Part shown: piece by piece, positions 1 to 64,000 of the stretch
Numbering within the stretch: the first letter of the stretch is position 1
Layout: the number at the start of each line of letters is the position of its first letter
Assembly (NCBI GenBank): GCA_964445435.1
Contig: CAYUKU010000001.1
Location: 118,942 to 182,941 of the forward strand
Direction of reading: 5' to 3'
DNA: 64,000 nucleotides
From: an uncultured Gammaproteobacteria bacterium
GTDB taxonomy: Bacteria; Patescibacteriota; Microgenomatia; UBA10105; UBA927
Notes under the pieces: generated by a model
Told to the model about the DNA's origin: nothing
Database searches by the model: none
The model's input: only the letters and a program-made list of their open reading frames with translations
Position numbers and translations under genes: made by a program

Positions 1-1852
1 TAATCGATCCACCAATCGATGTATACGATGTGTTTGGTGTTCCGTCAGGGCCAACAAACGTAAAAGATGCATTTGTACAACTGCCGCCTACCGCATCTGC
101 CGCGGCAACCTGAAGGGTGACATCAGTAAGTGAGGAAGGCTCTGTGACGGACGCGCTTACCCTATTGAACGCCGCCTGCGCGCTTCCTGTTGCTATGACC
201 GACGCATCAAAAATCTGCGACAGGAAGGTCCCCGTCAGGTAATAATCGCGCCCGCTGGCACCCGGTCCGCCTTCGATAATCTTAAGTTCACTCGTTGCGT
301 CGCCCGTAACGATGTACGAATATGCCCGACCGCTTGTTGCCAGGACCGTGTCCACCCCATTCACACCGGTATTTATCTGAAGCCCGCCGCAGCGTGGGAG
401 CGGATTGGCCTGTTCATTTAAAATATCAATCACCTGGTATTCCTCACCTCCAATGCCGACCACAATAGCGCGGGGACCGGAGACGACCACCACGCCGGTC
501 GGATTCATACCGTTTGTATCATAGGAACCTAACACCTGTTTGTATCCAGGCGAGCCTGACTCTACATTGATGATGAAAAATTCTCTCAACGTGGATGACG
601 AAGCGGTCACCACATACGCCCGCGTGCCGCTCGTGTTCACAAAAATGGATGTCGCCCCCAATCCCGAAAGGCCAACCTGATCCAGAATTGTCATATTGGA
701 AGGATTACTCACGTCAACGATAACGAGCTGTGCGTTGGTTGCCGACGTCACGATAAACGCCCTGTTTCCCACGATTGCCAGCTTCTTCCCTGTGCCAGGA
801 AGCGACACGCCGTCTGCGTCCAAAATTGGCCGGGAGCCAGTTTTTGAGGATAAGTCAAATGAATAGAGCTTCGTTCCTCCGACCATATACCCTACATTCC
901 CTGACGTAACGATGCCGTCCGCGTTTCCGTTTCCGGGTGCGTTGAAGTAACCGGCCTCACTATATTTTCCGTTTGCGTCGGTGCGCGCAAGGGAGATAAT
1001 TTCTACCTCTTTGGTGTTGGTGTCGGTAGCAAGGTAGGCGTAGTCATTTTCGGTGAATACATCATTTGTTTTATATCCGTCAAACGTTCCGGATATGGAT
1101 GCCACGGGATCCGTCGGGAAGGCCGGGTCGGAAACAAGCACGTTTGCGTAAGATACACCCGACGCGTTCTCTCCAGTTCCGGCCGCGATCTTTCCCTGAA
1201 TAGCGCTAATGGCGTTGGCAACACCGCTTTTGGGCAAATCAAGCGATGCGATCGTGAGAGACGGCTGACACCAGTCGCCGTAGCCCCCGGTAGAACCCAG
1301 GACAACCTCACCGCCGGATGAATTCACGACACTCGTGTGCGTTGTCTCTCCCGCATTGAAATCTTCTTCGGTCGTGTCGACTATCAGCTGATTACTATGC
1401 CTTGTCAGATATATGACGGAGGTAACTGACGTGGGAAGGGGTGTCGCCCATGATACGGTAATTGTCGCACGTCTGGTAGACAGATCTACCGTCCCGCCGG
1501 TTGTGACGATCGCGCCGGACGCATCCCGTAAAACGGATGAAAATACGATGCTTCTGTTAAACTCCTCGACCGTTTCCGATCCGCTTGCCAGAGACCACTG
1601 CGAACCTGCTATCGTCGGATGATACGACGTGCCGTTTGCGAACTGGGAAAACTGCTCCCAACCACGCTCACGGATATTTCGAATCGCCTCCTGTGCCTGC
1701 GTGAGCAATCCAATGGCGCGTGTGCGCTCTATCTGCTGCGCCTTCCCCTCGCGCGAAAGGAAAAACATCGTAAAAAGCGCAGGGAAAAAAATAAGTGAAA
1801 ACGCCATTGCAAGCAGAAGCTCAATAATGGTTTGTCCTTTCGTATATTTCAT
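1..1852 (-). CDS. Large pseudopilin/minor pilin with prepilin-type N-terminus (MKYTKGQTIIELLLAMAF) and C-terminal LVIVD-type beta-propeller repeats; 3' end runs off window
   Basis: Manual reverse-complement translation from ATG at 1850-1852 reads open to position 1 (absent from ORF track, apparently because it is edge-truncated). Class III signal motif G-Q-T-I-I-E followed by hydrophobic helix; repeated motifs such as AQLVIVDVSNPSNMTIL and YVVTASSS typical of LVIVD beta-propeller repeats. 4 bp downstream of the next pseudopilin on the same strand. Confidence 0.6.
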   Translation of the reverse strand, partial: MKYTKGQTIIELLLAMAFSLIFFPALFTMFFLSREGKAQQIERTRAIGLLTQAQEAIRNIRERGWEQFSQFANGTSYHPTIAGSQWSLASGSETVEEFNRSIVFSSVLRDASGAIVTTGGTVDLSTRRATITVSWATPLPTSVTSVIYLTRHSNQLIVDTTEEDFNAGETTHTSVVNSSGGEVVLGSTGGYGDWCQPSLTIASLDLPKSGVANAISAIQGKIAAGTGENASGVSYANVLVSDPAFPTDPVASISGTFDGYKTNDVFTENDYAYLATDTNTKEVEIISLARTDANGKYSEAGYFNAPGNGNADGIVTSGNVGYMVGGTKLYSFDLSSKTGSRPILDADGVSLPGTGKKLAIVGNRAFIVTSATNAQLVIVDVSNPSNMTILDQVGLSGLGATSIFVNTSGTRAYVVTASSSTLREFFIINVESGSPGYKQVLGSYDTNGMNPTGVVVVSGPRAIVVGIGGEEYQVIDILNEQANPLPRCGGLQINTGVNGVDTVLATSGRAYSYIVTGDATSELKIIEGGPGASGRDYYLTGTFLSQIFDASVIATGSAQAAFNRVSASVTEPSSLTDVTLQVAAADAVGGSCTNASFTFVGPDGTPNTSYTSIGGSI

Positions 1853-1856
1853 GCGG

Positions 1857-2342
1857 TTATTGTCTCGTTGTCGATACGACTCCATACTTATTTACGCTAA
1901 TCGTCACGGAATTATTCAGCGATGTATCTTGGAGAACCACGGTGTCAGAATCAGGTGTATAACTGAGCACTTCTCCGCTTCCTCGAATAAATGTAACAGT
2001 ATTTCCGGGCACTGCAATTACTGAAAAACGCATTGACGAATCCAAAGGAACCACACGGTTTTCTGCATTTCCGCTGTCGTAGACGAGTCCCGGGAACACA
2101 ATGTACCGGTCCGACTCAAAACGTATCGACCGGTCAACGATTGATCCATCTGCCGGGGCGACTCCCTGCATCGCTTGAATCTGCGCCTCCCGCAAATCCC
2201 GCACAACCTGGCTGGATACCTCCGTAAGGGTAGCACTGCGCTGGCCGCGAAACAGCGTTTGCGTAGCCAACAGAAACATCGTTGTTACCAAAAAACCGAC
2301 AACAACAATTTCCGCGAGCGTAAAACCCCCTGTATGTTTCAT
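1857..2342 (-). CDS. Pseudopilin / type IV pilin-like protein (prepilin N-terminal methylation motif GFTLAEIVVV)
   Basis: ORF 1857..2354; N-terminus MKHTGGFTLAEIVVVGFLV is a canonical prepilin peptidase cleavage/methylation site plus hydrophobic helix; likely start at the MKHT Met. Confidence 0.65.
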   Translation of the reverse strand: MKHTGGFTLAEIVVVGFLVTTMFLLATQTLFRGQRSATLTEVSSQVVRDLREAQIQAMQGVAPADGSIVDRSIRFESDRYIVFPGLVYDSGNAENRVVPLDSSMRFSVIAVPGNTVTFIRGSGEVLSYTPDSDTVVLQDTSLNNSVTISVNKYGVVSTTRQ

Positions 2343-2350
2343 GGCGTTTG

Positions 2351-4567
2351 TCATTCAACTGCCGAGTGAACTATTCCCAACCCTTCTGATGCGTATTTTT
2401 TCTGCAGTGACTCAAGTCTCGCGGGAGTAAATACGGGCAGCGTAAAACTGAAGGTCGCACCTTTTCCTGTGCCCTCCGATTCGGCTTTGACGTGCCCTCC
2501 GTGCATTTCAATAATCGATCTGCTTATGTATAGCCCCAAGCCAGTGCTTTGGGATGCGTGCATTTTATCTGACGAGGAGAGAGTCGAAAATTTCTTAAAA
2601 AGCTTCTGCCCATCCTGTGCAGTAAACCCGATGCCGGTATCAGTAACGCTGATAACAAGAGCCTCTCCCTTGGGGTGCGCATCAAGCGTTACCGTGCCCC
2701 CTTTGGGCGTAAATTTAATCGCGTTGGTCAAGAAATTGATAAGCACTTCTTTTACTTTATCCCTATCGGCGATAACGTCAGCAAGGCCGCTTCGAACGTT
2801 TGATACAAACACCAGCCCCTGCTCTTCAAACTTGGGCTGTACTTCGGCAACTGCTTCATCCACAAGTTGGGATACGGAGGTTCTTTCAAATTGCATGGCG
2901 AGCCGTCCTGATTCTATCCTGGAAATATTGAGCATATCGTTGACAAGCGCGATGAGCCGATTCGTTGAGATGAATGACCGATCCAGATAAAATTTTTGTT
3001 TTTCAGTAAGATCTCCCCCTTTGTTGGATAGCGCCATCCATAAATACGAGCGGATGGATGTGAGTGGTGCCCGCAGCTCGTGGGATGCCAATGAGACAAA
3101 TTCATCTTTCAGCTTATCCAGTTCTTTCAGACGGATATTTGCCTGACGCAAATCTTCCGTTGCACGATCAACTTCCTTCTGAAGCGTTATGCTGAATCTG
3201 CGGATTTCTTCATACGCAAGCGCATTTTGGATGGCAACCGCAGATTCCGGTGCAAAGATCTCCAGAAGCGATACGTCTTGAAACGAGTAAATATCCCCAG
3301 AAGATTTCGGCCCAAGAATAAGAAGCCCTATGAGGACTCCTTCCGTGCGCATCGGAACGACAATTGAGGCGCCCAGGGCACCAAGCGCCTGCGTGAGCAC
3401 TCCCGTCTCGAGATCATCGACATTCAGAATCGCCCTCGCGCCCGCAAGAAGCTTCATATCTTCTTCGTCTACCGTGGGAAACGGGTGATACCCCTGACTT
3501 AGTACGTCAGTAACTACGCCATCGCGCATGAGAACAAACGCTCCCCGGCTAATGCGAAGGTCAGCAAGAAGAATATCAAGAAGGCCGTGGGAAAGATCCT
3601 CGAGTCGCAGAGTGGAGGCCATCACGTGACTGAGTGCTCCCAATACGTCATTCGTCACGTACCGTCCCTTGAAAAACACCCGATCCGTGAGACGCTCCAC
3701 CATATGCCGTATGCGCTGAAACAGAAGGCTAATAACGACGGTAAGCAGGATGAGGGTCACCTGCTCACTCCGGGTAAAACTGATATTGAGAAACAAACGG
3801 CTTGCCGCTGATATCGTCAAAGAAAAACCCACCGCGATAATCGCAATCAGAATCGTATACACGACGATCCGAACGACCAGAACGTTAATATCCAAAAACC
3901 GATGCCGCACCATGGCATAACTGATACATCCCACAAAAACGAGCGTATAGAGGGGTAGAAGCCCGACGAATGCGGTGTTGTTAAATACGACAACGAAAAC
4001 AAGATTCGTGATCAAAAGCGAGAGAAACATAAATATGGTCCCAACCAGGAAAAACCGGGTCTGCGTTTTTTCGATCCCGCGGCTTTTACGAAACCGCGAT
4101 ACGAGCCAAAGAAAACCTCCCCCCAAGTACACAATCGTGTGGAGCAAAAATGCGCCCATACCGATACCCGGCGTCGACTGGATGGCGCCGTTTTTTAGAC
4201 TCACGGAAGAAAAAATAAGATCTGTCTGGGTCATGGGAACAAGAAGCGCGCTTACTAACACTGACGCCCACAAAATGAGCGGTTTCGTGCGGATTCTCGA
4301 AGAAGGAAACGTATCCACCAGCAAATAGAAAAGCACATTAATCCCAATCGCGTTGGTCATCACAAGTCGCACCCAAAACGCGGCCCCCGCATCGGTAGTT
4401 TGATGTGTCGCCGTGTAATTAAACGCGATATATAGAGCCAACACAAAGGTGAAGGAGAAAAACAACTTCCCCGTGGCGCTCTTGGGATTCTTAAGAAGCG
4501 TGAACAATCCCAGAAATATATTGCCGAGCGTAGCAATAACAACACTCACCAATTCCAGAGCAGGCAT
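2351..4567 (-). CDS. Membrane-bound sensor histidine kinase (multi-TM N-terminal sensor, HisKA + HATPase_c)
   Basis: About 8 predicted TM helices in the N-terminal half; H-box SHELRAPLTSIRSY; ATP-binding G-boxes DTGIGF and GLGLYISRSII; same strand and abutting the pseudopilin genes. Confidence 0.85.
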   Translation of the reverse strand: MPALELVSVVIATLGNIFLGLFTLLKNPKSATGKLFFSFTFVLALYIAFNYTATHQTTDAGAAFWVRLVMTNAIGINVLFYLLVDTFPSSRIRTKPLILWASVLVSALLVPMTQTDLIFSSVSLKNGAIQSTPGIGMGAFLLHTIVYLGGGFLWLVSRFRKSRGIEKTQTRFFLVGTIFMFLSLLITNLVFVVVFNNTAFVGLLPLYTLVFVGCISYAMVRHRFLDINVLVVRIVVYTILIAIIAVGFSLTISAASRLFLNISFTRSEQVTLILLTVVISLLFQRIRHMVERLTDRVFFKGRYVTNDVLGALSHVMASTLRLEDLSHGLLDILLADLRISRGAFVLMRDGVVTDVLSQGYHPFPTVDEEDMKLLAGARAILNVDDLETGVLTQALGALGASIVVPMRTEGVLIGLLILGPKSSGDIYSFQDVSLLEIFAPESAVAIQNALAYEEIRRFSITLQKEVDRATEDLRQANIRLKELDKLKDEFVSLASHELRAPLTSIRSYLWMALSNKGGDLTEKQKFYLDRSFISTNRLIALVNDMLNISRIESGRLAMQFERTSVSQLVDEAVAEVQPKFEEQGLVFVSNVRSGLADVIADRDKVKEVLINFLTNAIKFTPKGGTVTLDAHPKGEALVISVTDTGIGFTAQDGQKLFKKFSTLSSSDKMHASQSTGLGLYISRSIIEMHGGHVKAESEGTGKGATFSFTLPVFTPARLESLQKKYASEGLGIVHSAVE

Positions 4568-4585
4568 ATACGTATAGTATCACGC

Positions 4586-5542
4586 TTACGGGAGACCTAA
4601 TTGCCTGCTGATTCTGCGACGAAGTTTTCTAACCTGCGGGTCGTCACTGATACGGCCGGAAGAAAAAAACGCGTCCATATCAAAAACATATCGCCCGCTT
4701 TTCACCGGCTCTCCCAGGATAATCCGCTTGATGGTCGTTGCGACCAATCCTCCCGCAACCGTGGCGGTTGACCCAAGCTGCGGCCAGGTGGCGATGGTCT
4801 CTCCGATAGACAGAAGCGATGAAAGCATGAGCGCACTATTATGCTCAAGTCCGACGAGCTGAATAACGAGCTTTGCTTTCTGTGCCCGCGAGAGCACGTT
4901 GAAGCGAATCGATTCAACGTGCGGCAGTCGCCCCAAAAAATATCGCGGGACGGGCTTCTGGTCATACCGTTCAACGTCAAGGAAAACATTGTCCCCAACG
5001 TCAACCGCGGAAATAAGCGGGATAGACAGCGCGTGTGCAATCCGTCTGAGCACAAGCTTTCCTTCGATGTCATCGATCTCATCGACGATGCAGGAAACCC
5101 GCGGCGCACGAAGACAGAAACGCTCCATCGAGCGAGGATCCGTCTTCGTCAGCACGAATAGCTTCGCATGCGGAAGCATGTCAGAAATCAGTTGAGTTAC
5201 GACATCTGTTTTCGCGTGCCCGATCTTGGACCAGCCGACACATATCCGGTTGAGATTCGTAGGGGCAATCGTGTCGGGATCAGCGAGCTTGATACATCGC
5301 GCACGGGAAAGGATGGCCCACGTTTCTGCCGCATGGCTGCCTACCGATAATCCGAAAAATGCAACCGTTGTATTGGCAAGACGCTGCTGCTGGCCGTCGT
5401 CTATCAACTGTCTGTTGCGGGCGGTCGATAATTCAAACAGCGGATCTCCTTTTCCTGACCCCGTGCGCCTTTGGAAGAACGGAAGTTCCGTTCCCCATTC
5501 TTGGGAGACATAAAGTCGCTGTTTCTTCGTTAACGGTTTCAT
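4586..5542 (-). CDS. ThiF/MoeB/E1-like family protein with degenerate nucleotide-binding loop
   Basis: Motif VAFFGLSVGSHAAETWAILSRARCIKLADPDTIAPTNLNRI parallels the ThiF Rossmann/SNLNRQ region (GLSVGS replaces GAGGLGS); last gene of a 3-gene overlapping operon. Confidence 0.5.
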   Translation of the reverse strand: MKPLTKKQRLYVSQEWGTELPFFQRRTGSGKGDPLFELSTARNRQLIDDGQQQRLANTTVAFFGLSVGSHAAETWAILSRARCIKLADPDTIAPTNLNRICVGWSKIGHAKTDVVTQLISDMLPHAKLFVLTKTDPRSMERFCLRAPRVSCIVDEIDDIEGKLVLRRIAHALSIPLISAVDVGDNVFLDVERYDQKPVPRYFLGRLPHVESIRFNVLSRAQKAKLVIQLVGLEHNSALMLSSLLSIGETIATWPQLGSTATVAGGLVATTIKRIILGEPVKSGRYVFDMDAFFSSGRISDDPQVRKLRRRISRQLGLP

Positions 5543-7008
5543 TAACTGGTTTTCTTCACGACTCCAAGGGGGAAATATGTCGTCTTCCCAAACTCACAGA
5601 GCTCGATTTTGGGTTCGGCTTTCTTCCCCATTGTTTTGAGAACAAACCGATACTCGCTATTTATACGGGTCACTTCGCGCATAAACGCTTCCCGTATCTG
5701 TTCCTTCAGTTTCCGGTCACGGGCATGATTCGGGGCGGTTTCAACGCGAACGATAAGAATAGGGTTTTGCTTCGCATCATATGACGTTTCCAGAAGGAAC
5801 CGTCCCGTCAGGTATCTTTGAAGTGTGGGGTGGTCAACCACCTGCTGCACGTGCTCGGTATAGATATTCGCGCCGTATATCTTTGCCATGAATTTTTCTC
5901 TCCCGAAAAGATATACAAACGGAAGCTCCCAGGGAAAAGTGATCTCTGACTGCATCAGTCTTCTGTCACCCGCCTTTTCCCATAAATGCCCGAAAGGAAG
6001 AACGCCACCTTTGTCGTGGATGTTATACCGGATAAGTGGTGCTCCACTGTCTTTCGTAACACATAATTCTTCGTCTACTGCTTCAAAATACGTATACCGG
6101 GGATCATACTGATACAGTGACGGCAACCGGTCGCTTCCGAAATAACTTCGCGCGGTGCCTTGCCGGTCGATGGTTTTCCGAATCGCTATGCTTACCGGGG
6201 TCTCATGCCCCATAAGTGACGCGTCTGCCGATCCATAGAGGTTAATAATGGTCCTCAACGGATCACGCCCTCCCACAAGAGAACTCACGTACGAACGCCA
6301 GGATTCCGTAATCCCCTGACCGGTCCCTAAAAACTTAATGATTACGCGCTTCTCGAGTCTCTTCTCATGGATTGCCTCTGCAATCTCTTTCAGAAACGGT
6401 GCATGACCGGTAATTATTGTTTGATCGAACCGAGGGGAAATATCAGCAAGAATCCGAAGAATTGCCTCCCGATCGTACCCCGGCGTCATCATGGTAAGCG
6501 GGTAGTCTTTCCAGGATACGAGTGCTATTGATGTAAAGGTAAATGTTCCTGCAATCCAATTGCCCAAGGCAAATCCGTTCACGAACAGCGTCGAGTGGTG
6601 TTTAATATCAAAAATATTCTGCAGGAAAAACTCATGTACCGCTGCGCCGTCAAGATCATGTCTGAGAGAACGCGGCCAATAATGCGGCTGTCCTGTCGTC
6701 CCGGAACTCGTGGAAATCATGTTTGCGCCGGAAAGCTTCCCCTCCCATGAACGGGAAGATGCATCATACACGGAAACATAATTCTCCTTCGTTGTTTGCG
6801 GAACGTCCCGGAAGTCAGCAAATCGCGCAATTCGAGAAGGATGCAACTTGTGCTTCTGAAGAAAATCGGCATAAGCAGGGACGCTCTTTGCAGCGCGGTG
6901 AAACAGACCAAGCGCCCTTTTCTGGCTTTCACGTTCAATATGCGCAGTGCTCCCGTTTCCACTTCGGGCAAACCACGCACGCATCAGTAATGCATGTTCC
7001 CGCTGCAT
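5542..7008 (-). CDS. Adenylate-forming enzyme, PaaK/coenzyme F390 synthetase/GH3-like (ANL superfamily)
   Basis: P-loop-like ISTSSGTTGQPHYW matches the SSGTTG(K/Q)P adenylation motif of phenylacetate-CoA ligase-like enzymes; start overlaps stop of upstream HAL-like gene by 1 bp context (7011/7008) and its stop overlaps start of ThiF-like gene (5542). Confidence 0.6.
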   Translation of the reverse strand: MQREHALLMRAWFARSGNGSTAHIERESQKRALGLFHRAAKSVPAYADFLQKHKLHPSRIARFADFRDVPQTTKENYVSVYDASSRSWEGKLSGANMISTSSGTTGQPHYWPRSLRHDLDGAAVHEFFLQNIFDIKHHSTLFVNGFALGNWIAGTFTFTSIALVSWKDYPLTMMTPGYDREAILRILADISPRFDQTIITGHAPFLKEIAEAIHEKRLEKRVIIKFLGTGQGITESWRSYVSSLVGGRDPLRTIINLYGSADASLMGHETPVSIAIRKTIDRQGTARSYFGSDRLPSLYQYDPRYTYFEAVDEELCVTKDSGAPLIRYNIHDKGGVLPFGHLWEKAGDRRLMQSEITFPWELPFVYLFGREKFMAKIYGANIYTEHVQQVVDHPTLQRYLTGRFLLETSYDAKQNPILIVRVETAPNHARDRKLKEQIREAFMREVTRINSEYRFVLKTMGKKAEPKIELCEFGKTTYFPLGVVKKTS

Positions 7009-7010
7009 AG

Positions 7011-8678
7011 TTACGGCAACCCGGAAAATACATTTGTTCGAAGAAGCGCATTTACCTCGCCAGTCGCAATAGTGGACGCGATCTTTTCTATATCCGGAGC
7101 AAGCGAACGCTCTTTACCAACATAGGCAACCCGTGACCTGACGAATTCATACACCGGACGTGTCCGCGGTGCAAGAAGGTCCGGCCCCCCGCGCAAATCG
7201 ACAGCCTGACAAACCGCAATAAGCATCATTGCAAGGGAATAGCGCAACACTTCTAAATTCTGCCATGCAAGTATTGCTGAAGTCAGCGAATGCACGGTGA
7301 TATCCTGATTGGACTCTTCATGAATTCCAAACAGCGTCGTCACCGGTTGCGCAAGAGTCATCGAATAGACATCAAACATGCCTGATTCAAGCTGTATTCC
7401 CTTAAACGCACACGATGAGATCGCCTTGGGATCAGAGAGATTCGGGGGCAAGCCGTTGTTTTCATGCGGACTGACCAGTCGATGGAGGTGTCTGTCGTTT
7501 CTTTTGATAAACCTCGTTATCATCTTGCGCATCATGTCGATTGACTCTCCCATATGTTGCGCCAAAAAATTTCCGCCGCTCACCCATTGCCATGGTTCTT
7601 CGCCGGGTGTCGTGCGCGGCGGATCTATCCATAAGGGATTGTCAGAAACTGAATTTGCGTTTGTTTCGATAGTGCTAAGGATCCATTGGAGTAATTCCCT
7701 ATTTACTCCTTCTGCCTGCGAAATGCATCGAAGACTGTATGCGTCCTGCACTTTCACTCCAGATGGTCGCAACACATGACCTTTCATCTCCTGATAGGCA
7801 AGCTTACTTCCAGAAAGAAGCATCGCGTATGTTTGAGCGACTTCTTTCTGACCCGGGTGCGCGCGCACTTGTGAAAGAAACGGGTGAAATGATCTATTCG
7901 TACCTTTGAGTACTTCAACAACCATAGCACCCACTACATCCTCAATAAGTGTATAAGCAATGACATCTGCGGCAATCAGAGCAGCGGCTGCAGTAGAAAA
8001 ATTATCTCCATTGACGAACGCCAATCCCGCTTTGGGCTCCAATACCAGTGCCGGAATCTTGTGTTTCCGAAGAAGATATCGGGCTTCATATTTCTTTCCC
8101 CTACTATCGCGTGCAGCAACACCGGGTATCTGACGGATCGCTGAAAGAACCCGAGCGTTGTGGGCAAGATCTCCTGAAGCTCCCAATCCTCCGTATGCAT
8201 GAACCACCGGAGTAATCCCGGCATTCAGCACACGCCGATAAATATCCAGATCAGAAAGCCTTACTGCAGACACGCCGTTTAAGAGCATGTTCATGCGTAT
8301 AAGCATTGCCCCGCGCGTCACTTCGGAGGCAAGCTCAGGGCCAACAGTTACGTCCGTGTGGATGATGCTCTCTGAGATTGATCTTGCTTGCGCGAGACGC
8401 TCGGCGGCCGACCCTTTGTTCAGAATCGTCTGTGCCCGCGCACCGAATCCGGTATTGCATCCGTATATCGGAATACCGCGCTTCACCTGGTCAATCATCT
8501 GAACATAACTTGCCTGCATTCGTCCCCGCACCCTCCGATCGCGGGTAAATGAAACGGGGATAACACTTCGTGCGCCCGCAACGATTTGCGAAAAGGTGAG
8601 AGACGATCCCGATAGGAGGATGTTTTGTGGCGTTTGGGCAACGAGTCGATCAACAATAAATAGTCGTGTATCGTTCAT
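7011..8678 (-). CDS. MIO-dependent aromatic amino acid ammonia-lyase/aminomutase family (HAL/PAL/TAM-like)
   Basis: GGLGASGDLAHNARVLSA contains the Ala-Ser-Gly triad that forms the MIO cofactor in its conserved context (G-x-x-ASGDL-x-x-LS-x-A); CNTGFGA motif near N-terminus typical of the family. Confidence 0.75.
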   Translation of the reverse strand: MNDTRLFIVDRLVAQTPQNILLSGSSLTFSQIVAGARSVIPVSFTRDRRVRGRMQASYVQMIDQVKRGIPIYGCNTGFGARAQTILNKGSAAERLAQARSISESIIHTDVTVGPELASEVTRGAMLIRMNMLLNGVSAVRLSDLDIYRRVLNAGITPVVHAYGGLGASGDLAHNARVLSAIRQIPGVAARDSRGKKYEARYLLRKHKIPALVLEPKAGLAFVNGDNFSTAAAALIAADVIAYTLIEDVVGAMVVEVLKGTNRSFHPFLSQVRAHPGQKEVAQTYAMLLSGSKLAYQEMKGHVLRPSGVKVQDAYSLRCISQAEGVNRELLQWILSTIETNANSVSDNPLWIDPPRTTPGEEPWQWVSGGNFLAQHMGESIDMMRKMITRFIKRNDRHLHRLVSPHENNGLPPNLSDPKAISSCAFKGIQLESGMFDVYSMTLAQPVTTLFGIHEESNQDITVHSLTSAILAWQNLEVLRYSLAMMLIAVCQAVDLRGGPDLLAPRTRPVYEFVRSRVAYVGKERSLAPDIEKIASTIATGEVNALLRTNVFSGLP

Positions 8679-8765
8679 GAAACGAATGAGTCCGCTTTCA
8701 AGGAACCTATTATAGCGCGTATGTGAAATTTGTGCTTGGGAATTTTTCGATATAATATAGGAACC

Positions 8766-9164
8766 ATGACACAGCGGCTTCTCATAGTCGATGACGATCC
8801 GTTTATCCGCGATTTGTACGAAGAAGTCTTTAAAGGAGAAGGCTTTGAGGTTACAACGGCAGAAAACGGCGAACTTGGCTTGTCACATTTGAAAAACGGA
8901 GGGTATGACGCAGTCCTTTTGGATATCATGATGCCGAAACTGGATGGCTTGGGCGTTCTCACAAGTCTTAAGGAAAATCCCCCCGATCAACCCAATGGAC
9001 CAATCATTCTTCTCACCAACCTGGATCATGATCCGATGGTAGAAAAAGCCAAATCACAGGGTGCCTATTCTTACGTACTGAAAGCGGATGTGCTTCCTCC
9101 CCAACTGGTTGCAAGCGTGAGGGAGGCAATAGAATCCTCTAAAACTCGCCAACCTGACCGATAA
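8766..9164 (+). CDS. Stand-alone response regulator receiver domain protein (CheY-like)
   Basis: LLIVDDDPFIRDLY...LLDIMMPKLDG...YVLK receiver signature (phospho-Asp in LLDIMMP, conserved K). ORF track starts at 8730; MTQRLLIVDD Met at 8766 is the more plausible start. Confidence 0.8.
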   Translation: MTQRLLIVDDDPFIRDLYEEVFKGEGFEVTTAENGELGLSHLKNGGYDAVLLDIMMPKLDGLGVLTSLKENPPDQPNGPIILLTNLDHDPMVEKAKSQGAYSYVLKADVLPPQLVASVREAIESSKTRQPDR

Positions 9165-10197
9165 GGTTATAGATAGGCGCGATGATTGCCATCATCATGC
9201 CTCCGACAACAACACCGACCATTACCAGGATGATGGGCTCAAGAAGCGTCATAAGATACTGCAGGGTCGTGGAAACCTGATAGTCGAAGTACTCCGCAAG
9301 GTCTGACATCGATTTATCCAATGATCCGCTTCGCTCGCCGACCTCGATAATTTTCACCATAAGAGATGGAATGGCCCTTTGCCCCCGCAGACCGTCTGCC
9401 AGGCGCTTGCCGCTTGCGACGTACTCGCGGGCCCGGATAATTGCCTCCCGAACCTCCCCTTTTACGGCAACGGCCTGTGTTAATTCAAGGGCGCTATACA
9501 GAGGAATCGCTGAAGCAAGAAGAAGATACATGCTTCGGGAGAATCTCGTCAAATCAATTTGCCGGGCAATCGAAGACACGTATGGAAGATTGAGCATAAC
9601 GTTCACGAACAGTTTCCGCTGCTTTCTGTAAAGCAAAATTAGGATACCAATGACAAGGAAAGAAACCACGAGTGTTGGAATTGTATAGTGAAGAATGAGA
9701 TTTGAAACGGCAATCAAAATACGTGTCGGAAGCGGAAGCGTCACTTTCAGCCGCAAAAAAACATCGGCAATCTTGGGAATCACGAACGTCAACAACAGCG
9801 CCAACACCCCAAGAAACACAACGACGATAACGGCGGGGTATGTAAGCGCGGATCGGATTTTATCGCTGAATTCGATATCTTTTTTTATGGTGTTTTTTAC
9901 GTCCTTAAGAACGACGTCTATCGTTCCGGATTCTTCGCTTGCCTTGATAATCGCCACGGTAACTGAGTCAAAGACTCTCGGAAATTTGGAAAGCGCGCTA
10001 TGAAGCGGCTTTCCTTGATTGATATCTTCGGCAATGCCCTTAAGAACTATGCGCATATTGCCGGTTGAATCCTCGAGCATCGACTCAACTGCTTCAGCAA
10101 GCGTTAAGCCCCGTTCACCATCGTTGACAGATTGGACAACAGTCCGAGCTTTTCTGAATTTGGAAGCCAGATTGACGCGGATTTCATATGGATTCAA
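9139..10197 (-). CDS. pilC: Type IV pilus / T2SS inner-membrane platform protein (PilC/GspF family)
   Basis: 352 aa, two T2SSF-type cytoplasmic domains separated by TM helices, C-terminal LIGQVG-like motif; overlaps pilB stop by 14 bp. Confidence 0.8.
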   Translation of the reverse strand: MNPYEIRVNLASKFRKARTVVQSVNDGERGLTLAEAVESMLEDSTGNMRIVLKGIAEDINQGKPLHSALSKFPRVFDSVTVAIIKASEESGTIDVVLKDVKNTIKKDIEFSDKIRSALTYPAVIVVVFLGVLALLLTFVIPKIADVFLRLKVTLPLPTRILIAVSNLILHYTIPTLVVSFLVIGILILLYRKQRKLFVNVMLNLPYVSSIARQIDLTRFSRSMYLLLASAIPLYSALELTQAVAVKGEVREAIIRAREYVASGKRLADGLRGQRAIPSLMVKIIEVGERSGSLDKSMSDLAEYFDYQVSTTLQYLMTLLEPIILVMVGVVVGGMMMAIIAPIYNLIGQVGEF

Positions 10198-11899
10198 CCT
10201 TTGTGACTCTCAAAATCTCCTCGATAGTCGTAATTCCTTTGGAAACTTTCTGAAGTCCGTCATCAAGCATGGTCATCATGCCTTCTTCTATAGCCTTTTG
10301 AGCGATCATATCGCTATCCTTTCGTTCCGTAATGAGCTTGCGGATTTCTTTGGACACTTCCAAAATTTCAAAAATTCCGACCCTTCCTGCATACCCCGTG
10401 AAATGGCAGTTTTTACATCCCTGCCCCTTATACACCCTGATTTCCTTATTGGCGCCCGAAGGAATGTAGTGTTTCGCAATGACTGCAGCAGGCAAACTTT
10501 TTTGCAGTTCTGCCTCCGTGATCGTTGTTGACACACGGCAGTAGTCGCAAATTTTCCGCACCAAACGTTGAGCGATGATAAGATTCACGCTTGAGGCCAC
10601 CAAAAACGGTTCGATATGCATGTCGGTTAGTCTGGGAAGCGAGGTGGCAGCATCGTTCGTGTGCAGCGTGGAAACGACCAGATGTCCTGTTAGTGCTGCG
10701 TTGATCGCAATTCCGGCGGTTTCCGAATCCCGAATTTCTCCTACAAAAATGATATTGGGATCCTGTCTCAAAATTGACCGCAATCCGCTTGCAAATGTGA
10801 GGTTCGTTTTCGGGTTCACCTGAATTTGATTGACTCCCTTCACACGGTACTCTACGGGATCTTCGATGGTTGTAATGTTTTTCTCCCGCACGTTAAGCGT
10901 TTTAAGCATCGCGTAAATAGATGTCGTTTTTCCGCTCCCCGTCGGACCGGTCGAAAGAATCATCCCATAGGATCTGTGAAGCGCCGCAGTCACCTTCGCC
11001 ACAGCATCTTCCTCCATGCCCAAATCTGCGAAGCTAAACACGCGGAAATGGGAAACCAATAACCGCATCACCACTTTTTCTCCTTCTACCATTGGGATTA
11101 TGGAAATGCGGATGTCCACCGATTCGTCTTCATATCTGATACGCATCTTTCCGTCCTGCGGAGCCAAGTGTTCATCGGTACGAAGATTGGCCAATACCTT
11201 AATGCGGCTGACCACCTGACTATGGAGCACCTTTGAGAAATGCAGCACGTCATGAAGGATGCCGTCGATTCGGTAGCGAACGAGTGAATCCGTTTCTCCT
11301 GGCTCGATGTGAATATCTGAGGCAGTTTCGTCAACCGCGCTATGCAAAAGCAGATCTACAATTGCCGATACCGGTGCCTCATCTTCCCGTTTATATTTCT
11401 TCAGAAGTTCGTCGAATAACGTCTGCACGTCGCGTTTATGAAGCTGCAAGGCGTTACGAATGTCGCGCTCTGTGGCGTAATACACTGCAACACGCTGCTG
11501 GGTCTTTTTCTCCATCGCGGCAACAACCTGCTTATCACTGGGATCAGCCATTGCTACCTTCACGCCTTCGGCGTCGCGGGCAAATGGAACAATCTTGTGG
11601 ATACGGGCAAACTTATCGGGAACGAGACGGTAAACCGCGTCCGAAATGCTTATATCGGCAAGGTTGACAAAGGGCACGCCCAAAGAAGATGCGATAAGTT
11701 TTCCTAAATTTCCGTCGGTGATTATGTTCTTTTGAAGAAGAGCCTCTGAAAGAGGTATCCCTGCTGACTTGGCGTATTCAACGCCCGCCTGAAGCTCAGC
11801 TTCGGTAAGCACCCGGCCGTCTGTTATGATCTGTTTCAATTCGTCATCGCTCATCCCCATAGGCAGTAAGCGCAACCACACTTGCGCTTCTTCTATCAT
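10184..11899 (-). CDS. pilB: Type IV pilus assembly ATPase (PilB/GspE family)
   Basis: N-terminal GSPII_E_N-like region, Walker A LSTGPTGSGKTT, Asp/His boxes, tetracysteine motif CDYC...CKNC typical of GspE/PilB; ORF track start 11995 includes implausible leader, MIEEAQ Met at 11899 preferred. Confidence 0.88.
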   Translation of the reverse strand: MIEEAQVWLRLLPMGMSDDELKQIITDGRVLTEAELQAGVEYAKSAGIPLSEALLQKNIITDGNLGKLIASSLGVPFVNLADISISDAVYRLVPDKFARIHKIVPFARDAEGVKVAMADPSDKQVVAAMEKKTQQRVAVYYATERDIRNALQLHKRDVQTLFDELLKKYKREDEAPVSAIVDLLLHSAVDETASDIHIEPGETDSLVRYRIDGILHDVLHFSKVLHSQVVSRIKVLANLRTDEHLAPQDGKMRIRYEDESVDIRISIIPMVEGEKVVMRLLVSHFRVFSFADLGMEEDAVAKVTAALHRSYGMILSTGPTGSGKTTSIYAMLKTLNVREKNITTIEDPVEYRVKGVNQIQVNPKTNLTFASGLRSILRQDPNIIFVGEIRDSETAGIAINAALTGHLVVSTLHTNDAATSLPRLTDMHIEPFLVASSVNLIIAQRLVRKICDYCRVSTTITEAELQKSLPAAVIAKHYIPSGANKEIRVYKGQGCKNCHFTGYAGRVGIFEILEVSKEIRKLITERKDSDMIAQKAIEEGMMTMLDDGLQKVSKGITTIEEILRVTKVESI

Positions 11900-11975
11900 A
11901 AGGGAAATCACACAACTGAAACAATACGATTGACAAGTTTCACCCGGTTTCTTTATGCTAGAAGAAGGAGGAAGT

Positions 11976-12119
11976 ATGAAAAAATCTGCCCGCAAACATC
12001 ATCACGCAAAAAAAGCGAAACACCCGAGTGAAAGCGTGATTATTCAGTTTGGAGTCGCATTTATCGTGGTTGCCGGATTTGCGCTCCTCATGTATACGGT
12101 GAAGTATTTCCTCCCGTAA
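11976..12119 (+). CDS. Small (47 aa) tail-anchored membrane protein, hypothetical
   Basis: Strong SD (GAAGGAGGAAGT) 5 nt upstream of ATG; basic His/Lys-rich N-terminus then single TM helix (VIIQFGVAFIVVAGFALLMY); below ORF-track size cut-off; sits in gap between pilB and rpoD. Confidence 0.35.
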   Translation: MKKSARKHHHAKKAKHPSESVIIQFGVAFIVVAGFALLMYTVKYFLP

Positions 12120-12129
12120 CGACCACAAT

Positions 12130-13254
12130 CTATTCAAGATAGTCTTTCAGCTTCTTACTGCGCGAGGGGTGGCGCAATTTCCGAAGTGCTTTGGCCTCTA
12201 TCTGGCGTATACGCTCGCGGGTAACCCCAAACTGGGCTCCGACTTCTTCGAGCGTCCGCGGCCGGCCGTCCTCCAGGCCAAAACGAAGGATAAGTACCTT
12301 TTTCTCCCGATCGGATAGTGTTGTGAGCACTTCTTCCATGTGTTCTTTCAGAAGTTGACGGCTCGTCTGCTCATATGGTGTGGGGCCGGGGTCGGAAATG
12401 AAGTCTCCCAAGTGACTATCTTCTTCATCCCCAACCGGCGTCTCCAAGCTCGTTGGCTCCTGGGAGACCTTCATGATCTCACGCACTTTCGTCACATCAA
12501 CCTCCATGACCCTGGCTATCTCTTCAGGCGTCGGTTCGCGGCCTAAATCCTGCATGAGACGTCGCGAGGCTCGAACAAACCGGTTAATGGTTTCCACCAT
12601 GTGAACCGGGATACGGATGGTACGCGCCTGATCGGCAATGGCCCGGGTAATAGCCTGACGGATCCACCACGTGGCGTAGGTGCTGAACTTAAATCCCTTG
12701 CGCCAATCGTATTTTTCAACAGCTCTGATAAGTCCCTGATTCCCTTCCTGAATAAGATCCAAAAGGCTCATACCCCGGCCGATATACTTTTTCGCGATGG
12801 AGACCACAAGACGCAGATTGCTTTCGATGAGTTTCTTTTTTGCCTTCCGGTCGCCTTTTTCATAGCGCTTGGCAAGATACATCTCATCGGCGAATGTCAG
12901 AAGAGGAATTCGCCCAATTTCTTTGAGGTACATGCGCACCGGATCAGATACGCCTTCGCTACTAGCTTTGGCGAGCGCTTCAATCTCCCTTTCGAGATCC
13001 TGGATGCTTTTGCTTCCTTCGCGCTCCGTATCCTGGGACGTGGTTTCAAAAACGTCAATACCCGCTCGGATAAGCTTGTCGCACAACCCGTCAAGCTCCT
13101 TGATGTGGTCTTCCGGCTTAGGGAATAAAAAAAGGATATCTTCCTGGGTGACGAAGCCGTTTTCTTTTCCTTCTCTAACTAGGTCAGCAACTGATGCGGG
13201 AGTACGAGTTTTTGCCATAATGGTACCGAAAGTCTTTGCAGGAAATCCTATCAC
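12130..13254 (-). CDS. rpoD: RNA polymerase primary sigma factor (sigma-70 family)
   Basis: Regions 2-4 conserved: [54 protein letters not shown]; C-terminal region 4 HTH; downstream of dnaG in the classic arrangement. Confidence 0.9.
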
Positions 13255-13319
13255 AAAAGCCTACACTTCGGTGACGGATCCAACAAACGACTTCGCTTGA
13301 TACGGGTAGTATACCAGGT

Positions 13320-15128
13320 TTAGCCTGATTTTTCCAGGCTTTTAAGACTCGCTGACAATGTCTGGAGTTGTTTTTGTATGAGCGATGCTTTCGATTGAGT
13401 GGATTCTTCTTGCGCTGTGCGGGTAAGATCATAAATTTTCCTGCGGATAACCACCTTCTTAAATTCACGCAGTGCATTTACCCACTCGCGGGCGAAACGC
13501 TCTTCATCAGCGAGAAGGTCCTCAATATCCCACAAAAACGCCTCATCGAGCGTTGTGAGAAGCTCCGGAGCGAGACTATCAGCAAAATCCTTTATAAGGA
13601 ATATCTTCTTTGCCGGCGGCGAATCTTCAGGCGGAGTCAAAAATCGTGCGAGCTGATCGATAATCTTGTGAACTACCGGATGAACGAACTCCGGAAGGAG
13701 ATTGGCTTCCTGCAGTTCTTCAAATAAATCGACGGTCTTCCCTTGCAATAAAAGGGCAAGAATGTATATTTCCAGCTTTTCCGGCCGGGTAAACGCACTT
13801 ACCTCAGTCTCCTTCACGTCCCTCGGGCGATCCTGTCCGCGCGCCACTCGTCTCATGCTCTCGGCGACGATATCCTCTGATGACCCGATCGTTTGCGCTA
13901 ACTTCTTCACGTAGTGATGTTGGACTATGGGGTTTTCAATCCGGGCAAGAACCGGCAGGAGCTCTTCACTAATTTTCTTCTTACCATAGGCAGAAGCCGG
14001 ATCAAACCGTCCGACCGCCGAGTCAAGGAAATAATCGTACACAGGAGCTGCGTCTTTGATCGCTTTTTTCAGAAGCGGCGCATTCTCTCTGGCCGCCTCG
14101 TCAGGATCTTTCCCCGAAGGAAGTGCAACGACGCGCATGTCAAATCCTTCCCGATCAGCAATCTCAATGCCGCGTCGCGCGGCAGCGTCTCCGGCCATAT
14201 CACTGTCCAGCGCAAACACGAGCCGATCGGTAAACCGCTTCAGTAGCCGCACATGTCCCTCAGTTAACGCGGTTCCTTTGATAGCAACTGCATTTCCGAT
14301 TCCTGCCTGGAAGGATGAAATAACGTCAAGCTCTCCCTCCATAAGGATCGCCGATCCTTCTTTCACGATTGCGTTTTTCGTCACCTCTAGTCCGTACAGC
14401 ACGTTACTCTTCACATACACGGGCGTCTCTGACGTATTGATGTATTTGGCTTCCTTTGCGGTCGGATCAAGCACGCGTCCGGCAAACCCAACGACGTTCC
14501 CCCGATGATCCTTGAGCGTAAACATAATTCTGCCTCGGAACCGATCGTAATACCGCGCCGTCCCCGAACTCGATCTTTGACTTCGAATAACGAGACCTGC
14601 CTTTTCCATAAGCTCATCGTCAAACCCTTTTTTGCGCAAAAACCGGTATAACCCCTCCCAACTGTTCGGGCTGTACCCGAGTAAGAATGTGGCAATCGAT
14701 TTATCCGATATGCCTCTTCCTTTCAGATAGAGAAGCCCTTTTTCCCCAAGCGCGTGTTTCGTGAGGATATAATGATAAAACTCGCTCGCCAGATGATTCA
14801 CTGCATATAATTTTTCCTTCAGCCCTGCCTCTTTCGACCCCTCAAACCGCTTAGTCAGGGTGACGCCCGCCTCTGCTGCCAAATCTTCAAGTGCTTCCGC
14901 GAAATCCACATGGTGGTACTCCATGACGAAATCAAATATCGTTCCTCCCTTACCGCAGCCGAAACAGTGGAAAATCTGGCGATCTGGAGACACGACAAAT
15001 GAAGGACTTTTTTCGGAATGAAACGGACACAATCCCTTGAAGTTCCGACCTGCCTTTTTCAGTTTTACACGCTTGCCGACAATGTCGACGATGTTCAGCC
15101 GGGATTTGATTTCCTCTATGTCATTCAT
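13320..15128 (-). CDS. dnaG: DNA primase
   Basis: CHC2 zinc finger CPFHSEKSPSF...FHCFGCGKGG, TOPRIM region (EGELDVIS, LDSDMAGD); ORF-track start 15170 likely too early, MNDIEEIKSRL at 15128 preferred. Confidence 0.9.
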   Translation of the reverse strand: MNDIEEIKSRLNIVDIVGKRVKLKKAGRNFKGLCPFHSEKSPSFVVSPDRQIFHCFGCGKGGTIFDFVMEYHHVDFAEALEDLAAEAGVTLTKRFEGSKEAGLKEKLYAVNHLASEFYHYILTKHALGEKGLLYLKGRGISDKSIATFLLGYSPNSWEGLYRFLRKKGFDDELMEKAGLVIRSQRSSSGTARYYDRFRGRIMFTLKDHRGNVVGFAGRVLDPTAKEAKYINTSETPVYVKSNVLYGLEVTKNAIVKEGSAILMEGELDVISSFQAGIGNAVAIKGTALTEGHVRLLKRFTDRLVFALDSDMAGDAAARRGIEIADREGFDMRVVALPSGKDPDEAARENAPLLKKAIKDAAPVYDYFLDSAVGRFDPASAYGKKKISEELLPVLARIENPIVQHHYVKKLAQTIGSSEDIVAESMRRVARGQDRPRDVKETEVSAFTRPEKLEIYILALLLQGKTVDLFEELQEANLLPEFVHPVVHKIIDQLARFLTPPEDSPPAKKIFLIKDFADSLAPELLTTLDEAFLWDIEDLLADEERFAREWVNALREFKKVVIRRKIYDLTRTAQEESTQSKASLIQKQLQTLSASLKSLEKSG

Positions 15129-15170
15129 GGCAGGCGAAGGATAGCATGAAACACAGCGAAGGTCTAACAA

Positions 15171-15791
15171 TTAGCGGATACGGGCAACCACCCGCACGGG
15201 TGCTGCGTCTGCGCGAAGCTTCATGGGAAATGCAAGAATTTCGAAATCGTCCGCCCCGACAAGCGATTCAAGATTCGTCATATTTTCGATAATACAAACG
15301 TCATGAGACAAAAGAATCTTATGGATGGGGTACGACTCCTCGGTATCGGGATTGAGAATGTCCATGCCAAGTATATGAGCACCTGCAGATACGACACCTT
15401 TCGCGAAGGCTTCGGTAATGCGCGGATACGTCTTAGTATACGTATCACTCCCATACACATCCGCCATACCGGTGAGAAGAAGGACAACGGCTCCCTTCGG
15501 CATAACGACGCCAGAAAGGACATCGGCCTCTATGACATTCTTCCCTCGCACGTCCAAAAGAACGCCCTGGCCGGCAAACCGTTCGACGGGCATCTCGGAC
15601 ATGTATTTCCCGCCCTCAATCATGTGAAGCGGCGCATCCATATGCGTGCCGACGTGCATGACCGTTGTCAGCTTATGATCGGTATACCCTTCTTTTGCAA
15701 CCGACGTTACCTGGGTGAGGCTCGTCTCAGGATCGCCGGGAAACACCGGCATCTTGTCAATAAATGTATGAGTCAGATCAACGTATTTCAT
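15171..15791 (-). CDS. Putative cyclase family protein (kynurenine formamidase-like)
   Basis: HVGTHMDAPLH metal-binding motif characteristic of PF04199 cyclase/arylformamidase family. Confidence 0.7.
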   Translation of the reverse strand: MKYVDLTHTFIDKMPVFPGDPETSLTQVTSVAKEGYTDHKLTTVMHVGTHMDAPLHMIEGGKYMSEMPVERFAGQGVLLDVRGKNVIEADVLSGVVMPKGAVVLLLTGMADVYGSDTYTKTYPRITEAFAKGVVSAGAHILGMDILNPDTEESYPIHKILLSHDVCIIENMTNLESLVGADDFEILAFPMKLRADAAPVRVVARIR

Positions 15792-15792
15792 G

Positions 15793-16263
15793 TCAGTCGA
15801 TTATGGGCAGCGGAAATTTCACTTTCCGGTACTTCAGATAGTATTGGATTGTTTCCCCGTGATCAAATGCAAACTCGGAAAACGGGAGGAGATCGGCTAT
15901 ATCGATCCACTCAATGTTCGAATTCTCCCCGTCCGGAACTCCCGTCATTCGGATAGGACGCACGAGAAAATCAAGCGACACATTCTGGCGGTCTTCATGG
16001 GGTCTTGTGGGCTGAGTGTTCACGCGGAAAAGCGTAAGAATTTCTCCGTCCCATCCCGTTTCTTCTTTAAGCTCCCGTAGCGCCCCTTGGCCGGCCGTTT
16101 CGTCGCGATCAAGAAAACCGCTGGGGAGACTCCATTTGCCGGTCTCTAAAATGTCGCCTGCACGCTTCACCAGAAGAATCTGGCCGTCCTTCTCAACGAC
16201 CATATGGACGACCACATGACGAAGGCGAGCCTGATTTCCGTTCTCAAACGTACAGGTAATCAT
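15793..16263 (-). CDS. NUDIX hydrolase
   Basis: Nudix box GGFLDRDETAGQGALRELKEETG (G-x5-E-x7-REUxEExGU). Confidence 0.8.
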   Translation of the reverse strand: MITCTFENGNQARLRHVVVHMVVEKDGQILLVKRAGDILETGKWSLPSGFLDRDETAGQGALRELKEETGWDGEILTLFRVNTQPTRPHEDRQNVSLDFLVRPIRMTGVPDGENSNIEWIDIADLLPFSEFAFDHGETIQYYLKYRKVKFPLPIID

Positions 16264-17108
16264 GCTTTCTTTTTGGAATCGATGTATTTCTTCGCGACCT
16301 TCACTGCTATGCTTCCGCCGGGGATCAGGAGTCCCGCTGCGTCCGCTCCGACATCAAATAAGAAATTCGGGTCAAGCACGTTGCCAATATACTCCGAAAA
16401 CACACGCGAACCTGTCGACACTTCACCGGTTAATCCGTCCACCTCGACAATAGCGTCTTTCCCTTTTGGTACCCATGTGTATTGGAATGCGTACACGGGG
16501 TGATAGTACAAATCGACGCAAGTAACTTCGACATGCTCTTCTAAAATTGTATCCGCCTGAATACCTTTTATCATTTTTGATAGCGAATCACGCATAAGAG
16601 CCGACACGCGCGATTGCGGAGGAACCACGATAGACTTTGGCGGCACCTCTTTCTCTATGGCCCGCTTTACGATTTTTGGAGAATGGGAAAGGTACGTGTG
16701 AAGCAATGGGTTTGCCTTACCATTCACGCCATCCACAAAGACTTCCTCCGATTCCTCCTGCTTACAGTGCTCGGTAACGGGAATATGGAAGTGACCGTTG
16801 GTGACCTCGAATCGTGTACCGTTATGGGTCACCGCCCCAACCTCAGCGCCGCTTGCGGGGACCTGATACTGGGCGTTTCTTTCGTACACATACCGCGCGT
16901 TGACAGCAACATGCCAAAACGGCTGATACCTGTGTTCGCTATATTTAAGACGGAAGTCTTCATCTTTCGGACGGGAAAGAAAACTCGTAATATGAGTTAG
17001 CGCTCCGAATGCGGTAATTTTCTTCTCCCACGAAATTTTTTTTGCTTGCTCGAACGACAACGCATCGGGGATAAATAACATTCGCTGTGGAGCCACCCGT
17101 ATTTCCAT
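16260..17108 (-). CDS. Hypothetical protein (282 aa), no family recognised
   Basis: Long ORF overlapping NUDIX start by 4 bp; contains HFHIP motif; no confident assignment. Confidence 0.5.
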   Translation of the reverse strand: MEIRVAPQRMLFIPDALSFEQAKKISWEKKITAFGALTHITSFLSRPKDEDFRLKYSEHRYQPFWHVAVNARYVYERNAQYQVPASGAEVGAVTHNGTRFEVTNGHFHIPVTEHCKQEESEEVFVDGVNGKANPLLHTYLSHSPKIVKRAIEKEVPPKSIVVPPQSRVSALMRDSLSKMIKGIQADTILEEHVEVTCVDLYYHPVYAFQYTWVPKGKDAIVEVDGLTGEVSTGSRVFSEYIGNVLDPNFLFDVGADAAGLLIPGGSIAVKVAKKYIDSKKKA

Positions 17109-17135
17109 TGTCTGTATTATACAGGAGTCGTTCGC

Positions 17136-17414
17136 TTACGACCGATCGATATACGCCTCCCATAAAGCTCGAAAAAGCGGGAGCGTCAGTGTCGAGAGGA
17201 AAAATCCGATCGCAGGAACTATCGCATTCACCCACGGACGGTCAACGGAAATAGCCCGAAGATATATCGCAATCGCAAGGTAGGTGAAAACCGTAAGAAG
17301 AATTTTCCTCGTAGCACTGGTCTCCCACCGCTTGTCTCGTTCTACTTTTGCGTTTCGACTTTTTATTGCGCGCACTTCTTGTTCAAGCTGAGCCAACGTC
17401 ATCATGGTACGCAC
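17136..17414 (-). CDS. Small two-TM membrane protein, hypothetical
   Basis: 92 aa, coiled N-terminus then two hydrophobic helices. Confidence 0.4.
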   Translation of the reverse strand: MRTMMTLAQLEQEVRAIKSRNAKVERDKRWETSATRKILLTVFTYLAIAIYLRAISVDRPWVNAIVPAIGFFLSTLTLPLFRALWEAYIDRS

Positions 17415-17437
17415 ATCTTATCACACGGGCTTTCTTG

Positions 17438-17695
17438 TTATGACAATCCCAACATGTAGGAGAGCTGCGGCGGGTTAAAGCCGATGATAAACTCCGGATT
17501 TCTATCCGCATACTGAATCTCTGTCACCGGCACGCCCATCTGGCCCGTCTTTCGAACCATGTGGATGGCGGCTTCCTCGTTTCGGTCAACGAGTATTTTT
17601 TCAAACGCCACTTTCTTATCGGTCAGCCACTGGGCAATCATCGTACAGTATGGGCACGTGGTCGTTGCATACACGATTACCTTCGAATAATTCAT
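17438..17695 (-). CDS. Glutaredoxin-like / NrdH-type redoxin
   Basis: 85 aa, CPYC active-site motif (TTCPYCTM) near N-terminus, thioredoxin-fold length. Confidence 0.7.
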   Translation of the reverse strand: MNYSKVIVYATTTCPYCTMIAQWLTDKKVAFEKILVDRNEEAAIHMVRKTGQMGVPVTEIQYADRNPEFIIGFNPPQLSYMLGLS

Positions 17696-17958
17696 AGAAC
17701 CTCCTTCTCAAGGGTATGTAAAAGCCGACTAATTTCTGCTGCTTTCTGGGACCGGAGCGAATAATGCACCTCCAAACCGACTTTCTGGGTTTTTACGATT
17801 CTTGCCTTTTTCAGTTTCGACAAGTGCTGGGATACCGCCGACTGCGACAATCCGCAGGTTTGAATAAGCTCCGTGACGTTTTTGGATTTACGGGACAGGC
17901 ACAAAATAAGTTTTGCCCGCACTTTATTTCCAAAAGCACCGTACAAATCTATCGTCAT
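17692..17958 (-). CDS. ArsR/SmtB family transcriptional regulator
   Basis: Winged HTH LILCLSRKSKNVTELIQTCGLSQSAVSQHLSKLKKARIV; overlaps downstream glutaredoxin gene by 4 bp (operon). Confidence 0.75.
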   Translation of the reverse strand: MTIDLYGAFGNKVRAKLILCLSRKSKNVTELIQTCGLSQSAVSQHLSKLKKARIVKTQKVGLEVHYSLRSQKAAEISRLLHTLEKEVL

Positions 17959-18007
17959 GGATATATATTAGCATATGCTAATATAATGTCAAGGGGAGCG
18001 TGCTTCC

Positions 18008-19570
18008 TCACGGCGCATATCGGTACATGCGATAGGTGTGACCGTTTTGTCCGTAAAGCGGCGGCAACTGTGATAGAAAACGATTGCCAAGTTGCTGGGA
18101 AAACTGGGAAACAAACGGATCAATGCATTTAACCCTATATGACATTTCGTTCTCCCACTGACTCCCCAGATTGTTGATGCACGTCAAATAGATTACTGCG
18201 TCTGGTTCTATGGGTGGCAACGAAAAACTATTGGCCCCCTCCTCTATCGCTACGATCTTCGTTTTGCGTATATCCTCAAGGAATAACCACTGCGGTGATG
18301 CATTTCCGATATACCGCCACGAGTCAGGGCGATCACTTAAATAATTTGCGTAAAATTTCGTGGGAGCATCCTCAAGCGCACGCACGGTTACCTGATAATG
18401 ATCTTTATAATTGCCGCCTGCTGGTCCGAAATACCTCATATTACCCGCTCCTAACAATATTCCTGTCACGCCGACGAAACCCAGAAGAATCGCTCTATTC
18501 CGAACGAACACAGCACTGTAATAACTAAGAATAAAAAGAAAAACGACAGACGCAACCTTGAGATAGTGCGCGGGCAACGGCGCTCCCCCCTCCTGCCGAT
18601 AGACGCCATACATCAAAATGACGGCAAACAAAGCGAGCATGTCTGGAGTCCATTTCTTCCCGGTGCGGGTGCGAAACGCCAGAAGAAAGAGCGCAATGAC
18701 GACACCAAGATATACCCAAGAAACGCTGCCGGGAAACTGCGGGATCAGTGTATACACGCTTTGCCATGCACGAAGGGGAAACGTGAGAAAGGAAAACGTG
18801 CCCCCCTGCACCGCTACAAGATCAAAATACCGCCGAACTACATGTATATCATTCTTCGTAACAAGCGCCCAAAGGAATACATGCACCGAGATGATTGTGA
18901 AAAAAATAATTGCTCTTCTGGGGCTCCGGATATAGCGCCATGCAACCCACACCAAACCTACGACGAAAAACGGTAAGAAAGACTGGTGAATGTGCACACC
19001 GAAAAATAACGACGTGACAAACGCGATCATCGACCAGTGACTGCTCTTCAGCGCAAAAAGCGCCATAAAAAACAAAGAGATGAGGGTATTAACTGGCATA
19101 AAACACGTCTGACAAATGCCATGCGCGTCCCGGATCAACAACGAACTGATGCCTATGAAAAACGAAAATATCAATCCCGTTCGTATCCCTCCCATCAGTA
19201 ATCCTGCGCCATACGCAAGTCCTATGGCGGCTGCATTGGTCAAAGCAAAAAACATGCCCATACCAAGTGCGGATCGGGAAACAAGCCACATTCCTGCCAA
19301 AATCCAGTAAAACACCGGCGAATTGTTTATCAAACCTCCTGCGCCGAACGCGTACGGAGCCGTCCGGAATCCTTCATCGAATTCAACAATATGCTTCGCC
19401 ACCAAAATGTCCCGGGCGTGATCCCCGTCTATTTCCATGAAATCAGAAAACCGATACACCCGAAGAAACAAACCGACCAAAAGAATAACGACTAACCACA
19501 CACGAGACGCGCGTCTTGCGGTTGGCATGAAGGAATCCGGCTTCAACACATTATTACTGACAGACATGTT
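18008..19570 (-). CDS. GT39/ArnT-like membrane glycosyltransferase (dolichyl/undecaprenyl-phosphate sugar dependent family)
   Basis: Polytopic (more than 10 TM) with N-terminal RVYRF...DGDHARD...AGGLINNSP region resembling GT-C PMT/ArnT family; ORF track start 19666 would overlap upstream gene by 112 bp, so an internal Met (about 19570 or 19528) is likelier. Confidence 0.6.
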   Translation of the reverse strand, partial: NMSVSNNVLKPDSFMPTARRASRVWLVVILLVGLFLRVYRFSDFMEIDGDHARDILVAKHIVEFDEGFRTAPYAFGAGGLINNSPVFYWILAGMWLVSRSALGMGMFFALTNAAAIGLAYGAGLLMGGIRTGLIFSFFIGISSLLIRDAHGICQTCFMPVNTLISLFFMALFALKSSHWSMIAFVTSLFFGVHIHQSFLPFFVVGLVWVAWRYIRSPRRAIIFFTIISVHVFLWALVTKNDIHVVRRYFDLVAVQGGTFSFLTFPLRAWQSVYTLIPQFPGSVSWVYLGVVIALFLLAFRTRTGKKWTPDMLALFAVILMYGVYRQEGGAPLPAHYLKVASVVFLFILSYYSAVFVRNRAILLGFVGVTGILLGAGNMRYFGPAGGNYKDHYQVTVRALEDAPTKFYANYLSDRPDSWRYIGNASPQWLFLEDIRKTKIVAIEEGANSFSLPPIEPDAVIYLTCINNLGSQWENEMSYRVKCIDPFVSQFSQQLGNRFLSQLPPLYGQNGHTYRMYRYAP

Positions 19571-20627
19571 TTCCTGTTTCGTTCGCAGCACAGATAGCAT
19601 CAAGCGCTTGTCCGACCACTTGGGCAACGAACGCATTGCCCTTCTCGGAATAATGACCGGCTGCACCGAAATACGGCACGGCTCCTTCTGCGATGAAATA
19701 TGCGTCTATGTCACTTTTCTTGATGTCAAATAAAGAACTCCCCACGTCTATAACCTCAAATCCCTTCTCTTTCCCCACTGCCTCGACGAAAGACCGCATG
19801 TTTTCATAATTCGTGTGGTCGTAATAATCTTCTAAGGTAGGAAGCATAACAGCTATAAACCGGGCGCCTCGTTCGCGGGTCAAATCAGCCATGGCAGTAG
19901 TAATCGCGACAACAAGGGGCGCCTCCTCAGATCCCAAAAAAACCGCGTCTCTTCCTGCTTTCTTGCCAAACGTTCTAAATAATCGCACGGTCGCAAGCTT
20001 CATCATCGACTTCTCATGAATGAGAGCAAATCGTTTGAGTTCATTCGGACGGGGTGCCGGGATATTCGTTTCCACAAGCTTTCCGTCAACCACTTTTAGT
20101 ATGGGCTTGCCGTACCCGATGAAATCTGTGAGAGACGCGCGATATAAACCTCCTGTGAAAAACGCTGCCAGGTGTACGTCATGCTGTATCTTCGCAGCGC
20201 CGATTTTGTACCAGAGGTAGCTCTGATCCAGGCCATACCCTCCCTGACCCATGTTGACGGTATGCCACCCAAACGAAGTGAGGCCGGCGCACCACGCATC
20301 AAGATCATCGACTCCGTACCCGAGCGTTAAGGAATCACCCGAACAAATAAGGCCTGGTTTGGCATCCCTGGTTCGGGAGGTAAGACGCGTTCCGTCATCG
20401 AGAATGGTCATATTCTTCCCCGGACCGTACACATCTTTTATAACTGCGCCCGGACGGTTCACCCACCCGATAATCGGATCGTATTTTGTGTGCCTGTTTT
20501 CCGCAACCACTCCTTCTTTTACGAAAGCACGAAAAAAAGCCGCCCAACTCATCGTTCCCTCAAAAACGAGAAGCAGAAAGGCAGCAATGACAATATTTGC
20601 TATAACAAGAGATAGAAAACGAATCAT
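19554..20627 (-). CDS. SGNH/GDSL-type hydrolase with N-terminal TM anchor
   Basis: GDSL block LICSGDSLTLGYG; single N-terminal TM; family commonly does O-acetylation/deacetylation of cell-wall glycans. Confidence 0.6.
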   Translation of the reverse strand: MIRFLSLVIANIVIAAFLLLVFEGTMSWAAFFRAFVKEGVVAENRHTKYDPIIGWVNRPGAVIKDVYGPGKNMTILDDGTRLTSRTRDAKPGLICSGDSLTLGYGVDDLDAWCAGLTSFGWHTVNMGQGGYGLDQSYLWYKIGAAKIQHDVHLAAFFTGGLYRASLTDFIGYGKPILKVVDGKLVETNIPAPRPNELKRFALIHEKSMMKLATVRLFRTFGKKAGRDAVFLGSEEAPLVVAITTAMADLTRERGARFIAVMLPTLEDYYDHTNYENMRSFVEAVGKEKGFEVIDVGSSLFDIKKSDIDAYFIAEGAVPYFGAAGHYSEKGNAFVAQVVGQALDAICAANETGKHVCQ

Positions 20628-20696
20628 CTTCCGATGTTAGGCCCAAGTATACACGCACAGATGAGCGCCAACAACATGATCCCGCCTGGCGATACG

Positions 20697-21977
20697 TCAA
20701 TGAAAAATACTTATATTCTTTTCCTTGGCGAACTCGAGGGTACGCTGTATATTTGCCTGCTCGCTTAAGTTTCCGGGACAGTCAAGCATATTGCCATTGG
20801 CGGTATAGCAACGGCGAAACTCTTCACGGGCTTCATATTCGTCTTTGGCAAATCGCAATACATCACCGTAGTGCGCTACCGAAACAAACACGTAAAGAGT
20901 AATCGTTACTCCCACAGCTGCATTCCTTAGTCTGAGAGGCATGGAATACAGCAGCATATAGAGCCCGAAATAGAAAGGAATAAATAACGTTGCGTATCTG
21001 GAATTTTTCGCCAAGTCAAATCCTAAAGGAATGCGGTTGTAAGACAGGGCGGCCGTCAATAATACTGAAAACAACACTAAGGAAAAAACAACGTAGCCCT
21101 GTATTTTCGCTTTGAAGAATAATAAGATCGTAGACGCTCCGAGAGAAAAAAGCATGAGGGAAGGTAAAATGCCACTCCACAATGCAACATCCTGATACCC
21201 GACAGTCGCATTGATCAAATGCGCAGCAAATGCGATGTAGTCACCAATTGTCAGCAAAACTCTATCCTTGTCCTGAAGGGGAGAAAAATCATATCCCCAG
21301 AAATACGTCACTGCAAGCATAAAACTCACTCCTGCGAGGACCAGAGAGAGGATACGACGTGACCCATGCGTAAACGCTTCAAACAGAAAAAATCCCATAA
21401 TGAAAAAGCTCACGAGGAGTCCTTGAGCAGAGGAGACAGTGCCCAGAAAACACAAAAGAAGCAATGCACCATCTCTAAACATGCCAGGTTGAACGGTAAA
21501 AAGATATAAAGCGGCCAAAAAAATGGGTAAAAATATCGTGAAGGTAATCTGATACCCCCACGTCAAATTTTCCCATTGGTATACAGAAAAGAATATAAAA
21601 GGAATAATAAGATCCCACACCACGAGTGACCCTCTCAGCCGTTCCATGACCATCAGCGCAAGTACACACGAAACGGCAAGTGTGAGCCAAACCAAATACG
21701 CCCCAATCCTCAGATCCCAATGAAAGAAAGGACCAATGGTATCCAGCATTAGCAATCCCAGCCCGACCCGATGTTCGTTCTGCTGCGCGCGGAATATCGC
21801 CCACACGGGCCAATTTTCCATCTTCATCTCAATGATCTGCCATGAGTCATACCAGGGCACGGAAGACGTATAAGAAAGCGTAACGTATAAACTCAAGAAA
21901 CCAAAAAGAAGAAACGAGACGAATATGGCTACCTGCTTCCATTTATCAATCCCGACCTGTAAAAAGAAGCTCCTCAT
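20697..21977 (-). CDS. Polytopic membrane protein (about 12 TM), hypothetical; possibly glycan polymerase/GT-C-like
   Basis: 426 aa almost entirely hydrophobic helices; located with the GT39-like and SGNH genes. Confidence 0.5.
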   Translation of the reverse strand: MRSFFLQVGIDKWKQVAIFVSFLLFGFLSLYVTLSYTSSVPWYDSWQIIEMKMENWPVWAIFRAQQNEHRVGLGLLMLDTIGPFFHWDLRIGAYLVWLTLAVSCVLALMVMERLRGSLVVWDLIIPFIFFSVYQWENLTWGYQITFTIFLPIFLAALYLFTVQPGMFRDGALLLLCFLGTVSSAQGLLVSFFIMGFFLFEAFTHGSRRILSLVLAGVSFMLAVTYFWGYDFSPLQDKDRVLLTIGDYIAFAAHLINATVGYQDVALWSGILPSLMLFSLGASTILLFFKAKIQGYVVFSLVLFSVLLTAALSYNRIPLGFDLAKNSRYATLFIPFYFGLYMLLYSMPLRLRNAAVGVTITLYVFVSVAHYGDVLRFAKDEYEAREEFRRCYTANGNMLDCPGNLSEQANIQRTLEFAKEKNISIFH

Positions 21978-22111
21978 AATACGTTTACCTCACCACGCTT
22001 GAATCACAATACCATGTTCGCCGACTCTGTGACAAACGAGGTGAAGGGTTGGACAGGTGAGTGATTACTACCGTCGGGGAAAAAGGCAGGATTGAAAAAC
22101 TCAAACCTTCT

Positions 22112-22202
22112 TGGCGGAGAGGGAGGGATTCGAACCCTCGATCACCTTGCGGCGATACGCGCTCTCCAAGCGCGCGCACTAGACCAACTATGCGACCTCT
22201 CC
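22112..22202 (-). tRNA. tRNA-Ser (anticodon GGA), type II with long variable arm, CCA encoded
   Basis: Hand-folded: GGAGAGG acceptor, anticodon loop TTGGAGA (GGA), long variable arm, T-arm GGTTCGAATCC, 3' GCCA. Confidence 0.85.
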
Positions 22203-22284
22203 TGCCTTATCGGTAGGCCGCCAATGAGGCGGCCCGTGTTCGTCATTATACCATCCGGATGGTCACTCGGTGCTATACTAAACT

Positions 22285-23196
22285 ATGTCGTCTCGGAAAA
22301 TAGCCCTCATTACTCTTGTTCTTGCGTCGGCCTTCTGGTCTTCAGGCGGAGTGGCGGCCAAAGCGCTTCTTAAAACATTTGACCCTCTATCCGTCGGTGC
22401 CATCCGGCTTACCCTGGCATCTATCCTCATTCTTCCTCTCTTTCTTCACGTCACGCCGAAAATCACAAAAAAACTTGTTCTGGACATTCTCCCGGTTTCT
22501 CTTTTTAGCACCGGCAATTTCATCCTCTTCCTTTTCGGAATCAACAAAACCACGGCCAATGCGTCTGCCATCATCTATACCGCTACCCCCATCACCGTTG
22601 CCATTCTCTCTCGCGCATTTATCGGAGAAGGAATCTCCCGGCAAAAAATCGGTGGTATTCTTCTGGGATTAACAGGCATTCTAACTATTCTTCTTCTTCC
22701 GCTTCTTGAGAAGGGTCAGATCGTCATTGGTGACGTTGGAGGAAATTTTACTATCGTGGGTGCCATGATTATGTTTGCGCTCTACAATGTCGGCACACGT
22801 CACCTTATCGCGGCCAAATCCTATGACCCTATTACCATCACCGGTATATCCGTGTTTGTTTCCGCGCTCTTTTTCAACCTTCTTCTTTTGGTTTTCCCAC
22901 ACAGGGGGACTATCGACTTACTTTTCGCTCCGTACAATCTCCTTTTTGCGTTCTATTTTGCAATCTTCGTGACCGTGGTGCCGTATGTCCTCCATCAGTG
23001 GGCGATTAAACACTCCTCGGCAACGACAGGCGCGCTTACCACGTATATCCAGCCCATCTTCGGCTTCGTCATCAACGGCATTCTTTTGGGCGAAGTGATA
23101 ACTGGGGGATTTTTGCTTGGAAGCATCCTGGTATTCGCCGGCACGTTTATGGCAACAGGCGCGCAAATGATGCGGATGCTACGGAAGAAAAACTAA
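22285..23196 (+). CDS. EamA/DMT superfamily transporter
   Basis: 303 aa, 10 TM helices in two repeated EamA-like halves. Confidence 0.8.
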   Translation: MSSRKIALITLVLASAFWSSGGVAAKALLKTFDPLSVGAIRLTLASILILPLFLHVTPKITKKLVLDILPVSLFSTGNFILFLFGINKTTANASAIIYTATPITVAILSRAFIGEGISRQKIGGILLGLTGILTILLLPLLEKGQIVIGDVGGNFTIVGAMIMFALYNVGTRHLIAAKSYDPITITGISVFVSALFFNLLLLVFPHRGTIDLLFAPYNLLFAFYFAIFVTVVPYVLHQWAIKHSSATTGALTTYIQPIFGFVINGILLGEVITGGFLLGSILVFAGTFMATGAQMMRMLRKKN

Positions 23197-23198
23197 CC

Positions 23199-23810
23199 TT
23201 ACCGGGCAAATTCTTCGTGAAGCGTTTTTCGAATACTCTCCCACCACCCTTGGGAACTGGACCGGGCGAGACTTTGTGCTAACTCTACGGCTTCAGGAAT
23301 GCGAATACGTTTGATGTTTGCATCTATCCACTCCTTCGCGTGAACGTTTCCTTTTTCGATGAGGAGCTTGAGTTCAACAGCAAACGCTATAACGTTTGCC
23401 TCATACACAATCCGTGCTTCGAGCGTTTGCTTCTGCTCGTATATATCAAGAGTGCGCAACAGTTCGTCATCAATCCCCTGGAAGATGTCACGGTTTGCCT
23501 TATCCTGGTCGCGGGTCATATAGAACTTGGCGATCTTATCGAGGTCTCCCGTACGCGCTTCGTGGAAATCATGAAACACGCTCATGACGAGAACCGTTTC
23601 CATATTTGCGTTAAGCTTCTTTGCCAGGAAATACGCAATCACGCAGGTCATGAAGGTGTGCTCTCCCACGCCCTCGTCATTGTCGCCCAAGATCATCCAA
23701 CCGGTACGTCGCATGCGCTTGACTGCGGCGGCTTCATAGATAAGGTTCGTGATGTCGGTAAGCTGTTTTTTGTCCATATGCGCCCCCAGGCGGACTTGAA
23801 CTGCCATCAC
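23199..23810 (-). CDS. HD-domain phosphohydrolase (YfbR-like 5'-deoxynucleotidase family)
   Basis: H...HD...D motif: HTFMTCVIAY ... SVFHDFHEARTGD. Confidence 0.75.
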   Translation of the reverse strand: MMAVQVRLGAHMDKKQLTDITNLIYEAAAVKRMRRTGWMILGDNDEGVGEHTFMTCVIAYFLAKKLNANMETVLVMSVFHDFHEARTGDLDKIAKFYMTRDQDKANRDIFQGIDDELLRTLDIYEQKQTLEARIVYEANVIAFAVELKLLIEKGNVHAKEWIDANIKRIRIPEAVELAQSLARSSSQGWWESIRKTLHEEFAR

Positions 23811-23907
23811 AGCCTCCGGAGGGCCGTGCTCTATCCAATTAAGCTATGGGGGCATTTACCCTATTATACCCCGAAAGGCCGGTGTGGTGCTACAATTTGA
23901 AGTAAAC

Positions 23908-26001
23908 ATGAAATGGATATCGTGGATTCTTGGTATGCTTCTTGTGGGGTATCTCGGGCTTGTGGTGTACCTCAACCGCGCGGTTTTTTTCTCATCGTTC
24001 GATGCAGTGTATTGGAAGGACAAATACGAACACTCACAGTGGAAACTTCCGCTTTCTGAGAGAACACTTGGCGACGACGGGCTCTATTTGTATGAAGGGT
24101 GGCGCCTCATTCAGGGGGACGACCCGACCACTCTCAACGCTGAGGTTCCCCCGCTTGCGAAATACCTCATCGGTGCCAGCATAAAAACATTCGGCAACGG
24201 CTACTTGTATGGACTCCTTACGACAAGTACCGCTCTGCTTCTTCTTTTTATCTTGACATACCTCCTTACGAAGAACGTACCGATGAGCTTTGCCGCGACG
24301 CTCCTTGTTGCCCTTGATCCTCTTATCGCGCGGCAGTTTACGCTCACCATGCTCGACGGACTCCAGCTCGTGTTTCTGCTTCTTGCCATAATCGCCACAA
24401 TCCTATCCGTGAGAACGAAACGAAAGTGGTCATCGTGGGCGTGGGCAGCAGCAGCCGGCGCGGGGCTCGGATTGTTTGCCGAGGTGAAATTTCCGCTTTT
24501 TGCCCCCGTGGTCGGAATCATTCTACTTATAAATCTCTGGAGGGCAAAAAGACGTGCCGAGCTTCTTGTCCTCTTTCTTCTGGCAGCCGGGATCGCGTAC
24601 CTTCTGCCGTATATTCCGTATTTTCGTATGGGACACACGTTTGCCCAATGGCTATCCGTCCAAAAATGGATTGTTATGTTTTTCGCCCGAAGCGGACTTG
24701 CCCCCACCTTCGGCAGCGCGCTTACGACGCTCCTTTTCAATCGCAATCAGAACCTCTTTTCACGGGAATATCTTCCCGTCCCTGAATGGAGCCCCCTCTG
24801 GCCTTTTATCACGATCATTGGCATTTCGGGACTCATCAAAGCAAGAGGGGATAGACACATACAGTCGCTCTTTTTTCCGGTTGGAATCATCGCATTGTCT
24901 ATCCTCGGATTTAATCTCCTTATTCCGTTCTGGACGCGGTATCTGGTAAGCATTCTGCCGTTTCTGTACCTTGGCACGATCGTTCTCCTCGGAAAATTGC
25001 CTGGACGCATGCGTGTCTTTTTTATGAGCGCCCTCCTTCTGGTAAACATGCTTGCCGTTTCCCGGATTATTCTCCCGTCGCCCCAAACGACCGTTGCCCA
25101 ATTTATTTCCGACTGGGAACACGGATTTTTCCAGGATATGTATGAAGCAACAGATGAGACGACACGCCGTTCCATATCCAGAACCGATTTTCATCGGCTG
25201 GGCCGGACATTGTGGTATGACGCAGAGATAGAAGAAGCAGAAATCACACCAGTTCCGTTTACATATAGTCTATTTACCTCTCCTCAAATGATCCCCATAA
25301 CCGTTACCTACAAAACCAGAAATCTCGGAGCGTTTTGGGTATCCCGAACGCTTCCGATCGTGCGTGAAAAGGGAGCATGGAAAATCGCATGGAACTGGGA
25401 TACCCTTCTCCCGGGATACACTGCGGGCGCGTATCTGGAAACGGCGCTAGAGCCGGCCCGACGTGGCGGATTGTTTGCGCCCGACGGCATTCCCCTCATC
25501 CAAGACCGGGAAAGCGTCCTCATATGGCTCGACCCAAAACGGTTAGACTCCTCAACGGAGGAAATTCTCTTTCTCACGCTTGAAACGCTTTTTGATAAAA
25601 ACATTAAGGCGGTCCACTTCCACGAACGCTATGTCCGGCTGGCAGACTTGGGACGGCCCATTCCCATGGGCGTTCTGATGCATCCGATTGATCAAAAAAC
25701 CGCGTCCTTGCTGGGTGGCGCACCGGCACTGTTCACCACGCCTGCCTTCGGACGCTTCCGCACCAGTCAAAGTAGGTATGAAGTGGGGTCGATAAAAAAC
25801 ACCCTTTTTAGTGAATGCTGTTCACTTCTCTACACCACCACAACCTATGACGGCGCTGACGGGTTGGAGCATATCTATAACACGACGCTCAAAGGACAAA
25901 ACGGCGGCACGCTTATTCTCAAGAATGCTAATGGTGAAATTATACACACCTTCCTGCGCCGGACGAAACGGGATGGGGAAAATGTGAGGCTGACTGAATA
26001 A
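23908..26001 (+). CDS. GT39/PMT-ArnT-like membrane glycosyltransferase with large C-terminal extracytoplasmic domain
   Basis: N-terminal half polytopic with DDG/YEGW region (LGDDGLYLYEGWRLIQGDDP) typical of GT-C glycosyltransferases; C-terminal about 300 aa soluble domain. Confidence 0.6.
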   Translation: MKWISWILGMLLVGYLGLVVYLNRAVFFSSFDAVYWKDKYEHSQWKLPLSERTLGDDGLYLYEGWRLIQGDDPTTLNAEVPPLAKYLIGASIKTFGNGYLYGLLTTSTALLLLFILTYLLTKNVPMSFAATLLVALDPLIARQFTLTMLDGLQLVFLLLAIIATILSVRTKRKWSSWAWAAAAGAGLGLFAEVKFPLFAPVVGIILLINLWRAKRRAELLVLFLLAAGIAYLLPYIPYFRMGHTFAQWLSVQKWIVMFFARSGLAPTFGSALTTLLFNRNQNLFSREYLPVPEWSPLWPFITIIGISGLIKARGDRHIQSLFFPVGIIALSILGFNLLIPFWTRYLVSILPFLYLGTIVLLGKLPGRMRVFFMSALLLVNMLAVSRIILPSPQTTVAQFISDWEHGFFQDMYEATDETTRRSISRTDFHRLGRTLWYDAEIEEAEITPVPFTYSLFTSPQMIPITVTYKTRNLGAFWVSRTLPIVREKGAWKIAWNWDTLLPGYTAGAYLETALEPARRGGLFAPDGIPLIQDRESVLIWLDPKRLDSSTEEILFLTLETLFDKNIKAVHFHERYVRLADLGRPIPMGVLMHPIDQKTASLLGGAPALFTTPAFGRFRTSQSRYEVGSIKNTLFSECCSLLYTTTTYDGADGLEHIYNTTLKGQNGGTLILKNANGEIIHTFLRRTKRDGENVRLTE

Positions 26002-26003
26002 TC

Positions 26004-26091
26004 CGGCGGAAGGAGCGAGATTTGAACTCGCGTGAGCCTTGCGGCTCCCAAGGTTTTCGAGACCTGGCCGTTTAACCGCTCCGGCATCCTT
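26004..26091 (-). tRNA. tRNA-Ser (anticodon CGA), type II
   Basis: Hand-folded: acceptor GGAAGGA, anticodon loop CTCGAAA (CGA), long variable arm, T-arm GAGTTCAAATCTC. Confidence 0.8.
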
Positions 26092-26131
26092 CCTGCCTCT
26101 TGGGGCAGGTCGCCGATGAGGCGACCTTTTG

Positions 26132-26203
26132 TACGCCCAACAGGAGTCGAACCTGTATCAGAAGCTCCGCAAGCTCCTATTCTATCCATTGAACTATGGG
26201 CGC
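26132..26203 (-). tRNA. tRNA-Arg (anticodon GCG)
   Basis: Hand-folded: acceptor GCGCCCA (G1-U72 wobble), anticodon loop TTGCGGA, T-arm ACAGGTTCGACTCCTGT; less certain than the Ser tRNAs. Confidence 0.65.
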
Positions 26204-26241
26204 GTGGCCCTATTATACCCTGAATCGGGAGATTAGAAAAA

Positions 26242-26760
26242 TTAACTTACTTGTTTCTCCAGGGGAACTTTTTCAGACAACCATGTGGCTGCGTTATCCA
26301 CCCACGTTTTTTCGGGCTCTTCGCGGAAGGGGATATGCTCTGCCAGGAGTTCACGTACCTTTTTGGCATCTGAGTGCCCGAGTAAAACCGTAATACGTGC
26401 TCCCATGCGGGGCTTGATAACGAGAAGCCCCTGTCCCCACTGCTGCTCAAACCAAAATTCGAAAAGCTCTTCCCATCGGTAGAAATGCCCTGCGCTTTCC
26501 AGCCCGAGATTCGTAATGGCATGCTCGACCTCCTCAGGCGGCACGGTTGATAAGACATAGATAAGAAATACAATCGACACAACCGCAGCAATGAGTAAAA
26601 ATTCCCGGGCAAACACCAGAATGACAATCAAAAGAAATACGATCGCGCCGACATTCGTGAAGTATTCTTTGTCCCGTTTTTTAAATAAACGGGAAGGAGA
26701 GGTCCAGGAATAGAGGACTTCCCGCCTTTTTCCCCCAACTATACCTTTGGCAGACTCCAT
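26242..26760 (-). CDS. Hypothetical membrane protein (two TM helices)
   Basis: ORF 26242..26832; probable start at MESAKGIVGG. Confidence 0.45.
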   Translation of the reverse strand: MESAKGIVGGKRREVLYSWTSPSRLFKKRDKEYFTNVGAIVFLLIVILVFAREFLLIAAVVSIVFLIYVLSTVPPEEVEHAITNLGLESAGHFYRWEELFEFWFEQQWGQGLLVIKPRMGARITVLLGHSDAKKVRELLAEHIPFREEPEKTWVDNAATWLSEKVPLEKQVS

Positions 26761-26806
26761 AGTTCCAGTATATAACCCAGGCACCAAAAACGCCACACGA
26801 AAAACG

Positions 26807-27385
26807 CTATTCAAATCCCGGAAAACCAGCAAGCGAAATGAGTGTTACGGCAAGAACCACCATCACAACGCCGCCTGCCACATCAACGACATAATGCTGC
26901 TTCGTAAAAACTGTCGAGAGGGTGATAAGAGAACCGGTGACCCAACTCACCACCGCGTACGCAGGGTGTGCAAGGGCAAGAAAATAGGACGAGAGAAGTG
27001 AAAGAAACACGTGGGAACTCGGGAACGCATTCGTATCCTTATCATGCCGGTAAAACAAAAGAAGCAGCTTGTGAAGCCAGCTCTCTGCGGCAATCTGCGG
27101 ACGGACGGCGCCGTTGGGATAAAAGTACCAGAAAAGCATCGCCAGGCTCTTGGCTATGATAAGCGCGGAAAGAAACGCAGTTTCATACGGCGTATTCCAC
27201 AATGCAAGCACGGCAAGCACCACGAAGGGGAAAAAGGAAATATACGGAAGCACGAAAAGCGGAATAAGCGGAATGTGCGAATCGTACCGGCTTACCCAAT
27301 AGTACCGTGACTGCCTCCGATTCAGAGGAAAATAAAGCGAACTAACGCCCAAAAATACCAAAACAAGGAAGAGATTGAGCCCCAT
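26807..27385 (-). CDS. PAP2-superfamily phosphatase (phosphatidic acid/undecaprenyl-PP phosphatase-like)
   Basis: PAP2 motifs PSSH and TKQHYVVDVAGG; ORF-track N-terminus (to 27559) overlaps two tRNAs, so start taken at MGLNLFLVLVF (27385), which abuts the tRNA-Ser 3' end. Confidence 0.65.
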   Translation of the reverse strand: MGLNLFLVLVFLGVSSLYFPLNRRQSRYYWVSRYDSHIPLIPLFVLPYISFFPFVVLAVLALWNTPYETAFLSALIIAKSLAMLFWYFYPNGAVRPQIAAESWLHKLLLLFYRHDKDTNAFPSSHVFLSLLSSYFLALAHPAYAVVSWVTGSLITLSTVFTKQHYVVDVAGGVVMVVLAVTLISLAGFPGFE

Positions 27386-27475
27386 GGGCGGAAGGGGTGG
27401 GATTCGAACCCACGAAGAGCTTGCGCCCTTACTAGTTTTCAAGACTAGCCTGATCGACCACTCCAGCACCCTTCC
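27386..27475 (-). tRNA. tRNA-Ser (anticodon TGA), type II
   Basis: Hand-folded: acceptor GGAAGGG, anticodon loop CTTGAAA (TGA), long variable arm, T-arm GGTTCGAATCC. Confidence 0.8.
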
Positions 27476-27476
27476 G

Positions 27477-27564
27477 TGGCGGAGAGTGTGGGAGTTGAAC
27501 CCACTCATCGCTATTCGCGATGCAGGTTTAGCAAACCTGTGCCTTACCGTCCGGCCCACTCTCC
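27477..27564 (-). tRNA. tRNA-Ser (anticodon GCT), type II, CCA encoded
   Basis: Hand-folded: acceptor GGAGAGT, anticodon loop TTGCTAA (GCT), long variable arm, T-arm GGTTCAACTCC, 3' GCCA. Confidence 0.85.
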
Positions 27565-27594
27565 AATGGGTGTATTATATCAGCTGATCGAAGC

Positions 27595-28242
27595 TTAGTC
27601 TCTGCTTTGGACCACAAGCGCCATCCCTTTATGTACGGAAATGAAACCAACCTCGGCAAGTACTTCGTTGCTGACGCCTAATGTTGAACCAGTCGCAAAC
27701 CGCCGCCTTGTCACAGGATACTTGAAGCCTTTTAAGGAAATAATCGCATCTCCACCGAATGGAAATACGGATACGTATGCGTACCGTGGATCCTTCTCCA
27801 CCCTCTCGACACGTCGCACAACAATAGAAATTTTGCAAAAGTTATCCACAATATATCCTTTTATATTGTACGACGCTAACATGCGAAGCACGTGGACTCC
27901 CGCGTGCCCGTGATCAAATCGACTTCCTAAGGCCCCGTATATTTTCACTTTCCGCGCATGATTGTCAGCGGCGTATCGCGCTGCCAGCTCAAGATCAGTC
28001 TCATCCTTTTCCGGAGGGTGACGAACAATCGCGTGAACTCGTTTCTCAATACGCGCAAATTCCTCCGGCGTCACGGAATCGAAATCGCCAACCGCTGCAT
28101 CTGGTACAACGCCGTGCTGAAGAAGCCACCACGCTCCCCGATCCACCCCGATAACAAAGTCTGCTTTGCGAATTTCAGAAAGCAGCACAACGTCAAGCGT
28201 TCCGCCTGCGACGATGGCAATCGTTGATTGAGTCTTTTTCAT
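27595..28242 (-). CDS. Thiamine pyrophosphokinase (thiamine diphosphokinase)
   Basis: TPK catalytic motifs GDFDS and DETDLELA, C-terminal thiamine-binding beta domain length (215 aa). Confidence 0.7.
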   Translation of the reverse strand: MKKTQSTIAIVAGGTLDVVLLSEIRKADFVIGVDRGAWWLLQHGVVPDAAVGDFDSVTPEEFARIEKRVHAIVRHPPEKDETDLELAARYAADNHARKVKIYGALGSRFDHGHAGVHVLRMLASYNIKGYIVDNFCKISIVVRRVERVEKDPRYAYVSVFPFGGDAIISLKGFKYPVTRRRFATGSTLGVSNEVLAEVGFISVHKGMALVVQSRD

Positions 28243-28392
28243 ACCGGGTTGCGAAATTTTGACCTTTGCCTTTGCGCGTTATCGAAATCTCGATATCTTC
28301 CACCTTTGCAATGTCACATTATATTGGTGTCGGGAGCGGATACGCGCGCAGGCAAAGAAAAAACGCGCGTCGAAATTCTACTACCCGGCATA

Positions 28393-29064
28393 CTACCGGG
28401 CCATCGTAATGGCCCAAACGCTCCCTGCTCCCACCCGCTTTAAGGCTTTGCACGCGGATCGAATTGTCGCGCCCGTCGTAAACACATCATCAAACAACAG
28501 AACGTTCCTGCCGCGGACGGCTGATTCGTGCGCAGTGAATATATCCTCAACGTTCTGCAGTCGCTGTCTCCTGTTTGCTATTTCGGCCTGTGGTGACGTT
28601 CCCCGTGTGCGTCTGAGTATATCCACGGTTATAGGAATATGCAATTTCTCCGACACAAACCTGCCCAAAACTTCCGCTTGGTTAAACCCACGGTACCGCA
28701 ATCGGGAAGAATGAAGTGCAATAGGAACAAGGCTGTCACTGAGAGGAATTCCATCAAATGCGCTGCTGTCGACAAGAGCGACAAACTCACGCGCGAGATC
28801 TGAAACGAAACGGTATTTGAGCACTTTCACCGCCTCCCGCACTGCGCCATCATAATGAAAGAAGCTCGTAAGACCATCAGGGGCATACCGTGTCCGACAC
28901 CGGGGATGAGTCATGCCCGCGATCGCCGGGTGCTCACACACCGGACAAATGGATTCATTGAGCGTGATGCTGCGAATCTTCTTCCGGCAGTCGCCACAGA
29001 AATACTGACCCACCCGACCGCACCCGAGACACCGCCTGGGGAAAATATAATCAACAAGGCCCAT
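28393..29064 (-). CDS. comF: ComF-family protein (double zinc ribbon + phosphoribosyltransferase domain)
   Basis: N-terminal CxxC...CxxC pairs (CLGCG...CGDC, CPVC...), C-terminal PRTase motif VLLFDDVFTTGAT. Confidence 0.8.
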   Translation of the reverse strand: MGLVDYIFPRRCLGCGRVGQYFCGDCRKKIRSITLNESICPVCEHPAIAGMTHPRCRTRYAPDGLTSFFHYDGAVREAVKVLKYRFVSDLAREFVALVDSSAFDGIPLSDSLVPIALHSSRLRYRGFNQAEVLGRFVSEKLHIPITVDILRRTRGTSPQAEIANRRQRLQNVEDIFTAHESAVRGRNVLLFDDVFTTGATIRSACKALKRVGAGSVWAITMAR

Positions 29065-29076
29065 GCCCCTATTATA

Positions 29077-29485
29077 GGTGGAGATGCCGAGTAATGAGCT
29101 CGGGTCCGAAAGCGTGCATCGTCAACATCTACAAGCGTAGTCCGTTTGGTTTCCCGCATTCAATACGAACGGACAAAAATGACGCGGGAGGTTGATCGGA
29201 TAGAGTCTCTGATATGCGCCGATCAACGCATACCTGACGGTCCGGCTAGGTTTCCACCCCGAATGCCTCACCGAACGAAGAACAAACGGGATGATTCCTT
29301 ATGCTCGCGCGAATGCGTAAGCTCGGGAATACTTGAGGGCCAGCTTCTGCTCAAGAAGAGCGAGCTTTGCTTCAAGTGCTTCTACTGTGTTATCAGCAGA
29401 TAGTGTTTGATACAGTTTTGCGGCTCGTGTATCATCGCCGGCTTGCAGTTGTAAATGTACATCTCTCGTCGAATCAATCATCCCC
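29077..29485 (-). ncRNA. ssrA: tmRNA (ssrA), about 409 nt, immediately downstream of smpB
   Basis: Minus-strand 5' end GGGGATGATTGATTCGACG resembles the conserved tmRNA 5' (GGGGCTGATTCTGGATTCGACGGG). 3' end GGAC-CCGAG-CTCATTA-CTCGG-CATCTCC-ACC gives a T-arm plus 7-nt strand complementary to the 5' GGGGATG. An internal reading frame ends ...LALKYSRAYAFARA-TAA (candidate tag). No covariance search possible here. Confidence 0.65.
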
Positions 29486-29486
29486 T

Positions 29487-29930
29487 TTATTTCACTTTCC
29501 CCCGAAACTCACGATCAAGCTCGCGCTTCTGGTCCTCCCGCCTCTTGGCTTCTCGTTTCTCAAATTGCTTCTTGCCGCGGGCAAGGCCGATCTCAAGCTT
29601 AATATGGGAACCCTTAGTATACCAAGCCAGAGGAACAAGGGTCAAACCGGCGCCCTCTATCCTTCCTTTGAGACTTGTGAGCTCTTTTCTGTGGAGAAGT
29701 AGCTTGCGAGTTCGCCGGGGATCATATCCTTCGGGGCGGGCATAGAGAAACGGGAAAATCTGAGATCCAACCAGGTATGCCTCAGATCCAATAATCCTCA
29801 CAAATGCGCCATCCAGCTGCGCGTGTCCGCCCCGCAGAGACTTCACTTCCGCTCCGGTCAGCTGGATACCCGCTTCTAACTTCTCGAGAATGGTATAGTC
29901 ATGAAACGCTTTCTTGTTTGCGATGTGCAT
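29487..29930 (-). CDS. smpB: SsrA-binding protein
   Basis: Canonical SmpB sequence (HDYTILEKLEAGIQLTGAEVKSLR...LLLHRKEL), 147 aa. Confidence 0.9.
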   Translation of the reverse strand: MHIANKKAFHDYTILEKLEAGIQLTGAEVKSLRGGHAQLDGAFVRIIGSEAYLVGSQIFPFLYARPEGYDPRRTRKLLLHRKELTSLKGRIEGAGLTLVPLAWYTKGSHIKLEIGLARGKKQFEKREAKRREDQKRELDREFRGKVK

Positions 29931-29944
29931 GGCCCCATTGTACG

Positions 29945-31762
29945 CTATTTCATCTCAAGAGCGTACACCTTGCCACCGGAAAGAAGGAGTATTTTTTTCT
30001 CTTTTTCGGAAACCGCAAACTGCTGTACTGCAAATTCACTGGACCAGCGGTACTGGGCCAGATATGTCCCGTCGGGATCCAGAACAACCACACGGCTGAG
30101 TTTCCGATCCAAAAGATAGATATTTTTCGCCTCATCGCTCGTAAACACAAGCAAATCCGCCTCAAGCGGAGGTTCTATCCCCTTGGGCACAAACGTTTCT
30201 TCTTTCCCCTGAACAAACCGGAATACCTTCCCGACTTTTGTTGCCACCCATACCCGGCTGTCAATCGTCATGTTGGTGGCGGCAGAAAAATCAGGGAATG
30301 TGTCAGGATTAAGATATTCACGAATCGGCGAAAAGCCGGATTCCACGGCGACATATTTCCAGATTCTGTTTTTCCCGGTATCCAAAACGTACAGATTGCC
30401 GCCAAACGAAACCAATTCCGTCGCCTCTCCCCACGCATCATCCCGCTTTATGATAAGGGAGGACTTCTTGTCCCCGGTTCGCACCTCAACAATTCCTTCT
30501 GGCGTCAGCGCATATACTTTGTCGCCGTGCATATCAACATCCCGTACTCCGGCCATCATTTCCCCGCCCCCAACAATCACTGCGTTTTTCGTAGGAAGAT
30601 CAAGCGTATAAAGCGTCTGTCCTGCCTGATCGGCAACAGCAAGCGTGTCTCCCACAAGAGCAAAAGAACTGGCCACGGCACCCTGTTTCACAAGACTCAT
30701 ATCAAAAAACAGCACCGGTGGTGCTTCTACAATCTGCATTGCCTGGGTCAGATTGTCGTTAATCTGCTGATACAGCGTTATCACATCTCTGCCCTGGCGG
30801 GTCCGGTCATTTATGGTTTCGATAAACGGCGCAAGTGCGTCTCTGGCTGCACCCAGTCGCTCTCTTCCTTTCACGGGATTCAGCTCAAGGAGTGCCACTC
30901 CTTCTTCAAACGCATGACGGGCTTCGGTAAGAGCGTTTTGGACTTCCGTGTTCGTCTGCGTATTCATTTGCCTCACAATGCCCAACCCGACACTCACTAA
31001 AAATACGAGAGTCGAGATAACAGCCGCAACCTTAGGGATACGCTCAGGACGCTCCCTTATGTGTACCATGTCACCTACAAACGTCTGAATGTGGTGCTTC
31101 ACTTTGGAAACTACCCTCCGAAGGGGTATGGGCGACCGTGCAGCGGCCTGCCGCGGCGTTTCAGCGGGAGCGACCTCAGGCTCAGACGGAGGCGGAGAGT
31201 CAATTTCTTCAAATTGTTCAACGGTATACACAAGGGCGACACTGCCCTCACCTCCCTGCCGTTCGTGAAGAAGCATGGTGAGTTTTTCTGCCACCTCCTG
31301 TGCGGTGAGATGGTCAAAAAGTTTCACGATTTCTGAAGCCGGCAGCGCCCGGGCAAATCCTTTCGACGCAAGAAGAAGCGTGTCTCCTTTGCGTATCTCA
31401 CCTGAGAGTCCACCATCCTGATGGATAAGCTTGGCTAGCTCATCTCCCCGTTTGATATACACGAGACCTTCGCCACGAAGGACGAGGTAAACGATGCGTC
31501 CAACAGGAACCAGAAGAATAAGACTCACGATCGCAGGATCACTGATGCCGTCGGCAATCCGTTCGATCGCCCGAAGCCCTGCAGGCTCCCCTGCCAACCC
31601 CTCACCAAGTTGTGACAGAACCCGCACGCCTTTCTGCTGGGCGCCGCCGTATTCATCGAAAATTTCAACAATCCCGTATCCGCCGGGCTGCACAAGGACC
31701 TGCCCCCACCTTTTCCCGTCTGCCGGGCCGACGGCAAGTCCGATCTGTGATTTCACACGCAT
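29945..31762 (-). CDS. Hypothetical membrane protein: N-terminal cytoplasmic domain, one TM, C-terminal beta-propeller-like extracytoplasmic domain
   Basis: 605 aa; TM helix VAAVISTLVFLVSVGLGIV; C-terminal repeats (VYALTPEGIVEV, LYVLDTGKNRIWKY, IYLLDRKLSRVVVLDPDG) suggest a beta-propeller; the 398-aa plus-strand ORF 29804..31000 is its shadow. Confidence 0.55.
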   Translation of the reverse strand: MRVKSQIGLAVGPADGKRWGQVLVQPGGYGIVEIFDEYGGAQQKGVRVLSQLGEGLAGEPAGLRAIERIADGISDPAIVSLILLVPVGRIVYLVLRGEGLVYIKRGDELAKLIHQDGGLSGEIRKGDTLLLASKGFARALPASEIVKLFDHLTAQEVAEKLTMLLHERQGGEGSVALVYTVEQFEEIDSPPPSEPEVAPAETPRQAAARSPIPLRRVVSKVKHHIQTFVGDMVHIRERPERIPKVAAVISTLVFLVSVGLGIVRQMNTQTNTEVQNALTEARHAFEEGVALLELNPVKGRERLGAARDALAPFIETINDRTRQGRDVITLYQQINDNLTQAMQIVEAPPVLFFDMSLVKQGAVASSFALVGDTLAVADQAGQTLYTLDLPTKNAVIVGGGEMMAGVRDVDMHGDKVYALTPEGIVEVRTGDKKSSLIIKRDDAWGEATELVSFGGNLYVLDTGKNRIWKYVAVESGFSPIREYLNPDTFPDFSAATNMTIDSRVWVATKVGKVFRFVQGKEETFVPKGIEPPLEADLLVFTSDEAKNIYLLDRKLSRVVVLDPDGTYLAQYRWSSEFAVQQFAVSEKEKKILLLSGGKVYALEMK

Positions 31763-31790
31763 ATCTCTATCTTAGCAGAGATATGAAGGT

Positions 31791-32009
31791 CTAAAGAAGC
31801 ATCACCGCAAGAAGAAATGTTCCTATCGCCGCAAACAGATGAATGTACATCAGAAGCCGCAAAACAGGCTCAAACCCTTCCTCCAAAACGTCAGCCATCA
31901 GATGCTCCTGGCGCACCATGACGACCGCAAATATGCCATAGAGCCCAAGTCCTAAAAGCACGAAAGATTTAAGAATAAGTCCGGTTATGAATGCGATATC
32001 GATATTCAT
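31791..32009 (-). CDS. Small two-TM membrane protein, hypothetical
   Basis: 72 aa, two hydrophobic helices; 4-bp overlap with upstream gene. Confidence 0.4.
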   Translation of the reverse strand: MNIDIAFITGLILKSFVLLGLGLYGIFAVVMVRQEHLMADVLEEGFEPVLRLLMYIHLFAAIGTFLLAVMLL

Positions 32010-32659
32010 GGCGTTCCGAATATCTGCTCGGTAAGCGTTCGAATCGTTTCTACGACTTTTTCCGGATTGGGCACCTTGTCAAACTCAAGATTGGGCATTT
32101 CCCCTGCCGTCTCCACCCGGACATTCCCGTAATTGAAGAATGACGCGAAAATTCCGCCCGAGGAATACGAAATATCCTGAATCTTGTTGAGCTCTGCCTG
32201 TGAAAACTCCTTGTAGAGAAGATAGTAAAAATCGATATCGATAACCCGCTCGTTTGTGACGATGTAGATGTTAAAAAACCACCCCAAGAATTTCGCGAGA
32301 ATAAACCCGAACGTGCCCACATACCAAAACAAGGTCCCCACGATAACATATCCCATGGGTATGGAAACCGTCAGACCCAAGGCGCTCCTGATAATCGGAA
32401 ACACAATGCCTGGCGAGAGGATGAGAATAATCGCAAAAAGAACCCACGGGAGATTGACAATAATATGCTGACGCAAAAAAAGTATAACCGTTTCCCCCGC
32501 TTCCTGCGTCTCAAACCGGATGCCATCCGGGTTAACGGCAAAACTCGTGAGGGGACCCATTTTCGTGTGACTGCTTGAGAGAACGCCGTGGGCTTTCGGG
32601 GAAGGGCTCTGTCCCTTTTTCTTGGCGGCAGAATGCGGAGATTGAAATATCGTCGGCAC
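32006..32659 (-). CDS. Membrane protein with bacterial PH-like (YdbS/YdbT-type) domain
   Basis: Two TM helices followed by YIVTNERVIDIDF... motif characteristic of bPH_2 domains. Confidence 0.5.
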   Translation of the reverse strand: MPTIFQSPHSAAKKKGQSPSPKAHGVLSSSHTKMGPLTSFAVNPDGIRFETQEAGETVILFLRQHIIVNLPWVLFAIILILSPGIVFPIIRSALGLTVSIPMGYVIVGTLFWYVGTFGFILAKFLGWFFNIYIVTNERVIDIDFYYLLYKEFSQAELNKIQDISYSSGGIFASFFNYGNVRVETAGEMPNLEFDKVPNPEKVVETIRTLTEQIFGTP

Positions 32660-32681
32660 GGCTCTATTGTACTACACAAGC

Positions 32682-34385
32682 CTATTTTTTCTCAATGTTG
32701 AAAAGACCGGACTTAAGGGAAATTTTCCCGGGAGCACGCAGATTAAATGCTTTATAGAAATCATTCCCGTTTATGGACACACTGCCTTTGTTCGTCTGGA
32801 ACGTGACCGTGGCGGTCGTGCCTCCGTCTGAATACGTCACGCTTGCCCCTGACACACTGGTGTAGCCGCCAATACTCCGAAGATCACTTACGCTATAGGG
32901 GTTGCCGCTCCAGCAGGGTCCCAGCGGGGTGACCCGTGAACTATCCCCGCCACCCTGAAACAAAACCTGCCACCCGTTTAAAATGTCTGCCATCTCCTCG
33001 CTTGTGAGCCACGGATGACTTCTGCCGCAACTATCCCCTGAACGGTCCTTATACCACCCCTTATAAAACCACGGGCTGCCGGCAATCTTCTCATATGCCT
33101 GGCTTGTCCAGCCGCTTCTTCCGTTTGACGTGTCCCAAAACCCCGGCGTCGCATAGCCGTTACTTGAGTATGACTCCTGATATCCGCCGCTTGTTGAGGC
33201 ATACCACGTCGAAAACGGTGAACCGTTGGCATAGACCACCTTCCCCCGTGTTGCATTGACCGCCTCCTCCCATTTACCACCCTTGGGGTTGGGCTTAAAG
33301 ACCTGACAACTCTCGGTGGCACAAATCGTCCCGCCGCGGGCAAGAGCGTAACTTCGGGCCGCAATCGCCTGCGCCTTGAGCGCCTCCATGCCGCCTTCAT
33401 CTCCCCAGCTTCCCGGCATTTCATAGATACGCTTGGCGTATTCTTCCAGAGAATACGTGCCGTATCCTGTCACAGTGATCTGAGCGTCGGGATTATGATC
33501 CCGAATCTCAATACCGGACCCGTAATACGCCTTCAGAATCTGCTCATAATTCTGCCCACTTTTTGCCCGTCCAAATGCGCCATATTGACTCATGCCCTTA
33601 AAGTGCGGTGCTCCGAAGCTGAATGCGGCAAACGCAGGTGAAAATCCAGGATTATAGTCGGGCCTGCTTGCCGCATCATCCGCAAGCGGCACATCACCAA
33701 CGGTTGTCTGAAATGTGCCGGTTTTCGCGTTTAAGATAGACTGCTGAAGCGTGGTAAGATTGGCAATAAACCCGGAGAGTTTCGTCTGATAGGCTTCCGC
33801 GTCGTTCACCAGCTTGCGAACGGAGGCGGCCCGCTTATCTGTTTCTTCTTTAAGATACGCGAGCGATGAGCGCTCGGCTTCCAAATTTTTCTTCTTATCT
33901 TCCAGATCCTTGACCGAGAGCGCGGTCTGCGTGATGACCTTCTTGTCCTCGTTGATAACCGCCTGCTGGTACGCAAATACGCGGAAAAAGCTCCCGATAT
34001 TCGATTCGGACAAAAACGTCACCAGCGGATTATTAAGCGTATTTCGTATATAGAATTCGCGGATCCGACGGCTTGCGACTCCCAGAAATCCGGACAATTC
34101 ACGTTCTCCCTGGGCGATAGCTACCGCCTTCTTGGCGACATCCGCTTCTATGGTTTTGATGCGTGCCTGGAAAGCGGCGATGTCTGACTCCATTTTCTTC
34201 AAAGCCGTAATATGGGGCTGCTTGGCTGCTTCCATCTGATTCCACGCTTCCTGGCATTTGGCGATTTTTTCGCGACATTCTATTGCGTTACTGCACGTCG
34301 GATCACACGACTGGGCAGCTACCGAAGACGCGCCGAATCCCACAAGAACCAGGCATGCAAAAAGAAAAGATAGGATATGTCTCAT
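32682..34385 (-). CDS. Secreted SpoIID/LytB-domain protein with N-terminal coiled-coil region
   Basis: Signal peptide MRHILSFLFACLVLVGFGASSVAAQ; long coiled coil; SpoIID/LytB signature EALKAQAIAARSYALARGG...YASTSGG. Confidence 0.7.
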   Translation of the reverse strand: MRHILSFLFACLVLVGFGASSVAAQSCDPTCSNAIECREKIAKCQEAWNQMEAAKQPHITALKKMESDIAAFQARIKTIEADVAKKAVAIAQGERELSGFLGVASRRIREFYIRNTLNNPLVTFLSESNIGSFFRVFAYQQAVINEDKKVITQTALSVKDLEDKKKNLEAERSSLAYLKEETDKRAASVRKLVNDAEAYQTKLSGFIANLTTLQQSILNAKTGTFQTTVGDVPLADDAASRPDYNPGFSPAFAAFSFGAPHFKGMSQYGAFGRAKSGQNYEQILKAYYGSGIEIRDHNPDAQITVTGYGTYSLEEYAKRIYEMPGSWGDEGGMEALKAQAIAARSYALARGGTICATESCQVFKPNPKGGKWEEAVNATRGKVVYANGSPFSTWYASTSGGYQESYSSNGYATPGFWDTSNGRSGWTSQAYEKIAGSPWFYKGWYKDRSGDSCGRSHPWLTSEEMADILNGWQVLFQGGGDSSRVTPLGPCWSGNPYSVSDLRSIGGYTSVSGASVTYSDGGTTATVTFQTNKGSVSINGNDFYKAFNLRAPGKISLKSGLFNIEKK

Positions 34386-34489
34386 ATCAGATCCGGATAT
34401 TCACGCACATGGGGCCAGCGATGATTGCTTCGTTCATTGTAGCATCCGCAAAGCTTTATTTTCAAAACGGTATTTGATAGACTAAACGT

Positions 34490-34954
34490 ATGCGCAAATT
34501 TGGCCTTCTTATCGGGCTATTTCTCGTATTGGGAATCGTTGTCCCACGGCCTACCTTTGCACAAACGCCACCCCCGCTTATCCAAAACTCTATCTGCGAA
34601 ACCCTTCCTGACGCAAAGAGGGGAGACTGCGACACATGCATGGGAGACAACTCCGGGGTATGGACAGCGCTTGGCTGCATTAATATAGCAAACATGGATA
34701 ATCCGGACCCGAGCGATTTTCTGGAAACTCTCTTGAGCTTGGGTATCGGCATAGGCGGAGGTATCTCGTTTTTGCTTATCCTTTTTGGGGGCCTTCAGAT
34801 TATGACCAGCGCCGGCAACCCGGAACAGCTTCACGCGGGCCGCGAACTCATAAGCGCAGCCGTCACAGGCCTTTTGCTTGTTATTTTCTCCATATTCCTC
34901 CTCAAGTTTATCGGGGTAAATATCATCGGTATTCCGGGATTCACGGGAGTGTAA
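34490..34954 (+). CDS. VirB2/TrbC-like T4SS pilin paralog (signal peptide + two hydrophobic helices)
   Basis: Signal peptide ending AQT; C-terminal LGIGIGGGISFLLILFGGLQIMTSAGNPEQL...GLLLVIFSIFLLKFIG matches the two-helix TrbC/VirB2 architecture and the motif shared with the six-gene array at 44061..46249. Confidence 0.6.
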   Translation: MRKFGLLIGLFLVLGIVVPRPTFAQTPPPLIQNSICETLPDAKRGDCDTCMGDNSGVWTALGCINIANMDNPDPSDFLETLLSLGIGIGGGISFLLILFGGLQIMTSAGNPEQLHAGRELISAAVTGLLLVIFSIFLLKFIGVNIIGIPGFTGV

Positions 34955-34955
34955 T

Positions 34956-35324
34956 ATGACTCATCAATTGCTCGCCCAAACACTCAATCTCCCCTGGGGA
35001 TCAGGAGGAGAAACCAAAATCCAAGGCCCCTTGAAAGGAAGTGCGTTTGGGCTGGGCGGCGGAGAAAATTTTACCCTCGGCACCATCATAAGCCGTTCTA
35101 TGGACTACATCTTTATCTTCGCGGGCGTGGGGCTGCTTCTGATGCTTCTTGCCGGTGGATTTACGTTCCTCACAAGCGCGGGCGACTCCAAAAAACTGGA
35201 ACAGGGCAAACAGCAGCTGACCAATGCACTTCTGGGATTTGTGATCATCTTTGTTTCCTTCTGGCTCGTGCAGGCTTTGGGGTATATCTTCGGGCTTGAA
35301 TCAATCGAGAATATTTTCCAGTAG
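34956..35324 (+). CDS. VirB2/TrbC-like T4SS pilin paralog
   Basis: Leader MTHQLLAQTLNLP resembles leader of the 45101 paralog (MEHTLLAQLRNPV); core IFIFAGVGLLLMLLAGGFTFLTSAGDSKKLEQGKQQLTNALLGFVIIFVSFWLV. Confidence 0.6.
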   Translation: MTHQLLAQTLNLPWGSGGETKIQGPLKGSAFGLGGGENFTLGTIISRSMDYIFIFAGVGLLLMLLAGGFTFLTSAGDSKKLEQGKQQLTNALLGFVIIFVSFWLVQALGYIFGLESIENIFQ

Positions 35325-35325
35325 A

Positions 35326-36030
35326 TTACGCGCCAAATCTCCGCTTTCTTCCGGCAAATTCTTTCAAAATCTCATCCAGTTTTTCCGGCGCAAACTCCGG
35401 CATATACCAGTCGGCAAACAGAAGCTCGCTATACTGACTCTGCCAGAGCAAAAATCCGCTTAAGCGCTTCTCGCCGCCCGGTCGTATGATCAAATCCGGA
35501 TCCGGAATATCAGCCGTATCCAAATACTGATGAAACGTCTCTTCCGTCAAAGAGACACTTGCGCCGGATGGCACCTTTGCGATTGCCCGGATAATCTCAT
35601 CTCTACCGCCGTAGTTAAGCGCGAAAATAACCGTGATGCGGGTGTTGTGTTTCGTAAGCTCGATAAGTTTCCGCAGGGATTCTTGGATATCGGCATCAAG
35701 CTTCGATATATCGCCGATAACTTTCACTCTCATTCCCTTTTTGTGCATCCTTTGGCCGTAGGCACCAAATCCCCACCGAAGAAGCTTCATGATTCCTCCC
35801 ACTTCGTCTTTTGTACGCTTCCAGTTCTCGGTAGACCACGCCCAGAGGGTGAGATACTCGATACCCGCATCAGCCGCGCGCTCGATAAGCGGTTCGAGAA
35901 TATGGGTTGCCACCCTGCGGTGACCCTCAACTGCTGGAAGATTGTGTTCCCGCGCCCACCGGCGATTTCCATCCATAATGATAGCCACGTGTTTTGGAAT
36001 GTCTATCGTCTTTTCCGTTTTCATACGCAT
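35326..36030 (-). CDS. uppS: Undecaprenyl diphosphate synthase (cis-isoprenyl transferase)
   Basis: HVAIIMDGNRRWA and YELLFADWYMPEF-type C-terminal motifs; last gene of mevalonate operon. Confidence 0.85.
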   Translation of the reverse strand: MRMKTEKTIDIPKHVAIIMDGNRRWAREHNLPAVEGHRRVATHILEPLIERAADAGIEYLTLWAWSTENWKRTKDEVGGIMKLLRWGFGAYGQRMHKKGMRVKVIGDISKLDADIQESLRKLIELTKHNTRITVIFALNYGGRDEIIRAIAKVPSGASVSLTEETFHQYLDTADIPDPDLIIRPGGEKRLSGFLLWQSQYSELLFADWYMPEFAPEKLDEILKEFAGRKRRFGA

Positions 36031-36047
36031 GTTAGCGTGTTATCACA

Positions 36048-37028
36048 TTAAAATAGATGCTCTGATATCTTCTTCGCCCCAGCAGACGGCCTGTTTGCGA
36101 TGATGGATTCGATTCCGTCCAGTTTTCGTAATTTTTCCATAACCAGTGACTCATGTTTCCCTTCGCACAGCACGTGCACGTTGGGTCCCGCGTCAATGGT
36201 AAAGTATACCGGTACGCCTTCTTTTCTCCAAAGGCGTACCGCATCCATAAGGATGCGCGTCGTATCATTCCAGTACAGAAGCGGCGGGACTTGTGTCTGC
36301 ATGACGGCATGCATATCAAAACAGTCTTCCTCTACTACCTGCCCAAACTCGGAAAAATTCTTTTCTCCCAATGCACGCACCAGACGCTCCATTCTTCCGG
36401 GTATCGAAGAGAGCCGCGACGTAAGTTTCGGGCTCGTGGCGACATTCTTCATGCCGTCGGTTGTTGAAATTTTCTTCATTCCCGAATCGACAATCACAAG
36501 AAGGTCACGGATATCCCAATACTCGCTTGGATGCAAAGACCGTGCATACGAGGTATCCGAAGAATACCCCTTTTCCCATATAACAAATCCGTCGGGAATA
36601 CTTCTGCATGCTGATCCCGAGCCCAGCCTAGCAAATATCGTCAGCTCTTTTTCCGATGCCGATATCCCCGCTGCGGCAAACGCGGCAACGGTGAGAGCGG
36701 CAAACCCCGACGCGGATGCCGCGGCCCCCGCACCTTTGGGAAACGTGTTTTTCGTGACCACGCGTGCAGGCATGTCTAAACCACCTTTTTCCCGAATCAG
36801 ATTAAGACTCCCGATGACGCGATCCTTTTCACTCGGGGAAAATATTCCACCCAGAAGTTCAACCGAATCGTTGTTGTATCCCCGGGAAAACTCCACAGTC
36901 GTTGTCGTATACGCGCCACTCAAATTCATGGAAAGCGAATCATTAAGAGGAATGCGAAGCGTCTCATCAGCCTTTCCCCAGTATTTGATAAACGCGATAT
37001 TTGCCGGTGCTTGTGCAGTTGCTTTCAT
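36048..37028 (-). CDS. mvaD: Diphosphomevalonate decarboxylase (or phosphomevalonate decarboxylase)
   Basis: N-terminal signature APANIAFIKYWGK; GHMP-fold length 326 aa. Confidence 0.85.
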   Translation of the reverse strand: MKATAQAPANIAFIKYWGKADETLRIPLNDSLSMNLSGAYTTTTVEFSRGYNNDSVELLGGIFSPSEKDRVIGSLNLIREKGGLDMPARVVTKNTFPKGAGAAASASGFAALTVAAFAAAGISASEKELTIFARLGSGSACRSIPDGFVIWEKGYSSDTSYARSLHPSEYWDIRDLLVIVDSGMKKISTTDGMKNVATSPKLTSRLSSIPGRMERLVRALGEKNFSEFGQVVEEDCFDMHAVMQTQVPPLLYWNDTTRILMDAVRLWRKEGVPVYFTIDAGPNVHVLCEGKHESLVMEKLRKLDGIESIIANRPSAGAKKISEHLF

Positions 37029-37939
37029 GCATCCCTCCGTACTCCTTCTGCGTTCAACGAAAACCTAAGCACTTCTCCGCCGGCGGCAACGATGGCCTTC
37101 TCAACTGCTTGCCTTCTGTCCTGAGGGGTAATTGCGATCATGCAGTCTGAGCCTCCGGCGCCCGATAGTTTGGCTCCCCATGCGCCCGCGTTTTTGGCGG
37201 CAAGGATAAGCGCTTCAAGCTTCTCGGAGCTTACCCCCAAATCCCGAAGATATTCCTGATTGAAGTCAAAAAGTTTTCCCACGCGCTCCCAGTCTCCCTC
37301 GCCCATGTGCATGCGGGCTTCTTCGACCAATTTTCCAATCGCGTCAAAGATTCTCTCAACCTTTTGCGGCTCGGAATCGCGTTTTTTTCCCACGTCACGG
37401 ACAATGGTCATGGTGTCCGCTTTCACACCGGTGTAGCCGATAATGATAGGGGGAGGCGGTACTGCCATAGGTTCAACGACCTCCCCTTCATTCTTATAGT
37501 ACAGTGCGCCACCCCACGTTGCCGCCGCGACATCAAACCCTGATCCGCCCCTTTGCACTTCTTTCGTGGTTTTATACGAAAGCTCAAATATCTCCCCGGG
37601 TGTACCTTTCTTCCCCAAGAATTCCCGAAGCGCAAACACCATCGCGACGGTTACTGCCGCCGATGACCCAAAGCCGAAGCTGGAGCTAAATTCGCTTTTC
37701 GTATGTACCGTGATGCCCGAAACCTCCTCTTTCCAGCGTGCCCTCACTGTTTCGATTGCCCGGGAAACAAACTTGGTATCGGAAACCTGCGGAGCATCAA
37801 TAACAACGCCGCTATCCCTTCTTTTTTCTACCGACACCGACAATCTCGCGTTTACGGCCGTTACGATACACGGGCGCCCATACACCACTGCGTGTTCGCC
37901 CATAAGAAGAAGTTTGCCCGGCGCTGAGACGGTTATCAT
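37025..37939 (-). CDS. GHMP kinase, mevalonate kinase/phosphomevalonate kinase paralog
   Basis: MITVSAPGKLLLMGEHAVVYG N-terminal motif and GFGSSAAVTVA ATP-binding motif; which of the two GHMP paralogs is MVK vs PMK cannot be resolved by eye. Confidence 0.75.
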   Translation of the reverse strand: MITVSAPGKLLLMGEHAVVYGRPCIVTAVNARLSVSVEKRRDSGVVIDAPQVSDTKFVSRAIETVRARWKEEVSGITVHTKSEFSSSFGFGSSAAVTVAMVFALREFLGKKGTPGEIFELSYKTTKEVQRGGSGFDVAAATWGGALYYKNEGEVVEPMAVPPPPIIIGYTGVKADTMTIVRDVGKKRDSEPQKVERIFDAIGKLVEEARMHMGEGDWERVGKLFDFNQEYLRDLGVSSEKLEALILAAKNAGAWGAKLSGAGGSDCMIAITPQDRRQAVEKAIVAAGGEVLRFSLNAEGVRRDA

Positions 37940-38838
37940 GATTTGCTCTCCAATCGTATACCTTCCTCGCCAAGCGTAATTGGTACTGCCCCCTTTGGCG
38001 GATGCTCGGAATAACAAAGGAGGAACCCAACGCCGTCTGTTTTCCCGCCTCCTCCAAGTATTTTGGCGGCTCCCCCCTCACCCTCCACCTGTCGAATGAT
38101 TGACATAGCCTTTTTGCTCACCACTCCCATGCCCTCCAAACTCCGCTGCCCGTTTCGTATCGCTGATAAAAGCATTTTTCTGTCACCTGTTTTAAGCGCA
38201 ATCGCTACTCTTTTCGTCTCACGTTCATTATCATCGAAAAGTCTTGTCATCTTTGAGGGCTGACTGCCGAAACGGTCTTTCACATACGCGACCATGTCGC
38301 CTGTCGTCTCCTGGGGTCTGCCTGTATCTATCAGAAAAAACCCGGACAACGTTGTTTTGATAGGCATCTGCCAAATACTTCGCAAAAACTCAAGCTCCTT
38401 TCGGAACCAAATAAATCCTCCCATCGTGACTGCCGTGTTGTCTCCTCCTGAGGGGTTCCCGTGCTTGTACTTTTCAATCTCATACGCGAGCTGATTTATT
38501 GCCATGGGATTCCACGTTTTTTTAACGTAATAGGTAAACGCTCCCGCAACCCCTACCGCAACCGCTGCGGATGATCCGAGGTGGTATCCTGCCGGAATCT
38601 GTGAATCGATAACGATGCGGATGTCGGGAACCTCAGAGAGTTTATACGTTTTGGCTAAAAACGAAACCGCCTGCTCAACATAGGATTGAGGCTCAGCGCA
38701 AACTATCTCAAATCGGTCGTGTTGTTCGATGGAAACAGACAGACGAAGATCAATCGCAGCGAGAAGCGCAGGCTTCCCGTACACAACGGCGTGTTCTCCC
38801 ATCAGATGAACCTTCCCCGGAACTGAAACGGTAATCAT
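37936..38838 (-). CDS. GHMP kinase, probable mevalonate kinase
   Basis: MITVSVPGKVHLMGEHAVVYG and HLGSSAAVAVGVAGA motifs; 4-bp ATGA overlap with downstream paralog. Confidence 0.75.
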   Translation of the reverse strand: MITVSVPGKVHLMGEHAVVYGKPALLAAIDLRLSVSIEQHDRFEIVCAEPQSYVEQAVSFLAKTYKLSEVPDIRIVIDSQIPAGYHLGSSAAVAVGVAGAFTYYVKKTWNPMAINQLAYEIEKYKHGNPSGGDNTAVTMGGFIWFRKELEFLRSIWQMPIKTTLSGFFLIDTGRPQETTGDMVAYVKDRFGSQPSKMTRLFDDNERETKRVAIALKTGDRKMLLSAIRNGQRSLEGMGVVSKKAMSIIRQVEGEGGAAKILGGGGKTDGVGFLLCYSEHPPKGAVPITLGEEGIRLESKS

Positions 38839-39134
38839 AGAGGTTTTACTTTTATACCGTACGGAATGACCGCATCTATTGCGGATTGGATCGTCCGGCG
38901 CACAACCGTCACTACCCGTTGTCCCACGACTAAGTGAGAAGGGGCATAATCCACAAGTTGTGCGGTAATGCGCTCCCCGCCTTCTAGCTCAACGAGCACA
39001 ACGGGATACGGCGCCTGGTACCCGAAATCCGCGGGTGGAACGCGAATAACCGTAAAGGAACGGATAACGCCCGTTTTCCCGATCATGCGGGCGACGTATT
39101 TCTGATTTCTCCACACTTTGACCGGACTTAACAT
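38835..39134 (-). CDS. DUF35-type OB-fold protein (partner of archaeal-type HMG-CoA synthase/thiolase complex)
   Basis: 99 aa, position between thiolase and GHMP kinase exactly as in archaeal/CPR mevalonate operons; OB-fold-sized. Confidence 0.6.
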   Translation of the reverse strand: MLSPVKVWRNQKYVARMIGKTGVIRSFTVIRVPPADFGYQAPYPVVLVELEGGERITAQLVDYAPSHLVVGQRVVTVVRRTIQSAIDAVIPYGIKVKPL

Positions 39135-39135
39135 A

Positions 39136-40287
39136 TTATCGTTTCAAAATATGAACAACTGCGGTTGCGCCACTGCCGCCGACATTATGTGCAAGGCCTA
39201 TTGATGCCCCTTCTCTCTGCCGGGTTTTGTTTTTCCCTCTCAACTGGTCGACCAGCTCGACAACCTGCTTGACGCCCGTTGCACCGACTGGATGTCCGCA
39301 TCCTTTGAGCCCTCCTGAGGGATTGACGACCAACCGCTTGGCTTTCCCGAGCGTCGTTTCGCCCTGTGCGATTTTACCTGCTGCGTCACCCTTGGGAAAA
39401 AATCCAAGATCTTCCATGGCGAGAATTTCGGCGATAGTAAAACAGTCATGAACCTCCGCGATATCGATATCGCGGGGCGCAACTGCCGCTTTTTCGTATG
39501 CTTCGGCTCCGGCCCTTCGGGTGGCTTCAAGCGCCGTTAAATTTTTCCTTTGGGCGACTCCCAACGTATCGGTTGCGACACAGGAGGCGGCGATTTCGAT
39601 CGAATGCACCCTCTTGATGTTTCGGCGCTTGTTCGTCAGTACGACCGCTGCGGCGCCATCCGATATCGGCGAGCAGTCAAGAAGCTTGAGAGGATCGGCC
39701 ACCTTACTGCTTTTCATGACCTTCTCAACCGTCAGAAGCGAGTGGAATTGCGCGTTAGGATTAAGACTCGCGTGATAATGATTCTTAACAGCAACGGCAG
39801 CCATTTCTTCTTCGGTCGTATGGTACTGCTCCATATGTGCCCGGGCCAAAATCGCATACAATCCCGGAAACGTCGCTCCAGAAAGACGCTCACCCTCGCT
39901 TCCGGCTCCCATGAGCGCCGTGGCGACATCGTCCGGCTTGTGATCCGTCATTTTCTCCACTCCTAACACAACGACGGTGTCATACTGACCGGACAAAACG
40001 GCATTCACCCCGTTATGAAGCGCGAGTCCGCCTGAGGCGCATGCACCCTCGATCTTAAACGCCGGAATCGACCAGCCCAACTCTTCTGCAAAAAACGCCC
40101 CCAGGTGTTCCTGCCCTCCGAGCATGCCGGAAAGCATATTGCCCACAAACAATGCCTCAACGCGCCGGGCTTCAATGTCCGCATCCGCCAAAGCTCCCTC
40201 AACCGCCTGCTTGGCAAGCGTTCGCGGAGAAACTCCCCACAGTTCTCCAAATTTAGTAGTCGCAGCGCCGGTAATAAAGACGTTCAT
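39136..40287 (-). CDS. Acetyl-CoA C-acetyltransferase (thiolase, archaeal-type)
   Basis: Thiolase active-site context FKIEGACASGGLALHNG and C-terminal GHPVGATG motifs. Confidence 0.85.
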   Translation of the reverse strand: MNVFITGAATTKFGELWGVSPRTLAKQAVEGALADADIEARRVEALFVGNMLSGMLGGQEHLGAFFAEELGWSIPAFKIEGACASGGLALHNGVNAVLSGQYDTVVVLGVEKMTDHKPDDVATALMGAGSEGERLSGATFPGLYAILARAHMEQYHTTEEEMAAVAVKNHYHASLNPNAQFHSLLTVEKVMKSSKVADPLKLLDCSPISDGAAAVVLTNKRRNIKRVHSIEIAASCVATDTLGVAQRKNLTALEATRRAGAEAYEKAAVAPRDIDIAEVHDCFTIAEILAMEDLGFFPKGDAAGKIAQGETTLGKAKRLVVNPSGGLKGCGHPVGATGVKQVVELVDQLRGKNKTRQREGASIGLAHNVGGSGATAVVHILKR

Positions 40288-41327
40288 ATTTTATGGGTCT
40301 GTTTCAGATACCCCACGTAATCGATATGTGTTTTATTGGCAATCAAGTCAGAGACAGTAGTTTTCATGCGTTTGCGCACCTTTTGGATTGTTGTAATATT
40401 CTTGGTCACCCGCCAGAGAAATGCGTCGGAACCTGCTCCCGACCCGTATGAAGCCATAAAAATCGTGTCGCCCGGCCTGGCCATGTCAAGTGTCGCCGCA
40501 AAGCCGAGCAATGCAGAGGCAGAGTATGGATTTCCGATATGGTCGACGGTAAGGGAAGGCGCTATCTGATGGGGCACAAATCCCAAGCGCCTGGCTGCAT
40601 CTCTGGGGAATCGGGCATTCGGCATATGGAAAACGCCGTATGTTATATCTTTCGGGTCCATATCAAGCCCCCCGAGAAGTTTCTTGGATGCTCCCAATAC
40701 ATGGGTGAAATACGCAGGCTCTCCGGTAAATCGTCCGGCATGCGTGGGGTAACGGATTCCATCCCGTCGCCAGAAATCCGGCGTGTCGGAAGAAAATGAG
40801 GTATACGAAACAAGCTCGGCAATCGGATTGGTGTTTCCCAAAAGAAGCGCCACTCCTGCAGCCGCCGACGTGTATTCAAGAGCATCGTGCGGCTTGCTTT
40901 GCGCCGTATCTGATCCGATCGCAAGGCCATAGGCAATGTGTCCGGAATCGACGAGCCCTGCTATCGCCTGCACGGCGGCGGTTGCGGCCTTGCAGGCAAA
41001 TTCCAAATCCGCGGCAAGATACCCATTGCCCACCCCTAACAATTCTCCTACAATCGTTGACGTGGGATTCACCGCATACGGATGACTTTCGCTCCCCACA
41101 AACAGCGTTTCAATCTTCTGAGGATCAATCGCACCCGACACTAACGCATCATGCGCCGATTCCAGTGCGATAGTGACGGCATCCTCGTCAACACCAGGCA
41201 CGGATTTCTCAGAAATCCCCAAAGACGCGACGACTTCGTCGCCCTCTTTCTTCCACGCCCTGGCAATATCACCCAAAGTGACACGGTATATAGGAACATA
41301 TGTCCCGTAACTTACTATGCCTGCCAT
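40284..41327 (-). CDS. Hydroxymethylglutaryl-CoA synthase (archaeal-type, short)
   Basis: 347 aa; IVSYGTYVPIYRV ... LEFACKAATAA catalytic Cys context typical of archaeal HMGCS. Confidence 0.85.
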   Translation of the reverse strand: MAGIVSYGTYVPIYRVTLGDIARAWKKEGDEVVASLGISEKSVPGVDEDAVTIALESAHDALVSGAIDPQKIETLFVGSESHPYAVNPTSTIVGELLGVGNGYLAADLEFACKAATAAVQAIAGLVDSGHIAYGLAIGSDTAQSKPHDALEYTSAAAGVALLLGNTNPIAELVSYTSFSSDTPDFWRRDGIRYPTHAGRFTGEPAYFTHVLGASKKLLGGLDMDPKDITYGVFHMPNARFPRDAARRLGFVPHQIAPSLTVDHIGNPYSASALLGFAATLDMARPGDTIFMASYGSGAGSDAFLWRVTKNITTIQKVRKRMKTTVSDLIANKTHIDYVGYLKQTHKI

Positions 41328-42482
41328 TTATTTCCCTCCCCGTGCAAGCGTTTTGTGCGCTTTCACCAACGATCCTTCTTCAAGAGATGAAAGAAGCGAC
41401 ACTTCCCCGGCAAGGACACTGGCTGCCACTATTTCTGCAAACTGCCGACTATGCTCTCCGTCGTTACCCCCTGCTACACCCAATATCGTAAGGGCTTCCG
41501 TTTGTGTGGCAAGACCAGTCCCTCCACCCACCGTGCCTACCATCAGATCGGGCATACAAACATTGATATACAGGGCATCACCGTCTACCTCACAGGTGGT
41601 TATCCCGCAGCTCGCCTCGCTTATGTGGCCCGGGTCTTGCCCGGTTGCCAGAAACAGCGCGGCAACCACGTTAGCGTACTGGGCATTAAATCCCATGCTG
41701 CCGCTTATGGCGCTTCCGATCATGCACTTGGCGAGCCAGACGTCATAGACTTTTTTTGCAGATGTTTTCAAAACGCTTGAAAGTATCGGTGCGGGAATGA
41801 CTGCCTCTGCCCACACTTTGGTTCCCCGGTTTTCAAGTATATTGAGCCACGCCGGTTTCTTATCGATGTCGAAATTTCCTGCGACCGCCACGCACGAAAC
41901 ACCCGTTTTTTCTTCGATATACGAAGCGATAGCCTGGGAAGCAATCGTCACCATATTCATACCCATCGCGTCCCCGGTGTGGAATACAAACCGGACATAG
42001 CGATAGCGCCCGACACCGCGGGTGAAAAGCTTCTCAAGCGTCAGGTGCCGCGATATGTTCCCTGCGACTTCCCGTAGCTCGTCCAGGTGCTCCTTAAGAA
42101 ACCGGTATAACCGGTCACTTTCTTCCAGATTTTTCACACGGAATACCGGACCGCGCGTCGCACCCACCCGGTGGCTGTCCACCGAGGCGCCGCCGGATAG
42201 GGTGATTGCTTTGCACCCCCGGTTGACTGACGCCACGAGCGCGCCTTCAGTCGTCGCAAGAGGAATGTAATACTGCCTCCCGTCCCCCTTTGGGGATTGG
42301 ACCTTTAAAGGTCCGGCAATTCCCAAAGGAATCTGCGCTATCCCGATCATATTTTCACAATTGCGGGCTGCCGCCACTTGCTCGTCCAGGGTGAACGAGC
42401 CTATATGGGGCATCGTGACACCGAGCTCTTTCTCAAGGGCCTTCCGTCGGTCTGCCACTTTTGTATATGTACGAAGGTTCAT
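41328..42482 (-). CDS. HMG-CoA reductase, class I catalytic domain only
   Basis: ENMIGIAQIPLGIAGPL, ATTEGALVASVNRGCKA motifs; ORF-track N-terminal extension to 42833 overlaps the upstream gene in another frame, so start taken at MNLRTY (42482). Confidence 0.8.
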   Translation of the reverse strand: MNLRTYTKVADRRKALEKELGVTMPHIGSFTLDEQVAAARNCENMIGIAQIPLGIAGPLKVQSPKGDGRQYYIPLATTEGALVASVNRGCKAITLSGGASVDSHRVGATRGPVFRVKNLEESDRLYRFLKEHLDELREVAGNISRHLTLEKLFTRGVGRYRYVRFVFHTGDAMGMNMVTIASQAIASYIEEKTGVSCVAVAGNFDIDKKPAWLNILENRGTKVWAEAVIPAPILSSVLKTSAKKVYDVWLAKCMIGSAISGSMGFNAQYANVVAALFLATGQDPGHISEASCGITTCEVDGDALYINVCMPDLMVGTVGGGTGLATQTEALTILGVAGGNDGEHSRQFAEIVAASVLAGEVSLLSSLEEGSLVKAHKTLARGGK

Positions 42483-43096
42483 AGAAACGGAATGCGAAAA
42501 ATTCCCAGCCGATACATCAAAACGCTGTATGCGCCAAGAAGCGGAAGCACGACCACACACACGATCGTAATTTTCCCCAAATCCAGCTTCAGACCAAACC
42601 GCAATGCCAAGTACCCCAAAATGACTTTCCAAAACAAAAGCGTCGATGAAAAGAGGAGATACAGAGCGCTGAAAAGGACGCCATAAACGCTGGTCGTTCT
42701 GGGGGGAGGAAGAAGAACGTACAAAAGCGAGGTTGACAAAAACCACAGAAGCGTGGGGATAAGCGTATATCCCCATCCGAGAAGAAGCCCCCTGAGAGTC
42801 CCTTTCGCGCCAACCAGCCTCCCCGCGGTCCAAAAAAGAAACACCGTCAAAAGATACGTAACAAGCACGGCGACGGCTAATACCACAAAGTGACGGGTGA
42901 GCAAAAACGGCCGAAACGATGCTGTTTTCACGAGCGCAGCGCTTGCGAAATAGGTCGACAACAGGAGGGCTATCCCCACCAGTTCCCAGAGATTCCCCTC
43001 GCGCTCAATCCGCCGGTATGTTTCATACGGGCGGGAAAGAATCCCGACAATCGTTCGGCCAAACGATACCGCAATAGTAATTGCCTTCTCATCCAT
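42479..43096 (-). CDS. Polytopic membrane protein (Yip1-domain-like), hypothetical
   Basis: 205 aa, 5 TM helices; 4-bp overlap with HMGR start suggests co-transcription. Confidence 0.5.
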   Translation of the reverse strand: MDEKAITIAVSFGRTIVGILSRPYETYRRIEREGNLWELVGIALLLSTYFASAALVKTASFRPFLLTRHFVVLAVAVLVTYLLTVFLFWTAGRLVGAKGTLRGLLLGWGYTLIPTLLWFLSTSLLYVLLPPPRTTSVYGVLFSALYLLFSSTLLFWKVILGYLALRFGLKLDLGKITIVCVVVLPLLGAYSVLMYRLGIFRIPFL

Positions 43097-43097
43097 A

Positions 43098-43166
43098 AAA
43101 AGGGGGGCACCCCCTAGAAGGTTAGTCGGAGATTTCGGCTAAAACCCGCGCCCGCCTCTTGGGCGG
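43098..43166 (-). terminator. Tandem rho-independent terminator hairpins downstream of sigma/anti-sigma pair
   Basis: Minus-strand RNA: GCCCGCC-CAAGA-GGCGGGC followed by GGGUUUU, then GGGGG-UGC-CCCCC followed by UUUU. Confidence 0.4.
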
Positions 43167-43185
43167 GCGCCGATGAGGCGACTGA

Positions 43186-43416
43186 CTAAAATCCTCTTTG
43201 AAGTATGCTTGTGAGGATCACGACTGCCGAACCGATGAGGAAATAGATACCCGAAACCAGAAGAGTCGCAGCCAACACGAGAGCTGGCCAGGGCATGACC
43301 TTCAGCCGTCTGACAATCGCCTTATAATACGGCGTCAGAGGGCCCACGGTTTGAGGAGGCAACTCGGTGACCTCCTCCCAGCGTTTCACAAACTTGTTAT
43401 AGAGTGCGTCTGTCAT
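43186..43416 (-). CDS. Small membrane-anchored protein, putative anti-sigma factor
   Basis: Directly follows the ECF sigma gene (5-bp gap if start at MTDALYNKF); C-terminal TM helix ALVLAATLLVSGIYFLIGSAVVIL; ORF-track start would overlap the sigma gene by 116 bp. Confidence 0.4.
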   Translation of the reverse strand: MTDALYNKFVKRWEEVTELPPQTVGPLTPYYKAIVRRLKVMPWPALVLAATLLVSGIYFLIGSAVVILTSILQRGF

Positions 43417-43420
43417 ATCG

Positions 43421-43972
43421 TCAGATGGATATAAAAAGTTCCACGAATGCTTTCCGGGCACGGAATAATTGCGATTCCGCGCTTTTGAATGAAAGGGCAA
43501 ATTTGCGGGCAATCTCGGCAACCGAAAGATCGTCAACGTATTTGGACACCAGAAGCATCCGGTATCGTGGCATCATACGACCCAAGACTGCTTGAATTTT
43601 CTCTTTCAGAAACACCACATCAAGCTCCTCTTCGGGATTAAGCATCGGCGAAACGATCGCCTCAAGCCCCGGCATTTGGGAAAACACGAGCTGTTTAAGC
43701 TTCTTGCGGCGGTAATAATCGATGATCTTGTGATGGCAAATAGAGAAAAGGAAGGTTTTCACGCTTGATTTCCCGTGAAAGTCGCGGATAGCCTCAAGAA
43801 ACGCAAACAGCGTGTCCTGCAAAATTTCCTCAGCATCAAGCGTGTTGCCGACCTTCCCATGGATAAATGCAGAAAGTTTCGGCGTATATCTGCGGTAAAA
43901 TACCGAGAGTGCGCGCCGGTCGCGGGCAAGAATGTGCCGGATCAGCTGCTGATCTTCTTCGAGGTGTTCCAT
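43421..43972 (-). CDS. ECF-type RNA polymerase sigma factor (sigma-70 regions 2 and 4)
   Basis: Region 2 DAEEILQDTLFAFLEAIRDF and region 4 HTH LSVAEIARKFALSFKSAESQLFRARK. Confidence 0.8.
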   Translation of the reverse strand: MEHLEEDQQLIRHILARDRRALSVFYRRYTPKLSAFIHGKVGNTLDAEEILQDTLFAFLEAIRDFHGKSSVKTFLFSICHHKIIDYYRRKKLKQLVFSQMPGLEAIVSPMLNPEEELDVVFLKEKIQAVLGRMMPRYRMLLVSKYVDDLSVAEIARKFALSFKSAESQLFRARKAFVELFISI

Positions 43973-44025
43973 ACCAGGAATGCTTCAAAGCATATCATAT
44001 CACCCAGCAGGATCGCAAAGCAGAA

Positions 44026-44054
44026 TTGACACTCCCCACCTCTTGCCATACACT
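44026..44054 (+). promoter_or_regulatory. Putative sigma-70-like promoter for pilin array (TTGACA-17 bp-TACACT)
   Basis: Perfect -35 hexamer at 44026-44031, 17-bp spacer, -10-like TACACT at 44049-44054, ending 6 bp before the first pilin ATG (possible leaderless or very short leader). Confidence 0.3.
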
Positions 44055-44060
44055 TATGGT

Positions 44061-44369
44061 ATGGAGCGTGTTTACGCGGCAGTTAATATCGAGGAGGTTT
44101 TCCCGCCCGCCGAAAATTTCAACCAAATAGGGCCCCTGGTGTCCGTTATCGTAAAAAACGCCTTTATGCTTGCCGGCGTCATTACGCTTGTATTGATCGT
44201 TTTGGGGGGATTTGGGATAATAGCTTCTGCCGGAGGAGATACCAAGAGGCTTGACCAGGGTAAAAAAACAATTACCGGCGCAGTGGTCGGTCTTCTGGTC
44301 ATTGTAGGATCTTTCTGGATCGTCCAGATAATCGAAACGCTCACCGGATTGACACTTATTCCGAAATAA
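44061..44369 (+). CDS. VirB2/TrbC-like pilin paralog 1 of tandem array
   Basis: Core LAGVITLVLIVLGGFGIIASAGGDTKRLDQGKKTITGAVVGLLVIVGSFWIV; start taken at MERVYAAV (ORF track 43980). Confidence 0.6.
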   Translation: MERVYAAVNIEEVFPPAENFNQIGPLVSVIVKNAFMLAGVITLVLIVLGGFGIIASAGGDTKRLDQGKKTITGAVVGLLVIVGSFWIVQIIETLTGLTLIPK

Positions 44370-44370
44370 T

Positions 44371-44721
44371 ATGGACGACATCGTCGGCAAAATAGATAAC
44401 CCGCTTCCCTCAGCCTACAAAAACCTGGCCGGATCGGCCGGACAGGCGGGGGGACTTATTCTTTTCTTCTCCAACGTCCTTCGGCTGGTGTTTGTGATCG
44501 CGGGCATTTACGCATTCATCAACTTCATTATCGCAGGCTACACCTACATGAGCGCGGGCGGAGACTCCAAATCCATCGCAAGTGCGTGGGCGCGCATCTG
44601 GCAGACGCTTCTTGGACTCGTCGTTGTTGTTGGATCATTTGCCATCGCGTCTCTTATGGGACAGCTTATTTTCGGTGACCCGCAGTATATTCTCAATCCG
44701 ACACTATACGGACCCAAATAA
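44371..44721 (+). CDS. VirB2/TrbC-like pilin paralog 2
   Basis: Core IAGIYAFINFIIAGYTYMSAGGDSKSIASAWARIWQTLLGLVVVVGSFAIA; 1-bp spacing from previous gene. Confidence 0.6.
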   Translation: MDDIVGKIDNPLPSAYKNLAGSAGQAGGLILFFSNVLRLVFVIAGIYAFINFIIAGYTYMSAGGDSKSIASAWARIWQTLLGLVVVVGSFAIASLMGQLIFGDPQYILNPTLYGPK

Positions 44722-44724
44722 TCT

Positions 44725-45096
44725 ATGGCAACAGGGGGACAACCATTAGGACCAATTGGCGGCGAGGGGCTTGGCCCGTTTGGCAATATCGGGAAGTCGT
44801 CCGATAAATATGCAGGTATTACCAGCGCCCTTGACACTGTCAGCTCTATTGTCGGATTTATGACTATCGTTGCCGGCATCTGGTTTCTGTTTATGCTTCT
44901 TTTTGCCGGATACGAGTGGATTTCCGCAGGCGGCGATACGAAAAAAATCGGAAGTGCGCGAGACCGCATCACCCATGCGTTTACCGGACTGGTTATCGTC
45001 GTAGGCGCCTGGAGCTTGCTTGCGGTTGCCGGACAATTTTTCGGCTACGATATTCTCGTCAACCCGAGAGACGTCATTAATAATTTAGGGCTCTAA
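44725..45096 (+). CDS. VirB2/TrbC-like pilin paralog 3
   Basis: Core VAGIWFLFMLLFAGYEWISAGGDTKKIGSARDRITHAFTGLVIVVGAWSLL. Confidence 0.6.
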   Translation: MATGGQPLGPIGGEGLGPFGNIGKSSDKYAGITSALDTVSSIVGFMTIVAGIWFLFMLLFAGYEWISAGGDTKKIGSARDRITHAFTGLVIVVGAWSLLAVAGQFFGYDILVNPRDVINNLGL

Positions 45097-45100
45097 ACTT

Positions 45101-45457
45101 ATGGAACACACGCTTTTGGCACAACTAAGAAACCCGGTCCTCCCTAACATCATCGGCGGAGGGAACACGCCAGATTACAAAACCGGCGGCACCGCCCTGG
45201 GAAGCCTTGTAAGCAGCATCATAGGAGCACTTTTTATCGCAGGTTTTTTGCTTGCGTTTTTCATGCTTCTGCAGGGCGGCCTTAAATGGATTACCGCCGG
45301 AAGCGACAAAACCAAACTTGAGGGCGCGCGTGATGCAATCACAAATTCTATCATCGGCATTATCGTCGTGGGGGCTGCATACGGAGTCACTGTGGTTGTG
45401 GCGAGATTTTTCGGACTGGAACTCGAGTCGCTTCCTATCCCGTCCATAACGCAGTAA
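45101..45457 (+). CDS. VirB2/TrbC-like pilin paralog 4
   Basis: Core IAGFLLAFFMLLQGGLKWITAGSDKTKLEGARDAITNSIIGIIVVGAAYGV. Confidence 0.6.
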   Translation: MEHTLLAQLRNPVLPNIIGGGNTPDYKTGGTALGSLVSSIIGALFIAGFLLAFFMLLQGGLKWITAGSDKTKLEGARDAITNSIIGIIVVGAAYGVTVVVARFFGLELESLPIPSITQ

Positions 45458-45494
45458 CGCTTGTGAAACGTCGGGGTTGACAATGCCGACAAAA

Positions 45495-45523
45495 TTGCGC
45501 AACAATGAGAAGTAAGCTATAAT
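45495..45523 (+). promoter_or_regulatory. Putative internal promoter within pilin array (TTGCGC-17 bp-TATAAT) followed by consensus SD AAGGAGG
   Basis: Perfect -10 TATAAT at 45518-45523 with 17-bp spacer from TTGCGC; the intergenic gap before paralog 5 is the only long one in the array; SD AAGGAGG at 45538-45544, ATG at 45551. Confidence 0.45.
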
Positions 45524-45550
45524 ACGCGGTGTAGCGTAAGGAGGATTCAT

Positions 45551-45880
45551 ATGAAGGTTTTCGCAGCAGATCCGCAAATCACCATCAAGCAGCCGACAAA
45601 CATCAAAATCGGCGACGTCGGACAGCTTATTTCTGCAGTGGTCGGAACCCTCCTTATTATCGCGGCACTCCTTGCGTTCTTCTACCTTATTCTCGGTGGT
45701 ATCCAATGGATAACCTCCGGCGGTGATAAGGCAGGCATGGAAGCCGCCCGCAATAAGATTACCCACGCGATCGTCGGACTGATCATCGTGGGAGCAGCTT
45801 GGGCCATCATGCTTCTCGTCCAGAACTTCCTGGGCGTGACGATCATCGGCGGGCAGCTCAACTTCCCGACGCCGTTTTAG
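45551..45880 (+). CDS. VirB2/TrbC-like pilin paralog 5
   Basis: Core IAALLAFFYLILGGIQWITSGGDKAGMEAARNKITHAIVGLIIVGAAWAIM; strongest RBS of the array. Confidence 0.65.
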   Translation: MKVFAADPQITIKQPTNIKIGDVGQLISAVVGTLLIIAALLAFFYLILGGIQWITSGGDKAGMEAARNKITHAIVGLIIVGAAWAIMLLVQNFLGVTIIGGQLNFPTPF

Positions 45881-45904
45881 CAAGAGTCGTGCTACAATAG
45901 GCTC

Positions 45905-46249
45905 ATGAACTTCTTGTCGAAATTCCCTTCTTTTTTCGTGCACGCGTCGCAATTGGGGAACCTCGAAGACACGGACGTGGCGACCATTCAGTCCCTTGAG
46001 ACATTGTTTGCCAATTTCGTCAAAACGATTGTCGCGCTTGCGGGAGTAGCGCTATTTATCATGTTTGTCGTTGCAGGATTCACGTATCTGTTTGCCGGAG
46101 GGGATGCCAAGAAATCAGAACAAGCCCGCGGAACGCTCTCAAATGCCGTCATCGGTCTCGTCGTCGTCGTTGCCGCGTATCTTATCGTCAGAATCATCAG
46201 CGTCTTTACCGGTGTCCCTGAGGTCTTGCAGTTTGCCATACCAAAGTAA
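45905..46249 (+). CDS. VirB2/TrbC-like pilin paralog 6
   Basis: Core LAGVALFIMFVVAGFTYLFAGGDAKKSEQARGTLSNAVIGLVVVVAAYLIV. Confidence 0.6.
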   Translation: MNFLSKFPSFFVHASQLGNLEDTDVATIQSLETLFANFVKTIVALAGVALFIMFVVAGFTYLFAGGDAKKSEQARGTLSNAVIGLVVVVAAYLIVRIISVFTGVPEVLQFAIPK

Positions 46250-46264
46250 GATAATACGAATGTC

Positions 46265-47794
46265 ATGAAAAAGATCGTCCGCTTCGGCCTTATACTTCTT
46301 TTTGCGCTCATTACTCTTCCTTCGCTGTGGCCAATATTCGCCCAAACACCCACTCCTGCTGCCAGCAGTTCGTGGAAGCACCCAAGTGAACAGGCGGTCG
46401 GAGACGCTATTTACGGCGGAGACGATGTAAATCTCGAATCTTCCTGGAGTATCGGTAATACGGTCGGCATGCTCGATGTCGCGGATAAAATCGGCGGCAT
46501 TCTGTGCTCTTCAAGTACCGGCGATGCCACCAAGTGCGTCGGTGAAAGCACCGTCGGCACGCTGGGGAGAGTCATTGCCAAGACGTTCATCGAGAAACCG
46601 GCAGACACCGGCATGTGGATTGCCGATGTGGGTCACACGCTCGGGTTTGCCCCCAAGCCCGTCTATGCTCAGGGTGTCGGGTTCTCCGGACTGGCTCCGC
46701 TTCTTCCTATCTGGAAGGCATTCCGAAATATCGCATATCTTCTCATGGCGCTTGTGATGATTGTGCTTGGATTTATGATCATGTTTCGGAAAAAAATTGA
46801 TCCCAAGACCGTCGTAACTGCCCAAAATGCAATTCCCCGCGTTGTCATCGCCCTTATCCTCATCACGTTCTCGTACGCGATCGTAGGACTTGCCATAGAT
46901 GCCATGTACATCGTTTTATACTTCGCAATCGCGCTGTTTAAGTCCACCGGGTATCTGCCTGCTCCCGATCCTGCCACACTCACCGGGTTTTTTGCGGAAA
47001 AAACAGGACTGACGACAGCCGAAAAGTTGTATTCACAGGGGGGGCTCTGGTGGAATTTCGGCGCTATTGAGTGGGATCCGTATAAAATTCTCTTCGGCTT
47101 CAACACCCAGGGGTGGAGTCCGGCCATAACCATAGGCTCGAGCGTTCTGGCGCTCCTTTCTGCTATATTCGTCATCCCCGCGACATTTTTCGCAGCACCC
47201 GTCGTCGGAGGCATTCTCACCATCGGCTTTGCCGCGATGCCCCTTATCCATCTTCTTCTGAGTATCGCTATGCTGTACTTGTTTATCCGGCTTGCGTTTT
47301 TCTTTATTTCCGCGTATATCCAGATTATCATCTCGCTTCTGATGTCTCCGCTTCAGCTTCTTGCCGAAGCCTTCCCCGGCAGCAACGCATTCAGCTCATG
47401 GTTTAAGAATCTGATCGCCAACTTAGCCGTCTTCCCCATCGGGGGGGCGATGTTTATGCTCTCGGCAATATTCACGCAGTTTACGAGAGACCCTTCCGTG
47501 CTTCCGCAACAGTCCATCTGGACACCGCCATACACCAGTATAGGCTTCGTCAATAACACCACGTCCATAGCATCAATCGTTGCGCTTGGCATCCTCTTTG
47601 CCATTCCGCAGGTGGCAGGATCAGTGAAGGAGTCCCTGAAAGCCAAGCCTGCTGTACCGATGATGGACTTCGGACAGGCGGGCGGCACTGCCATGAACCT
47701 CTTGTCTACTGCGTACTACTTCAAGATGCTCGCCCCGAGCGGTCTGTGGGACAAAATCACTGGTGGCGGCGGGAAGAAAGATGCGCACGGGTAA
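46265..47794 (+). CDS. VirB6/TrbL-like polytopic T4SS membrane protein (signal peptide, extracytoplasmic N-domain, 6 or more TM helices)
   Basis: 509 aa; signal peptide; about 120-aa N-terminal soluble domain then a multi-TM core and Gly-rich C-terminal tail; directly follows the pilin array on the same strand, as VirB6-like genes do in other T4SS loci. Confidence 0.5.
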   Translation: MKKIVRFGLILLFALITLPSLWPIFAQTPTPAASSSWKHPSEQAVGDAIYGGDDVNLESSWSIGNTVGMLDVADKIGGILCSSSTGDATKCVGESTVGTLGRVIAKTFIEKPADTGMWIADVGHTLGFAPKPVYAQGVGFSGLAPLLPIWKAFRNIAYLLMALVMIVLGFMIMFRKKIDPKTVVTAQNAIPRVVIALILITFSYAIVGLAIDAMYIVLYFAIALFKSTGYLPAPDPATLTGFFAEKTGLTTAEKLYSQGGLWWNFGAIEWDPYKILFGFNTQGWSPAITIGSSVLALLSAIFVIPATFFAAPVVGGILTIGFAAMPLIHLLLSIAMLYLFIRLAFFFISAYIQIIISLLMSPLQLLAEAFPGSNAFSSWFKNLIANLAVFPIGGAMFMLSAIFTQFTRDPSVLPQQSIWTPPYTSIGFVNNTTSIASIVALGILFAIPQVAGSVKESLKAKPAVPMMDFGQAGGTAMNLLSTAYYFKMLAPSGLWDKITGGGGKKDAHG

Positions 47795-47806
47795 ACAATT
47801 CGCCAA

Positions 47807-50800
47807 TCACGAATGACCGCCACCGCCACCCGCGCCTGAAGCATCCTGCACGCCCTTCTTTGCACTTCCAAATGCACCCATAGCAAGAAGCGCGCCTCCG
47901 ATAAGCACGAACGCATACGCATTATATAAGCGCACGGTCTTGAATCCTGCAATCTGAATCCCGAACTTCCGGTGCATTTTGTGGGTAAAGTCAGGCATGT
48001 GAGTATGAAACTTCGTCTCCAATGCCGCCTCTACCTCGTGCTCGAGATGGTCCAAATCCACCCGACCCATGGCCGGTGCTCCTTGCCCTACCGCGCGCTG
48101 AGCCGCAGAAAGATCCATCGTCGTTCGATCATCACTAATACCTGATAAGTCGGCCCACAAATCTTTCACAACGGCCTGACGCCAACCATAGAACAACGTC
48201 TGCCCGACCGGTGCCTTGGCGCCCTCATAGCCACCGCTGAAGAGAATCGTGTCCACAAACGGCTTGAAATGCTGCATGAATGTCTTGCCATCCTTGGCGC
48301 CCAGTATGCCGATAAGGTCCTTCGCCATGGCATTCACTGAGTTTTGCGTATCTCCGGCCCAGCGCGGTAATCCGCCACCCGCACCGTGACCGCCCCGCAC
48401 TGAACTGATACGACCGGACCATTTGAGTTCCTTGCGTTGATGATCGGGATTATTGTCCTTAATGCCGTCCAGAAATTTGATACGCGGGTCGATCGTGTTC
48501 ACGGTCGTGAAATGAGCGGCGTACGCGGGATTTGCAAGATCTTCGATAATATGGGGATTGAGAGCAAAATCCGATGCGGCCTTCATCACATCCAGGTACG
48601 CTTTTACGTTTTCTTCTGGCGTAAGACTGCTGTCGCCCGTGGCGACACAAACTTTTTTAAGTGCGGCCTGTTCATGCGGCGAATAGACGCTCATATCTCC
48701 ATTCCACTTGGAGTAGTCAATCGGCCCTTGCGGCGTTTCTATCAGTTTTCCCCCGCTCCATTCGCGGGTAAGCGCAAGCTCAGTGTCTACCATCGCCCGT
48801 CGCATTTCGGCAGCCTTGATGGCTCCCCGCACAAACTGTTCCGGATTATTCGCGTTATAGACAAGATTCTCGCCCATTGCCGCATCGTGGAACCGGCTGA
48901 ACAGTGCGGAATTTGTGGAAAACCATTCAAACGTCTTCTCATGCATCTTTTGAGCAAGCGCATCGATGCTTGCGATGGGATCAAACTTCCCCATTAAGAC
49001 GAATGTCTTGGTTTTGAGTGTCACCTCTGCATCATGAAACTTCTTATGATCTCCCGCAGTATCAAACAGGCCGCCTGCGTCCAGACGAGCCGTCTCGTGG
49101 AGCAGAACTCCATTCGTCATGCCGGTATCTGCGTCAACGACTTTATAGAGACCAAAGTCCTTGAGAGCATCGATCTGCGACCCTATTTGCCAACCGGAAT
49201 CTATGTAATGATACGCTCCTGAGAACCGGGCGTCCAAGAGCCGTCGCCCTTCCCGATAGATAATCTGCTCCTCCAAATCAGCCTTCGTCAGCTCTGAAAG
49301 CGTCTGGGGAGTTTGTCGTTGCAATCCCTCCCGAGTTCCGCCAAAGAGCTGACGCAGAAAACTGTCCTCTCTTCGTATGCGCAATGAGCCAAACGCTCGT
49401 GCGACTGTCGCCTGATCATCCAGATCGTTGATGTTGAAAGCCATTTTCACCAGACGGTTCCATTCCGCCTGCGCCGCCCGCCCCTCGGGTGTAGGCAAAT
49501 TCCGTATTTTGTCAAGCTGACCTAACCGCGCGCGCCAATACGTATCGAGACCCACCCGTGATGCTTCCACGGCAAACATCTTTCGCATGACGAGGGCACC
49601 GAAATCGCTCTTAATCGCCCACCGATCTACCAGCCATTTAAACGGGTTCATCGAGAAAATGATTTTTCCCTCTGCCGGTTGGCCAGCAAACTCAAGCGGA
49701 TTTCCACTCTGGTGCATCATCTCAATCGGGGTAGCGGCTTTGCCGAAGATCTGTGCGCGCTGACCAGTGGCTTCGATAAGCATCGAAACTTCTCTCACGG
49801 CCATCTCTATGTCCGTCTTCTCAATTCTACGCCGTATGATGCGTCCGTTTTCATCTTTTCTCACGTCTCCATTTGTGTCGTATTCAACGCTTCCTTCCCA
49901 CTCCTGAAACCGGTCATTATACATCCCCTTTTGAGTTTGAGCGTGTGCCCACATTTGATCGACTATTGCGTCTTCCATCACTTCAATTCTCCCTGCTGTT
50001 AACGCACGGATGTATCCGTTCTCATCCCAAATTTCTGCCGCAAAGCGCTGTTTAAACACGCCAAACACCTCAAGATTGAGTCCGTTACGCTCATTTAACG
50101 TGCGCGGATACCCCTCGTCGCCGAAAATCGCGTAAACGCTCTTAAGCTTGTCCATCTCCGTATCAAGCTCAAGGCCTCCTTTTAAACGCAATAGCGCGCC
50201 GCGGATAGAAATAGTTCTGGAGATCTCTTTATTCCATTCAAGATACCCCTCGTTCATTTCCCTGTACCACTTATGATTAGTGTTGAGGACGCGGTTGCCA
50301 TCGCTGTCCAAAACCGGACTTCCATCAGGACGGACTTGGTAGATCGACTCTCCGCTTATTTGCGTAATCTCATCCCAGTTTCTCGGATCCCTCAAGTAAG
50401 CGAGGCGATTTTTGCGGTAATCATCGCTTGCGGCGTATTGAATAAGCTGAGAGTAATTGCGGTCAGCGGCCTCTTCCCACTTTCCTTCAAAAACGTTCAC
50501 AGTGGCGTTTATGAAATCCTGCTTGCTTCTGGCAAACACATCCACCCCGCGCCATGACCGCTTCATTTCTTCCAGAGAAAGGTATAAGCTGCTCCATCCC
50601 CGCTCAAGCTCACGCTCGGTGTACCGTTCCCTTCCAACACTAAGCGCCGTCTCCCGGAATGTTTCATACTTTTGGGCCAACTCCGGCTGGTCCGCCATGA
50701 GCCGTCTCCATGTATAGCTATCAGTATTGTGGTCCTGCATGGCAGTCATAAAATCAAAAATCTCATTTCGTACCCGCGGATCGTTCATGTTCCCGTGAGC

Positions 50801-52078
50801 ATCATGAAGGATTTTGTTGAAATGCTCCAGGCGGGATTTGAGATTTCGTGCCGCTACCCGCTCGGCAGGAATTGCCCTTGGACCTGCCACTTTATCCAGA
50901 TACTTTAACGCACCCGCGCTAAATTCATCGCCTCCGGGCGCTCTGCGCCTCGCACCACGCGCTCTTCCGCGCCCCCGACTCGTCCCAGCGGTGCCGATTG
51001 CCTCAAGCGCATCCTCAGCCCGATCGCCAAACTCGGGACTCACCTCATCGTGGTACATCTGGGCGACCTTCTCGGCGAAGCGTTTACGGAACGTATCACG
51101 CTCGCGCACCTGCTCATCAGTTGATCCCTGCCCGAGCGCCTTAATCTGAGAGCCCTTGGCAAGCAAAAACTCCTTGGTCCACGCATCTTCGCCGGCCTGT
51201 GCAATGTCATACACAACCTGCGCAATATCGGGATCTTTTATCAGCTCGCCATCAGAAACCAACCAGGATAATTCATTCGTCGTTCGTATTGTTTCTTGTA
51301 TCTTCCGATTCGCTTCGGCAGGTTCAACCGTACGCGTAATTTCCGGTCCCAACTTAAAGTCATCTAGAATCTGCGTCTCCAGATCCTCCGCCCACGCTTG
51401 GGTGTTCTCGGGATGCGCGCTGTGTGCGTGGTAATACACTGCCTGCTCGTCTTTCGTAATGCGCTCCACGCTTGCGCCCTTAAACGCCGGGTCATTTTTC
51501 ACGACTTCATCAAACCTCTTTCCTGAAGAGCCCTTAATCGCATCCCAATTGCGATATCCCCATTCGTACGCCGCCTGCCGCACTTCTCGCAAAACCATCT
51601 GATCCGACTCGCTTAGAGTCGTCATCTGCGGCATGTCTTTGAGGATGGTGCGCACCTTCGTCCATTCCTCTGCGCTGGGCGTGCTCCAGTTAATTTCCGG
51701 CGGCTGTTTATTCGGCGAAAGGCGGCTGATGCCGCCCAAAAGCCGCTGGTTATCTATAGGAACCGACGCGCGGAACTGATCTGACACGAGTACCGTCATC
51801 TTCTGCTCCGCAGAAAGCGGAGATCCCGCCTCTTGTCCGGCACGGATCATGGCTTTGCGGACAACTTCCGTATCCTGAACTTTGGGCTGGGTTTCTCCTT
51901 TGGTTTGAGGCGAGACATCAGGAGCTTTTTTTGGTTCTACTTTCTTCCCTCGTTCTTTCGCCTTTGCCTGGGTATTTGCGGTTGCAGCTTCCGCCTGCAC
52001 GACCATCGGAAGCGGTTTGTTTTTCCCCGCGTTTTCAAAAAGCGATTTCAGTGCATCGAAGAGTTCTTTTGACGCCAT
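47807..52078 (-). CDS. Giant (1423 aa) tail-anchored hypothetical protein, no recognisable domains
   Basis: Single uninterrupted 4.27 kb ORF; Arg/Gly-rich patch SRGRGRARGARRRAPGG; single C-terminal TM helix LYNAYAFVLIGGALLAMGAF followed by a Gly-run; downstream of T4CP-like gene and nadD on the same strand. Confidence 0.6.
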   Translation of the reverse strand: MASKELFDALKSLFENAGKNKPLPMVVQAEAATANTQAKAKERGKKVEPKKAPDVSPQTKGETQPKVQDTEVVRKAMIRAGQEAGSPLSAEQKMTVLVSDQFRASVPIDNQRLLGGISRLSPNKQPPEINWSTPSAEEWTKVRTILKDMPQMTTLSESDQMVLREVRQAAYEWGYRNWDAIKGSSGKRFDEVVKNDPAFKGASVERITKDEQAVYYHAHSAHPENTQAWAEDLETQILDDFKLGPEITRTVEPAEANRKIQETIRTTNELSWLVSDGELIKDPDIAQVVYDIAQAGEDAWTKEFLLAKGSQIKALGQGSTDEQVRERDTFRKRFAEKVAQMYHDEVSPEFGDRAEDALEAIGTAGTSRGRGRARGARRRAPGGDEFSAGALKYLDKVAGPRAIPAERVAARNLKSRLEHFNKILHDAHGNMNDPRVRNEIFDFMTAMQDHNTDSYTWRRLMADQPELAQKYETFRETALSVGRERYTERELERGWSSLYLSLEEMKRSWRGVDVFARSKQDFINATVNVFEGKWEEAADRNYSQLIQYAASDDYRKNRLAYLRDPRNWDEITQISGESIYQVRPDGSPVLDSDGNRVLNTNHKWYREMNEGYLEWNKEISRTISIRGALLRLKGGLELDTEMDKLKSVYAIFGDEGYPRTLNERNGLNLEVFGVFKQRFAAEIWDENGYIRALTAGRIEVMEDAIVDQMWAHAQTQKGMYNDRFQEWEGSVEYDTNGDVRKDENGRIIRRRIEKTDIEMAVREVSMLIEATGQRAQIFGKAATPIEMMHQSGNPLEFAGQPAEGKIIFSMNPFKWLVDRWAIKSDFGALVMRKMFAVEASRVGLDTYWRARLGQLDKIRNLPTPEGRAAQAEWNRLVKMAFNINDLDDQATVARAFGSLRIRREDSFLRQLFGGTREGLQRQTPQTLSELTKADLEEQIIYREGRRLLDARFSGAYHYIDSGWQIGSQIDALKDFGLYKVVDADTGMTNGVLLHETARLDAGGLFDTAGDHKKFHDAEVTLKTKTFVLMGKFDPIASIDALAQKMHEKTFEWFSTNSALFSRFHDAAMGENLVYNANNPEQFVRGAIKAAEMRRAMVDTELALTREWSGGKLIETPQGPIDYSKWNGDMSVYSPHEQAALKKVCVATGDSSLTPEENVKAYLDVMKAASDFALNPHIIEDLANPAYAAHFTTVNTIDPRIKFLDGIKDNNPDHQRKELKWSGRISSVRGGHGAGGGLPRWAGDTQNSVNAMAKDLIGILGAKDGKTFMQHFKPFVDTILFSGGYEGAKAPVGQTLFYGWRQAVVKDLWADLSGISDDRTTMDLSAAQRAVGQGAPAMGRVDLDHLEHEVEAALETKFHTHMPDFTHKMHRKFGIQIAGFKTVRLYNAYAFVLIGGALLAMGAFGSAKKGVQDASGAGGGGGHS

Positions 52079-52147
52079 ACAAGCAAGTAAGTAGCGTTCT
52101 CGTACATTTATTCTACCCCGCCGCCTCTCTCATCGCAAGGGCACGCG

Positions 52148-52702
52148 CTATTTGTAAAGTCCGCGTGTTTCGAGGTATTCCACTATAGCCTTGGGCACGA
52201 ACTGGTCAATCGGCAAACCCCTTGCCACACGCTCCCGGATTTTTGTGGAAGAAATATTGCTGCCGATGAGAAGCTTATCTGTGATCACCTTCATTCCCTC
52301 ATAAAGTGGCTCATTGGGAAACCCATACCGGGGAAACACAAAAAACGGCATCTTTGAAAGTAATTTTTCCCAATCCAGCCACAAATGAAACGTCGGAAGC
52401 TGATCAGAGCCGATTATAAATGAAAATTCGTGTTCGTTGGGAAGATGCGGAAGAATATGTACCGTTTCTCCATCAAGCTTGTTATCAATCTCTATCGTCG
52501 ACACGCGCGTCCGCGGAGCGGTTAAGAGTCTCGTCATGGCAAGGCGGTCCTCAACCGGTGCAACCGGCTTGGGCGGCGACTGGGCGAAATTCGGCAGAAA
52601 CCACACCTCATCCATATCAGTAAAATCTAAAACCTGCTGGGCAATCATAAGATGCCCCAAGTGAGGAGGATTGAATGCACCGCCGAGAAGTGCCACTCGC
52701 AT
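52148..52702 (-). CDS. nadD: Nicotinate-nucleotide adenylyltransferase
   Basis: GGAFNPPHLGHL (HxGH) nucleotidyltransferase motif and C-terminal ISSTKIR motif. Confidence 0.85.
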   Translation of the reverse strand: MRVALLGGAFNPPHLGHLMIAQQVLDFTDMDEVWFLPNFAQSPPKPVAPVEDRLAMTRLLTAPRTRVSTIEIDNKLDGETVHILPHLPNEHEFSFIIGSDQLPTFHLWLDWEKLLSKMPFFVFPRYGFPNEPLYEGMKVITDKLLIGSNISSTKIRERVARGLPIDQFVPKAIVEYLETRGLYK

Positions 52703-52705
52703 AGA

Positions 52706-54892
52706 TTATTTATTCACCTTCTTGGCATACCGCTCGCGGGAGGAGCGGATGACTTTTTCTCTATTCTGGTTTCTGCTTCTGGGAAGGGGCAATGTCTTCG
52801 CAGAAAACGGCGAACTCGTGTGATTGTCAATTGACAGCTTCATGACGACCTCATAGTTACCCATCGCCACGAGCTCGTTTTCCTCATACTTCTCGCCGAA
52901 TTCCCGCGACAGAATCCGTGCGTCTGCCGCGCCCACCCCAAAGGAAACAATGGATCCCGCGTTGCCGAATATCGCCTTCTGGACATCTTCGTCAATCTGA
53001 CCAATATACTGGTTTGCAAGCGTCAAATCCAGGCGGTATTTACGCGCCTCGGAGAGAATTTTTATAAATGATGTGGTGGCGAAATTCTGAAACTCGTCAA
53101 CGTACAGATAAAAGTCGCGCCGCTCCCCTTCTGCCAGATATACGCGGTTCATAGCGGCAAGCTGCATTTTCGTGATGATCATGGCCCCCAGAAGCGCACT
53201 GCTGTCTTCTCCGAGCTTGCCTTGAGACAAGTTTACGAGAACTATCTTCCCCTGGTTCATCATGCTCTCAAGATCAACTGTTGACGTGGGGCTTCCGACG
53301 ATATTTCTGATTGTTTGTGATGAGAGAAACTGCCCGACCTTGTTGAGAATCGGCGACACTGCTTCTGAGCGCATTTGTGGCGACATTTTCGCAAACTCAT
53401 TGAGCCAGAAATTTTTGAGAACCTGGTCTGCCATCTTCTCAACGACCTTGCCGCGGTATTTTTCGTTGGTGAGAAGCTCGGGCACCTGAAGAAGCGTCGA
53501 ATTGGGAACATTCGTAAGGGTCAGAATGGTATTTCTCAGAATATATTCGAGCCGCGGCCCCCAGCTTAGGTGGTACAGTTTGTAAAAAATCGAAACGATG
53601 CCGCTACTGACCAGCTCGCGATAGGCCGTGTTTCTTACTTCCAGCGGATTCAGGTGAAATGGATACTCAATATCTGATGGGTCCAAATACGCAACGTCGT
53701 TAATGCGGTGCGATGGCACGTAATCCAAGAGGATATCCGTTAAGTCACCGTGAGGGTCGACGACGGCCACCCCTTCGCCGTTTTTCATGTCATTGATCGC
53801 CATATTGGCGATCATCGTTGATTTACCGGTACCCGTCTTTCCGACGATATACACATGTTTCCTGCGGTCTGCCTTCTTGATGCCAAATGTGGCGAGCTTG
53901 TTTTTGTATTCCGTGCGTCCGAAGAAGTTAATCTGCTTTTTCTCTTCCTCATTGTCCGTTGCCACGGGCAGATTCTCCGGAGCCTCACCGGTCAACTGGG
54001 AACCCCAGGAGATATTTTTAATCATGGAAAGCGCAAGTCCCGGCGGATGCCAGAGGGAGGCAAGCTCACTGGCGTTGAGAACCTGGAATCGGGGCGCAAC
54101 TGAACCGTTTCTCTCCACAAAGCCCTGTTCGAGTTTTTTCTTCTGCCAGAACGCGGGCTCGCTGATCACCAATCCGTTTCCCTCTCCCAACGTGTACACC
54201 CCAAACGTCCCACCCACTCCGTGAAGCAGCTCGTTTGCACGCGCGTCGGAGGCGGCCACCGACACGAGCCGAATTGCCGTTCCAAAACCAACCTGGGCGA
54301 TTTTGGTCTCAATGAGGCGCGCATGGGGATGGGCCTTCATGCGACCCGTCGTTGATGACGTGTCGGGAACTCCCCTTGCAACAATCGCGGAAGCCGAATG
54401 CTGCCAATTGGTTCCTGCCGGAGTAATGCGAAACTGGATAGCGACCGCCTCCCCAACCGGAAGCTTGGCCAGCTGTCCCAGAAGGCTTGCCAGAATATCC
54501 AAGTCTTTTACGTCTTTGTACGTTTTGAGAGGATAGTAGTACGCATTGGATAAGACGACCTGTGCAATCTTATGCGGAAGGGCGAGAAAGTGCGGCGCGT
54601 AATCCTCAACCGGCGCCAAAAGCACTTTCGGGTATTGCGCGGTCAGTTGACTCTCCACATACGTCTGGAGTGACGAAGGTACGCCGACGAAAAAATGAAT
54701 CCGCGAGTTGACGGCAACCAGCTCAAAACTGAAATACTTCGGCGCATGACGGGGACGAAACAACATGGAAAGAAACCCGCCATGGCCACCTCCGGCGCCT
54801 AGCGCGGCAAAAATCTGCTCCATTGCGGCAGGCGTTTCTTCTGAGTCGCGGCTATTTTTTACTTCCAGAAGCACAAACGGAGATTCCGTCAT
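52706..54892 (-). CDS. VirD4/TraD/TrwB-like type IV coupling protein-like ATPase (FtsK/HerA superfamily)
   Basis: Walker A IVGKTGTGKST...VVDPHGD; C-terminal block ILSEARKYRLDLTLANQYIGQIDEDVQKAIFGNAGSIVSFGV resembles the TrwB_AAD/T4CP DNA-binding ATPase motif; no obvious N-terminal TM (atypical for T4CP). Confidence 0.55.
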   Translation of the reverse strand: MTESPFVLLEVKNSRDSEETPAAMEQIFAALGAGGGHGGFLSMLFRPRHAPKYFSFELVAVNSRIHFFVGVPSSLQTYVESQLTAQYPKVLLAPVEDYAPHFLALPHKIAQVVLSNAYYYPLKTYKDVKDLDILASLLGQLAKLPVGEAVAIQFRITPAGTNWQHSASAIVARGVPDTSSTTGRMKAHPHARLIETKIAQVGFGTAIRLVSVAASDARANELLHGVGGTFGVYTLGEGNGLVISEPAFWQKKKLEQGFVERNGSVAPRFQVLNASELASLWHPPGLALSMIKNISWGSQLTGEAPENLPVATDNEEEKKQINFFGRTEYKNKLATFGIKKADRRKHVYIVGKTGTGKSTMIANMAINDMKNGEGVAVVDPHGDLTDILLDYVPSHRINDVAYLDPSDIEYPFHLNPLEVRNTAYRELVSSGIVSIFYKLYHLSWGPRLEYILRNTILTLTNVPNSTLLQVPELLTNEKYRGKVVEKMADQVLKNFWLNEFAKMSPQMRSEAVSPILNKVGQFLSSQTIRNIVGSPTSTVDLESMMNQGKIVLVNLSQGKLGEDSSALLGAMIITKMQLAAMNRVYLAEGERRDFYLYVDEFQNFATTSFIKILSEARKYRLDLTLANQYIGQIDEDVQKAIFGNAGSIVSFGVGAADARILSREFGEKYEENELVAMGNYEVVMKLSIDNHTSSPFSAKTLPLPRSRNQNREKVIRSSRERYAKKVNK

Positions 54893-55106
54893 GAGGCTAT
54901 AGTATCACAAAAATCGCAGGCTACGAGCTGCGTAAATAAGGGGCGAGAGAATAATTTGAAAGGCAACTGCGCGTTTGCGTGGCTTATCTTATGTTGCCCG
55001 TATATGAAACGCGCATTTAACGAGGATGGGATAGGCTTCCGCGATAAAACGAGGTCGCCAAGTGGGTCTTTGCAAATTCTTTCGCTCGCCCCTTTTAAAA
55101 ACCTTT

Positions 55107-55135
55107 CGTGAAAACTGAAAATGAGAGTTTTCACG
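55107..55135. promoter_or_regulatory. Perfect 10-bp inverted repeat (CGTGAAAACT-n9-AGTTTTCACG) in divergent T4SS promoter region
   Basis: Located in the 325-bp gap between the divergently transcribed T4CP-like gene and the PrgI-like gene, about 85 bp upstream of the PrgI-like ATG; candidate operator. Confidence 0.3.
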
Positions 55136-55218
55136 ATTCTGATGCGCTTTGTGCTATTGCGCTCGCGTCAAAATTACCCCAAAATAGTACTACCAGCCGA
55201 TAGTGCGGAGTTCTGTCT

Positions 55219-56631
55219 ATGGAACAACATCCGGTACCACAAAACGTCACCACATTTCAGTTTCGACTGATCGGCGACATGACCATTAAACAGTTCGGCT
55301 ATCTGGCCGGAGGAGCAATCTTGGCGTATATCTGCTATAAGCTCCCGCTGCCGTTTTTCTTCACCTGGCCCATGGCAACGATAGCAGCTCTCGCAGGTGT
55401 TGGATTTGCGTTCGTTCCGGTCGAGGAACGCCCAATGGACATCTGGGTCATGTCGTTCATAAAAAACGTCTACAACCCGACGCAATTTGTGTGGGAAAAA
55501 ACAGCCGAACCTCCAAAGCCCGCCCCCGCGGCTCCCCCAGCACCTCGACCTGTTGTTGCGCCGCATCCAAAACCAACCATGGGAACACCCGCACCCTCTG
55601 CGGTTTCCCACGCACAGCCTCAAGCTCCAGCCGCGCAAACAGGGCGCCAAGTCTCAGACGTCGTGGCGGGGATATTTACACAGCCAAAACCGACCCAGCC
55701 AATGCCAGCGCCCGTCGGGCAGACCGTGCCGACCCCTGCATATCATCCAAGCCAAACGGCAGGGAAAAAAGTTGGCCCCTTTGACTGGCTAGTCCGGCTA
55801 TTTGCACCAGCTGCGCGGCCCGCGACGAGCCCGCAACACGTGGTGCCCTATCAAAGCGCACCAACGTCGTTATCGGCTGCACCCTCAATTTCTGCTCCCT
55901 CGGTAACGGGCCGACATCTGGATCTCACGCCGCCGCCAAAAGTCGTTCCTACGGAAACGCAAATGGCAACGGTCCAAAAAAAGGAAACTGAGTTGGAAAC
56001 GAAACTTCAGGAACTGAAGGTAGAATTGGAAACCAAAACACAAACACAGGCGCGGGTGCTGGAACTGCAAAAACAGCTGACCGATATGCTCTCTGAGCGA
56101 GATCGCATGAGAAAAGAGCTCGAAGCGCTTCGCGCCAAAGCGGCGCCTCCCCCTGCGCCAACCGCCGTCGTACCGCCGAAGCCGGCAGACACAAATACGG
56201 TTGTCTCGACACCCCCTCCGCAAACTGCCGCAGCGCCCCAACGACCACAGGGTCCGACGGTCAAAATAATTACGCCTCAGGAGGCGGTGAAAGCAGGGCT
56301 TCCGCGGCTCACCACATTTCCCAACGTTGTCACGGGCATCACGCGCGATTCGGACAACAACCTCCTCCCCGGCGTTCTTGTCACCGTCAAGGACCACGAC
56401 GGCGTGCCGGTGCGCGCCCTGAAAACAAACCGACTGGGACAATTTGCTGCTTCAACACCGCTGGGGAACGGGGTATATTTCGTGGAGATCGAAGACCCGC
56501 GAGGCCGCTACACATTTGACCGCGTGCAGATCACGCTCAATGGATCCATTGTGCCCGCTCTCGAAATCATCGCAAAAAGCCAAAAGGAAGTCGCCCGCGA
56601 AAGGCTCGCCAAGGAAATTTTCGGAAGCTAA
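55219..56631 (+). CDS. PrgI-like T4SS membrane protein with long Pro-rich linker, coiled coil and C-terminal beta-sandwich-like domain
   Basis: N-terminus FQFRLIGDMTIKQFGYLAGGAILAYICYKLPLP matches the PrgI-family motif and two-TM topology; then about 150 aa Pro/Ala-rich low complexity, a coiled coil (about 250-300) and a C-terminal about 110-aa domain. Confidence 0.55.
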   Translation: MEQHPVPQNVTTFQFRLIGDMTIKQFGYLAGGAILAYICYKLPLPFFFTWPMATIAALAGVGFAFVPVEERPMDIWVMSFIKNVYNPTQFVWEKTAEPPKPAPAAPPAPRPVVAPHPKPTMGTPAPSAVSHAQPQAPAAQTGRQVSDVVAGIFTQPKPTQPMPAPVGQTVPTPAYHPSQTAGKKVGPFDWLVRLFAPAARPATSPQHVVPYQSAPTSLSAAPSISAPSVTGRHLDLTPPPKVVPTETQMATVQKKETELETKLQELKVELETKTQTQARVLELQKQLTDMLSERDRMRKELEALRAKAAPPPAPTAVVPPKPADTNTVVSTPPPQTAAAPQRPQGPTVKIITPQEAVKAGLPRLTTFPNVVTGITRDSDNNLLPGVLVTVKDHDGVPVRALKTNRLGQFAASTPLGNGVYFVEIEDPRGRYTFDRVQITLNGSIVPALEIIAKSQKEVARERLAKEIFGS

Positions 56632-56632
56632 T

Positions 56633-57292
56633 ATGGTACAAAAAATTATTCCCATAAGATCGACAACCCAACTGTTCGTTGAAATTGAAACGATCGACCA
56701 CGACATAGTCGTATATCAGGATGGCTCGGCCAGCCTCGTCATCACCACAACAGCGGTTAACTTTGGCCTTCTGTCTGAGCGGGAACAGGACGCAATCATT
56801 ACCGCATACGCGGGACTTCTTAATTCGCTGTCCTTCCCCATTGAGATTCTTATACGCACGCAGCATAAAGACGTGACTGCATACCTGCGGCTTCTGGAAG
56901 AACAGGAACGCAAACAGAAAAACCCCAAGCTCCAAAAAAGTATCCATGACTACCGGCTGTTCGTGGCAGCAACTGTCAAGGAGAAGGATGTACTAGATAA
57001 GAAATTCTATATCATCATTCCGTTTTCGAACCTGGAGCTGGGAGCTTCCCCAACTGTATTGTTCGGCAGCAAGAAGAAAGGCCTGCCATATCCACTCTCA
57101 TATATTTTCGAACGCGCATTGACCGTCCTCAACCCGAAACGCGACCATATCCTACGACTTCTTAACCGCGTCGGACTTCAAGCAAGTCAATTGACAAACC
57201 AACAGCTGGTAAAGCTCTTTTTTACAACCTATAACGCGGGGGTTCCATTGCCCGATGACGAAACAGTAACCCACGCGCTTACCCGTACATGA
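56633..57292 (+). CDS. Hypothetical T4SS-associated protein (220 aa), possibly VirB4 N-terminal-domain-like
   Basis: Starts 1 nt after PrgI-like stop and ends 1 nt before VirB4 ATG; no ATPase motifs; ORF-track N-terminal extension (from 56444) overlaps the PrgI-like gene and is rejected. Confidence 0.45.
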   Translation: MVQKIIPIRSTTQLFVEIETIDHDIVVYQDGSASLVITTTAVNFGLLSEREQDAIITAYAGLLNSLSFPIEILIRTQHKDVTAYLRLLEEQERKQKNPKLQKSIHDYRLFVAATVKEKDVLDKKFYIIIPFSNLELGASPTVLFGSKKKGLPYPLSYIFERALTVLNPKRDHILRLLNRVGLQASQLTNQQLVKLFFTTYNAGVPLPDDETVTHALTRT

Positions 57293-57293
57293 T

Positions 57294-59216
57294 ATGAGCA
57301 TAAAAGCAGCACTCAGAAAAATCATTGACCCGATGCCGGAAGAGAAACCGGTCAATCAGACGGTACATACCGAAAACTTGACTGTGAAGGATATTATAGC
57401 CCCTCCCTCAATTGATGTAGACTTTGACCATCTGAAAATAGGCAATTACTACTACCGCACGCTCTTTGTGGCAGGGTACCCGCGGTTTGTAAGTGCCAAC
57501 TGGCTTGAGCCGCTTATCTCCTTCAACCATACGCTTGATATCGCCATGTATGTGTACCCAACCAGAAGTGAAGAGGTGTTGGAAAATCTGAAGCGTAAAG
57601 TGGGAGAAATGGAGGCGACCATCCAGTCCGACATGAAGCGCGGCAGAGTAATCGAACCGTCCATCCAGGTAGCCCTTGAAGACGCCCTTGCGCTTCAACA
57701 AGAGCTCGCCAAAGGAGCACAACGGTTCTTCCAGTTCGGACTCTATGTCACTATTCCCGCAAAAAGCCTGGACGACCTCAATAAGGCAACCAAGCAGGTC
57801 GAGGCAACGCTCGCCTCGCTTCTTATCGTCACCAAACGGGCAACGCTCCAGATGGAGGAGGGTCTCAAGACTACGCTTCCGATGGGCCAGGACCGTATCG
57901 TTATCACGCGAAACATGGACACCACGTCCCTGGCAACCACCTTCCCTTTCACGACAAGCGAGTTGACCGCAAACGAAGGAATCCTCTACGGGATCAACTC
58001 GCACAACGATAGCCTGGTGGTATTTGACCGGTTTACGCTCGAAAATGCCAACACCGTCGTCTTCGGAAAATCGGGCTCGGGAAAAAGCTACATGGTGAAA
58101 CTGGAAATCCTGCGAAGTCTCATGTTTGATACCGAAGTGATCGTCATCGACCCCGAGAACGAATACGAAACGCTTACGCGAGCGCTCGGCGGCGAGTATA
58201 TCCGGTTCCACTTCGGTACGAATACGAAAATCAACCCTTTCGACATCGCCCTTTTGCATCAAACCGGGTCGGGTCAGGGAGACAGCGAGCTGAATCAAAA
58301 AATACTTTCGCTTCATGGGTTTTTTCGTGTCGTTATGGGAAAACTGACACCCACGGAAGACGCGCTTCTTGATCGTGCGCTTATCCTTGCGTACAAACAA
58401 AAGGGCATAACGCCCGACCCCACCACACAAAGCAAAGAGCCTCCCCTGATGGAAGATCTTTATAAAACGCTCGTTGGCATGGAGGATTCGATTGCGCGGG
58501 GGCTTGCCGATCGCATTGAAAAATTCGTAAAAGGAAGCCTGGTTGGAATCTTCGATCAACAAACCAATGTGGCCATCAGAAACCAGCTCACCGTGTTCTC
58601 CATACGGGATCTCGAAGACGAACTTCGCCCGATTGCCATGTATCTTATCCTCGATTTCATCTGGACCAAGGTGCGCCGCGATACGAAACGCCGAATTCTC
58701 ATCGTTGACGAGGCGTGGTACATGATGAAATTCCCGGATTCCGGCGCCTTCCTCAACTCCATCGCCAAACGTGCACGCAAGTATTATCTTGGCCTTACGA
58801 CGATCACCCAGGACGTCGAAGACTTCCTTTCAGTCGAGCTTGGGAAAACAATCATCCAAAACAGCAGCTTGCAAATCCTCCTTAAGCAATCAACGGCGGC
58901 CATAGACCGCGTCGGAGAGGTGTTCTTCCTGTCTGAAGGGGAAAAACAACTTCTCCTGTCGGCAAACGTAGGGGAGGGGCTGTTTTTCGCAGGGCCCTCA
59001 CACGCCGCAATTCGCGTGATTGCCTCCCCACAGGAGCACGCCATTATAACAACCAAGCCGCAGGATTTGGCAGCACAGAGGGCCGCACAGAACGCACCCC
59101 GGTCTCCCGCGCCTTCCGGCACCATCGTGCCGGGCGCCGTCAAACCAACACCGCCAGCCTCTGGAACAACAAATAGACCCATCTTTACGGTAGAATCAGT
59201 AAACGGAGCGCAATAA
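57294..59216 (+). CDS. VirB4-family T4SS ATPase (Gram-positive TraE/PrgJ-like length)
   Basis: Walker A VVFGKSGSGKSYM, Walker B RILIVDEAWYMM, N-terminal YYRTLFVAGYPRFV...WLEPL block typical of VirB4/TraE; 640 aa. Confidence 0.8.
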   Translation: MSIKAALRKIIDPMPEEKPVNQTVHTENLTVKDIIAPPSIDVDFDHLKIGNYYYRTLFVAGYPRFVSANWLEPLISFNHTLDIAMYVYPTRSEEVLENLKRKVGEMEATIQSDMKRGRVIEPSIQVALEDALALQQELAKGAQRFFQFGLYVTIPAKSLDDLNKATKQVEATLASLLIVTKRATLQMEEGLKTTLPMGQDRIVITRNMDTTSLATTFPFTTSELTANEGILYGINSHNDSLVVFDRFTLENANTVVFGKSGSGKSYMVKLEILRSLMFDTEVIVIDPENEYETLTRALGGEYIRFHFGTNTKINPFDIALLHQTGSGQGDSELNQKILSLHGFFRVVMGKLTPTEDALLDRALILAYKQKGITPDPTTQSKEPPLMEDLYKTLVGMEDSIARGLADRIEKFVKGSLVGIFDQQTNVAIRNQLTVFSIRDLEDELRPIAMYLILDFIWTKVRRDTKRRILIVDEAWYMMKFPDSGAFLNSIAKRARKYYLGLTTITQDVEDFLSVELGKTIIQNSSLQILLKQSTAAIDRVGEVFFLSEGEKQLLLSANVGEGLFFAGPSHAAIRVIASPQEHAIITTKPQDLAAQRAAQNAPRSPAPSGTIVPGAVKPTPPASGTTNRPIFTVESVNGAQ

Positions 59217-59219
59217 TCC

Positions 59220-61535
59220 ATGGCCACACAACAACAGTCTCCCCTGCCGCTTTCGGACTTTCTTTCAGAGGTAGTCCGGGCAATTGACGATCACCAGGAA
59301 GTATCTCTTGCCGCCATACTTGCTCACGCGGAAGAATATCAGGAACTACGGGATTTCATGCTTAAGAATCCCGAATGGGTGGCAGGGGTTATGATCGAGG
59401 AGCCGAAGGATGGGCTTGCAAAAATTCGGGAACTTTTTTCCGACCCGAAAGAAATTCTTGCTCAAATCGCCCCCCGCGGCGCTGAGGGACTCTCCCAATT
59501 CGTCGAACCAGAAGCACGGTTTGCGCAGAGCCTTCCGATCGGAGAGGTAACGCCAGCACGGGAAAAAGCATGGGAAGACCTTATCACGCACGATCGGGCA
59601 CTTTTGGCAAAAAAGGTCGCCAAAACGAGAAAAACCACCCAGGAATTCTTTCATAAGATCCACACCATCCGCGCGTATGGCACCCCGGAGGCCGCAGAAG
59701 AAATGAAGAAAGTGGAGCATGAAGTACATCTCAAAAACTTCGAAGAAATACGTAAAGAGCTTATAGAAATCGCGCGAAAACGCGGCAACAAAGAGGATGT
59801 AAAAGAAGCGGAAGAAATTATCGAACGTTTCGTGCCGCAAATAACATCAGAGGACCTCACGGAACCAATTCGTCTGGCTACCGCCACCTCCAAAACAGTA
59901 CTTGAACACCCGGATGTGGAAAACACCGTTATCATCGCTGAATCCATCGAGCGCGGAGACGCCGCGCGTGATGCCGTACGACTTTCCCGTATCGCCACGG
60001 CCATTGAGCACCCGGTGCAAAACGTGCGCGAGATTCCTCTGAGGGCAGCGTTTGAAGACGTGGCGGGAACCGTACTTCCGAACACTCAAGACGTAGTAGA
60101 CCGGATCTTTTCCAATACGTGGCGCGCCACGACAACAGCCGAGTCCTTCGTCGGCAACATGACGCAGCGTCTCGGAGAAGAAGCGGTAAACAGTCCTGAA
60201 TTTAAAGGCCTTATAGAACGGGGAAACGCATATGCAAGACAACGGTCAGCGTCTGGTGGAAATGTGCTAAGCGGATTGTTTTCCATACCCAAGGAGCCGG
60301 ATCCGGATATGGAGGCCTACCTTGAGGCCGTCTATAAAAAAGTCGGCGGAGGGGAATTCGGCAGCAATGATTTCTTTGCGGGCAAAGCCTACGCCAATCA
60401 TCCGGATCATTTCCACTTCGAATTCGAATCACCCTTCAATATACTATTCCGATTCGGCGCAAGGGAAGAAGCGGCCACGGTTGCGCGCGGCACTGCCGGA
60501 GCAGTAACCCGGACCGGTCTGGGTGCATGGACAAAAGAGTCTATCAAAAAACTCGGAGCGAATTTTCTCGCTAAATTCGGAATACAGGCTGGCGGCAAAC
60601 TCGCGGCTGTTCTCAGCGGACCGGTTGGATGGGTTATTTTCGCCGTTACCATCGTATTGCCGTACGTATGGGACTGGGTAAAACGCGCCGGCGGCAAGAT
60701 CATGAGCGCAGTCGGCGGAGGCATCATCGGTGGCGTGAGAGCGGCAAGCGAAGGGTTTGCAGCGAGCTGGGCGGCGTTTCTGCAAACATACGCAAAATAC
60801 AAGGACCCGGTGCCAACCTGGGTTGTCATTGCTGCCATGGTAGCCTCCCCTGTTTTGATTGCACTTCCGATAACATCGCTTTTTCCTTCAACCGCAAGCC
60901 AAACACAAGTCAGAAGAGCAGCAGTGCTCTCGGTTGGGGGCGGCGGGGTTGTGCCCGTCCCCCAGGCGTGTGACCCGGCAACAGATCCCACGTGTGTGCC
61001 GCTATTCTGCGACCCGTCCAAACAAAGCTGTGAGTGGCCCACGCCGTGCGGGTGCATCACTCAGGGGCCCAATTCTGGGGGGTCACACTCGGGACTCAAT
61101 GCAATCGACATCGGAACAAACGGCGGCGCGTGCAGCCAATCGTATGATGGAAACCCGCCAAGTAGTCCTCCAGTATACGCCGCGTGTGCGGGAACGATCA
61201 CCCGCGCGTATTTCGGACTCGGAGACGGAGAAATTTGTAAAGACTTCCGAAGTGCGAAGTGCGGATACGGATATGGCAACAACGTATATCTCAATTGCAC
61301 CGACGGGAAAACACAATTTATCTATGGCCATCTCCTCAAACCCGGCCCCGGAATTTCACAGGGGGCATCCGTACAGCAAGGGCAAGTCCTCGGGTATGTT
61401 GATAACAACGGCAACTCTACCGGACCTCACCTTCATTTCGAATATCGCGGAGTAAACGGCGCCAGCGTACAGGATATTACAAAAATTCTCCCGCCCGAAT
61501 ACGCACTCGGGTATTGCTGGTCGGGAGGAAGATAA
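59220..61535 (+). CDS. T4SS-associated cell-wall hydrolase: large protein with two TM helices and C-terminal M23 (LytM-type) peptidase domain
   Basis: C-terminal HSGLNAIDIG (H-x-x-x-D) and GPHLHFEYR (HxH) M23 zinc-binding motifs; central TM helices; 771 aa; functional analog of VirB1/PrgK/TcpG-type hydrolases. Confidence 0.7.
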   Translation: MATQQQSPLPLSDFLSEVVRAIDDHQEVSLAAILAHAEEYQELRDFMLKNPEWVAGVMIEEPKDGLAKIRELFSDPKEILAQIAPRGAEGLSQFVEPEARFAQSLPIGEVTPAREKAWEDLITHDRALLAKKVAKTRKTTQEFFHKIHTIRAYGTPEAAEEMKKVEHEVHLKNFEEIRKELIEIARKRGNKEDVKEAEEIIERFVPQITSEDLTEPIRLATATSKTVLEHPDVENTVIIAESIERGDAARDAVRLSRIATAIEHPVQNVREIPLRAAFEDVAGTVLPNTQDVVDRIFSNTWRATTTAESFVGNMTQRLGEEAVNSPEFKGLIERGNAYARQRSASGGNVLSGLFSIPKEPDPDMEAYLEAVYKKVGGGEFGSNDFFAGKAYANHPDHFHFEFESPFNILFRFGAREEAATVARGTAGAVTRTGLGAWTKESIKKLGANFLAKFGIQAGGKLAAVLSGPVGWVIFAVTIVLPYVWDWVKRAGGKIMSAVGGGIIGGVRAASEGFAASWAAFLQTYAKYKDPVPTWVVIAAMVASPVLIALPITSLFPSTASQTQVRRAAVLSVGGGGVVPVPQACDPATDPTCVPLFCDPSKQSCEWPTPCGCITQGPNSGGSHSGLNAIDIGTNGGACSQSYDGNPPSSPPVYAACAGTITRAYFGLGDGEICKDFRSAKCGYGYGNNVYLNCTDGKTQFIYGHLLKPGPGISQGASVQQGQVLGYVDNNGNSTGPHLHFEYRGVNGASVQDITKILPPEYALGYCWSGGR

Positions 61536-61550
61536 GGCTATACTGATACT

Positions 61551-62564
61551 ATGCGACTGTCCACAAAAACGATAACGATCATTGGAATATTCGTCGTCAC
61601 GCTTTTGGTGGCTTTTTGGCTTGCAGCTCGACAAGAAAAACCGACTACAAAAACACCCTCTCCCTCCCCCAACACAGGGACAGCGCCCAGAGAAATTCCT
61701 GCGCTTATTTCCGGTCCTATCCAAAATAAGCAGCCGTCGGTCCGATTTGTCTTGTCATTCCCACCAATATCCGTCCCGGAAACGCTTCCTGTTTACTCAA
61801 CAAAGGAGCCAGACATGACCGCGTCGTGGACTACCATTGCCCAAAATCTCGGTTTCTCGGGGCCCGGCACGAGCCCGAAAGACCAGCCAACCATGCGCTG
61901 GTGGATAAATTCCGCCGGCACTCTAAAAGTATATTCATCTCCCCCCAGTGTCGCGTTTACCGCGCAACGGGATCTTGTCGGCCCTCCAACAGAGATTGAG
62001 GCCAATGGTGCCCTTTCAGCGTTTGTTTCCAAAACGGGCATTCTTGGCGGAGCAGTAAGCTTCGTCCCGACCCCGGTCCAATATGTGACAGTGGAAGGGT
62101 CAAGCTATCTTCCCGCTGCTGACAAAACGAAAGCGTCTATGGCAATCGCGTCGCTCGACTATCGAATCAACAACATGCCGCTGTATGCCGCATCAGGACT
62201 TCCGTATGAGGCTGTGGGACAGGTGCATGCGGGCGGAACGCTTCGCTCTGCCATGGTCCCTGCGCCGCCAATTATCCTGTCCTCCGCAGAAAAGCAAACC
62301 ATTGCTCTTTCTGCAGCCGCAACGCACTTATCAAACAACAGGGGAACCCTTGTCAGTATCCGCGCTTCGACGCCGGGAGAAACCTCGATAAGTGAAATCA
62401 ATTTCTCGACCGTACTTATCACGAAGGCGTCACTTGTATATCTTTATGTGAACAGGGCGGAACAAATCCTTCCGGTCTATCTTTTTGAGGGAAGCGTTAC
62501 AAGCGGAGAGGGAGACTCCCGCGGGGCCGTTGCCGCATTCTTCGTGCCTGCAACGTATAATTAA
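61551..62564 (+). CDS. Membrane-anchored extracytoplasmic protein, hypothetical (last gene of T4SS-like operon; VirB8-like topology)
   Basis: N-terminal TM IGIFVVTLLVAFWLAA, Pro/Thr/Ser-rich linker, about 270-aa soluble domain. Confidence 0.45.
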   Translation: MRLSTKTITIIGIFVVTLLVAFWLAARQEKPTTKTPSPSPNTGTAPREIPALISGPIQNKQPSVRFVLSFPPISVPETLPVYSTKEPDMTASWTTIAQNLGFSGPGTSPKDQPTMRWWINSAGTLKVYSSPPSVAFTAQRDLVGPPTEIEANGALSAFVSKTGILGGAVSFVPTPVQYVTVEGSSYLPAADKTKASMAIASLDYRINNMPLYAASGLPYEAVGQVHAGGTLRSAMVPAPPIILSSAEKQTIALSAAATHLSNNRGTLVSIRASTPGETSISEINFSTVLITKASLVYLYVNRAEQILPVYLFEGSVTSGEGDSRGAVAAFFVPATYN

Positions 62565-62568
62565 AGCG

Positions 62569-63672
62569 CTAGTTCTGCACCCGAACCGGCATGATGATAT
62601 GAAGGTAAGAATCGTCTTTTGCCGGGCGAAACACGCCCGGATTAAGTGATCCGGTCATTTCAAACAACACCTCGTCTGAGGGGAAATTTGAAAGACACTC
62701 GAGAAGAAAACGGCTATTTATCGCCATGTCTCCACCATCTCCGTCCACCTTCGCATCTACGGCGACCTCATTTTCTCCAATCTGCGGCGCATTTGCCGAA
62801 ACGGTAACCGTCTGGTTTTCTACATGAAGCTTTATGATGTTTGCATTGTCCCGCGCAAAAATTGCGGCTGACTTCACAGCACGGAATAGGGCGTCCCTTT
62901 CAAATAATATCCGCGTGTTCCACTTGGTGGGAATTATTTTTTCAAAGTTGGGATAATCCCCTTCTATGAGGCGCGCGTGAAGGTCCGTATCTCCGATAAC
63001 AAACACAAGCTGTCCGGCCGCAGGACTATTCATATAGATTTCTTTTACGTCTTTTTCTTCCTGGCTTATTTTCGTAACCTCAGCAAGCGCGCGAGCGGGA
63101 ACAAGAAGATCCAACGGTTCTTTTGTGGCAAGGTTGATTCTCTTTAAGGAAAGCCGGTATCCGTCTGTAGCCGCAAAAAGCGTTTCCCCGTCCCTTTGAA
63201 GAACCCGAACGCCCGTCAGAAGCGGGCGCCCCTCGTCTGTGGCAGCAGAAAATATCACTTGCGCCACCGCGGTTACGAATTCGTCTTTCGCAAGCTCCGA
63301 TCCTTTCTTCTCCGACACGGAAGCCTGGGGAAATTCGCTCTCCGGGACGCCTGGAATAATCGCCTTCACACCCTGGGTTTTCACCGTTAGGCTCCCCTCT
63401 TTCACCGCAAGACTCACGGGCGTCTGAGGAAGTGATGCGACAAGCTCAAGAAGAAGTCGGGAAGAAACACATATGCCGCCCTCTTTCTCCACTTTTGCGC
63501 CAAGCCAAACTGTTTCTGTAGTTTCAAGGTTTGTAACAGTTATGCGAAGTCTTCCCTCTTTGGCAGACAGAAGAATGTTTGAGAGGATGGGTAGTTGCGG
63601 CTTAGAAGAAACGATCCTCCCCGTTCTAATAAGTGCTCGCAGCAGGTTTTCTTGTAAAAGAGAAACAATCAT
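62569..63672 (-). CDS. dnaN: DNA polymerase III beta subunit (sliding clamp)
   Basis: 367 aa; three-domain clamp length; N-terminal LLRALIRTGRIVSSKPQLPILSNILL typical of DnaN; immediately downstream of dnaA. Confidence 0.9.
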   Translation of the reverse strand: MIVSLLQENLLRALIRTGRIVSSKPQLPILSNILLSAKEGRLRITVTNLETTETVWLGAKVEKEGGICVSSRLLLELVASLPQTPVSLAVKEGSLTVKTQGVKAIIPGVPESEFPQASVSEKKGSELAKDEFVTAVAQVIFSAATDEGRPLLTGVRVLQRDGETLFAATDGYRLSLKRINLATKEPLDLLVPARALAEVTKISQEEKDVKEIYMNSPAAGQLVFVIGDTDLHARLIEGDYPNFEKIIPTKWNTRILFERDALFRAVKSAAIFARDNANIIKLHVENQTVTVSANAPQIGENEVAVDAKVDGDGGDMAINSRFLLECLSNFPSDEVLFEMTGSLNPGVFRPAKDDSYLHIIMPVRVQN

Positions 63673-63873
63673 ACAAATCTGTTATGTGTTATTAGTAGTA
63701 ATAATAAGAAAGCGGTGTGGAAAAGTGTATGGTAATTTGCGCTGGCTGTCAACGGGTTGTTGTGACGCCTAGTTTTTGAATTTTTTGCAGGGACAAAAAG
63801 GTGTTGATTACCGGTGGATATCTGTGTGGATAAATTTGGAATTTTTGTGGAAAAGTGGAAAACCGAGAACGGG
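63673..63873. other. oriC: Putative chromosomal replication origin (oriC) segment: dnaA-dnaN intergenic region with DnaA boxes and AT-rich DUE-like stretch
   Basis: Perfect DnaA box TGTGGATAA (63825-63833, revcomp TTATCCACA), two TGTGGAAAA boxes (63716-63724, 63846-63854) and an adjacent AGTGGAAAA; AT-rich run TTATGTGTTATTAGTAGTAATAATAAGAAAG at 63675-63705. Confidence 0.55.
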
Positions 63874-64000
63874 TTATGCCCACACATTTTGTTTTATCCC
63901 CGAAACCGCCTCCCTGAGACGTTCGTTTGTGGACAACTCGCGCGTTATGGTTTCCACGCCATGCATGATCGTGGTATGATCGCGGCCACCGAGCGCACCG
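63874..64000 (-). CDS. dnaA: Chromosomal replication initiator protein DnaA, C-terminal 41 codons (5' part beyond window)
   Basis: Minus-strand frame from 63999 reads GALGGRDHTTIMHGVETITRELSTNERLREAVSGIKQNVWA-stop; GGRDHTT(V/I)xH is the DnaA domain IV signature; stop TAA at 63874-63876. Confidence 0.75.
   Translation of the reverse strand, partial: GALGGRDHTTIMHGVETITRELSTNERLREAVSGIKQNVWA

Follow-up and report, generated by a model that had tools for sequence, protein, structure and literature searches.

Introduction

The locus described here raises two linked questions, namely what function a pilin enlarged by a beta-propeller might serve, and whether the sensor kinase encoded ahead of it has anything to do with the pilus. 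In the 64-kb stretch of DNA that was analysed (the window), a histidine kinase gene is followed on the same strand by a small and then a large pseudopilin gene, with PilB, PilC and a lone receiver encoded nearby, just as a first-pass annotation of this DNA had described. That annotation also proposed that the large protein is a giant tip or minor pilin and a candidate adhesin, and that its linkage to the kinase makes pilus display dependent on a signal. In our reading, to which we assign a probability of roughly 0.65, the large protein is a modular pilin of the tip complex and the kinase belongs to an inserted two-component module, whose target is probably the pilus motor and not transcription.

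A modular minor pilin with a seven-bladed propeller

The giant pilin gene occupies positions 1..1852 of the minus strand, with an ATG at 1852 and a frame open to window base 1, so that the window holds the 5' 617 codons of a 663-aa protein and the final 46 lie outside it. The expectation that the protein would exceed 617 aa was borne out on extending the contig leftwards with an independent assembly (Logan SRR10095373, contig L001), which is identical to the window over all 4438 overlapping bases and completes the reading frame without interruption. Since this identical contig completes the ORF and at least 895 homologous proteins have a similar length, we take the ORF to be real. Beyond it, the extended contig encodes a further pair of minor pilins, then a protein of 221 aa and the major pilin.

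The N-terminus of the giant pilin reads MKYTKG/QTIIELLLAMAFSLIFFPALF (the slash separating positions -1 and +1). The class III signal peptide and alpha1 helix (~1852..1664) are followed by a pilin beta-sheet head (~1663..1373), a linker with a seven-bladed LVIVD-type propeller (~1372..218) and the beginning only of a C-terminal beta-sandwich (217..1), all on the minus strand. The AF2 model (pLDDT 89, pTM 0.80) comprises a helix at residues 9-63, strands at 76-150, seven four-stranded blades at 214-544 and the sandwich at 560-663. The earlier claim of a prepilin N-terminus fused to LVIVD-type repeats is thus upheld by one Pfam LVIVD repeat at residues 353-389, which exceeds the cutoff (29.2 bits, with 20.2 required), and by the seven modelled blades, the remaining six having been recognised from the structure and by eye, not by Pfam; an LVIVD-like third strand is present in every blade. 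Two features of the N-terminus count against our reading: scanned alone it scores 17.9 bits with Pfam N_methyl, below the cutoff of 21.2, and Gln occupies position +1 in place of Phe or Met. Gly-1 and Glu+5 of the class III signal motif are kept family-wide, and because Glu+5 is retained the giant pilin is probably not the very topmost subunit.

The type IV pilus cluster

The pilin block is opened by a 165-aa minor pilin (1857..2354, minus strand), separated from the giant pilin gene by 4 nt and found ~0.5 kb upstream of it in 70 of 76 distant loci. Its N-terminus, MTNAMKHTGG/FTLAEIVVV, has Gly-1, Phe+1 and Glu+5, and its assignment as GspH/FimU/ComGD-like draws on the ORF and on weak profile matches (NCBIfam ComGD at E=8e-5, far under the cutoff, and a prepilin-peptidase-dependent protein family); a Pfam scan gave no match, N_methyl included, and this counts against our reading. 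The core machinery is represented by the PilC platform protein (9139..10197, minus strand; Pfam T2SSF 1.6e-43) and a PilB-type extension ATPase with an MshEN N-domain (10184..11995, minus strand; Pfam T2SSE 2e-126, MshEN 1e-18), the true start of which probably lies ~45 codons downstream of the listed ORF start, judging by ortholog lengths of 556-571 aa.

The order of the cluster is PilB, PilC, the 165-aa pilin, the 663-aa modular minor pilin, a 168-aa minor pilin, a 130-aa PilX/GspK-like pilin (p130) without Glu+5, a variable protein and, last, a 174-aa major pilin with the canonical N-terminus KG/FTLIELLVV. The giant pilin is therefore the second gene in a run of four minor-pilin-like genes ahead of the major pilin. 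Across 80 species-representative loci the positions relative to it are near-universal, with PilB at -3.2 kb, PilC at -1.5 kb, the small pilin at -0.5 kb, a further pilin at +2.0 kb, p130 at +2.5 kb and the major pilin at +3.6 kb; loci of this family also commonly have a CheY-like receiver gene immediately before PilB. The DNA belongs to an uncultured, ultrasmall bacterium resembling Gottesmanbacteria within the Microgenomates (Patescibacteria/CPR), and positions 1-2354 are the first two pilin-block genes of the type IV pilus cluster conserved in that group. A scan of the large ORFs in the window brought up no PilD, PilT or PilM/N/O gene, a point against our reading.

It is very improbable that the products of the block are pseudopilins belonging to a type II secretion-like system and not parts of a surface pilus. 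The idea draws on the database names 'type II secretion system protein' and 'PulG' carried by some homologues, and on the generic T2SSE and T2SSF families matched by the PilB and PilC homologues. Against it, secretin and GspC/L/M were not detected in the window or in the related loci examined, the block closes with a canonical major pilin, and organisms of this group are described as having no typical outer membrane. Moreover, cultivated Patescibacteria carry observed pili (PMC11623550).

Conservation of the giant pilin and its relation to known tip proteins

The family gives 178 matches among species-representative genomes, and the named homologues belong to Gottesman-, Woese-, Levy-, Roizman- and Amesbacteria only. 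Four conserved cysteines and long invariant blocks mark the family. Median identity is 48% for the giant pilin, 51% for PilC and 52% for the major pilin, compared with 31-37% for the neighbouring minor pilins. Conservation on a par with that of PilC and the major pilin favours a ligand that is itself conserved, or a role in the machinery, over a host-specific adhesin, for which such a level would be unusual; it is counted against our reading. The proposal of a giant tip or minor pilin and candidate adhesin fits the motif, the model, the gene position and published analogues, whereas a host-specific adhesin is disfavoured by this conservation.

The same evidence can be read to mean that the giant pilin is no host-cell adhesin at all: it might be a conserved part of the machinery or of priming, or it might act as receptor on a competence-type pilus that takes up DNA or nutrients. 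We regard this as possible, though rather unlikely. CPR bacteria are thought to depend on taking up external nucleic acids, and a ComFC-like gene lies in the window (28393-29064). On the other hand, the giant pilin has no DNA-binding signature, and the pilus-tip propellers that have been studied, PilY1 and PilX2, serve adhesion (PMC11623550, PMC7541494). This alternative overlaps with our reading, membership of the tip complex being the same in both and the ligand alone differing.

Prepilin-LVIVD architectures and a propeller-bearing minor pilin of Saccharibacteria are already published. Modular type IV pilins have been catalogued (Raynaud et al. 2021, PMC8179133), including architectures pairing IPR012902 with IPR013211, the latter being LVIVD (PMC10210494); the prepilin-LVIVD architectures of Dataset S1 include rows of 8, 8 and 7 proteins and one Falkowbacteria protein with 12 copies. 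In these proteins, too, an N-terminal pilin module carrying a class III signal peptide is joined to a bulky non-pilin module, which is presumably exposed at the tip. The LVIVD entries, however, are lines in a catalogue and record no structure, context or function, whereas the giant pilin is a defined, highly conserved family with a fixed operon position, one seven-bladed propeller and a beta-sandwich. The modular pilins that have been studied, PilB and PilC of S. sanguinis, bear vWA or lectin modules, not propellers (PMC8179133).

By its published description, PilX2 of Nanosynbacter lyticus TM7x is another minor pilin of the Patescibacteria and carries a seven-bladed beta-propeller at its C-terminus; it is the largest pilin at its locus, has a non-canonical signal peptide, and is needed for host binding, not for filament extrusion (PMC11623550). 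Its propeller is of RCC1 type, whereas that of the giant pilin, which has no RCC1 Pfam match, is LVIVD-type; TM7x pilins are reported to be poorly conserved across Patescibacteria, in contrast to ~48% identity of the giant pilin across several Microgenomates lineages. Likewise, in Pseudomonas, Myxococcus and Neisseria a gene for a beta-propeller protein (PilY1/PilC) lies within a block of four core minor pilins (FimU-PilVWX), PilY1 and the minor pilins forming a priming and tip complex (PMC7541494). PilY1, however, is a non-pilin docked on minor pilins, whereas the propeller of the giant pilin is covalently fused to a pilin module; a comparison of the giant pilin with the PilY1/Neisseria PilC propeller family gave no match at E<=10.

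The sensor kinase and its enzyme cassette

The 738-aa sensor histidine kinase (2351..4567, minus strand) was assigned from its ORF, its Pfam matches (HisKA_7TM 1e-10, HisKA 3e-15, HATPase_c 3e-28, with GAF_2/GAF sub-threshold) and its AF2 model. About nine TM helices in residues 2-298, within which HisKA_7TM falls, precede a GAF domain (~305-428), the DHp domain and the catalytic ATPase domain (CA), an arrangement reproduced by the model; H496 lies in the H-box, and the N, G1 and G2 boxes are present. Because there is no large extracytoplasmic domain, the kinase most likely detects its cue in the membrane or the cytoplasm, by way of the TM bundle or the GAF domain.

On the same strand lie genes for a ThiF-like adenylyltransferase (4586..5542; E1-type, Rv1355c-family-like; Pfam ThiF 1.7e-17, NCBIfam Rv1355c family 6e-52, sub-cutoff), a 488-aa adenylate-forming enzyme (5542..7008), which is distantly PaaK/FlxY-like (NCBIfam FlxY and PaaK E ~1e-5, PDB PaaK E=0.003) and matched no Pfam family, and an MIO-type aromatic amino-acid ammonia-lyase/aminomutase (7011..8678; Pfam Lyase_aromatic 6e-105; NCBIfam PAL, HAL and TAL) with a GASGDL motif, its ASG triad read from the translation. 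The lyase gene is the first of a tightly spaced string running to the pilins, in which the kinase stop overlaps the start of the 165-aa pilin (ATGA), and from this spacing kinase and pilins may be co-transcribed. The gene for a single-domain CheY-like response regulator (8763..9164, plus strand; Pfam Response_reg 1.7e-24; DD...D...T...K residues) diverges from the lyase gene and converges on pilC; its product is a lone REC domain with no DNA-binding output and a candidate cognate partner of the kinase.

Possible coupling of the kinase module to the pilus

Pseudomonas aeruginosa offers a precedent for transcriptional control, since PilS-PilR and FimS-AlgR control pilin and minor-pilin genes and their kinases read membrane pilin levels (PMC6058289, PMC5979040). 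A kinase acting in the same manner on a signal or on pilin levels, and so controlling the pilin operon and pilus display, would suit the tight spacing, the stop-start overlap and the recurrence of the order kinase then pilins at an unrelated pilus locus (L090); the kinase here also resembles PilS and FimS in its multi-TM, presumably intramembrane-sensing build and its genetic linkage to pilin genes, but differs in its HisKA_7TM and GAF domains and its tie to an enzyme cassette. We nevertheless consider this improbable. The partners of PilS and FimS bind DNA (NtrC-type PilR, LytTR-type AlgR), whereas the sole response regulator nearby consists of a receiver only and lacks any DNA-binding or sigma-54 activator domain, which makes classical transcriptional control of the pilin genes unlikely; nor did the ORFs scanned in the window include a sigma-54-type regulator. 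Furthermore, the kinase is directly upstream of pilins in only 9 of 75 giant-pilin loci, and in most homologous contexts it is the receiver that comes after it (17 of 28 loci), not pilins.

The constant neighbours of the kinase are instead the adenylate-forming enzyme, the ThiF-like enzyme, often the aromatic ammonia-lyase, and the single-domain CheY-like regulator: among close homologues, 9 of 10 have an adenylating enzyme or ThiF upstream and 5 of 8 have the lyase there, and a receiver adjoins in 8 of 13. The kinase is no ancestral member of the pilin block, but part of a conserved module of enzymes, kinase and receiver. In this lineage the inserted module separates pilC from the pilin genes, and its receiver gene is inverted.

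Such a module could have been inserted by chance, as an independent signalling or metabolic unit unrelated to the pilus, which we judge unlikely, if less so than transcriptional control. Its partners are not pilins, the kinase is missing from most giant-pilin loci, and L089, L091, L139 and several distant homologues have no pilus genes within the fetched flanks. However, among copies with at least 6 kb on both flanks, pilus genes occur in the locus for 4 of the 6 close kinase homologues and 2 of the 7 distant ones; 6 of 13 copies lie within ~10 kb of PilB, PilC or giant-pilin genes, compared with a few percent by chance (a rough estimate for genomes of ~1 Mb that have one or two pilus loci). 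These copies span at least three pilus locus types (the window type, L088, L090, L096, L166), and the frequent receiver directly before PilB also speaks against chance. Occurrence near type IV pilus clusters far above chance makes some functional tie plausible, so that the signal-dependent display first suggested finds partial support only, and the adjacency to the pilins is lineage-specific.

Action on the pilus motor by single-domain regulators of CheY type is known from PilG/PilH of the Chp system and from cyanobacterial PixE/PilB1, and here too a stand-alone receiver gene lies beside PilB and PilC. Unlike the Chp system, no CheA, CheW or MCP genes are present and the input is a classical HisKA kinase. 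Since the receiver stands alone, protein-protein output is its only obvious option.

A model for the tip complex and its control

From these comparisons we infer the following scheme. The leader of the giant pilin would be cleaved by a prepilin peptidase encoded elsewhere, and the protein would join its three fellow minor pilins in a priming and tip complex. The pilus tip would display the propeller as a ligand-binding module, and the conservation of the giant pilin suggests a conserved ligand. As the receiver lacks an output domain, control most likely proceeds by phosphotransfer: the kinase, responding possibly to a product of the neighbouring enzymes, which is speculative, would pass phosphate to the receiver, which would then control the PilB/PilC motor by protein-protein contact, as PilG/PilH do. 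Ultimately, the giant pilin would merge in one polypeptide the functions of PilY1 and a minor pilin of proteobacteria, and would parallel PilX2 of Saccharibacteria.

Gene organisation and integrity of the reading frames

A 738-aa ORF on the minus strand (4567..2351) encodes a sensor histidine kinase and is followed by a 165-aa ORF (2354..1857) encoding a small pilin, and then by an ORF which starts at ATG 1852 and stays open for 617 codons to window base 1, encoding a large modular minor pilin, here termed the giant pilin. The stop codon of the kinase overlaps the ATG of the small pilin, while 4 nt separate the small from the giant pilin. Upstream of the kinase, the gene for a ThiF-like protein (4586..5542) ends 18 nt before it, that for a 488-aa adenylating enzyme (5542..7008) overlaps the ThiF-like gene, and a lyase gene (7011..8678) lies a further 2 nt away. 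PilC (10197..9139, minus strand), PilB (11995..10184, minus strand) and a lone receiver (8763..9164, plus strand) are located where the first-pass annotation had placed them, the 3' ends of pilC and of the convergent CheY-like receiver gene overlapping by 26 nt (window 9139-9164). A scan of positions 1-12300 for promoters and terminators gave counts not above the shuffled expectation and is uninformative on transcription units.

The large ORF is genuine. The objection that it might conceal an in-frame stop fails, because the frame is uninterrupted in two assemblies as well as hundreds of orthologs. The independently assembled contig L001 (Logan SRR10095373), which also encodes the small pilin, is identical to the window at all 4438 of 4438 overlapping bases and extends 3.9 kb past window base 1, where the large ORF is completed at 663 aa. 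In L001 the giant pilin is followed by a 168-aa pilin (QG/FTLLE, the slash following Gly(-1) here and below), which exceeds the N_methyl threshold at 27.6 bits; by a 130-aa protein (5083-5475; KG/QVMIT), which has Gln at +1, no Glu+5 and a faint match to PilX_N; by a 221-aa protein (5482-6147) with its sole transmembrane segment at the C-terminus; by a 174-aa major-pilin-like protein (KG/FTLIELLVV), which matches GspG and IV_pilin_GFxxxE and exceeds the N_methyl threshold at 36.5 bits; and finally, as the last gene listed, by MsrA.

Pilin identity of the two prepilins

The giant pilin begins MKYTKG/QTIIELLLAMAFSLIFFPALF, with a short, hydrophilic leader ending in Gly(-1), and the small pilin begins MTNAMKHTGG/FTLAEIVVV, its leader likewise ending in Gly(-1). 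Both proteins have Glu+5 (QTIIE in the giant pilin, FTLAE in the small one), followed by some 20 hydrophobic residues belonging to the first half of a long alpha1, and in an alignment of 78 giant-pilin sequences Gly-1 (G6) and Glu+5 (E11) are each at least 90% conserved. Residue +1, the codon of which is given as window 1835-1837, is Gln rather than Phe or Met in nearly all members of the family alignment (A2). Gln is also found at +1 in some archaeal pilins, where it becomes pyroglutamate.

The profile searches are less accommodating. The N-terminus of the giant pilin alone scores 17.9 bits against the Pfam N_methyl profile (cutoff 21.2, E=0.0023), which is below threshold, and the protein scanned whole gives no N_methyl match; the small pilin has no Pfam match, and its resemblance to ComGD is weak (23 bits, cutoff 70). 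The objection that this N-terminus does not match prepilin models thus applies formally, on the sub-threshold profile score, but it is contradicted by the conservation of the motif and by the predicted structure. By analogy, the giant pilin would be a substrate of prepilin peptidase. A scan of the larger ORFs of the window, about 50 in number, revealed neither an A24 prepilin peptidase (PilD) nor PilT or PilM/N/O; a PilD gene is present in the pilus locus of a related organism (L090).

Fold and family of the giant pilin

Structural information comes from an AlphaFold2 model of an ortholog (P0001) 86% identical to the giant pilin of the window (pLDDT 89, pTM 0.80). In this model an N-terminal helix of 55 residues (9-63) is followed by a pilin-type globular head, a beta-sheet with strands at 76-150 (pLDDT 84-94), then by seven four-stranded blades (214-544) and a C-terminal beta-sandwich (560-663). 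Of the LVIVD repeats ascribed to the protein on first reading, profile search recognised one (PF08309 / IPR013211, residues 353-389), which lies above the Pfam threshold at 29.2 bits against a gathering score of 20.2; PF08309 is also precomputed for many family members, and several tandem repeats close into the predicted propeller. This propeller has no Pfam match to the PilY1/Neisseria-PilC propeller family even at E<=10, the top structural matches of the model being generic WD40-like propellers, and a profile of the family searched against PDB sequences yielded no meaningful match (best E 0.35).

At least 895 homologs were returned by database search, and all taxon names given for them belong to Microgenomates (Gottesman-, Woese- and Levybacteria), to which a genome scan added Roizman- and Amesbacteria; the closest named relatives are Candidatus Gottesmanbacteria, at 72% identity. 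The title 'Gammaproteobacteria' on several genome records is regarded as a mislabelling from bulk submission. The family has four conserved cysteines and the invariant blocks DLPKSGVAN, GTGENASGVS, DGYKTND and ELKIIEGGPG. It includes a subfamily of about 1015-1040 aa (P0038-P0055, locus L006), some 350 aa longer, in which the first 80% of the query is conserved and an extra, faint Beta_propel match is seen.

A fixed position in the pilus operon

The pilin-side context was compared in the 10-kb flanks of 80 species-representative homologs, of 178 found, together with six looked-up contigs. Gene order around the giant pilin is near-universal in this set: relative to its start, PilB lies at about -3.2 kb, PilC at -1.5 kb and the small pilin at -0.5 kb, followed on the other side by the 168-aa pilin at +2.0 kb, the 130-aa protein at +2.5 kb, a variable gene and, at about +3.6 kb, the major pilin. 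Within the main pilus operon of the Microgenomates group, the giant pilin thus comes second in a block of four adjacent minor-pilin-like genes, alongside which both the machinery and a separate major pilin are encoded. The block, in which one protein lacks Glu+5, resembles the core minor-pilin sets of the GspH/I/J/K or FimU/PilV/W/X type, and its order is kept in at least 70 loci. The position of the 221-aa protein of L001 is taken in other lineages by unrelated proteins of 220-356 aa.

Across 76 distant loci the median identity is 58% for PilB, 52% for the major pilin, 51% for PilC and, over its full length, 48% for the giant pilin, falling to 37% for both the 130-aa protein and the 168-aa pilin and to 31% for the small pilin. 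This conservation of the giant pilin, taken together with its invariant blocks and four conserved cysteines, points to either a conserved ligand or an indispensable role in assembly.

In some related loci the pilin block is succeeded either by very large proteins in which an M23 peptidase domain is joined to RCC1/WD40-type propeller repeats (1262 aa in L006, 17876-21664) or by a 667-aa M23 peptidase (L005, 14610-16613). These hint at a cell-wall-degrading activity tied to the pilus.

The sensor kinase and its receiver

All parts of a histidine kinase are present in the 738-aa protein. Its Pfam matches are HisKA_7TM, GAF (sub-threshold), HisKA and HATPase_c, the last two above threshold; the motifs SHELRAP (with H496), NAIKFT, DTGIGF and GLGLYI constitute the H, N, G1 and G2 boxes, and H496, N615, D643, G645 and G647 are invariant among 48 homologs. 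Approximately nine hydrophobic segments occupy residues 6-290, connected by short extracytoplasmic loops only. In the AlphaFold2 model (pLDDT 82), nine transmembrane helices are accompanied by GAF and CA domains and a long DHp helix; its pTM of 0.42 is low, as expected for a flexible monomer. Foldseek with this model retrieved kinase cores and phytochrome-type GAF kinases only, and is uninformative on the 7TM bundle.

One conceivable function of the neighbouring lyase and adenylating enzyme would be to furnish the kinase with a covalently bound aromatic chromophore resembling that of PYP. We rejected this possibility since no invariant or near-invariant cysteine exists among the 48 kinase homologs; the GAF region of the window kinase is itself devoid of cysteine.

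The linked receiver is a REC domain alone, 133 aa in length, and lacks the sigma-54 activator and DNA-binding output of a PilR-type regulator. Likewise, the regulators adjacent in homologous loci are REC-only proteins of 116-136 aa.

An enzyme-kinase-receiver module recurring at pilus loci

The direct linkage of kinase and pilins had been read in the first-pass annotation as signal-dependent control of pilus display. The comparison of loci speaks against the kinase being a dedicated pilin regulator. It lies immediately upstream of the small pilin in only 9 of the 75 loci with enough upstream sequence, these comprising the Gottesmanbacteria clade of the window and four scattered lineages, while Levybacteria and others possess an arrangement of response regulator (RR), PilB, PilC and pilins without a kinase. 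When the sensor half of the kinase served as query, about 100 homologs were recovered from Patescibacteria. In all four of the contexts looked up (32-48% identity in the sensor region), same-strand genes precede the kinase: one for an aromatic ammonia-lyase, one for a product of about 490-500 aa without a Pfam family, one for a ThiF-like protein and often one more.

The extent of this association was counted in 34 loci with 7TM homology, split into close and distant homologs. An adenylating enzyme or ThiF-like gene is found upstream of the kinase in 9/10 close and 2/12 distant loci, and a lyase in 5/8 and 1/11, respectively. A CheY-like receiver directly downstream on the same strand is present in 6/11 close and 11/17 distant loci; the arrangement seen in the window, with the receiver upstream on the opposite strand, occurs twice among the close homologs and never among the distant ones. 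Where at least 6 kb was available on both flanks, PilB, PilC or giant-pilin genes were in the locus in 4/6 close and 2/7 distant cases, the chance level of such proximity being a rough estimate and not a computed null. Locus L090 reproduces the layout of the window at a different pilus locus, with the order PilB, PilT-like, PilC, RR (on the opposite strand), lyase, X, ThiF, Y, kinase, pilin, pilin, PilD, and in L088 the order is lyase, X, ThiF, ..., kinase, RR, PilB, PilC. Since the cassette neighbours are conserved and the kinase-pilin adjacency is restricted to 9/75 loci, the kinase is a member of a conserved enzyme-kinase-receiver module, recurrent in or beside type IV pilus clusters, and its position just before the pilins is a secondary arrangement.

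Of the enzymes, the lyase matches Lyase_aromatic, PAL, HAL and TAL strongly and contains the ASG triad (GASGDL) from which MIO is formed; the 488-aa protein, without a Pfam family, weakly resembles aryl-acid adenylating enzymes of the PaaK/FlxY type; and the ThiF-like protein has similarity to the Rv1355c family and to E1 enzymes of the TcdA type. The three genes form a tight string (4586-8678, minus strand) that is retained just ahead of this kinase family in Microgenomates, with related loci in L088, L089, L090, L091, L094 and L166, and in some loci an extra gene for a protein of 294-369 aa, with faint nitroreductase or methyltransferase matches, is inserted between ThiF and kinase.

Other genes in the window

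A type IV secretion/conjugation-like set spans 52706-61535 and consists of a VirD4/TraG-like coupling ATPase (52706-54892, minus strand), a PrgI-family protein (55219-56631), a VirB4/TraG P-loop ATPase (57294-59216) and a 771-aa M23 peptidase protein (59220-61535); a weak T4SS_pilin match is located at 34490-34954. A complete-looking mevalonate pathway block (35326-42833, minus strand) encodes HMG-CoA reductase, an HMG-CoA synthase-like protein, thiolase, two GHMP kinases and diphosphomevalonate decarboxylase, and is adjoined by undecaprenyl diphosphate synthase. The gene for a ComFC-like protein (28393-29064, minus strand), with a double zinc ribbon and a phosphoribosyltransferase domain, adjoins the tmRNA gene (29076-29485, minus strand); in other bacteria ComFC serves as an accessory protein of DNA uptake. 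Six tRNA genes, four for Ser and two for Arg, cluster at 22.1-27.6 kb. Three large ORFs gave no Pfam family at E<=0.001, namely those at 47807-52078 (minus strand, 1423 aa), 29945-31762 (minus strand, 605 aa) and 46265-47794 (plus strand, 509 aa).

Proposed roles of the giant pilin and receiver, and a possible coupling of metabolism to pilus extension

How might these components act together? On the pilus side, the giant pilin would form a priming and tip complex together with the 165-, 168- and 130-aa pilins, in which the propeller and sandwich would be presented as a binding module. This reading draws on analogy with PilY1 and the minor pilins (PMC7541494), with the modular pilins catalogued by Raynaud et al., among which prepilin-LVIVD architectures (IPR012902-IPR013211) are already included (PMC8179133), IPR013211 being the LVIVD repeat (PMC10210494), and with PilX2, a propeller-bearing minor pilin studied experimentally in another Patescibacteria lineage, deletion of which in TM7x halves host binding without abolishing filaments (PMC11623550). 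The PilY1/PilC tip adhesins differ in being non-pilin proteins that dock onto minor pilins, whereas the giant pilin itself has a prepilin leader and alpha1. Within the complex the giant pilin need not be uppermost: it retains Glu+5, as do the 165- and 168-aa proteins, whereas the 130-aa protein is without it, which makes the latter, GspK/PilX-like, the better candidate for the topmost subunit.

On the signalling side, the conserved neighbourhood suggests that the receiver is the cognate partner of the kinase. Having no output domain, it would work through contact with another protein, the adjacent PilB/PilC motor being the most plausible target, a route like that of PilG/PilH and unlike that of PilS-PilR or FimS-AlgR (PMC6058289, PMC5979040). 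More speculatively, the kinase could sense the product of the neighbouring enzymes via its transmembrane bundle or GAF domain. Combined, these elements would amount to an undescribed cassette in which the enzymes make or modify a molecule derived from an aromatic acid, the kinase senses it, and phospho-CheY gates the PilB/PilC motor extending an LVIVD-tipped pilus. We consider this metabolite-coupled scheme improbable, with a likelihood of roughly 15%.

Significance

In a literature search of incomplete coverage, we found no paper on the giant-pilin family, on its place in the operon or on the lyase-ligase-ThiF-kinase-CheY module. The giant pilin extends published ideas on modular pilins, PilX2 and PilY1 to another CPR lineage and does not overturn current views; the kinase module, as an unexplained observation, could be the more novel of the two. 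For the CPR/Patescibacteria, nearly all of which have yet to be cultured, no organelle is a better candidate for host attachment and uptake than the type IV pilus. The analysis defines a large, strongly conserved family of modular pilins that carry a propeller and occupy a constant position in the pilus operon of Microgenomates; with its confident structural model, this family provides a target for binding studies of the propeller-sandwich and for antibodies or tags locating pili in enrichment cultures. The recurrent enzyme-kinase-CheY module nesting in pilus loci is, in turn, open to biochemical testing, and were the proposed cassette to prove real, it would imply that ultrasmall episymbionts couple the control of their attachment to host or substrate to a metabolite.

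Follow-up and report, generated by a model that had tools for sequence, protein, structure and literature searches.

Three genes in the window (the whole stretch of 64,000 nucleotides of DNA analysed here) encode a MIO ammonia-lyase/aminomutase family enzyme, a PaaK-family ligase and a ThiF/E1-like protein. They supply the enzymes of a conserved module of candidate phyla radiation (CPR)/Patescibacteria bacteria, which is completed by a sensor histidine kinase and a receiver. We propose, with about an even chance of being right, that this module turns an amino acid into a small, reactive cyclic compound, which the kinase senses and about which the receiver relays the signal, often to pili. No published description of such a ligase-ThiF-kinase oxazolone-type module was found in the literature. 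If the proposal is true, the kinase would be a candidate receptor for a poorly understood natural-product class.

Gene array and conserved neighbourhood

As a sequence-only reading of the same DNA had claimed, three tightly packed minus-strand ORFs are present (Table 1). Reading the junctions directly from the sequence, we found that the TAA stop of the MIO gene is followed by a 2-nt spacer and the ATG of the ligase gene, that the ligase stop and the ThiF start overlap in TAATG, that 18 nt separate the ThiF stop from the kinase ATG, and that the kinase stop overlaps the start of a 165-aa ORF in ATGA. Because these junctions continue through the kinase into the 165-aa ORF, the co-directional, translationally coupled array is longer than three genes. 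The 165-aa ORF has no Pfam match, and its homologues (cluster 9) adjoin pilin-like genes in 6 loci.

Table 1 Genes of the array and its flanks in the window
Feature	Position	Strand	Length	Basis
MIO ammonia-lyase/aminomutase family gene	8678..7011	-	555 aa	ORF, PF00221
PaaK-family (ANL superfamily) adenylate-forming ligase gene	7008..5542	-	488 aa	ORF, AF2 fold
ThiF/E1-like gene	5542..4586	-	318 aa	ORF, PF00899, PRK07877
Sensor histidine kinase gene (HisKA_7TM + GAF + HisKA + HATPase_c)	4567..2351	-	738 aa	Pfam
Stand-alone CheY-like receiver gene	8766..9164	+	~132 aa	PF00072
PilC-like gene (T2SSF)	9139-10197	-		Pfam
PilB-like ATPase gene with MshEN domain	10184-11995	-		Pfam
165-aa ORF, pilus-locus-associated, family unknown	1857..2354	-	165 aa	

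We compared 37 CPR loci carrying the ligase and scanned another 33 loci for neighbours. The order MIO-ligase-ThiF-kinase is present in all 21 loci whose ligase is at least 41% identical to that of the window, and gene fusions join the enzymes in several combinations: ligase-ThiF (P0314), amino-acid dehydrogenase-ligase-ThiF (P0378), ThiF-MIO (P0272) and MIO-ligase (L041). The MIO gene is missing in many lineages that carry the module, and in other CPR lineages its position is taken by a PLP aminotransferase or an ELFV dehydrogenase. Each of these enzymes removes the alpha-amino group of an amino acid, which would be the common logic of the first step. Many relatives' loci also contain an adjacent flavin oxidase of the nitroreductase/Acg type (NTR-like), which was not found within the window. 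The array had been described as a three-gene operon, and this proved too narrow, since the conserved unit adds the 7TM kinase and the receiver and, in many relatives, the oxidase.

No neighbour is as constant as the kinase, which lies adjacent to the ligase at 37/37 CPR ligase loci. In a reciprocal scan, 24 of the 26 sensors at least 33% identical to the window's had cassette genes directly upstream, against 10 of 42 more distant homologues. In the rearranged loci L167-L169 the link between cassette and kinase persists and the 7TM region is retained; the GAF domain, which is conserved less well than the rest of the sensor, is absent from the cassette-linked kinases of L167 and L169. A receiver-only protein (median 133 aa) occurs at at least 23 of the 37 CPR loci. 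That of the window (PF00072, E 2e-24; likely true start at the ATG listed) is transcribed divergently from the enzyme genes. It has no DNA-binding domain, which makes it unlikely that the two-component system does no more than control transcription of the enzyme genes. Pilus genes adjoin the cassette in ~11/37 CPR loci, and the kinase is kept where they are not nearby, for example in L002. The earlier placement of a kinase on one side and a receiver on the other stands, but the name 'pilus sensor kinase' does not, because the kinase travels with the enzymes and not with the pilus genes. This synteny links kinase and cassette functionally but does not show which way the link runs, and the kinase may respond to something else and simply share its expression with the cassette.

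The three enzymes

The MIO protein matches PF00221 with E 6e-105, and its closest solved relatives are cyanobacterial PALs. We aligned its active site with the validated RsTAL, PpHAL and AvPAL sequences and found the ASG triad and a complete set of catalytic residues, corroborating the assignment as a MIO enzyme: Y72, H107, ASG167-169, N223, Y314, R317, N457 and Q458 are invariant in 22/22 orthologues. His107 occupies the position of RsTAL His89, the tyrosine-type selectivity residue. The protein falls under every NCBIfam equivalog cutoff, its matches including FlxA and BagA TAL. Judged from these residues, it would act as a tyrosine-type lyase, most likely on Tyr, or it could act as an aminomutase.

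The ligase has no Pfam match and only weak PaaK N-terminal matches (E ~1e-5; 4r1l, E 0.003), together with weak matches to FlxY and PaaK; against the PaaK equivalog models it scores 21-24 bits, where the cutoffs are 646-700. Its AlphaFold2 model (pLDDT 89) established the middle gene as a PaaK-type adenylating enzyme through its fold match to PaaK1 2y27 (Foldseek E 1.5e-23, TM 0.70/0.79). BT_0428 came next, followed by NatL2, AjiA1 and ClxA, which according to their PDB entries are PaaK-family AMP-ligases with aromatic acids bound. Identity to solved PaaK-family proteins is just 15-17%, and the P-loop SSGTTGQP and the conserved YGSADA, RYN.HD.GG and FGR motifs are present. The alternative label 'GH3-like' found no support, as there is no GH3 Pfam match and GH3 structures are absent from the top 50 Foldseek matches. 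We propose that the ligase is an ATP-dependent N-acyl-amino-acid synthetase, assuming amide formation. It may also work as a CoA-ligase, a role that is possible because the organism encodes an HMG-CoA reductase and CoA thioesters therefore exist. In methanotrophs, myxobacteria and cyanobacteria, homologues of the ligase are solitary, without conserved neighbours, so the ligase family has no intrinsic tie to an oxazolone-type pathway.

The E1/ThiF-like identity of the third protein is borne out by its match to PF00899 (E 1.7e-17) and by the ThiF-like fold of its model. Its best profile is NCBIfam PRK07877, the 'Rv1355c family' (E 6e-52, 176.8 bits, profile positions 87-344 of 722), and the runner-up ThiF models reach at most 37 bits. 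A Rhodococcus ThiF-oxidase protein annotated in this family aligns with it at 31% identity over 249 aa, and the two have GLSVGS, NLNR, DVER(Y/F)D and TWPQLG in common. The GLSVGS loop had been called degenerate; this was a misreading, as all 34 of 34 orthologues carry G[LM]SVG[SN], the remaining nucleotide-binding motifs are likewise conserved, and the annotated Rhodococcus protein carries the same GLSVGS. The NTR-like gene of the relatives matches the C-terminal half of PRK07877 (positions 372-719, E 1.5e-52). The ThiF protein and the NTR-like protein are therefore the first and second halves of one profile, implying that the pair is a split TrzS. Consistent with this arrangement, ~40 of the best 150 ThiF representatives have the layout of a ThiF-oxidase fusion, as judged by length (~690-780 aa) and the N-terminal position of the ThiF match. 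TrzS (Rv1355c), the characterised family member, is an ATP-requiring oxazolone-forming cyclase (PMC12856293). By sequence, the ThiF protein is an orthologue-level relative of the TrzS (Rv1355c)/OxzB cyclase domain, and we propose that it acts as an ATP-dependent cyclodehydratase.

A proposed signalling pathway and its alternatives

In the pathway we propose, an aryl-acrylic acid, for example p-coumarate, would arise when the MIO enzyme deaminates an aromatic amino acid, Tyr being the likeliest. The ligase would adenylate this acid and couple it to an amino acid through the latter's amino group, standing in for the acyl-CoA N-acyltransferase of the known oxazolone pathways; the genes conserved around the CPR ligase loci include no acyltransferase. 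The ThiF protein would then adenylate the carboxylate of the N-acyl amino acid and close the ring to a 5(4H)-oxazolone (azlactone), which the adjacent flavin oxidase might desaturate in relatives having one. The hydrophobic, labile product would act on the kinase, its proposed receptor, through the 7TM sensor region, and the kinase would phosphorylate the CheY-like receiver, which may modulate the type IV pilus machinery through protein-protein contact; the neighbouring type IV pili are the probable output. It counts against this model that the flavin oxidase of all characterised oxazolone pathways is missing in the window, and a saturated oxazolone would be short-lived.

It is also conceivable, though unlikely, that the ligase and the E1-like protein activate a carboxylate of a protein or peptide, or acylate a protein or peptide, in an E1/MccB/PaaA- or TOMM-like manner instead of making a free metabolite, with the kinase, a pilin or a small precursor as target. 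The ThiF model does resemble the peptide-modifying PaaA (5ff5) and MccB (3h5a), azole-peptide pathways contain pairs of an E1-like protein and a nitroreductase-type dehydrogenase, and the close tie to one protein would suit the kinase as a substrate. However, the sequence of the ThiF protein places it far closer to the small-molecule cyclase family than to any other ThiF model, it lacks both a CxxC zinc motif and an invariant Cys, and the kinase has neither a conserved terminus nor a conserved Cys. Moreover, there is no conserved ubiquitin-like or precursor-peptide ORF (the gaps between the MIO, ligase, ThiF and kinase genes of the window are 2, −1 and 18 nt), and neither a YcaO nor any further gene is conserved in at least 4 of the CPR ligase loci. 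The sequence-only reading saw in the genes the front end of a pathway. A generic secondary-metabolite front end with no part in signalling, which makes an activated cinnamoyl or beta-amino acyl unit for some larger pathway and has the two-component genes as chance neighbours or pilus regulators, we consider quite unlikely. Pairs of MIO lyase and aryl-acid ligase start many phenylpropanoid-type pathways, which the weak FlxY and PaaK matches of the ligase and the FlxA and BagA TAL matches of the MIO enzyme recall, but PKS, NRPS and other downstream biosynthetic genes are not conserved in the 37 + 33 loci, and the reciprocal kinase association, maintained without pilus genes and through rearranged and fused architectures, speaks against it. 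Rather than a front end, the genes look like a complete short oxazolone-synthetase-type pathway.

That they serve a small-molecule pathway other than histidine or phenylacetate catabolism, as had been suggested, agrees with the finding that no related locus has hutU/hutI or paa catabolic genes among its conserved neighbours. More broadly, a catabolic or detoxifying operon, whose kinase senses an aromatic amino acid or hydroxycinnamate that the enzymes convert or neutralise, is improbable. Hydroxycinnamate degradation could start with a TAL and an aryl-CoA ligase, in an organism that has a CoA-dependent HMG-CoA reductase; nevertheless, hydratase, lyase, thiolase and ring-cleavage genes are not conserved near the CPR ligase loci, degradation has no use for a TrzS-type cyclase, the receiver cannot alone induce an operon, and the replacement of MIO by an aminotransferase or dehydrogenase is a better fit to precursor supply than to the breakdown of a single compound. 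By analogy with photoactive yellow protein (PYP), for which tal and pcl produce the p-coumaroyl chromophore, a conjugated styryl- or arylidene-oxazolone might be the photopigment of a light-sensing kinase controlling pili, and this we regard as very improbable. The adjacency of a TAL-like enzyme and an aryl-acid ligase to a GAF-containing kinase, the resemblance of unsaturated oxazolones to the GFP chromophore and the pilus-based phototaxis known elsewhere would agree with it, while the poor conservation of the GAF domain and its absence from L167 and L169, the many module-bearing lineages without MIO, the kinase's lack of a conserved Cys for covalent attachment and the lack in the window of the oxidase required for full conjugation argue against it.

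Comparison with known systems

The window ligase shares its fold and adenylation motifs with NatL2, AjiA1, ClxA and PaaK, but at the low identity given above and with neither paa catabolic genes nor an amidohydrolase partner. In benzoxazole pathways, NatL2, AjiA1 and ClxA couple aromatic acids with no need for CoA; enzymes of the NatL2 type first form the adenylate of the aromatic acid and then join it to another molecule, toward an oxazole-type ring. In the PYP locus pyp-tal-pcl, a TAL and an aryl-acid ligase lie beside the sensory protein for which they make the chromophore; however, that ligase is of the 4-coumarate-CoA-ligase type, the locus has no ThiF cyclase, and a thioester holds the chromophore on a conserved Cys that has no counterpart in the kinase. 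CqsA/CqsS of Vibrio cholerae and LuxM/LuxN of Vibrio harveyi place a signal-synthesis gene beside a kinase whose sensor is a transmembrane-helix bundle without a large periplasmic domain, and build a hydrophobic signal from primary-metabolite precursors. The module likewise has small-molecule synthesis genes directly beside a polytopic kinase; its enzymes and chemistry are unrelated, and its non-hybrid kinase would signal to a stand-alone receiver without a LuxU/LuxO relay.

The closest parallels are the oxazolone synthetases TrzA/TrzS (Rv1356c/Rv1355c) and TyzA/TyzB/TyzC of Mycobacterium tuberculosis and OxzA/OxzB of Pseudoalteromonas rubra, of which TrzS, TyzB/C and OxzB have been shown by experiment to need ATP for oxazolone synthesis, with N-acyl aromatic amino acids as their substrates (PMC12856293, PMC10404671, PMC12596934). 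Unlike these, the module has a PaaK-family ligase in place of the acyl-CoA N-acyltransferase, an additional deaminating enzyme (MIO lyase, aminotransferase or dehydrogenase) that would supply the acid, no oxidase in the window, a CPR host rather than Actinomycetota or Proteobacteria, and an obligate linkage to a HisKA_7TM kinase and receiver that is not reported for the known systems. Like TrzS, it has a ThiF-like cyclase of the same subfamily with the same four motifs and, in many orthologous loci, an adjacent nitroreductase/Acg-type oxidase corresponding to the second half of the profile, and like the oxazolone synthetases in general it appears to be a short, self-contained pathway drawing on precursors derived from aromatic amino acids.

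Gene array of the cassette and its conservation

Three minus-strand ORFs, with products of 555, 488 and 318 aa, encode the MIO enzyme (MIO, the cofactor of the ammonia-lyase/aminomutase family), the PaaK-like ligase and the ThiF-like protein (hereafter ThiF), and they match exactly the ORFs placed here by a sequence-only reading of the window. Read directly, the MIO/ligase junction is TAA, 2 nt and ATG, and the ligase/ThiF junction is an overlapping TAATG. The proposed compact three-gene operon stands as far as the tight packing of the three genes goes, but the packing runs on into the kinase and beyond: the gene of the 738-aa histidine kinase starts 18 nt past the ThiF gene, and its stop codon overlaps the start of the next gene as ATGA. 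The cassette does lie between a sensor kinase and a response regulator, with the kinase 3' of the ThiF gene and the receiver gene (likely start, the ATG at 8766) divergent and upstream. The kinase contains HisKA_7TM (PF16927, E 1e-10), HisKA (PF00512) and HATPase_c (PF02518) domains. Promoter- and terminator-like matches did not exceed the shuffled expectation.

Coordinates of features in the window and in related loci and proteins
Feature	Source	Position	Strand	Remark
MIO enzyme	window	8678..7011	-	cassette
PaaK-like ligase	window	7008..5542	-	cassette
ThiF	window	5542..4586	-	cassette
Histidine kinase	window	4567..2351	-	downstream of cassette
CheY-like receiver	window	8766..9164	+	PF00072
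PilC/PilB-like pilus genes	window	9139..11995	-	
PilB-like ATPase	window	10184-11995	-	N-terminal MshEN domain, PF05157 E 1e-18
HMG-CoA reductase	window	41328-42833	-	PF00368 E 4e-114
Co-directional run with HMG-CoA reductase	window	36048-42833		
Conjugation/type IV secretion-like gene	window	52706-54892	-	
Conjugation/type IV secretion-like gene	window	57294-59216	+	
Conjugation/type IV secretion-like gene	window	59220-61535	+	
Large ORF	window	47807-52078	-	no Pfam domain at E ≤1e-5
Large ORF	window	18008-19666		no Pfam domain at E ≤1e-5
Large ORF	window	20697-21977		no Pfam domain at E ≤1e-5
Large ORF	window	29945-31762		no Pfam domain at E ≤1e-5
Six tRNA genes (Ser 4, Arg 2)	window	22112-27564	-	~5.5 kb
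Two directly abutting Ser tRNA genes	window	27385-27564	-	
MIO-ligase ORF	L041	2-3115		1038 aa, in frame
Alpha/beta-hydrolase	L167	9732-10607		between cyclase and kinase
Alpha/beta-hydrolase	L168	4550-5425		between cyclase and kinase
Alpha/beta-hydrolase	P0389	residues 756-1001		fused
GGDEF gene	L084 (Rhodococcus plasmid)	1874-2854		two genes upstream of Rv1355c-family gene
Rv1355c-family gene	L084 (Rhodococcus plasmid)	3884-6022		

Elsewhere in the window, the conjugation-like set comprises a TrwB/TraG-type coupling protein, a VirB4/TraG P-loop ATPase and a large M23 peptidase-domain protein, and may belong to a mobile element that has integrated or to machinery for DNA transfer. One of the large ORFs listed without a Pfam domain encodes 1423 aa.

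The order MIO-ligase-ThiF(-oxidase)-HisKA_7TM kinase was found in all 21 loci whose ligase is 41-73% identical to that of the window, and these ligases come from Microgenomates-type genomes of the candidate phyla radiation (CPR, Patescibacteria). All 37 non-redundant CPR loci carry the kinase and 34 of them ThiF; at least 23 encode a receiver-only protein and 16 the oxidase, whereas pilus genes occur in only about 11. The conserved unit is larger than the three genes first proposed and includes the kinase. Saccharibacteria, Andersenbacteria and Nealsonbacteria carry ligase-ThiF-kinase without the MIO gene, and in several MIO-less CPR loci its place is taken by a class I/II aminotransferase in divergent orientation. 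In the reverse test, the 7TM sensor region of the window kinase was used as the query in metagenomes; cassette genes lay directly upstream of 24 of the 26 sensors at least 33% identical to the window's, and of 10 of the 42 more distant ones. Five loci (L095, L097, L103, L111, L118) have a HisKA_7TM kinase with a more distant ThiF and a nitroreductase-type gene upstream, without the PaaK-like ligase, so the minimal conserved core may be cyclase, oxidase and kinase. Beyond CPR, 46 loci of methanotrophs, myxobacteria, cyanobacteria and Chloroflexia encode homologues of the ligase that branch apart from the kinase-linked ones; no neighbour is conserved across these loci, so their context is uninformative. 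We noticed that L004, L006, L007, L011, L012 and similar loci bear 'uncultured Gammaproteobacteria bacterium' titles, yet are syntenic with Microgenomates loci and 49-60% identical to them; these bins probably carry wrong taxonomic labels.

Predicted identities of the enzymes

The MIO assignment of the sequence-only reading is borne out by a match to PF00221 over profile positions 1-465 of 466 (352 bits against a curated cutoff of 27.3, E 6e-105) and by an intact active-site set. We aligned the window protein and 21 orthologues with RsTAL, PpHAL and AvPAL, the references being validated against the PDB (RsTAL, 2o6y; P. putida HAL, 1gkm). The A167-S168-G169 triad that forms the cofactor, the catalytic Y72, and the active-site residues N223, Y314, R317, N457 and Q458 are invariant in all 22 sequences. 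So is His107 at the selectivity-switch position, equivalent to His89 of RsTAL, followed by T, V or I and not Leu. From the TAL/PAL literature we take the switch to be Phe-Leu in PAL, Ser-His in HAL and His in tyrosine-type enzymes, and because of this His the enzyme appears to be of the tyrosine type (TAL or TAM). Among solved structures, cyanobacterial PALs are the nearest to it, and it falls far below every curated NCBIfam equivalog cutoff for HAL, PAL, TAL and aminomutase, the lyase models giving 260-292 bits and the mutase models 207-218 bits; aminomutase rather than lyase activity is possible. An ordinary hutH accompanied by hutU/hutI had been raised as an alternative. The HutH model TIGR01225 does give 259.5 bits, but the cutoff is 539, the switch pair is H-T rather than the Ser-His of HAL, and no hut-like genes (hutU/hutI) are among the conserved neighbours of the related loci, and this identity was rejected.

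The ligase has no Pfam domain at E ≤0.01, and its PaaK profile matches are weak and N-terminal. Adenylation-type motifs, SSGTTG.P (the P-loop), YGSADA, RYN.HD.GG and FGR, are conserved in an alignment of 24 homologues, and the AlphaFold2 model (pLDDT 89) has the two-domain PaaK fold, matching PaaK1 (2y27) with a Foldseek E of 1.5e-23 and TM scores of 0.70/0.79. BT_0428 came next, then NatL2, AjiA1 and ClxA, which their PDB entries label as PaaK-family AMP-ligases that bind aromatic acids and which we take to be enzymes of benzoxazole pathways. Judged from the modeled fold, the ligase is a member of the PaaK family of ANL adenylate-forming enzymes. The earlier 'PaaK/GH3-like' description therefore holds in its first half; a GH3 acyl-acid amido synthetase was rejected, as no GH3 profile matches and the best 50 Foldseek matches include no GH3 protein. 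Nor is the ligase a canonical phenylacetate-CoA ligase in phenylacetate catabolism, another alternative raised at the outset: the PaaK equivalog models score 21-24 bits against cutoffs of 646-700, and paa-type catabolic neighbours are conserved in none of the 83 ligase loci. An argument for a CoA-independent ligase, based on a supposed lack of CoA metabolism in CPR genomes, was dropped. The window encodes an HMG-CoA reductase, within a run of genes that suggests a mevalonate pathway, so the genome is not devoid of CoA-thioester metabolism and a CoA-ligase role is possible.

Of the NCBIfam models, PRK07877, 'Rv1355c family', fits ThiF best, with 176.8 bits (E 6e-52) over profile positions 87-344 of 722, and BLASTP with the Rv1355c-family protein of a Rhodococcus plasmid gave 31% identity (E 1e-31). 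The two proteins have GLSVGS, NLNR, DVER(Y/F)D and TWPQLG in common. Rv1355c is the oxazolone synthetase TrzS (PMC12856293), and TyzB/TyzC (PMC10404671) and OxzB (PMC12596934; bioRxiv 10.1101/2020.06.11.147165) perform the same chemistry. We therefore predict from sequence that ThiF is a cyclase of the oxazolone-synthetase subfamily (TrzS/Rv1355c, OxzB, TyzB) with intact nucleotide-binding motifs, the columns D88/D90, NLNR, K111 and D154/D157 being invariant or almost so.

Several other readings of ThiF were weighed. Its glycine loop GLSVGS had been called degenerate, which would point to a possibly inactive E1. The loop, G[LM]SVG[SN], is invariant in 34 of 34 CPR orthologues and identical in the Rhodococcus protein; it is a subfamily signature, and that reading is overturned. 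The fold is ThiF/E1-like, and the fold search returned generic E1/ThiF matches only, from a PDB that holds no TrzS or OxzB structure. A canonical ThiF/MoeB/E1 activator of a sulfur carrier or ubiquitin-like protein was considered next. The sequence has no CxxC motif, the alignment no invariant Cys and the related loci no conserved small ORF for a ThiS/MoaD/ubiquitin-like partner, and the remaining ThiF, MoeB and TcdA models score at most 37 bits, which argues against this reading. An anti-phage defence system was also rejected: PADLOC gave ThiF generic E1-domain matches only (CBASS Cap2-type E1-E2, best E 1e-8), and its defence models had zero matches for the MIO enzyme and ligase. A RiPP/TOMM-like peptide pathway was rejected because there is no room for a precursor ORF, and because neither YcaO nor another extra gene is conserved in the loci.

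In many orthologous loci, and in many metagenome loci, the gene next after ThiF encodes a nitroreductase-superfamily oxidase. The oxidase that the related locus L002 encodes at 10519-11607 matches the C-terminal half of PRK07877 (positions 372-719, E 1.5e-52) and those of other related loci belong to the Acg family, the closest structural relative of the TrzS oxidase domain (PMC12856293). Because of these matches, the ThiF-oxidase pair of the relatives amounts to a split TrzS. No flavin-dependent oxidase of the nitroreductase superfamily is encoded within the 64-kb window, whose cassette is the oxidase-less version.

The homology search with ThiF returned CPR orthologues only, and fusions were found by a representative-library search. 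Among its best 150 proteins, about 40 are ~690-780 aa long with the ThiF match N-terminal, the layout of ThiF-oxidase fusions (the ThiF halves were matched). P0314 joins ligase and ThiF, its ligase part matching that of the window at E 4e-92; P0378 joins a Glu/Leu/Phe/Val-type amino-acid dehydrogenase, ligase and ThiF; P0272 joins ThiF and an MIO lyase with the HAL-type switch pair Ser-His; and P0389 joins ThiF, oxidase and an alpha/beta-hydrolase. The loci of P0378 and P0272 also end in a HisKA_7TM kinase, there without the GAF domain, which makes the 7TM region the constant partner. A chromophore bound covalently to a Cys of the GAF domain was rejected, since no Cys is conserved and the domain is dispensable in related loci. 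The alpha/beta-hydrolases found in some versions of the module might act on the oxazolone ring, by opening or transferring it. In Candidatus Roizmanbacteria GW2011_GWA2_37_7 (L041, same contig as L092), the lyase and ligase share one ORF with the C-terminal tail of the lyase shortened; the ORF may be a genuine fusion or the result of a frameshift in the assembly.

A candidate signal circuit

The first step can be taken by any of three enzymes, an MIO lyase, a PLP aminotransferase or an NAD(P)-dependent dehydrogenase, all of which strip the alpha-amino group from an amino acid. Their simplest common role would be to supply a carboxylic acid, in the window probably p-coumarate. No OxzA/TyzA/TrzA-type acyl-CoA-dependent N-acyltransferase was found among the conserved neighbours of the related loci, which makes the PaaK-type ligase the best candidate to form the amide of the N-acyl amino acid required by a TrzS-type cyclase. 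ThiF would then close the N-acyl amino acid to an oxazolone, and the oxidase, in loci that have one, would desaturate the ring substituent. The scheme is weakest at the putative amide-forming activity of the ligase, at the lack of an oxidase in the window, at the possible aminomutase activity of the MIO enzyme and at the CoA metabolism that would permit a CoA-ligase role.

CqsA/CqsS is a known synthase/receptor-kinase pair. The receiver lacks a DNA-binding domain, which makes it unlikely that the two-component pair merely regulates the enzyme genes; more probably, by analogy with CqsA/CqsS, the enzymes supply the ligand of the kinase. The output would proceed by protein contact, in the window genome plausibly to the adjacent PilB/PilC. 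The MshEN domain, which binds c-di-GMP in other bacteria, is present in the PilB-like ATPase and might subject this pilus to a second regulatory input.

We tentatively propose, as a possibility that we still regard as rather doubtful, that CPR own a dedicated signal circuit in which an amino-acid-derived oxazolone (azlactone) made by the cassette is the ligand of HisKA_7TM. The signal would be autocrine, quorum-like or exchanged between symbiont and host, and would switch type IV pili. These pili are the CPR organelles for attachment and DNA uptake. Our literature searches found the HisKA_7TM domain mentioned in only two census or review papers, and no ligand described for it. The tie of the cassette to one sensor-kinase family over dozens of divergent genomes, together with several fusions, provides a concrete and testable oxazolone receptor candidate. 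If true, this would for the first time assign a receptor to an oxazolone natural product and a ligand (class) to this uncharacterised sensor family, and would give ultra-small episymbionts their first endogenous autoinducer-type circuit. It suggests that metabolically reduced CPR still devote three to four genes to signal making, with the signal probably governing type IV pili. The module would also make N-acyl amino acids and azlactones without a CoA-acyltransferase and with interchangeable precursor enzymes, which may be useful in biocatalysis.

Comparison with known oxazolone systems

We found no description of this module, or of oxazolone genes in CPR, in the literature. What bacterial oxazolones do for their producers is described as unresolved, and the authors of the M. 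tuberculosis and Pseudoalteromonas studies suspect signalling, with no receptor known to them (PMC12856293; bioRxiv 10.1101/2020.06.11.147165). The library proteins P0256 and P0308, which look actinobacterial (high GC), combine a TrzS-type ThiF with a membrane region and a GGDEF diguanylate-cyclase domain, and a GGDEF gene also neighbours the Rv1355c-family gene of the Rhodococcus plasmid. These are a second, independent link of the cyclase family to signalling, echoing the c-di-GMP genes that adjoin trzAS (PMC12856293).

The cassette has its cyclase subfamily in common with OxzAB, TyzACB and TrzAS. However, those systems have an acyltransferase and an oxidase, and since the window lacks both, the cassette as a whole is not of their type. 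The constant partner of ThiF in the CPR loci is the PaaK-like ligase, fused to the cyclase in two library proteins. The cassette would work in the manner of OxzAB, TyzACB and TrzAS, but use this ligase for acylation and add a precursor step and the wiring to a sensor kinase.

Follow-up and report, generated by a model that had tools for sequence, protein, structure and literature searches.

The minus strand at positions 29077–29485 of the analysed window, by which we mean the whole stretch of 64 kb of DNA, very probably (at a rough probability of 0.9) encodes a functional one-piece tmRNA of Candidatus Gottesmanbacteria (Microgenomates/CPR), its function being argued from conservation. Judged by its sequence, it should function as an ordinary tmRNA, and its form departs only modestly, in lineage-specific ways, from the usual one. 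The tmRNA identity proposed in the preliminary description was borne out by a covariance-model search, in which the Rfam model RF00023 was matched at 29076–29485 (minus strand) over model positions 1–374 of 374 with 93.6 bits (E 3.7e-35), well over the gathering score of 47 bits, and this was the sole tmRNA match within the 64 kb window. The gene, ssrA, measures 409 nt up to an encoded CC at 29077–29078; the CCA is encoded in part, position 29076 being T and the terminal A being absent from the gene.

The gene adjoins smpB (29487–29930, minus strand, 147 aa; Pfam SmpB 162.5 bits), whose homologues carry the name SmpB of Candidatus Gottesmanbacteria and whose product is of full length with its C-terminal tail present. 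At the junction the minus strand reads ...GTG AAA TAA A GGGGATGATTGATTCGACG, that is, the smpB stop codon TAA (29489–29487), a single A at 29486 and then G1 of the tmRNA at 29485, just as the adjacency had been described; the smpB coding sequence is therefore complete one base before G1 and is not extended into the mature tmRNA in the window. Of the interval 29077–29489 earlier assigned to the tmRNA, 29077–29485 holds, whereas the last bases are the smpB stop codon. On the other side, and given here for context, a ComF-type phosphoribosyltransferase gene (28393–29064, minus strand; Pfam DZR_2 and Pribosyltran) starts 12 nt past the tmRNA 3′ end, and the order from ssrA to comF was also found in relatives. 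The smpB gene itself starts 14 nt past its upstream gene.

The comparison within the clade was done on 13 Gottesmanbacteria loci, with SmpB 72–100% identical, and in these 13 related loci the order smpB–ssrA is identical and RF00023 gives 85–130 bits each. The outgroup consists of 18 tmRNAs found by a T-loop-agnostic scan at other smpB loci; these loci came from an SmpB scan of genome and metagenome contigs and mostly carry SmpBs of about 50% identity from unrelated phyla, L001 and L002 being the only close SmpBs among the scan matches listed.

The tmRNA structure is under selection as far as can be read from the alignment, because compensatory changes occur at 37 of the 65 predicted pairs. 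The acceptor stem is formed by GGGGAUG (29479–29485, minus strand) and CAUCUCC (29080–29086, minus strand), followed by the discriminator A at 29079 and the CC, so that the pairing of the 3′ end with the 5′ end was confirmed; G3 lies in a G·U wobble, and thus both the alanine identity pair G3·U70 and the discriminator A are present. The acceptor pair U6-A is replaced by C6-G in L172, L174 and L175, which is a compensatory change. Covarying pairs include three of the five of the T-stem, and those of P2, of both stems of PK1 and of the predicted hairpins of PK2–4. Pseudoknot 1 (29408–29440, minus strand) is made of stem 1 CGGC/GCCG, which corresponds to the RNAalifold pairs of columns 49–52/65–68, and stem 2 UGAUA/UAUCA, in which a U-A to C-G change in L166, L002 and L168 was read from the alignment. 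Between the tag and helix 2 there are three predicted hairpins with strong covariation, which would be the first stems of putative pseudoknots PK2–PK4. Much of this is shared with the standard tmRNA (RF00023; ssrA/SmpB of E. coli and Thermus thermophilus), which likewise has the acceptor G3·U70 with the discriminator A, a T-stem of 5 bp that carries a loop of 7 nt, the UCGAC/GGAC junction, a long helix 2, PK1 and after it U(-5)A(-4), an alanine resume codon, an in-frame stop, three downstream structured modules (predicted as hairpins in the present gene) and an adjoining smpB partner. The gene in the window differs from it in a T-loop without U54 and A58 and with a purine at 60, in one D-loop G against GG, in a tag of 32 aa against about 10 that ends in ARA against LAA, in a partly encoded CCA, in the distance of 1 nt to smpB and in a likely smpB-internal promoter.

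The T-arm CCGAG-CUCAUUA-CUCGG (29087–29103, minus strand) consists of a stem of 5 bp, with G53-C61 as its closing pair, and a loop of 7 nt at 29092–29098 whose positions 54, 58 and 60 are C, U and A, respectively (T-loop anatomy from PMC7912444); the loop CUCAUUA had been called atypical, and it reads as stated. The D-loop analogue AUUGAUUC (29471–29478, minus strand) carries only one G in place of the GG usual in tmRNAs, and then the conserved GAC. Both the canonical T-loop UUCRANY, with its U54-A58 pair, and the D-loop GG are therefore missing in this tmRNA, and the non-canonical T-loop with the single-G D-loop occurs in 13 of 13 clade tmRNAs, where the loop is YUCAYUR against UUCRANY: position 54 is usually C, 58 usually a pyrimidine and 60 a purine. 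In the outgroup, A58 was present in 18 of 18 tmRNAs, UUC in 17 and the D-loop GG in 16. The six tRNAs of the window have canonical T-loops and keep GG. The UUCRANY T-loop and the GG are a near-universal trait of tmRNAs and not a functional definition of the family.

This loop also governs how the gene is detected. ARAGORN at default settings did not report ssrA at 29077–29485, but after the T-loop was exchanged in silico for UUCGAUU the default run detected it; detection was not regained by C54U, by U58A, by both, by both with A60U or by repair of the D-loop GG. The miss is thus caused by the T-loop and not by absence of a tmRNA, and the ARAGORN check proposed earlier came out negative at default and positive after repair. 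Annotation pipelines based on ARAGORN will miss the tmRNA in this lineage, which Rfam/Infernal detects readily, and gene callers fill the site of ssrA with a false ORF of 60 aa or with ORFs on the antisense strand.

The resume point, which had been described as unclear, was resolved by the Rfam alignment and by relaxed and repaired ARAGORN runs as the alanine codon GCU at 29397–29395 (minus strand), preceded by U(-5)A(-4). The resume context UAUCU-GCU is followed by 32 codons (29302–29397, minus strand; ADNTVEALEAKLALLEQKLALKYSRAYAFARA) and then by the UAA stop at 29299–29301, and the same tag was obtained from the Rfam alignment, from ARAGORN at relaxed threshold (relatives) and from default ARAGORN after T-loop repair; the ending AYAFARA-UAA stands as it had been read. 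The frame is set by the five nucleotides upstream of the resume codon (PMC3968760), and UA-N2-U-GCU is kept in all relatives. Codon differences in the tag between the pairs among the window, L162 and L164 were 5 synonymous and 3 non-synonymous, 3 and 2, and 2 and 2, respectively. The comparison of tags in related genomes, also proposed earlier, gave lengths of 19–36 aa and a conserved aromatic/alanine core, [YF]A[FLY]A, followed by two variable final residues (AA, TA, RA, RV, EV, QA, NA, VN), of which the very last is Ala in 10 of the 13 tags and Val in 2. Only one small subclade has the ARA ending, which was rightly called non-canonical, 16 of 18 outgroup tags ending in AA; L176, a close relative, has the same central tag with the canonical end ...PAFAA. 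Long tags with non-AA ends also occur in two other CPR-like genomes of the sample, L016 (Candidatus Uhrbacteria) and L007 (21–22 aa; ..PVLA, ..MAVA). Default ARAGORN reports the tmRNAs of both, and in each case smpB is on the other strand, L016 differing from the present case in its canonical UUCGAUU T-loop and GG. The central tag segment is A/L/E/K-rich and probably helical. A heptad or amphipathic reading of the segment EALEAKLALLEQKLALK was dropped on the hydrophobic-moment test, which was non-significant against shuffles for every tag (fractions 0.09–0.96).

A putative ssrA promoter of sigma-70-like form, TTGACC-N18-TGgTATACT, lies at 29616–29645 (minus strand) in smpB codons 96–105, about 130 nt upstream of the tmRNA G1, with the −35 element TTGACC at 29640–29645, a spacer of 18 nt, the extended TG at 29623–29624 and the −10 element TATACT at 29616–29621; the consensus scan gave 10 of 12 promoter matches and the TG. 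Its synonymous sites are frozen in the 13 genomes. Codon counts were made on the first 10 of these, in which, of 70 invariant degenerate columns, that of Tyr104 alone uses one codon throughout (TAT), and Leu96 TTG and Thr105 ACT each occur in 9 of 10. Both Thr-to-Asn replacements create a perfect TATAAT, and a primary sigma-70 gene is located at 12133–13254 of the window. Most likely, on this sequence evidence, a conserved sigma-70-type promoter in smpB codons 96–105 drives strong transcription of ssrA of its own. The same codons also encode a conserved Leu-Thr...Trp-Tyr-Thr motif, and codon identity there could partly be inherited rather than selected, the 13 genomes being related. A promoter within smpB would explain how ssrA can adjoin smpB without a spacer, and genomes with an smpB–ssrA spacer of 147–184 nt retain the motif as well, so that it is not specific to zero spacing. 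An intergenic promoter or terminator between smpB and ssrA was ruled out by the gap of 1 nt, and terminator-like matches near smpB–ssrA were weak and no commoner than in shuffles.

Two alternative explanations concern whether the locus is a working tmRNA gene at all. The ORF at 29299–29481 is open in the window, and a public assembly with this sequence (L161 3450–3632) annotates a gene of 60 residues there, which could be taken as a small protein gene of 60 aa, but its last 32 codons are the tag frame, its first 28 overlie the acceptor stem, P2 and PK1, all with RNA covariation, and the full-length tmRNA covariance match runs across the same region. The ORF has no Pfam match and is open in this genome alone, the frame being broken at codon 10 in L162 and L164, its nearest relatives, and also interrupted in most others. 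With the frame broken in relatives, the protein-gene reading was rejected and retains next to no probability; the earlier suggestion that this ORF carries the tag frame and is no protein gene is upheld. It is likewise very improbable that the tmRNA is decaying, with the odd T-loop, the missing GG and the odd tag end as early pseudogenisation of the kind seen in some reduced endosymbionts. CPR genomes are reduced, erosion of ssrA and smpB is known in Carsonella (PMC4131195) and default ARAGORN misses the gene; however, each of the 13 diverged relatives has these deviations as fixed traits, the reading frame of the tag is undamaged, the resume context is conserved and SmpB is of full length with its C-terminal tail. 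Decay would leave scattered, uncompensated changes, and compensatory ones are found throughout the structure.

Two further readings accept the functional tmRNA and ask what its unusual tag and its position are for. The varied tag endings suggest, as far as sequence can tell, relaxed or non-ClpX C-terminal recognition, and it had been supposed that an ARA ending could imply a non-ClpXP degradation route or an altered adaptor. In one rival reading the ARA ending marks a switch to a non-ClpXP protease (Lon/FtsH), as in Mollicutes, with recognition via a YAFA-type core and a long tag body and not via C-terminal LAA. By analogy this may be so, and we give it a little over one third of our confidence. 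The tags are long, the [YF]A[FLY]A core is similar to the ...NYAFA with which the Lon-directed tag of Mesoplasma florum ends (PMC9097571, PMC10659297), Lon dependence in vivo has been shown for the Mycoplasma pneumoniae tag (PMC8403727), and variable last two residues should not suit the E. coli-type ClpX site for LAA-COOH (PMC3968760). The Mollicutes tags (27 aa, ...YAFA) share the reduced genome, the long tag and the YAFA core, whereas here the tag has 32 aa and YAFA is followed by RA, the likeness being compared at the core only. Against a switch, tags of several close relatives still end in the canonical way (LALAA, AFAYAA, PAFAA), so that a clade-wide change of protease is not evident, and the final residue is still mostly Ala. 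No Clp, Lon, FtsH or SspB gene is present within the 64 kb window, and a search of the literature on tmRNA or Clp/Lon in CPR/Patescibacteria found nothing relevant, the mentions of ClpX/ClpP in the TM7x papers being host genes. To our knowledge, ClpX specificity beyond model organisms is poorly known.

The zero spacing, for its part, might be a feedback device, in which the RNase P cut at G1 would leave an smpB mRNA ending 1 nt past its stop and SmpB synthesis would become a target of trans-translation. Smaller or absent spacers are common in the clade (−1, 1, 1, 1, 1, 2, 5, 12, 40, 46, 61, 147 and 184 nt), 5 nt or less being found in 7 of 13 genomes against 22–1940 nt in the outgroup, and in L168, the only relative with an overlap (1 nt), the smpB TAG stop ends on G1 itself, so that cleavage would split this codon. 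The genes leave no space for a terminator between them, and smpB transcripts must therefore read into ssrA. Erosion of ssrA/smpB and smpB–ssrA overlap have been described in Carsonella (Hudson et al. 2014, PMC4131195), and non-stop smpB mRNAs were proposed there, where smpB intrudes into ssrA. Carsonella ruddii is alike in the missing spacer, the unusual tag endings and the expectation that tmRNA maturation truncates the smpB mRNA; it differs in that its smpB coding sequence runs into ssrA and its SmpB is without tail and central loop, while here SmpB is complete and its stop intact. In the window release factors should still act at this stop, six relatives have spacers of 12–184 nt and do not conserve the arrangement, and simple compaction of the genome would account for the spacing just as well, given the 12 nt before comF and the 14 nt before smpB. 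We consider a feedback device distinctly unlikely.

For the functional tmRNA as preferred here, ssrA would be cut from longer minus-strand operon transcripts, with RNase P acting at the 5′ end and with trimming and CCA addition at the 3′ end; excision from a longer transcript is suggested because spacers are lacking and the encoded CCA is incomplete. AlaRS would charge the tmRNA through G3·U70 and A73, and the charged molecule would bind SmpB, enter stalled ribosomes and switch translation to GCU, by which the 32-residue tag ADNTVEALEAKLALLEQKLALKYSRAYAFARA would be added, ending at UAA. The elbow would be remodelled, with the U54-A58 platform and G18 intercalation probably lost, and the C56-G pair can remain. 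Across the variants, positions 54 and 60 are C·A, U-A, U·G and C-G. A bolder reading, which we hold to be unlikely on the present sequences, is that the Gottesmanbacteria tmRNA elbow is structurally different, the U54-A58 reverse-Hoogsteen platform and the G18 intercalation being replaced, possibly by a sixth T-stem pair 54-60 that leaves a pentaloop, and that the smpB-embedded ssrA promoter and G1 beside the smpB stop couple SmpB and tmRNA output and possibly feed smpB mRNA into trans-translation.

The understanding of trans-translation is left unchanged by these lineage-specific features. A promoter kept inside a coding sequence through selection on synonymous sites would neatly illustrate how a reduced genome packs its genes, and the free variation of the two final tag residues suggests a degron recognition unlike that of E. 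coli ClpX. The clade-wide loss of U54, A58 and GG, with the tRNAs of the same genome intact, is a natural experiment on which elbow contacts are needed by SmpB, RNase P and the ribosome. If the different elbow is true, SmpB, RNase P, the CCA-adding enzyme and the CPR ribosome would accept an elbow without a T-loop.

On the minus strand of window 28900-30100 the sequence reads ...GTG AAA TAA A GGGGATGATTGATTCGACG... and, about 400 nt further on, ...GGACCCGAGCTCATTACTCGGCATCTCCACCT. SmpB is encoded by ORF 29487-29930 (minus strand; Pfam, 162.5 bits), and its stop codon (29489-29487) is followed on the same strand by a single spacer base, A (29486), and by the first base of the tmRNA, G1 (29485). 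The Rfam model RF00023 covers 29076-29485 (minus strand) over its whole length with 93.6 bits (gathering score 47, E 3.7e-35), and this is the sole tmRNA match within the 64 kb; ARAGORN with default settings reported six tRNAs and no tmRNA in the window. The preliminary description, which placed a tmRNA against smpB with recognizable 5′ and 3′ tmRNA motifs, a CUCAUUA T-loop and a reading frame that ends in AYAFARA-UAA, and which proposed a covariance-model check, was thus borne out: one base separates the genes, the motifs are read on the minus strand, the T-arm is CCGAG-CUCAUUA-CUCGG, the UAA lies at 29301-29299 and the model match is full length. Judged from its sequence, the gene is a bona fide tmRNA, detectable by any Infernal/Rfam-based pipeline.

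SmpB homologues at 72-100% identity were numerous, and those with a named source belong to Candidatus Gottesmanbacteria. Among the matches listed, two collection scans gave only L001 and L002 as close loci, along with about 158 loci of unrelated phyla, which were taken as the outgroup sample; exact-protein look-ups yielded the remaining related loci for which DNA was available (L161-L177, several being duplicate copies). Together with the window they make 13 distinct smpB-ssrA loci, and the tmRNA lies directly 3′ of smpB in all 13 (nhmmer with the window tmRNA as query, or structural scan). RF00023 was matched at full length in all relatives (85-130 bits), and the gene order DUF5657, a protein of about 600 aa, smpB, ssrA, comF-like and thiamine pyrophosphokinase is kept. 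Although the L002 record bears the title 'uncultured Gammaproteobacteria', its smpB-ssrA locus is typical of Gottesmanbacteria (SmpB 75% identity, same T-loop type); the L007 record is titled Acidobacteriaceae, yet its tmRNA (UGCAAUU T-loop, single-G D-loop) has a tag like that of the Uhrbacteria locus L016. Both are probably mislabelled or mis-binned MAG contigs.

A decaying pseudogene is ruled out by the compensatory changes across the helices of the clade tmRNA. When ten clade tmRNAs were aligned with MAFFT and folded with RNAalifold, 37 of 65 predicted pairs stayed paired through changes on both sides, and these span helix 2, PK1 stem 1, three downstream hairpins (the PK2-4 modules) and three of the five T-stem pairs. 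The acceptor stem GGGGAUG/CAUCUCC becomes GGGGACG/CGUCUCC in L172, L174 and L175, and PK1 stem 2 UGAUA/UAUCA becomes UGACA/UGUCA in L002 and L168.

The tRNA-like elbow is where the lineage departs from the canonical form. Against UUCRANY, the window T-loop has C at 54, U at 58 and A at 60, and the 5′ D-loop analogue AUUGAUUCGAC carries a lone G in place of the GG seen in the Rfam consensus and in 16 of 18 outgroups. CUCAUUA is found in 9/13 clade loci, the others having UUCAUUA, UUCAUUG, CUCAACG or CUCACUA, and every clade D-loop analogue has a single G. A T-loop-agnostic scan recovers the 18 outgroup tmRNAs that ARAGORN finds, and these have A58 throughout (18/18) and UUC in 17; the six tRNAs of the window retain UUCGAAU-type loops and GG. 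We infer from these alignments that in this lineage the U54-A58/G18 portion of the elbow disappeared as a unit while C56-G was retained; contacts between T-loop and D-loop in tmRNA have been reported as necessary for SmpB binding (PMC3968760). Among the window, L002, L174, L168 and L175 the combinations at positions 54 and 60 are C.A, U-A, U.G and C-G; as a lead only, these three or four changes would fit pairing of the two positions (an A+.C wobble included), and with it a 6-bp T-stem with a pentaloop. ARAGORN in default mode misses all ten clade loci tested, and replacing the window loop by UUCGAUU suffices for its default detection and returns the matching tag, so the T-loop is the reason for these failures.

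The resume point, which had been described as unclear, is settled by the Rfam alignment, the conserved context and ARAGORN as GCU at tmRNA positions 89-91 (window 29397-29395). All relatives have UA-N2-U-GCU at this site, an instance of the U(-5)A(-4) context, which acts with the five upstream nucleotides to set the tmRNA frame (PMC3968760), and ARAGORN at a relaxed threshold gave identical coordinates for the clade loci and an identical tag for most. The window tag is ADNTVEALEAKLALLEQKLALKYSRAYAFARA (32 aa; minus strand, stop UAA 29301-29299), and its codons differ among the pairs of window, L162 and L164 by 5 synonymous and 3 non-synonymous, 3 and 2, and 2 and 2 changes. An amphipathic helix in the tag body was considered and failed a hydrophobic-moment shuffle test. 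The tag ends in ..AYAFARA in the window and L164, ..AYAFARV in L162, ..TFAFAEV in L001, ..LAFAYQA in L002, ..PALALAA in L171, ..PAFAYAA in L166, ..LPAFAA in L176, ..PALALTA in L177 (36 aa), ..AYAQAYVN in L168, ..AYLFATA in L174, ..YAVLTA in L172 and ..FAFAYNNVLNA in L175. Across the 13 loci the tags measure 19-36 aa and keep an aromatic/Leu-Ala repeat core but not the final two residues; AA ends 16 of 18 outgroup tags. From these endings the ARA terminus is therefore real and unusual, but limited to one small subclade; the L176 tag has the central LEQKLALKYS segment of the window tag but a canonical FAA end.

The variable last two residues argue for a C-terminal recognition unlike that of E. 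coli ClpX, and the canonical endings in several relatives speak against a clean clade-wide protease switch. No Clp, Lon or FtsH protein is encoded within the 64-kb window, a result that says nothing about a genome of roughly 1 Mb, and our literature search turned up no publication dealing with Clp or Lon in CPR. Mollicutes tags, 27 aa long with a ...NYAFA end that the literature confirms, are Lon-dependent (PMC8403727); the tags of this lineage resemble these, which may serve as a lead on the protease route.

ORF 29299-29481 had been suspected of not being a protein gene, and this holds: it is open in this genome only, stops after 9 codons in the closest relatives (L162, L164) and most others, and has no Pfam match. 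It appears as a 60-residue gene in a public gene call (L161 3450-3632), and public calls in L163 (3259-3690, minus strand) and L166 (2325-2777, minus strand) are antisense ORFs of 143-150 aa that run across the 3′ end of smpB and the tmRNA; all of these are almost certainly spurious.

The clade spacers from smpB stop to G1 are -1, 1, 1, 1, 1, 2, 5, 12, 40, 46, 61, 147 and 184 nt, the -1 being L168, where G1 is the final base of the TAG stop; the 16 outgroups in which ssrA follows smpB on the same strand have spacers of 22-1940 nt. A 1-nt gap is thus typical for about half of the clade and uncommon outside it. Two tRNA-Ser genes (anticodons tga and gct; 27385-27564, minus strand), in the six-tRNA cluster at 22.1-27.6 kb, are a further case of extreme packing, lying back to back with a gap of 0 nt (ARAGORN) or 4 nt (Rfam).

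A consensus scan located a putative promoter, TTGACC-18 nt-TATACT plus an extended -10 TG, at 29645-29616 (minus strand), inside smpB codons 96-105. Aligning ten clade smpB genes by codon gave 70 columns in which the amino acid is invariant and its codons are degenerate; only one of these used a single codon throughout: Tyr104 (TAT), which is part of the -10 element. At Leu96 nine genes have TTG and one has TTA, compared with 3-5 codons at other invariant Leu positions; Thr105 is encoded by ACT in 9/10, the exception AAT (Asn) turning TATACT into TATAAT. Three further relatives retain TTGACN and TGGTATACT or TGGTATAAT, and a primary sigma-70 gene is present at 12133-13254. The embedded element is probably a promoter, and its codon conservation suggests a conserved one, most plausibly for ssrA. 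Transcription from it would give a leader of about 120 nt, to be removed by RNase P. The smpB-ssrA gap is too short for a terminator and comF begins only 12 nt after ssrA, so the tmRNA must also be excised from read-through operon transcripts; the encoded CCA is incomplete (ACC, then T), and CCA addition is therefore required. At 29064-29076 a perfect TATAAT directly follows the encoded ACC, with AGGGGC and the comF ATG after it, so that transcription beginning about 7 nt downstream would yield a leaderless mRNA; this arrangement recurs in L162, and other relatives differ.

RNase P cleavage at G1 would leave an smpB mRNA ending one base past UAA, and in L168 the cut would fall inside the stop codon. 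It is possible that the abutment has a feedback role through such truncated smpB mRNA, as non-stop smpB mRNAs were proposed for Carsonella by Hudson et al. 2014 (PMC4131195). In Carsonella smpB runs into ssrA. Six relatives have spacers of 12-184 nt, and the operon is generally compact; both points weaken the case for feedback here.

In some relatives a large serine recombinase gene (Resolvase + Zn_ribbon_recom) lies directly 3′ of the tmRNA on the opposite strand (L164 3851-5413 and L172 2778-4325, both minus strand). When the 3′ flank was compared in L164, L172 and L001, an identical flank ACTAGATATTTTTTCGC was seen in L164 and L172, which are of different sublineages. These features point to a putative mobile island that has inserted at ssrA; in the list of Hudson et al. 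2014 (PMC4131195), Resolvase ranks first among the CDS that overlap the 3′ end of a t(m)RNA. The island is absent 3′ of ssrA in the window; in L164 a LOOT RNA (RF03000, 81.1 bits; 6014-6129, plus strand) lies in it downstream of the recombinase. Elsewhere the window has a mevalonate-pathway cluster (36048-42833, minus strand: HMG-CoA reductase, thiolase, ACP_syn_III-like (HMG-CoA synthase-like), GHMP kinase and diphosphomevalonate decarboxylase) adjoining undecaprenyl diphosphate synthase, and a conjugation/type IV secretion-like cluster (52706-61535: TraG/TrwB-like coupling protein, PrgI-family protein, VirB4/TraG P-loop ATPase and M23 peptidase) adjoined by a 1423-aa protein without Pfam match (47807-52078).

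The window tmRNA is a modest variant of a well-known kind and involves no new mechanism; its value lies in annotation and in the comparison of tmRNAs.
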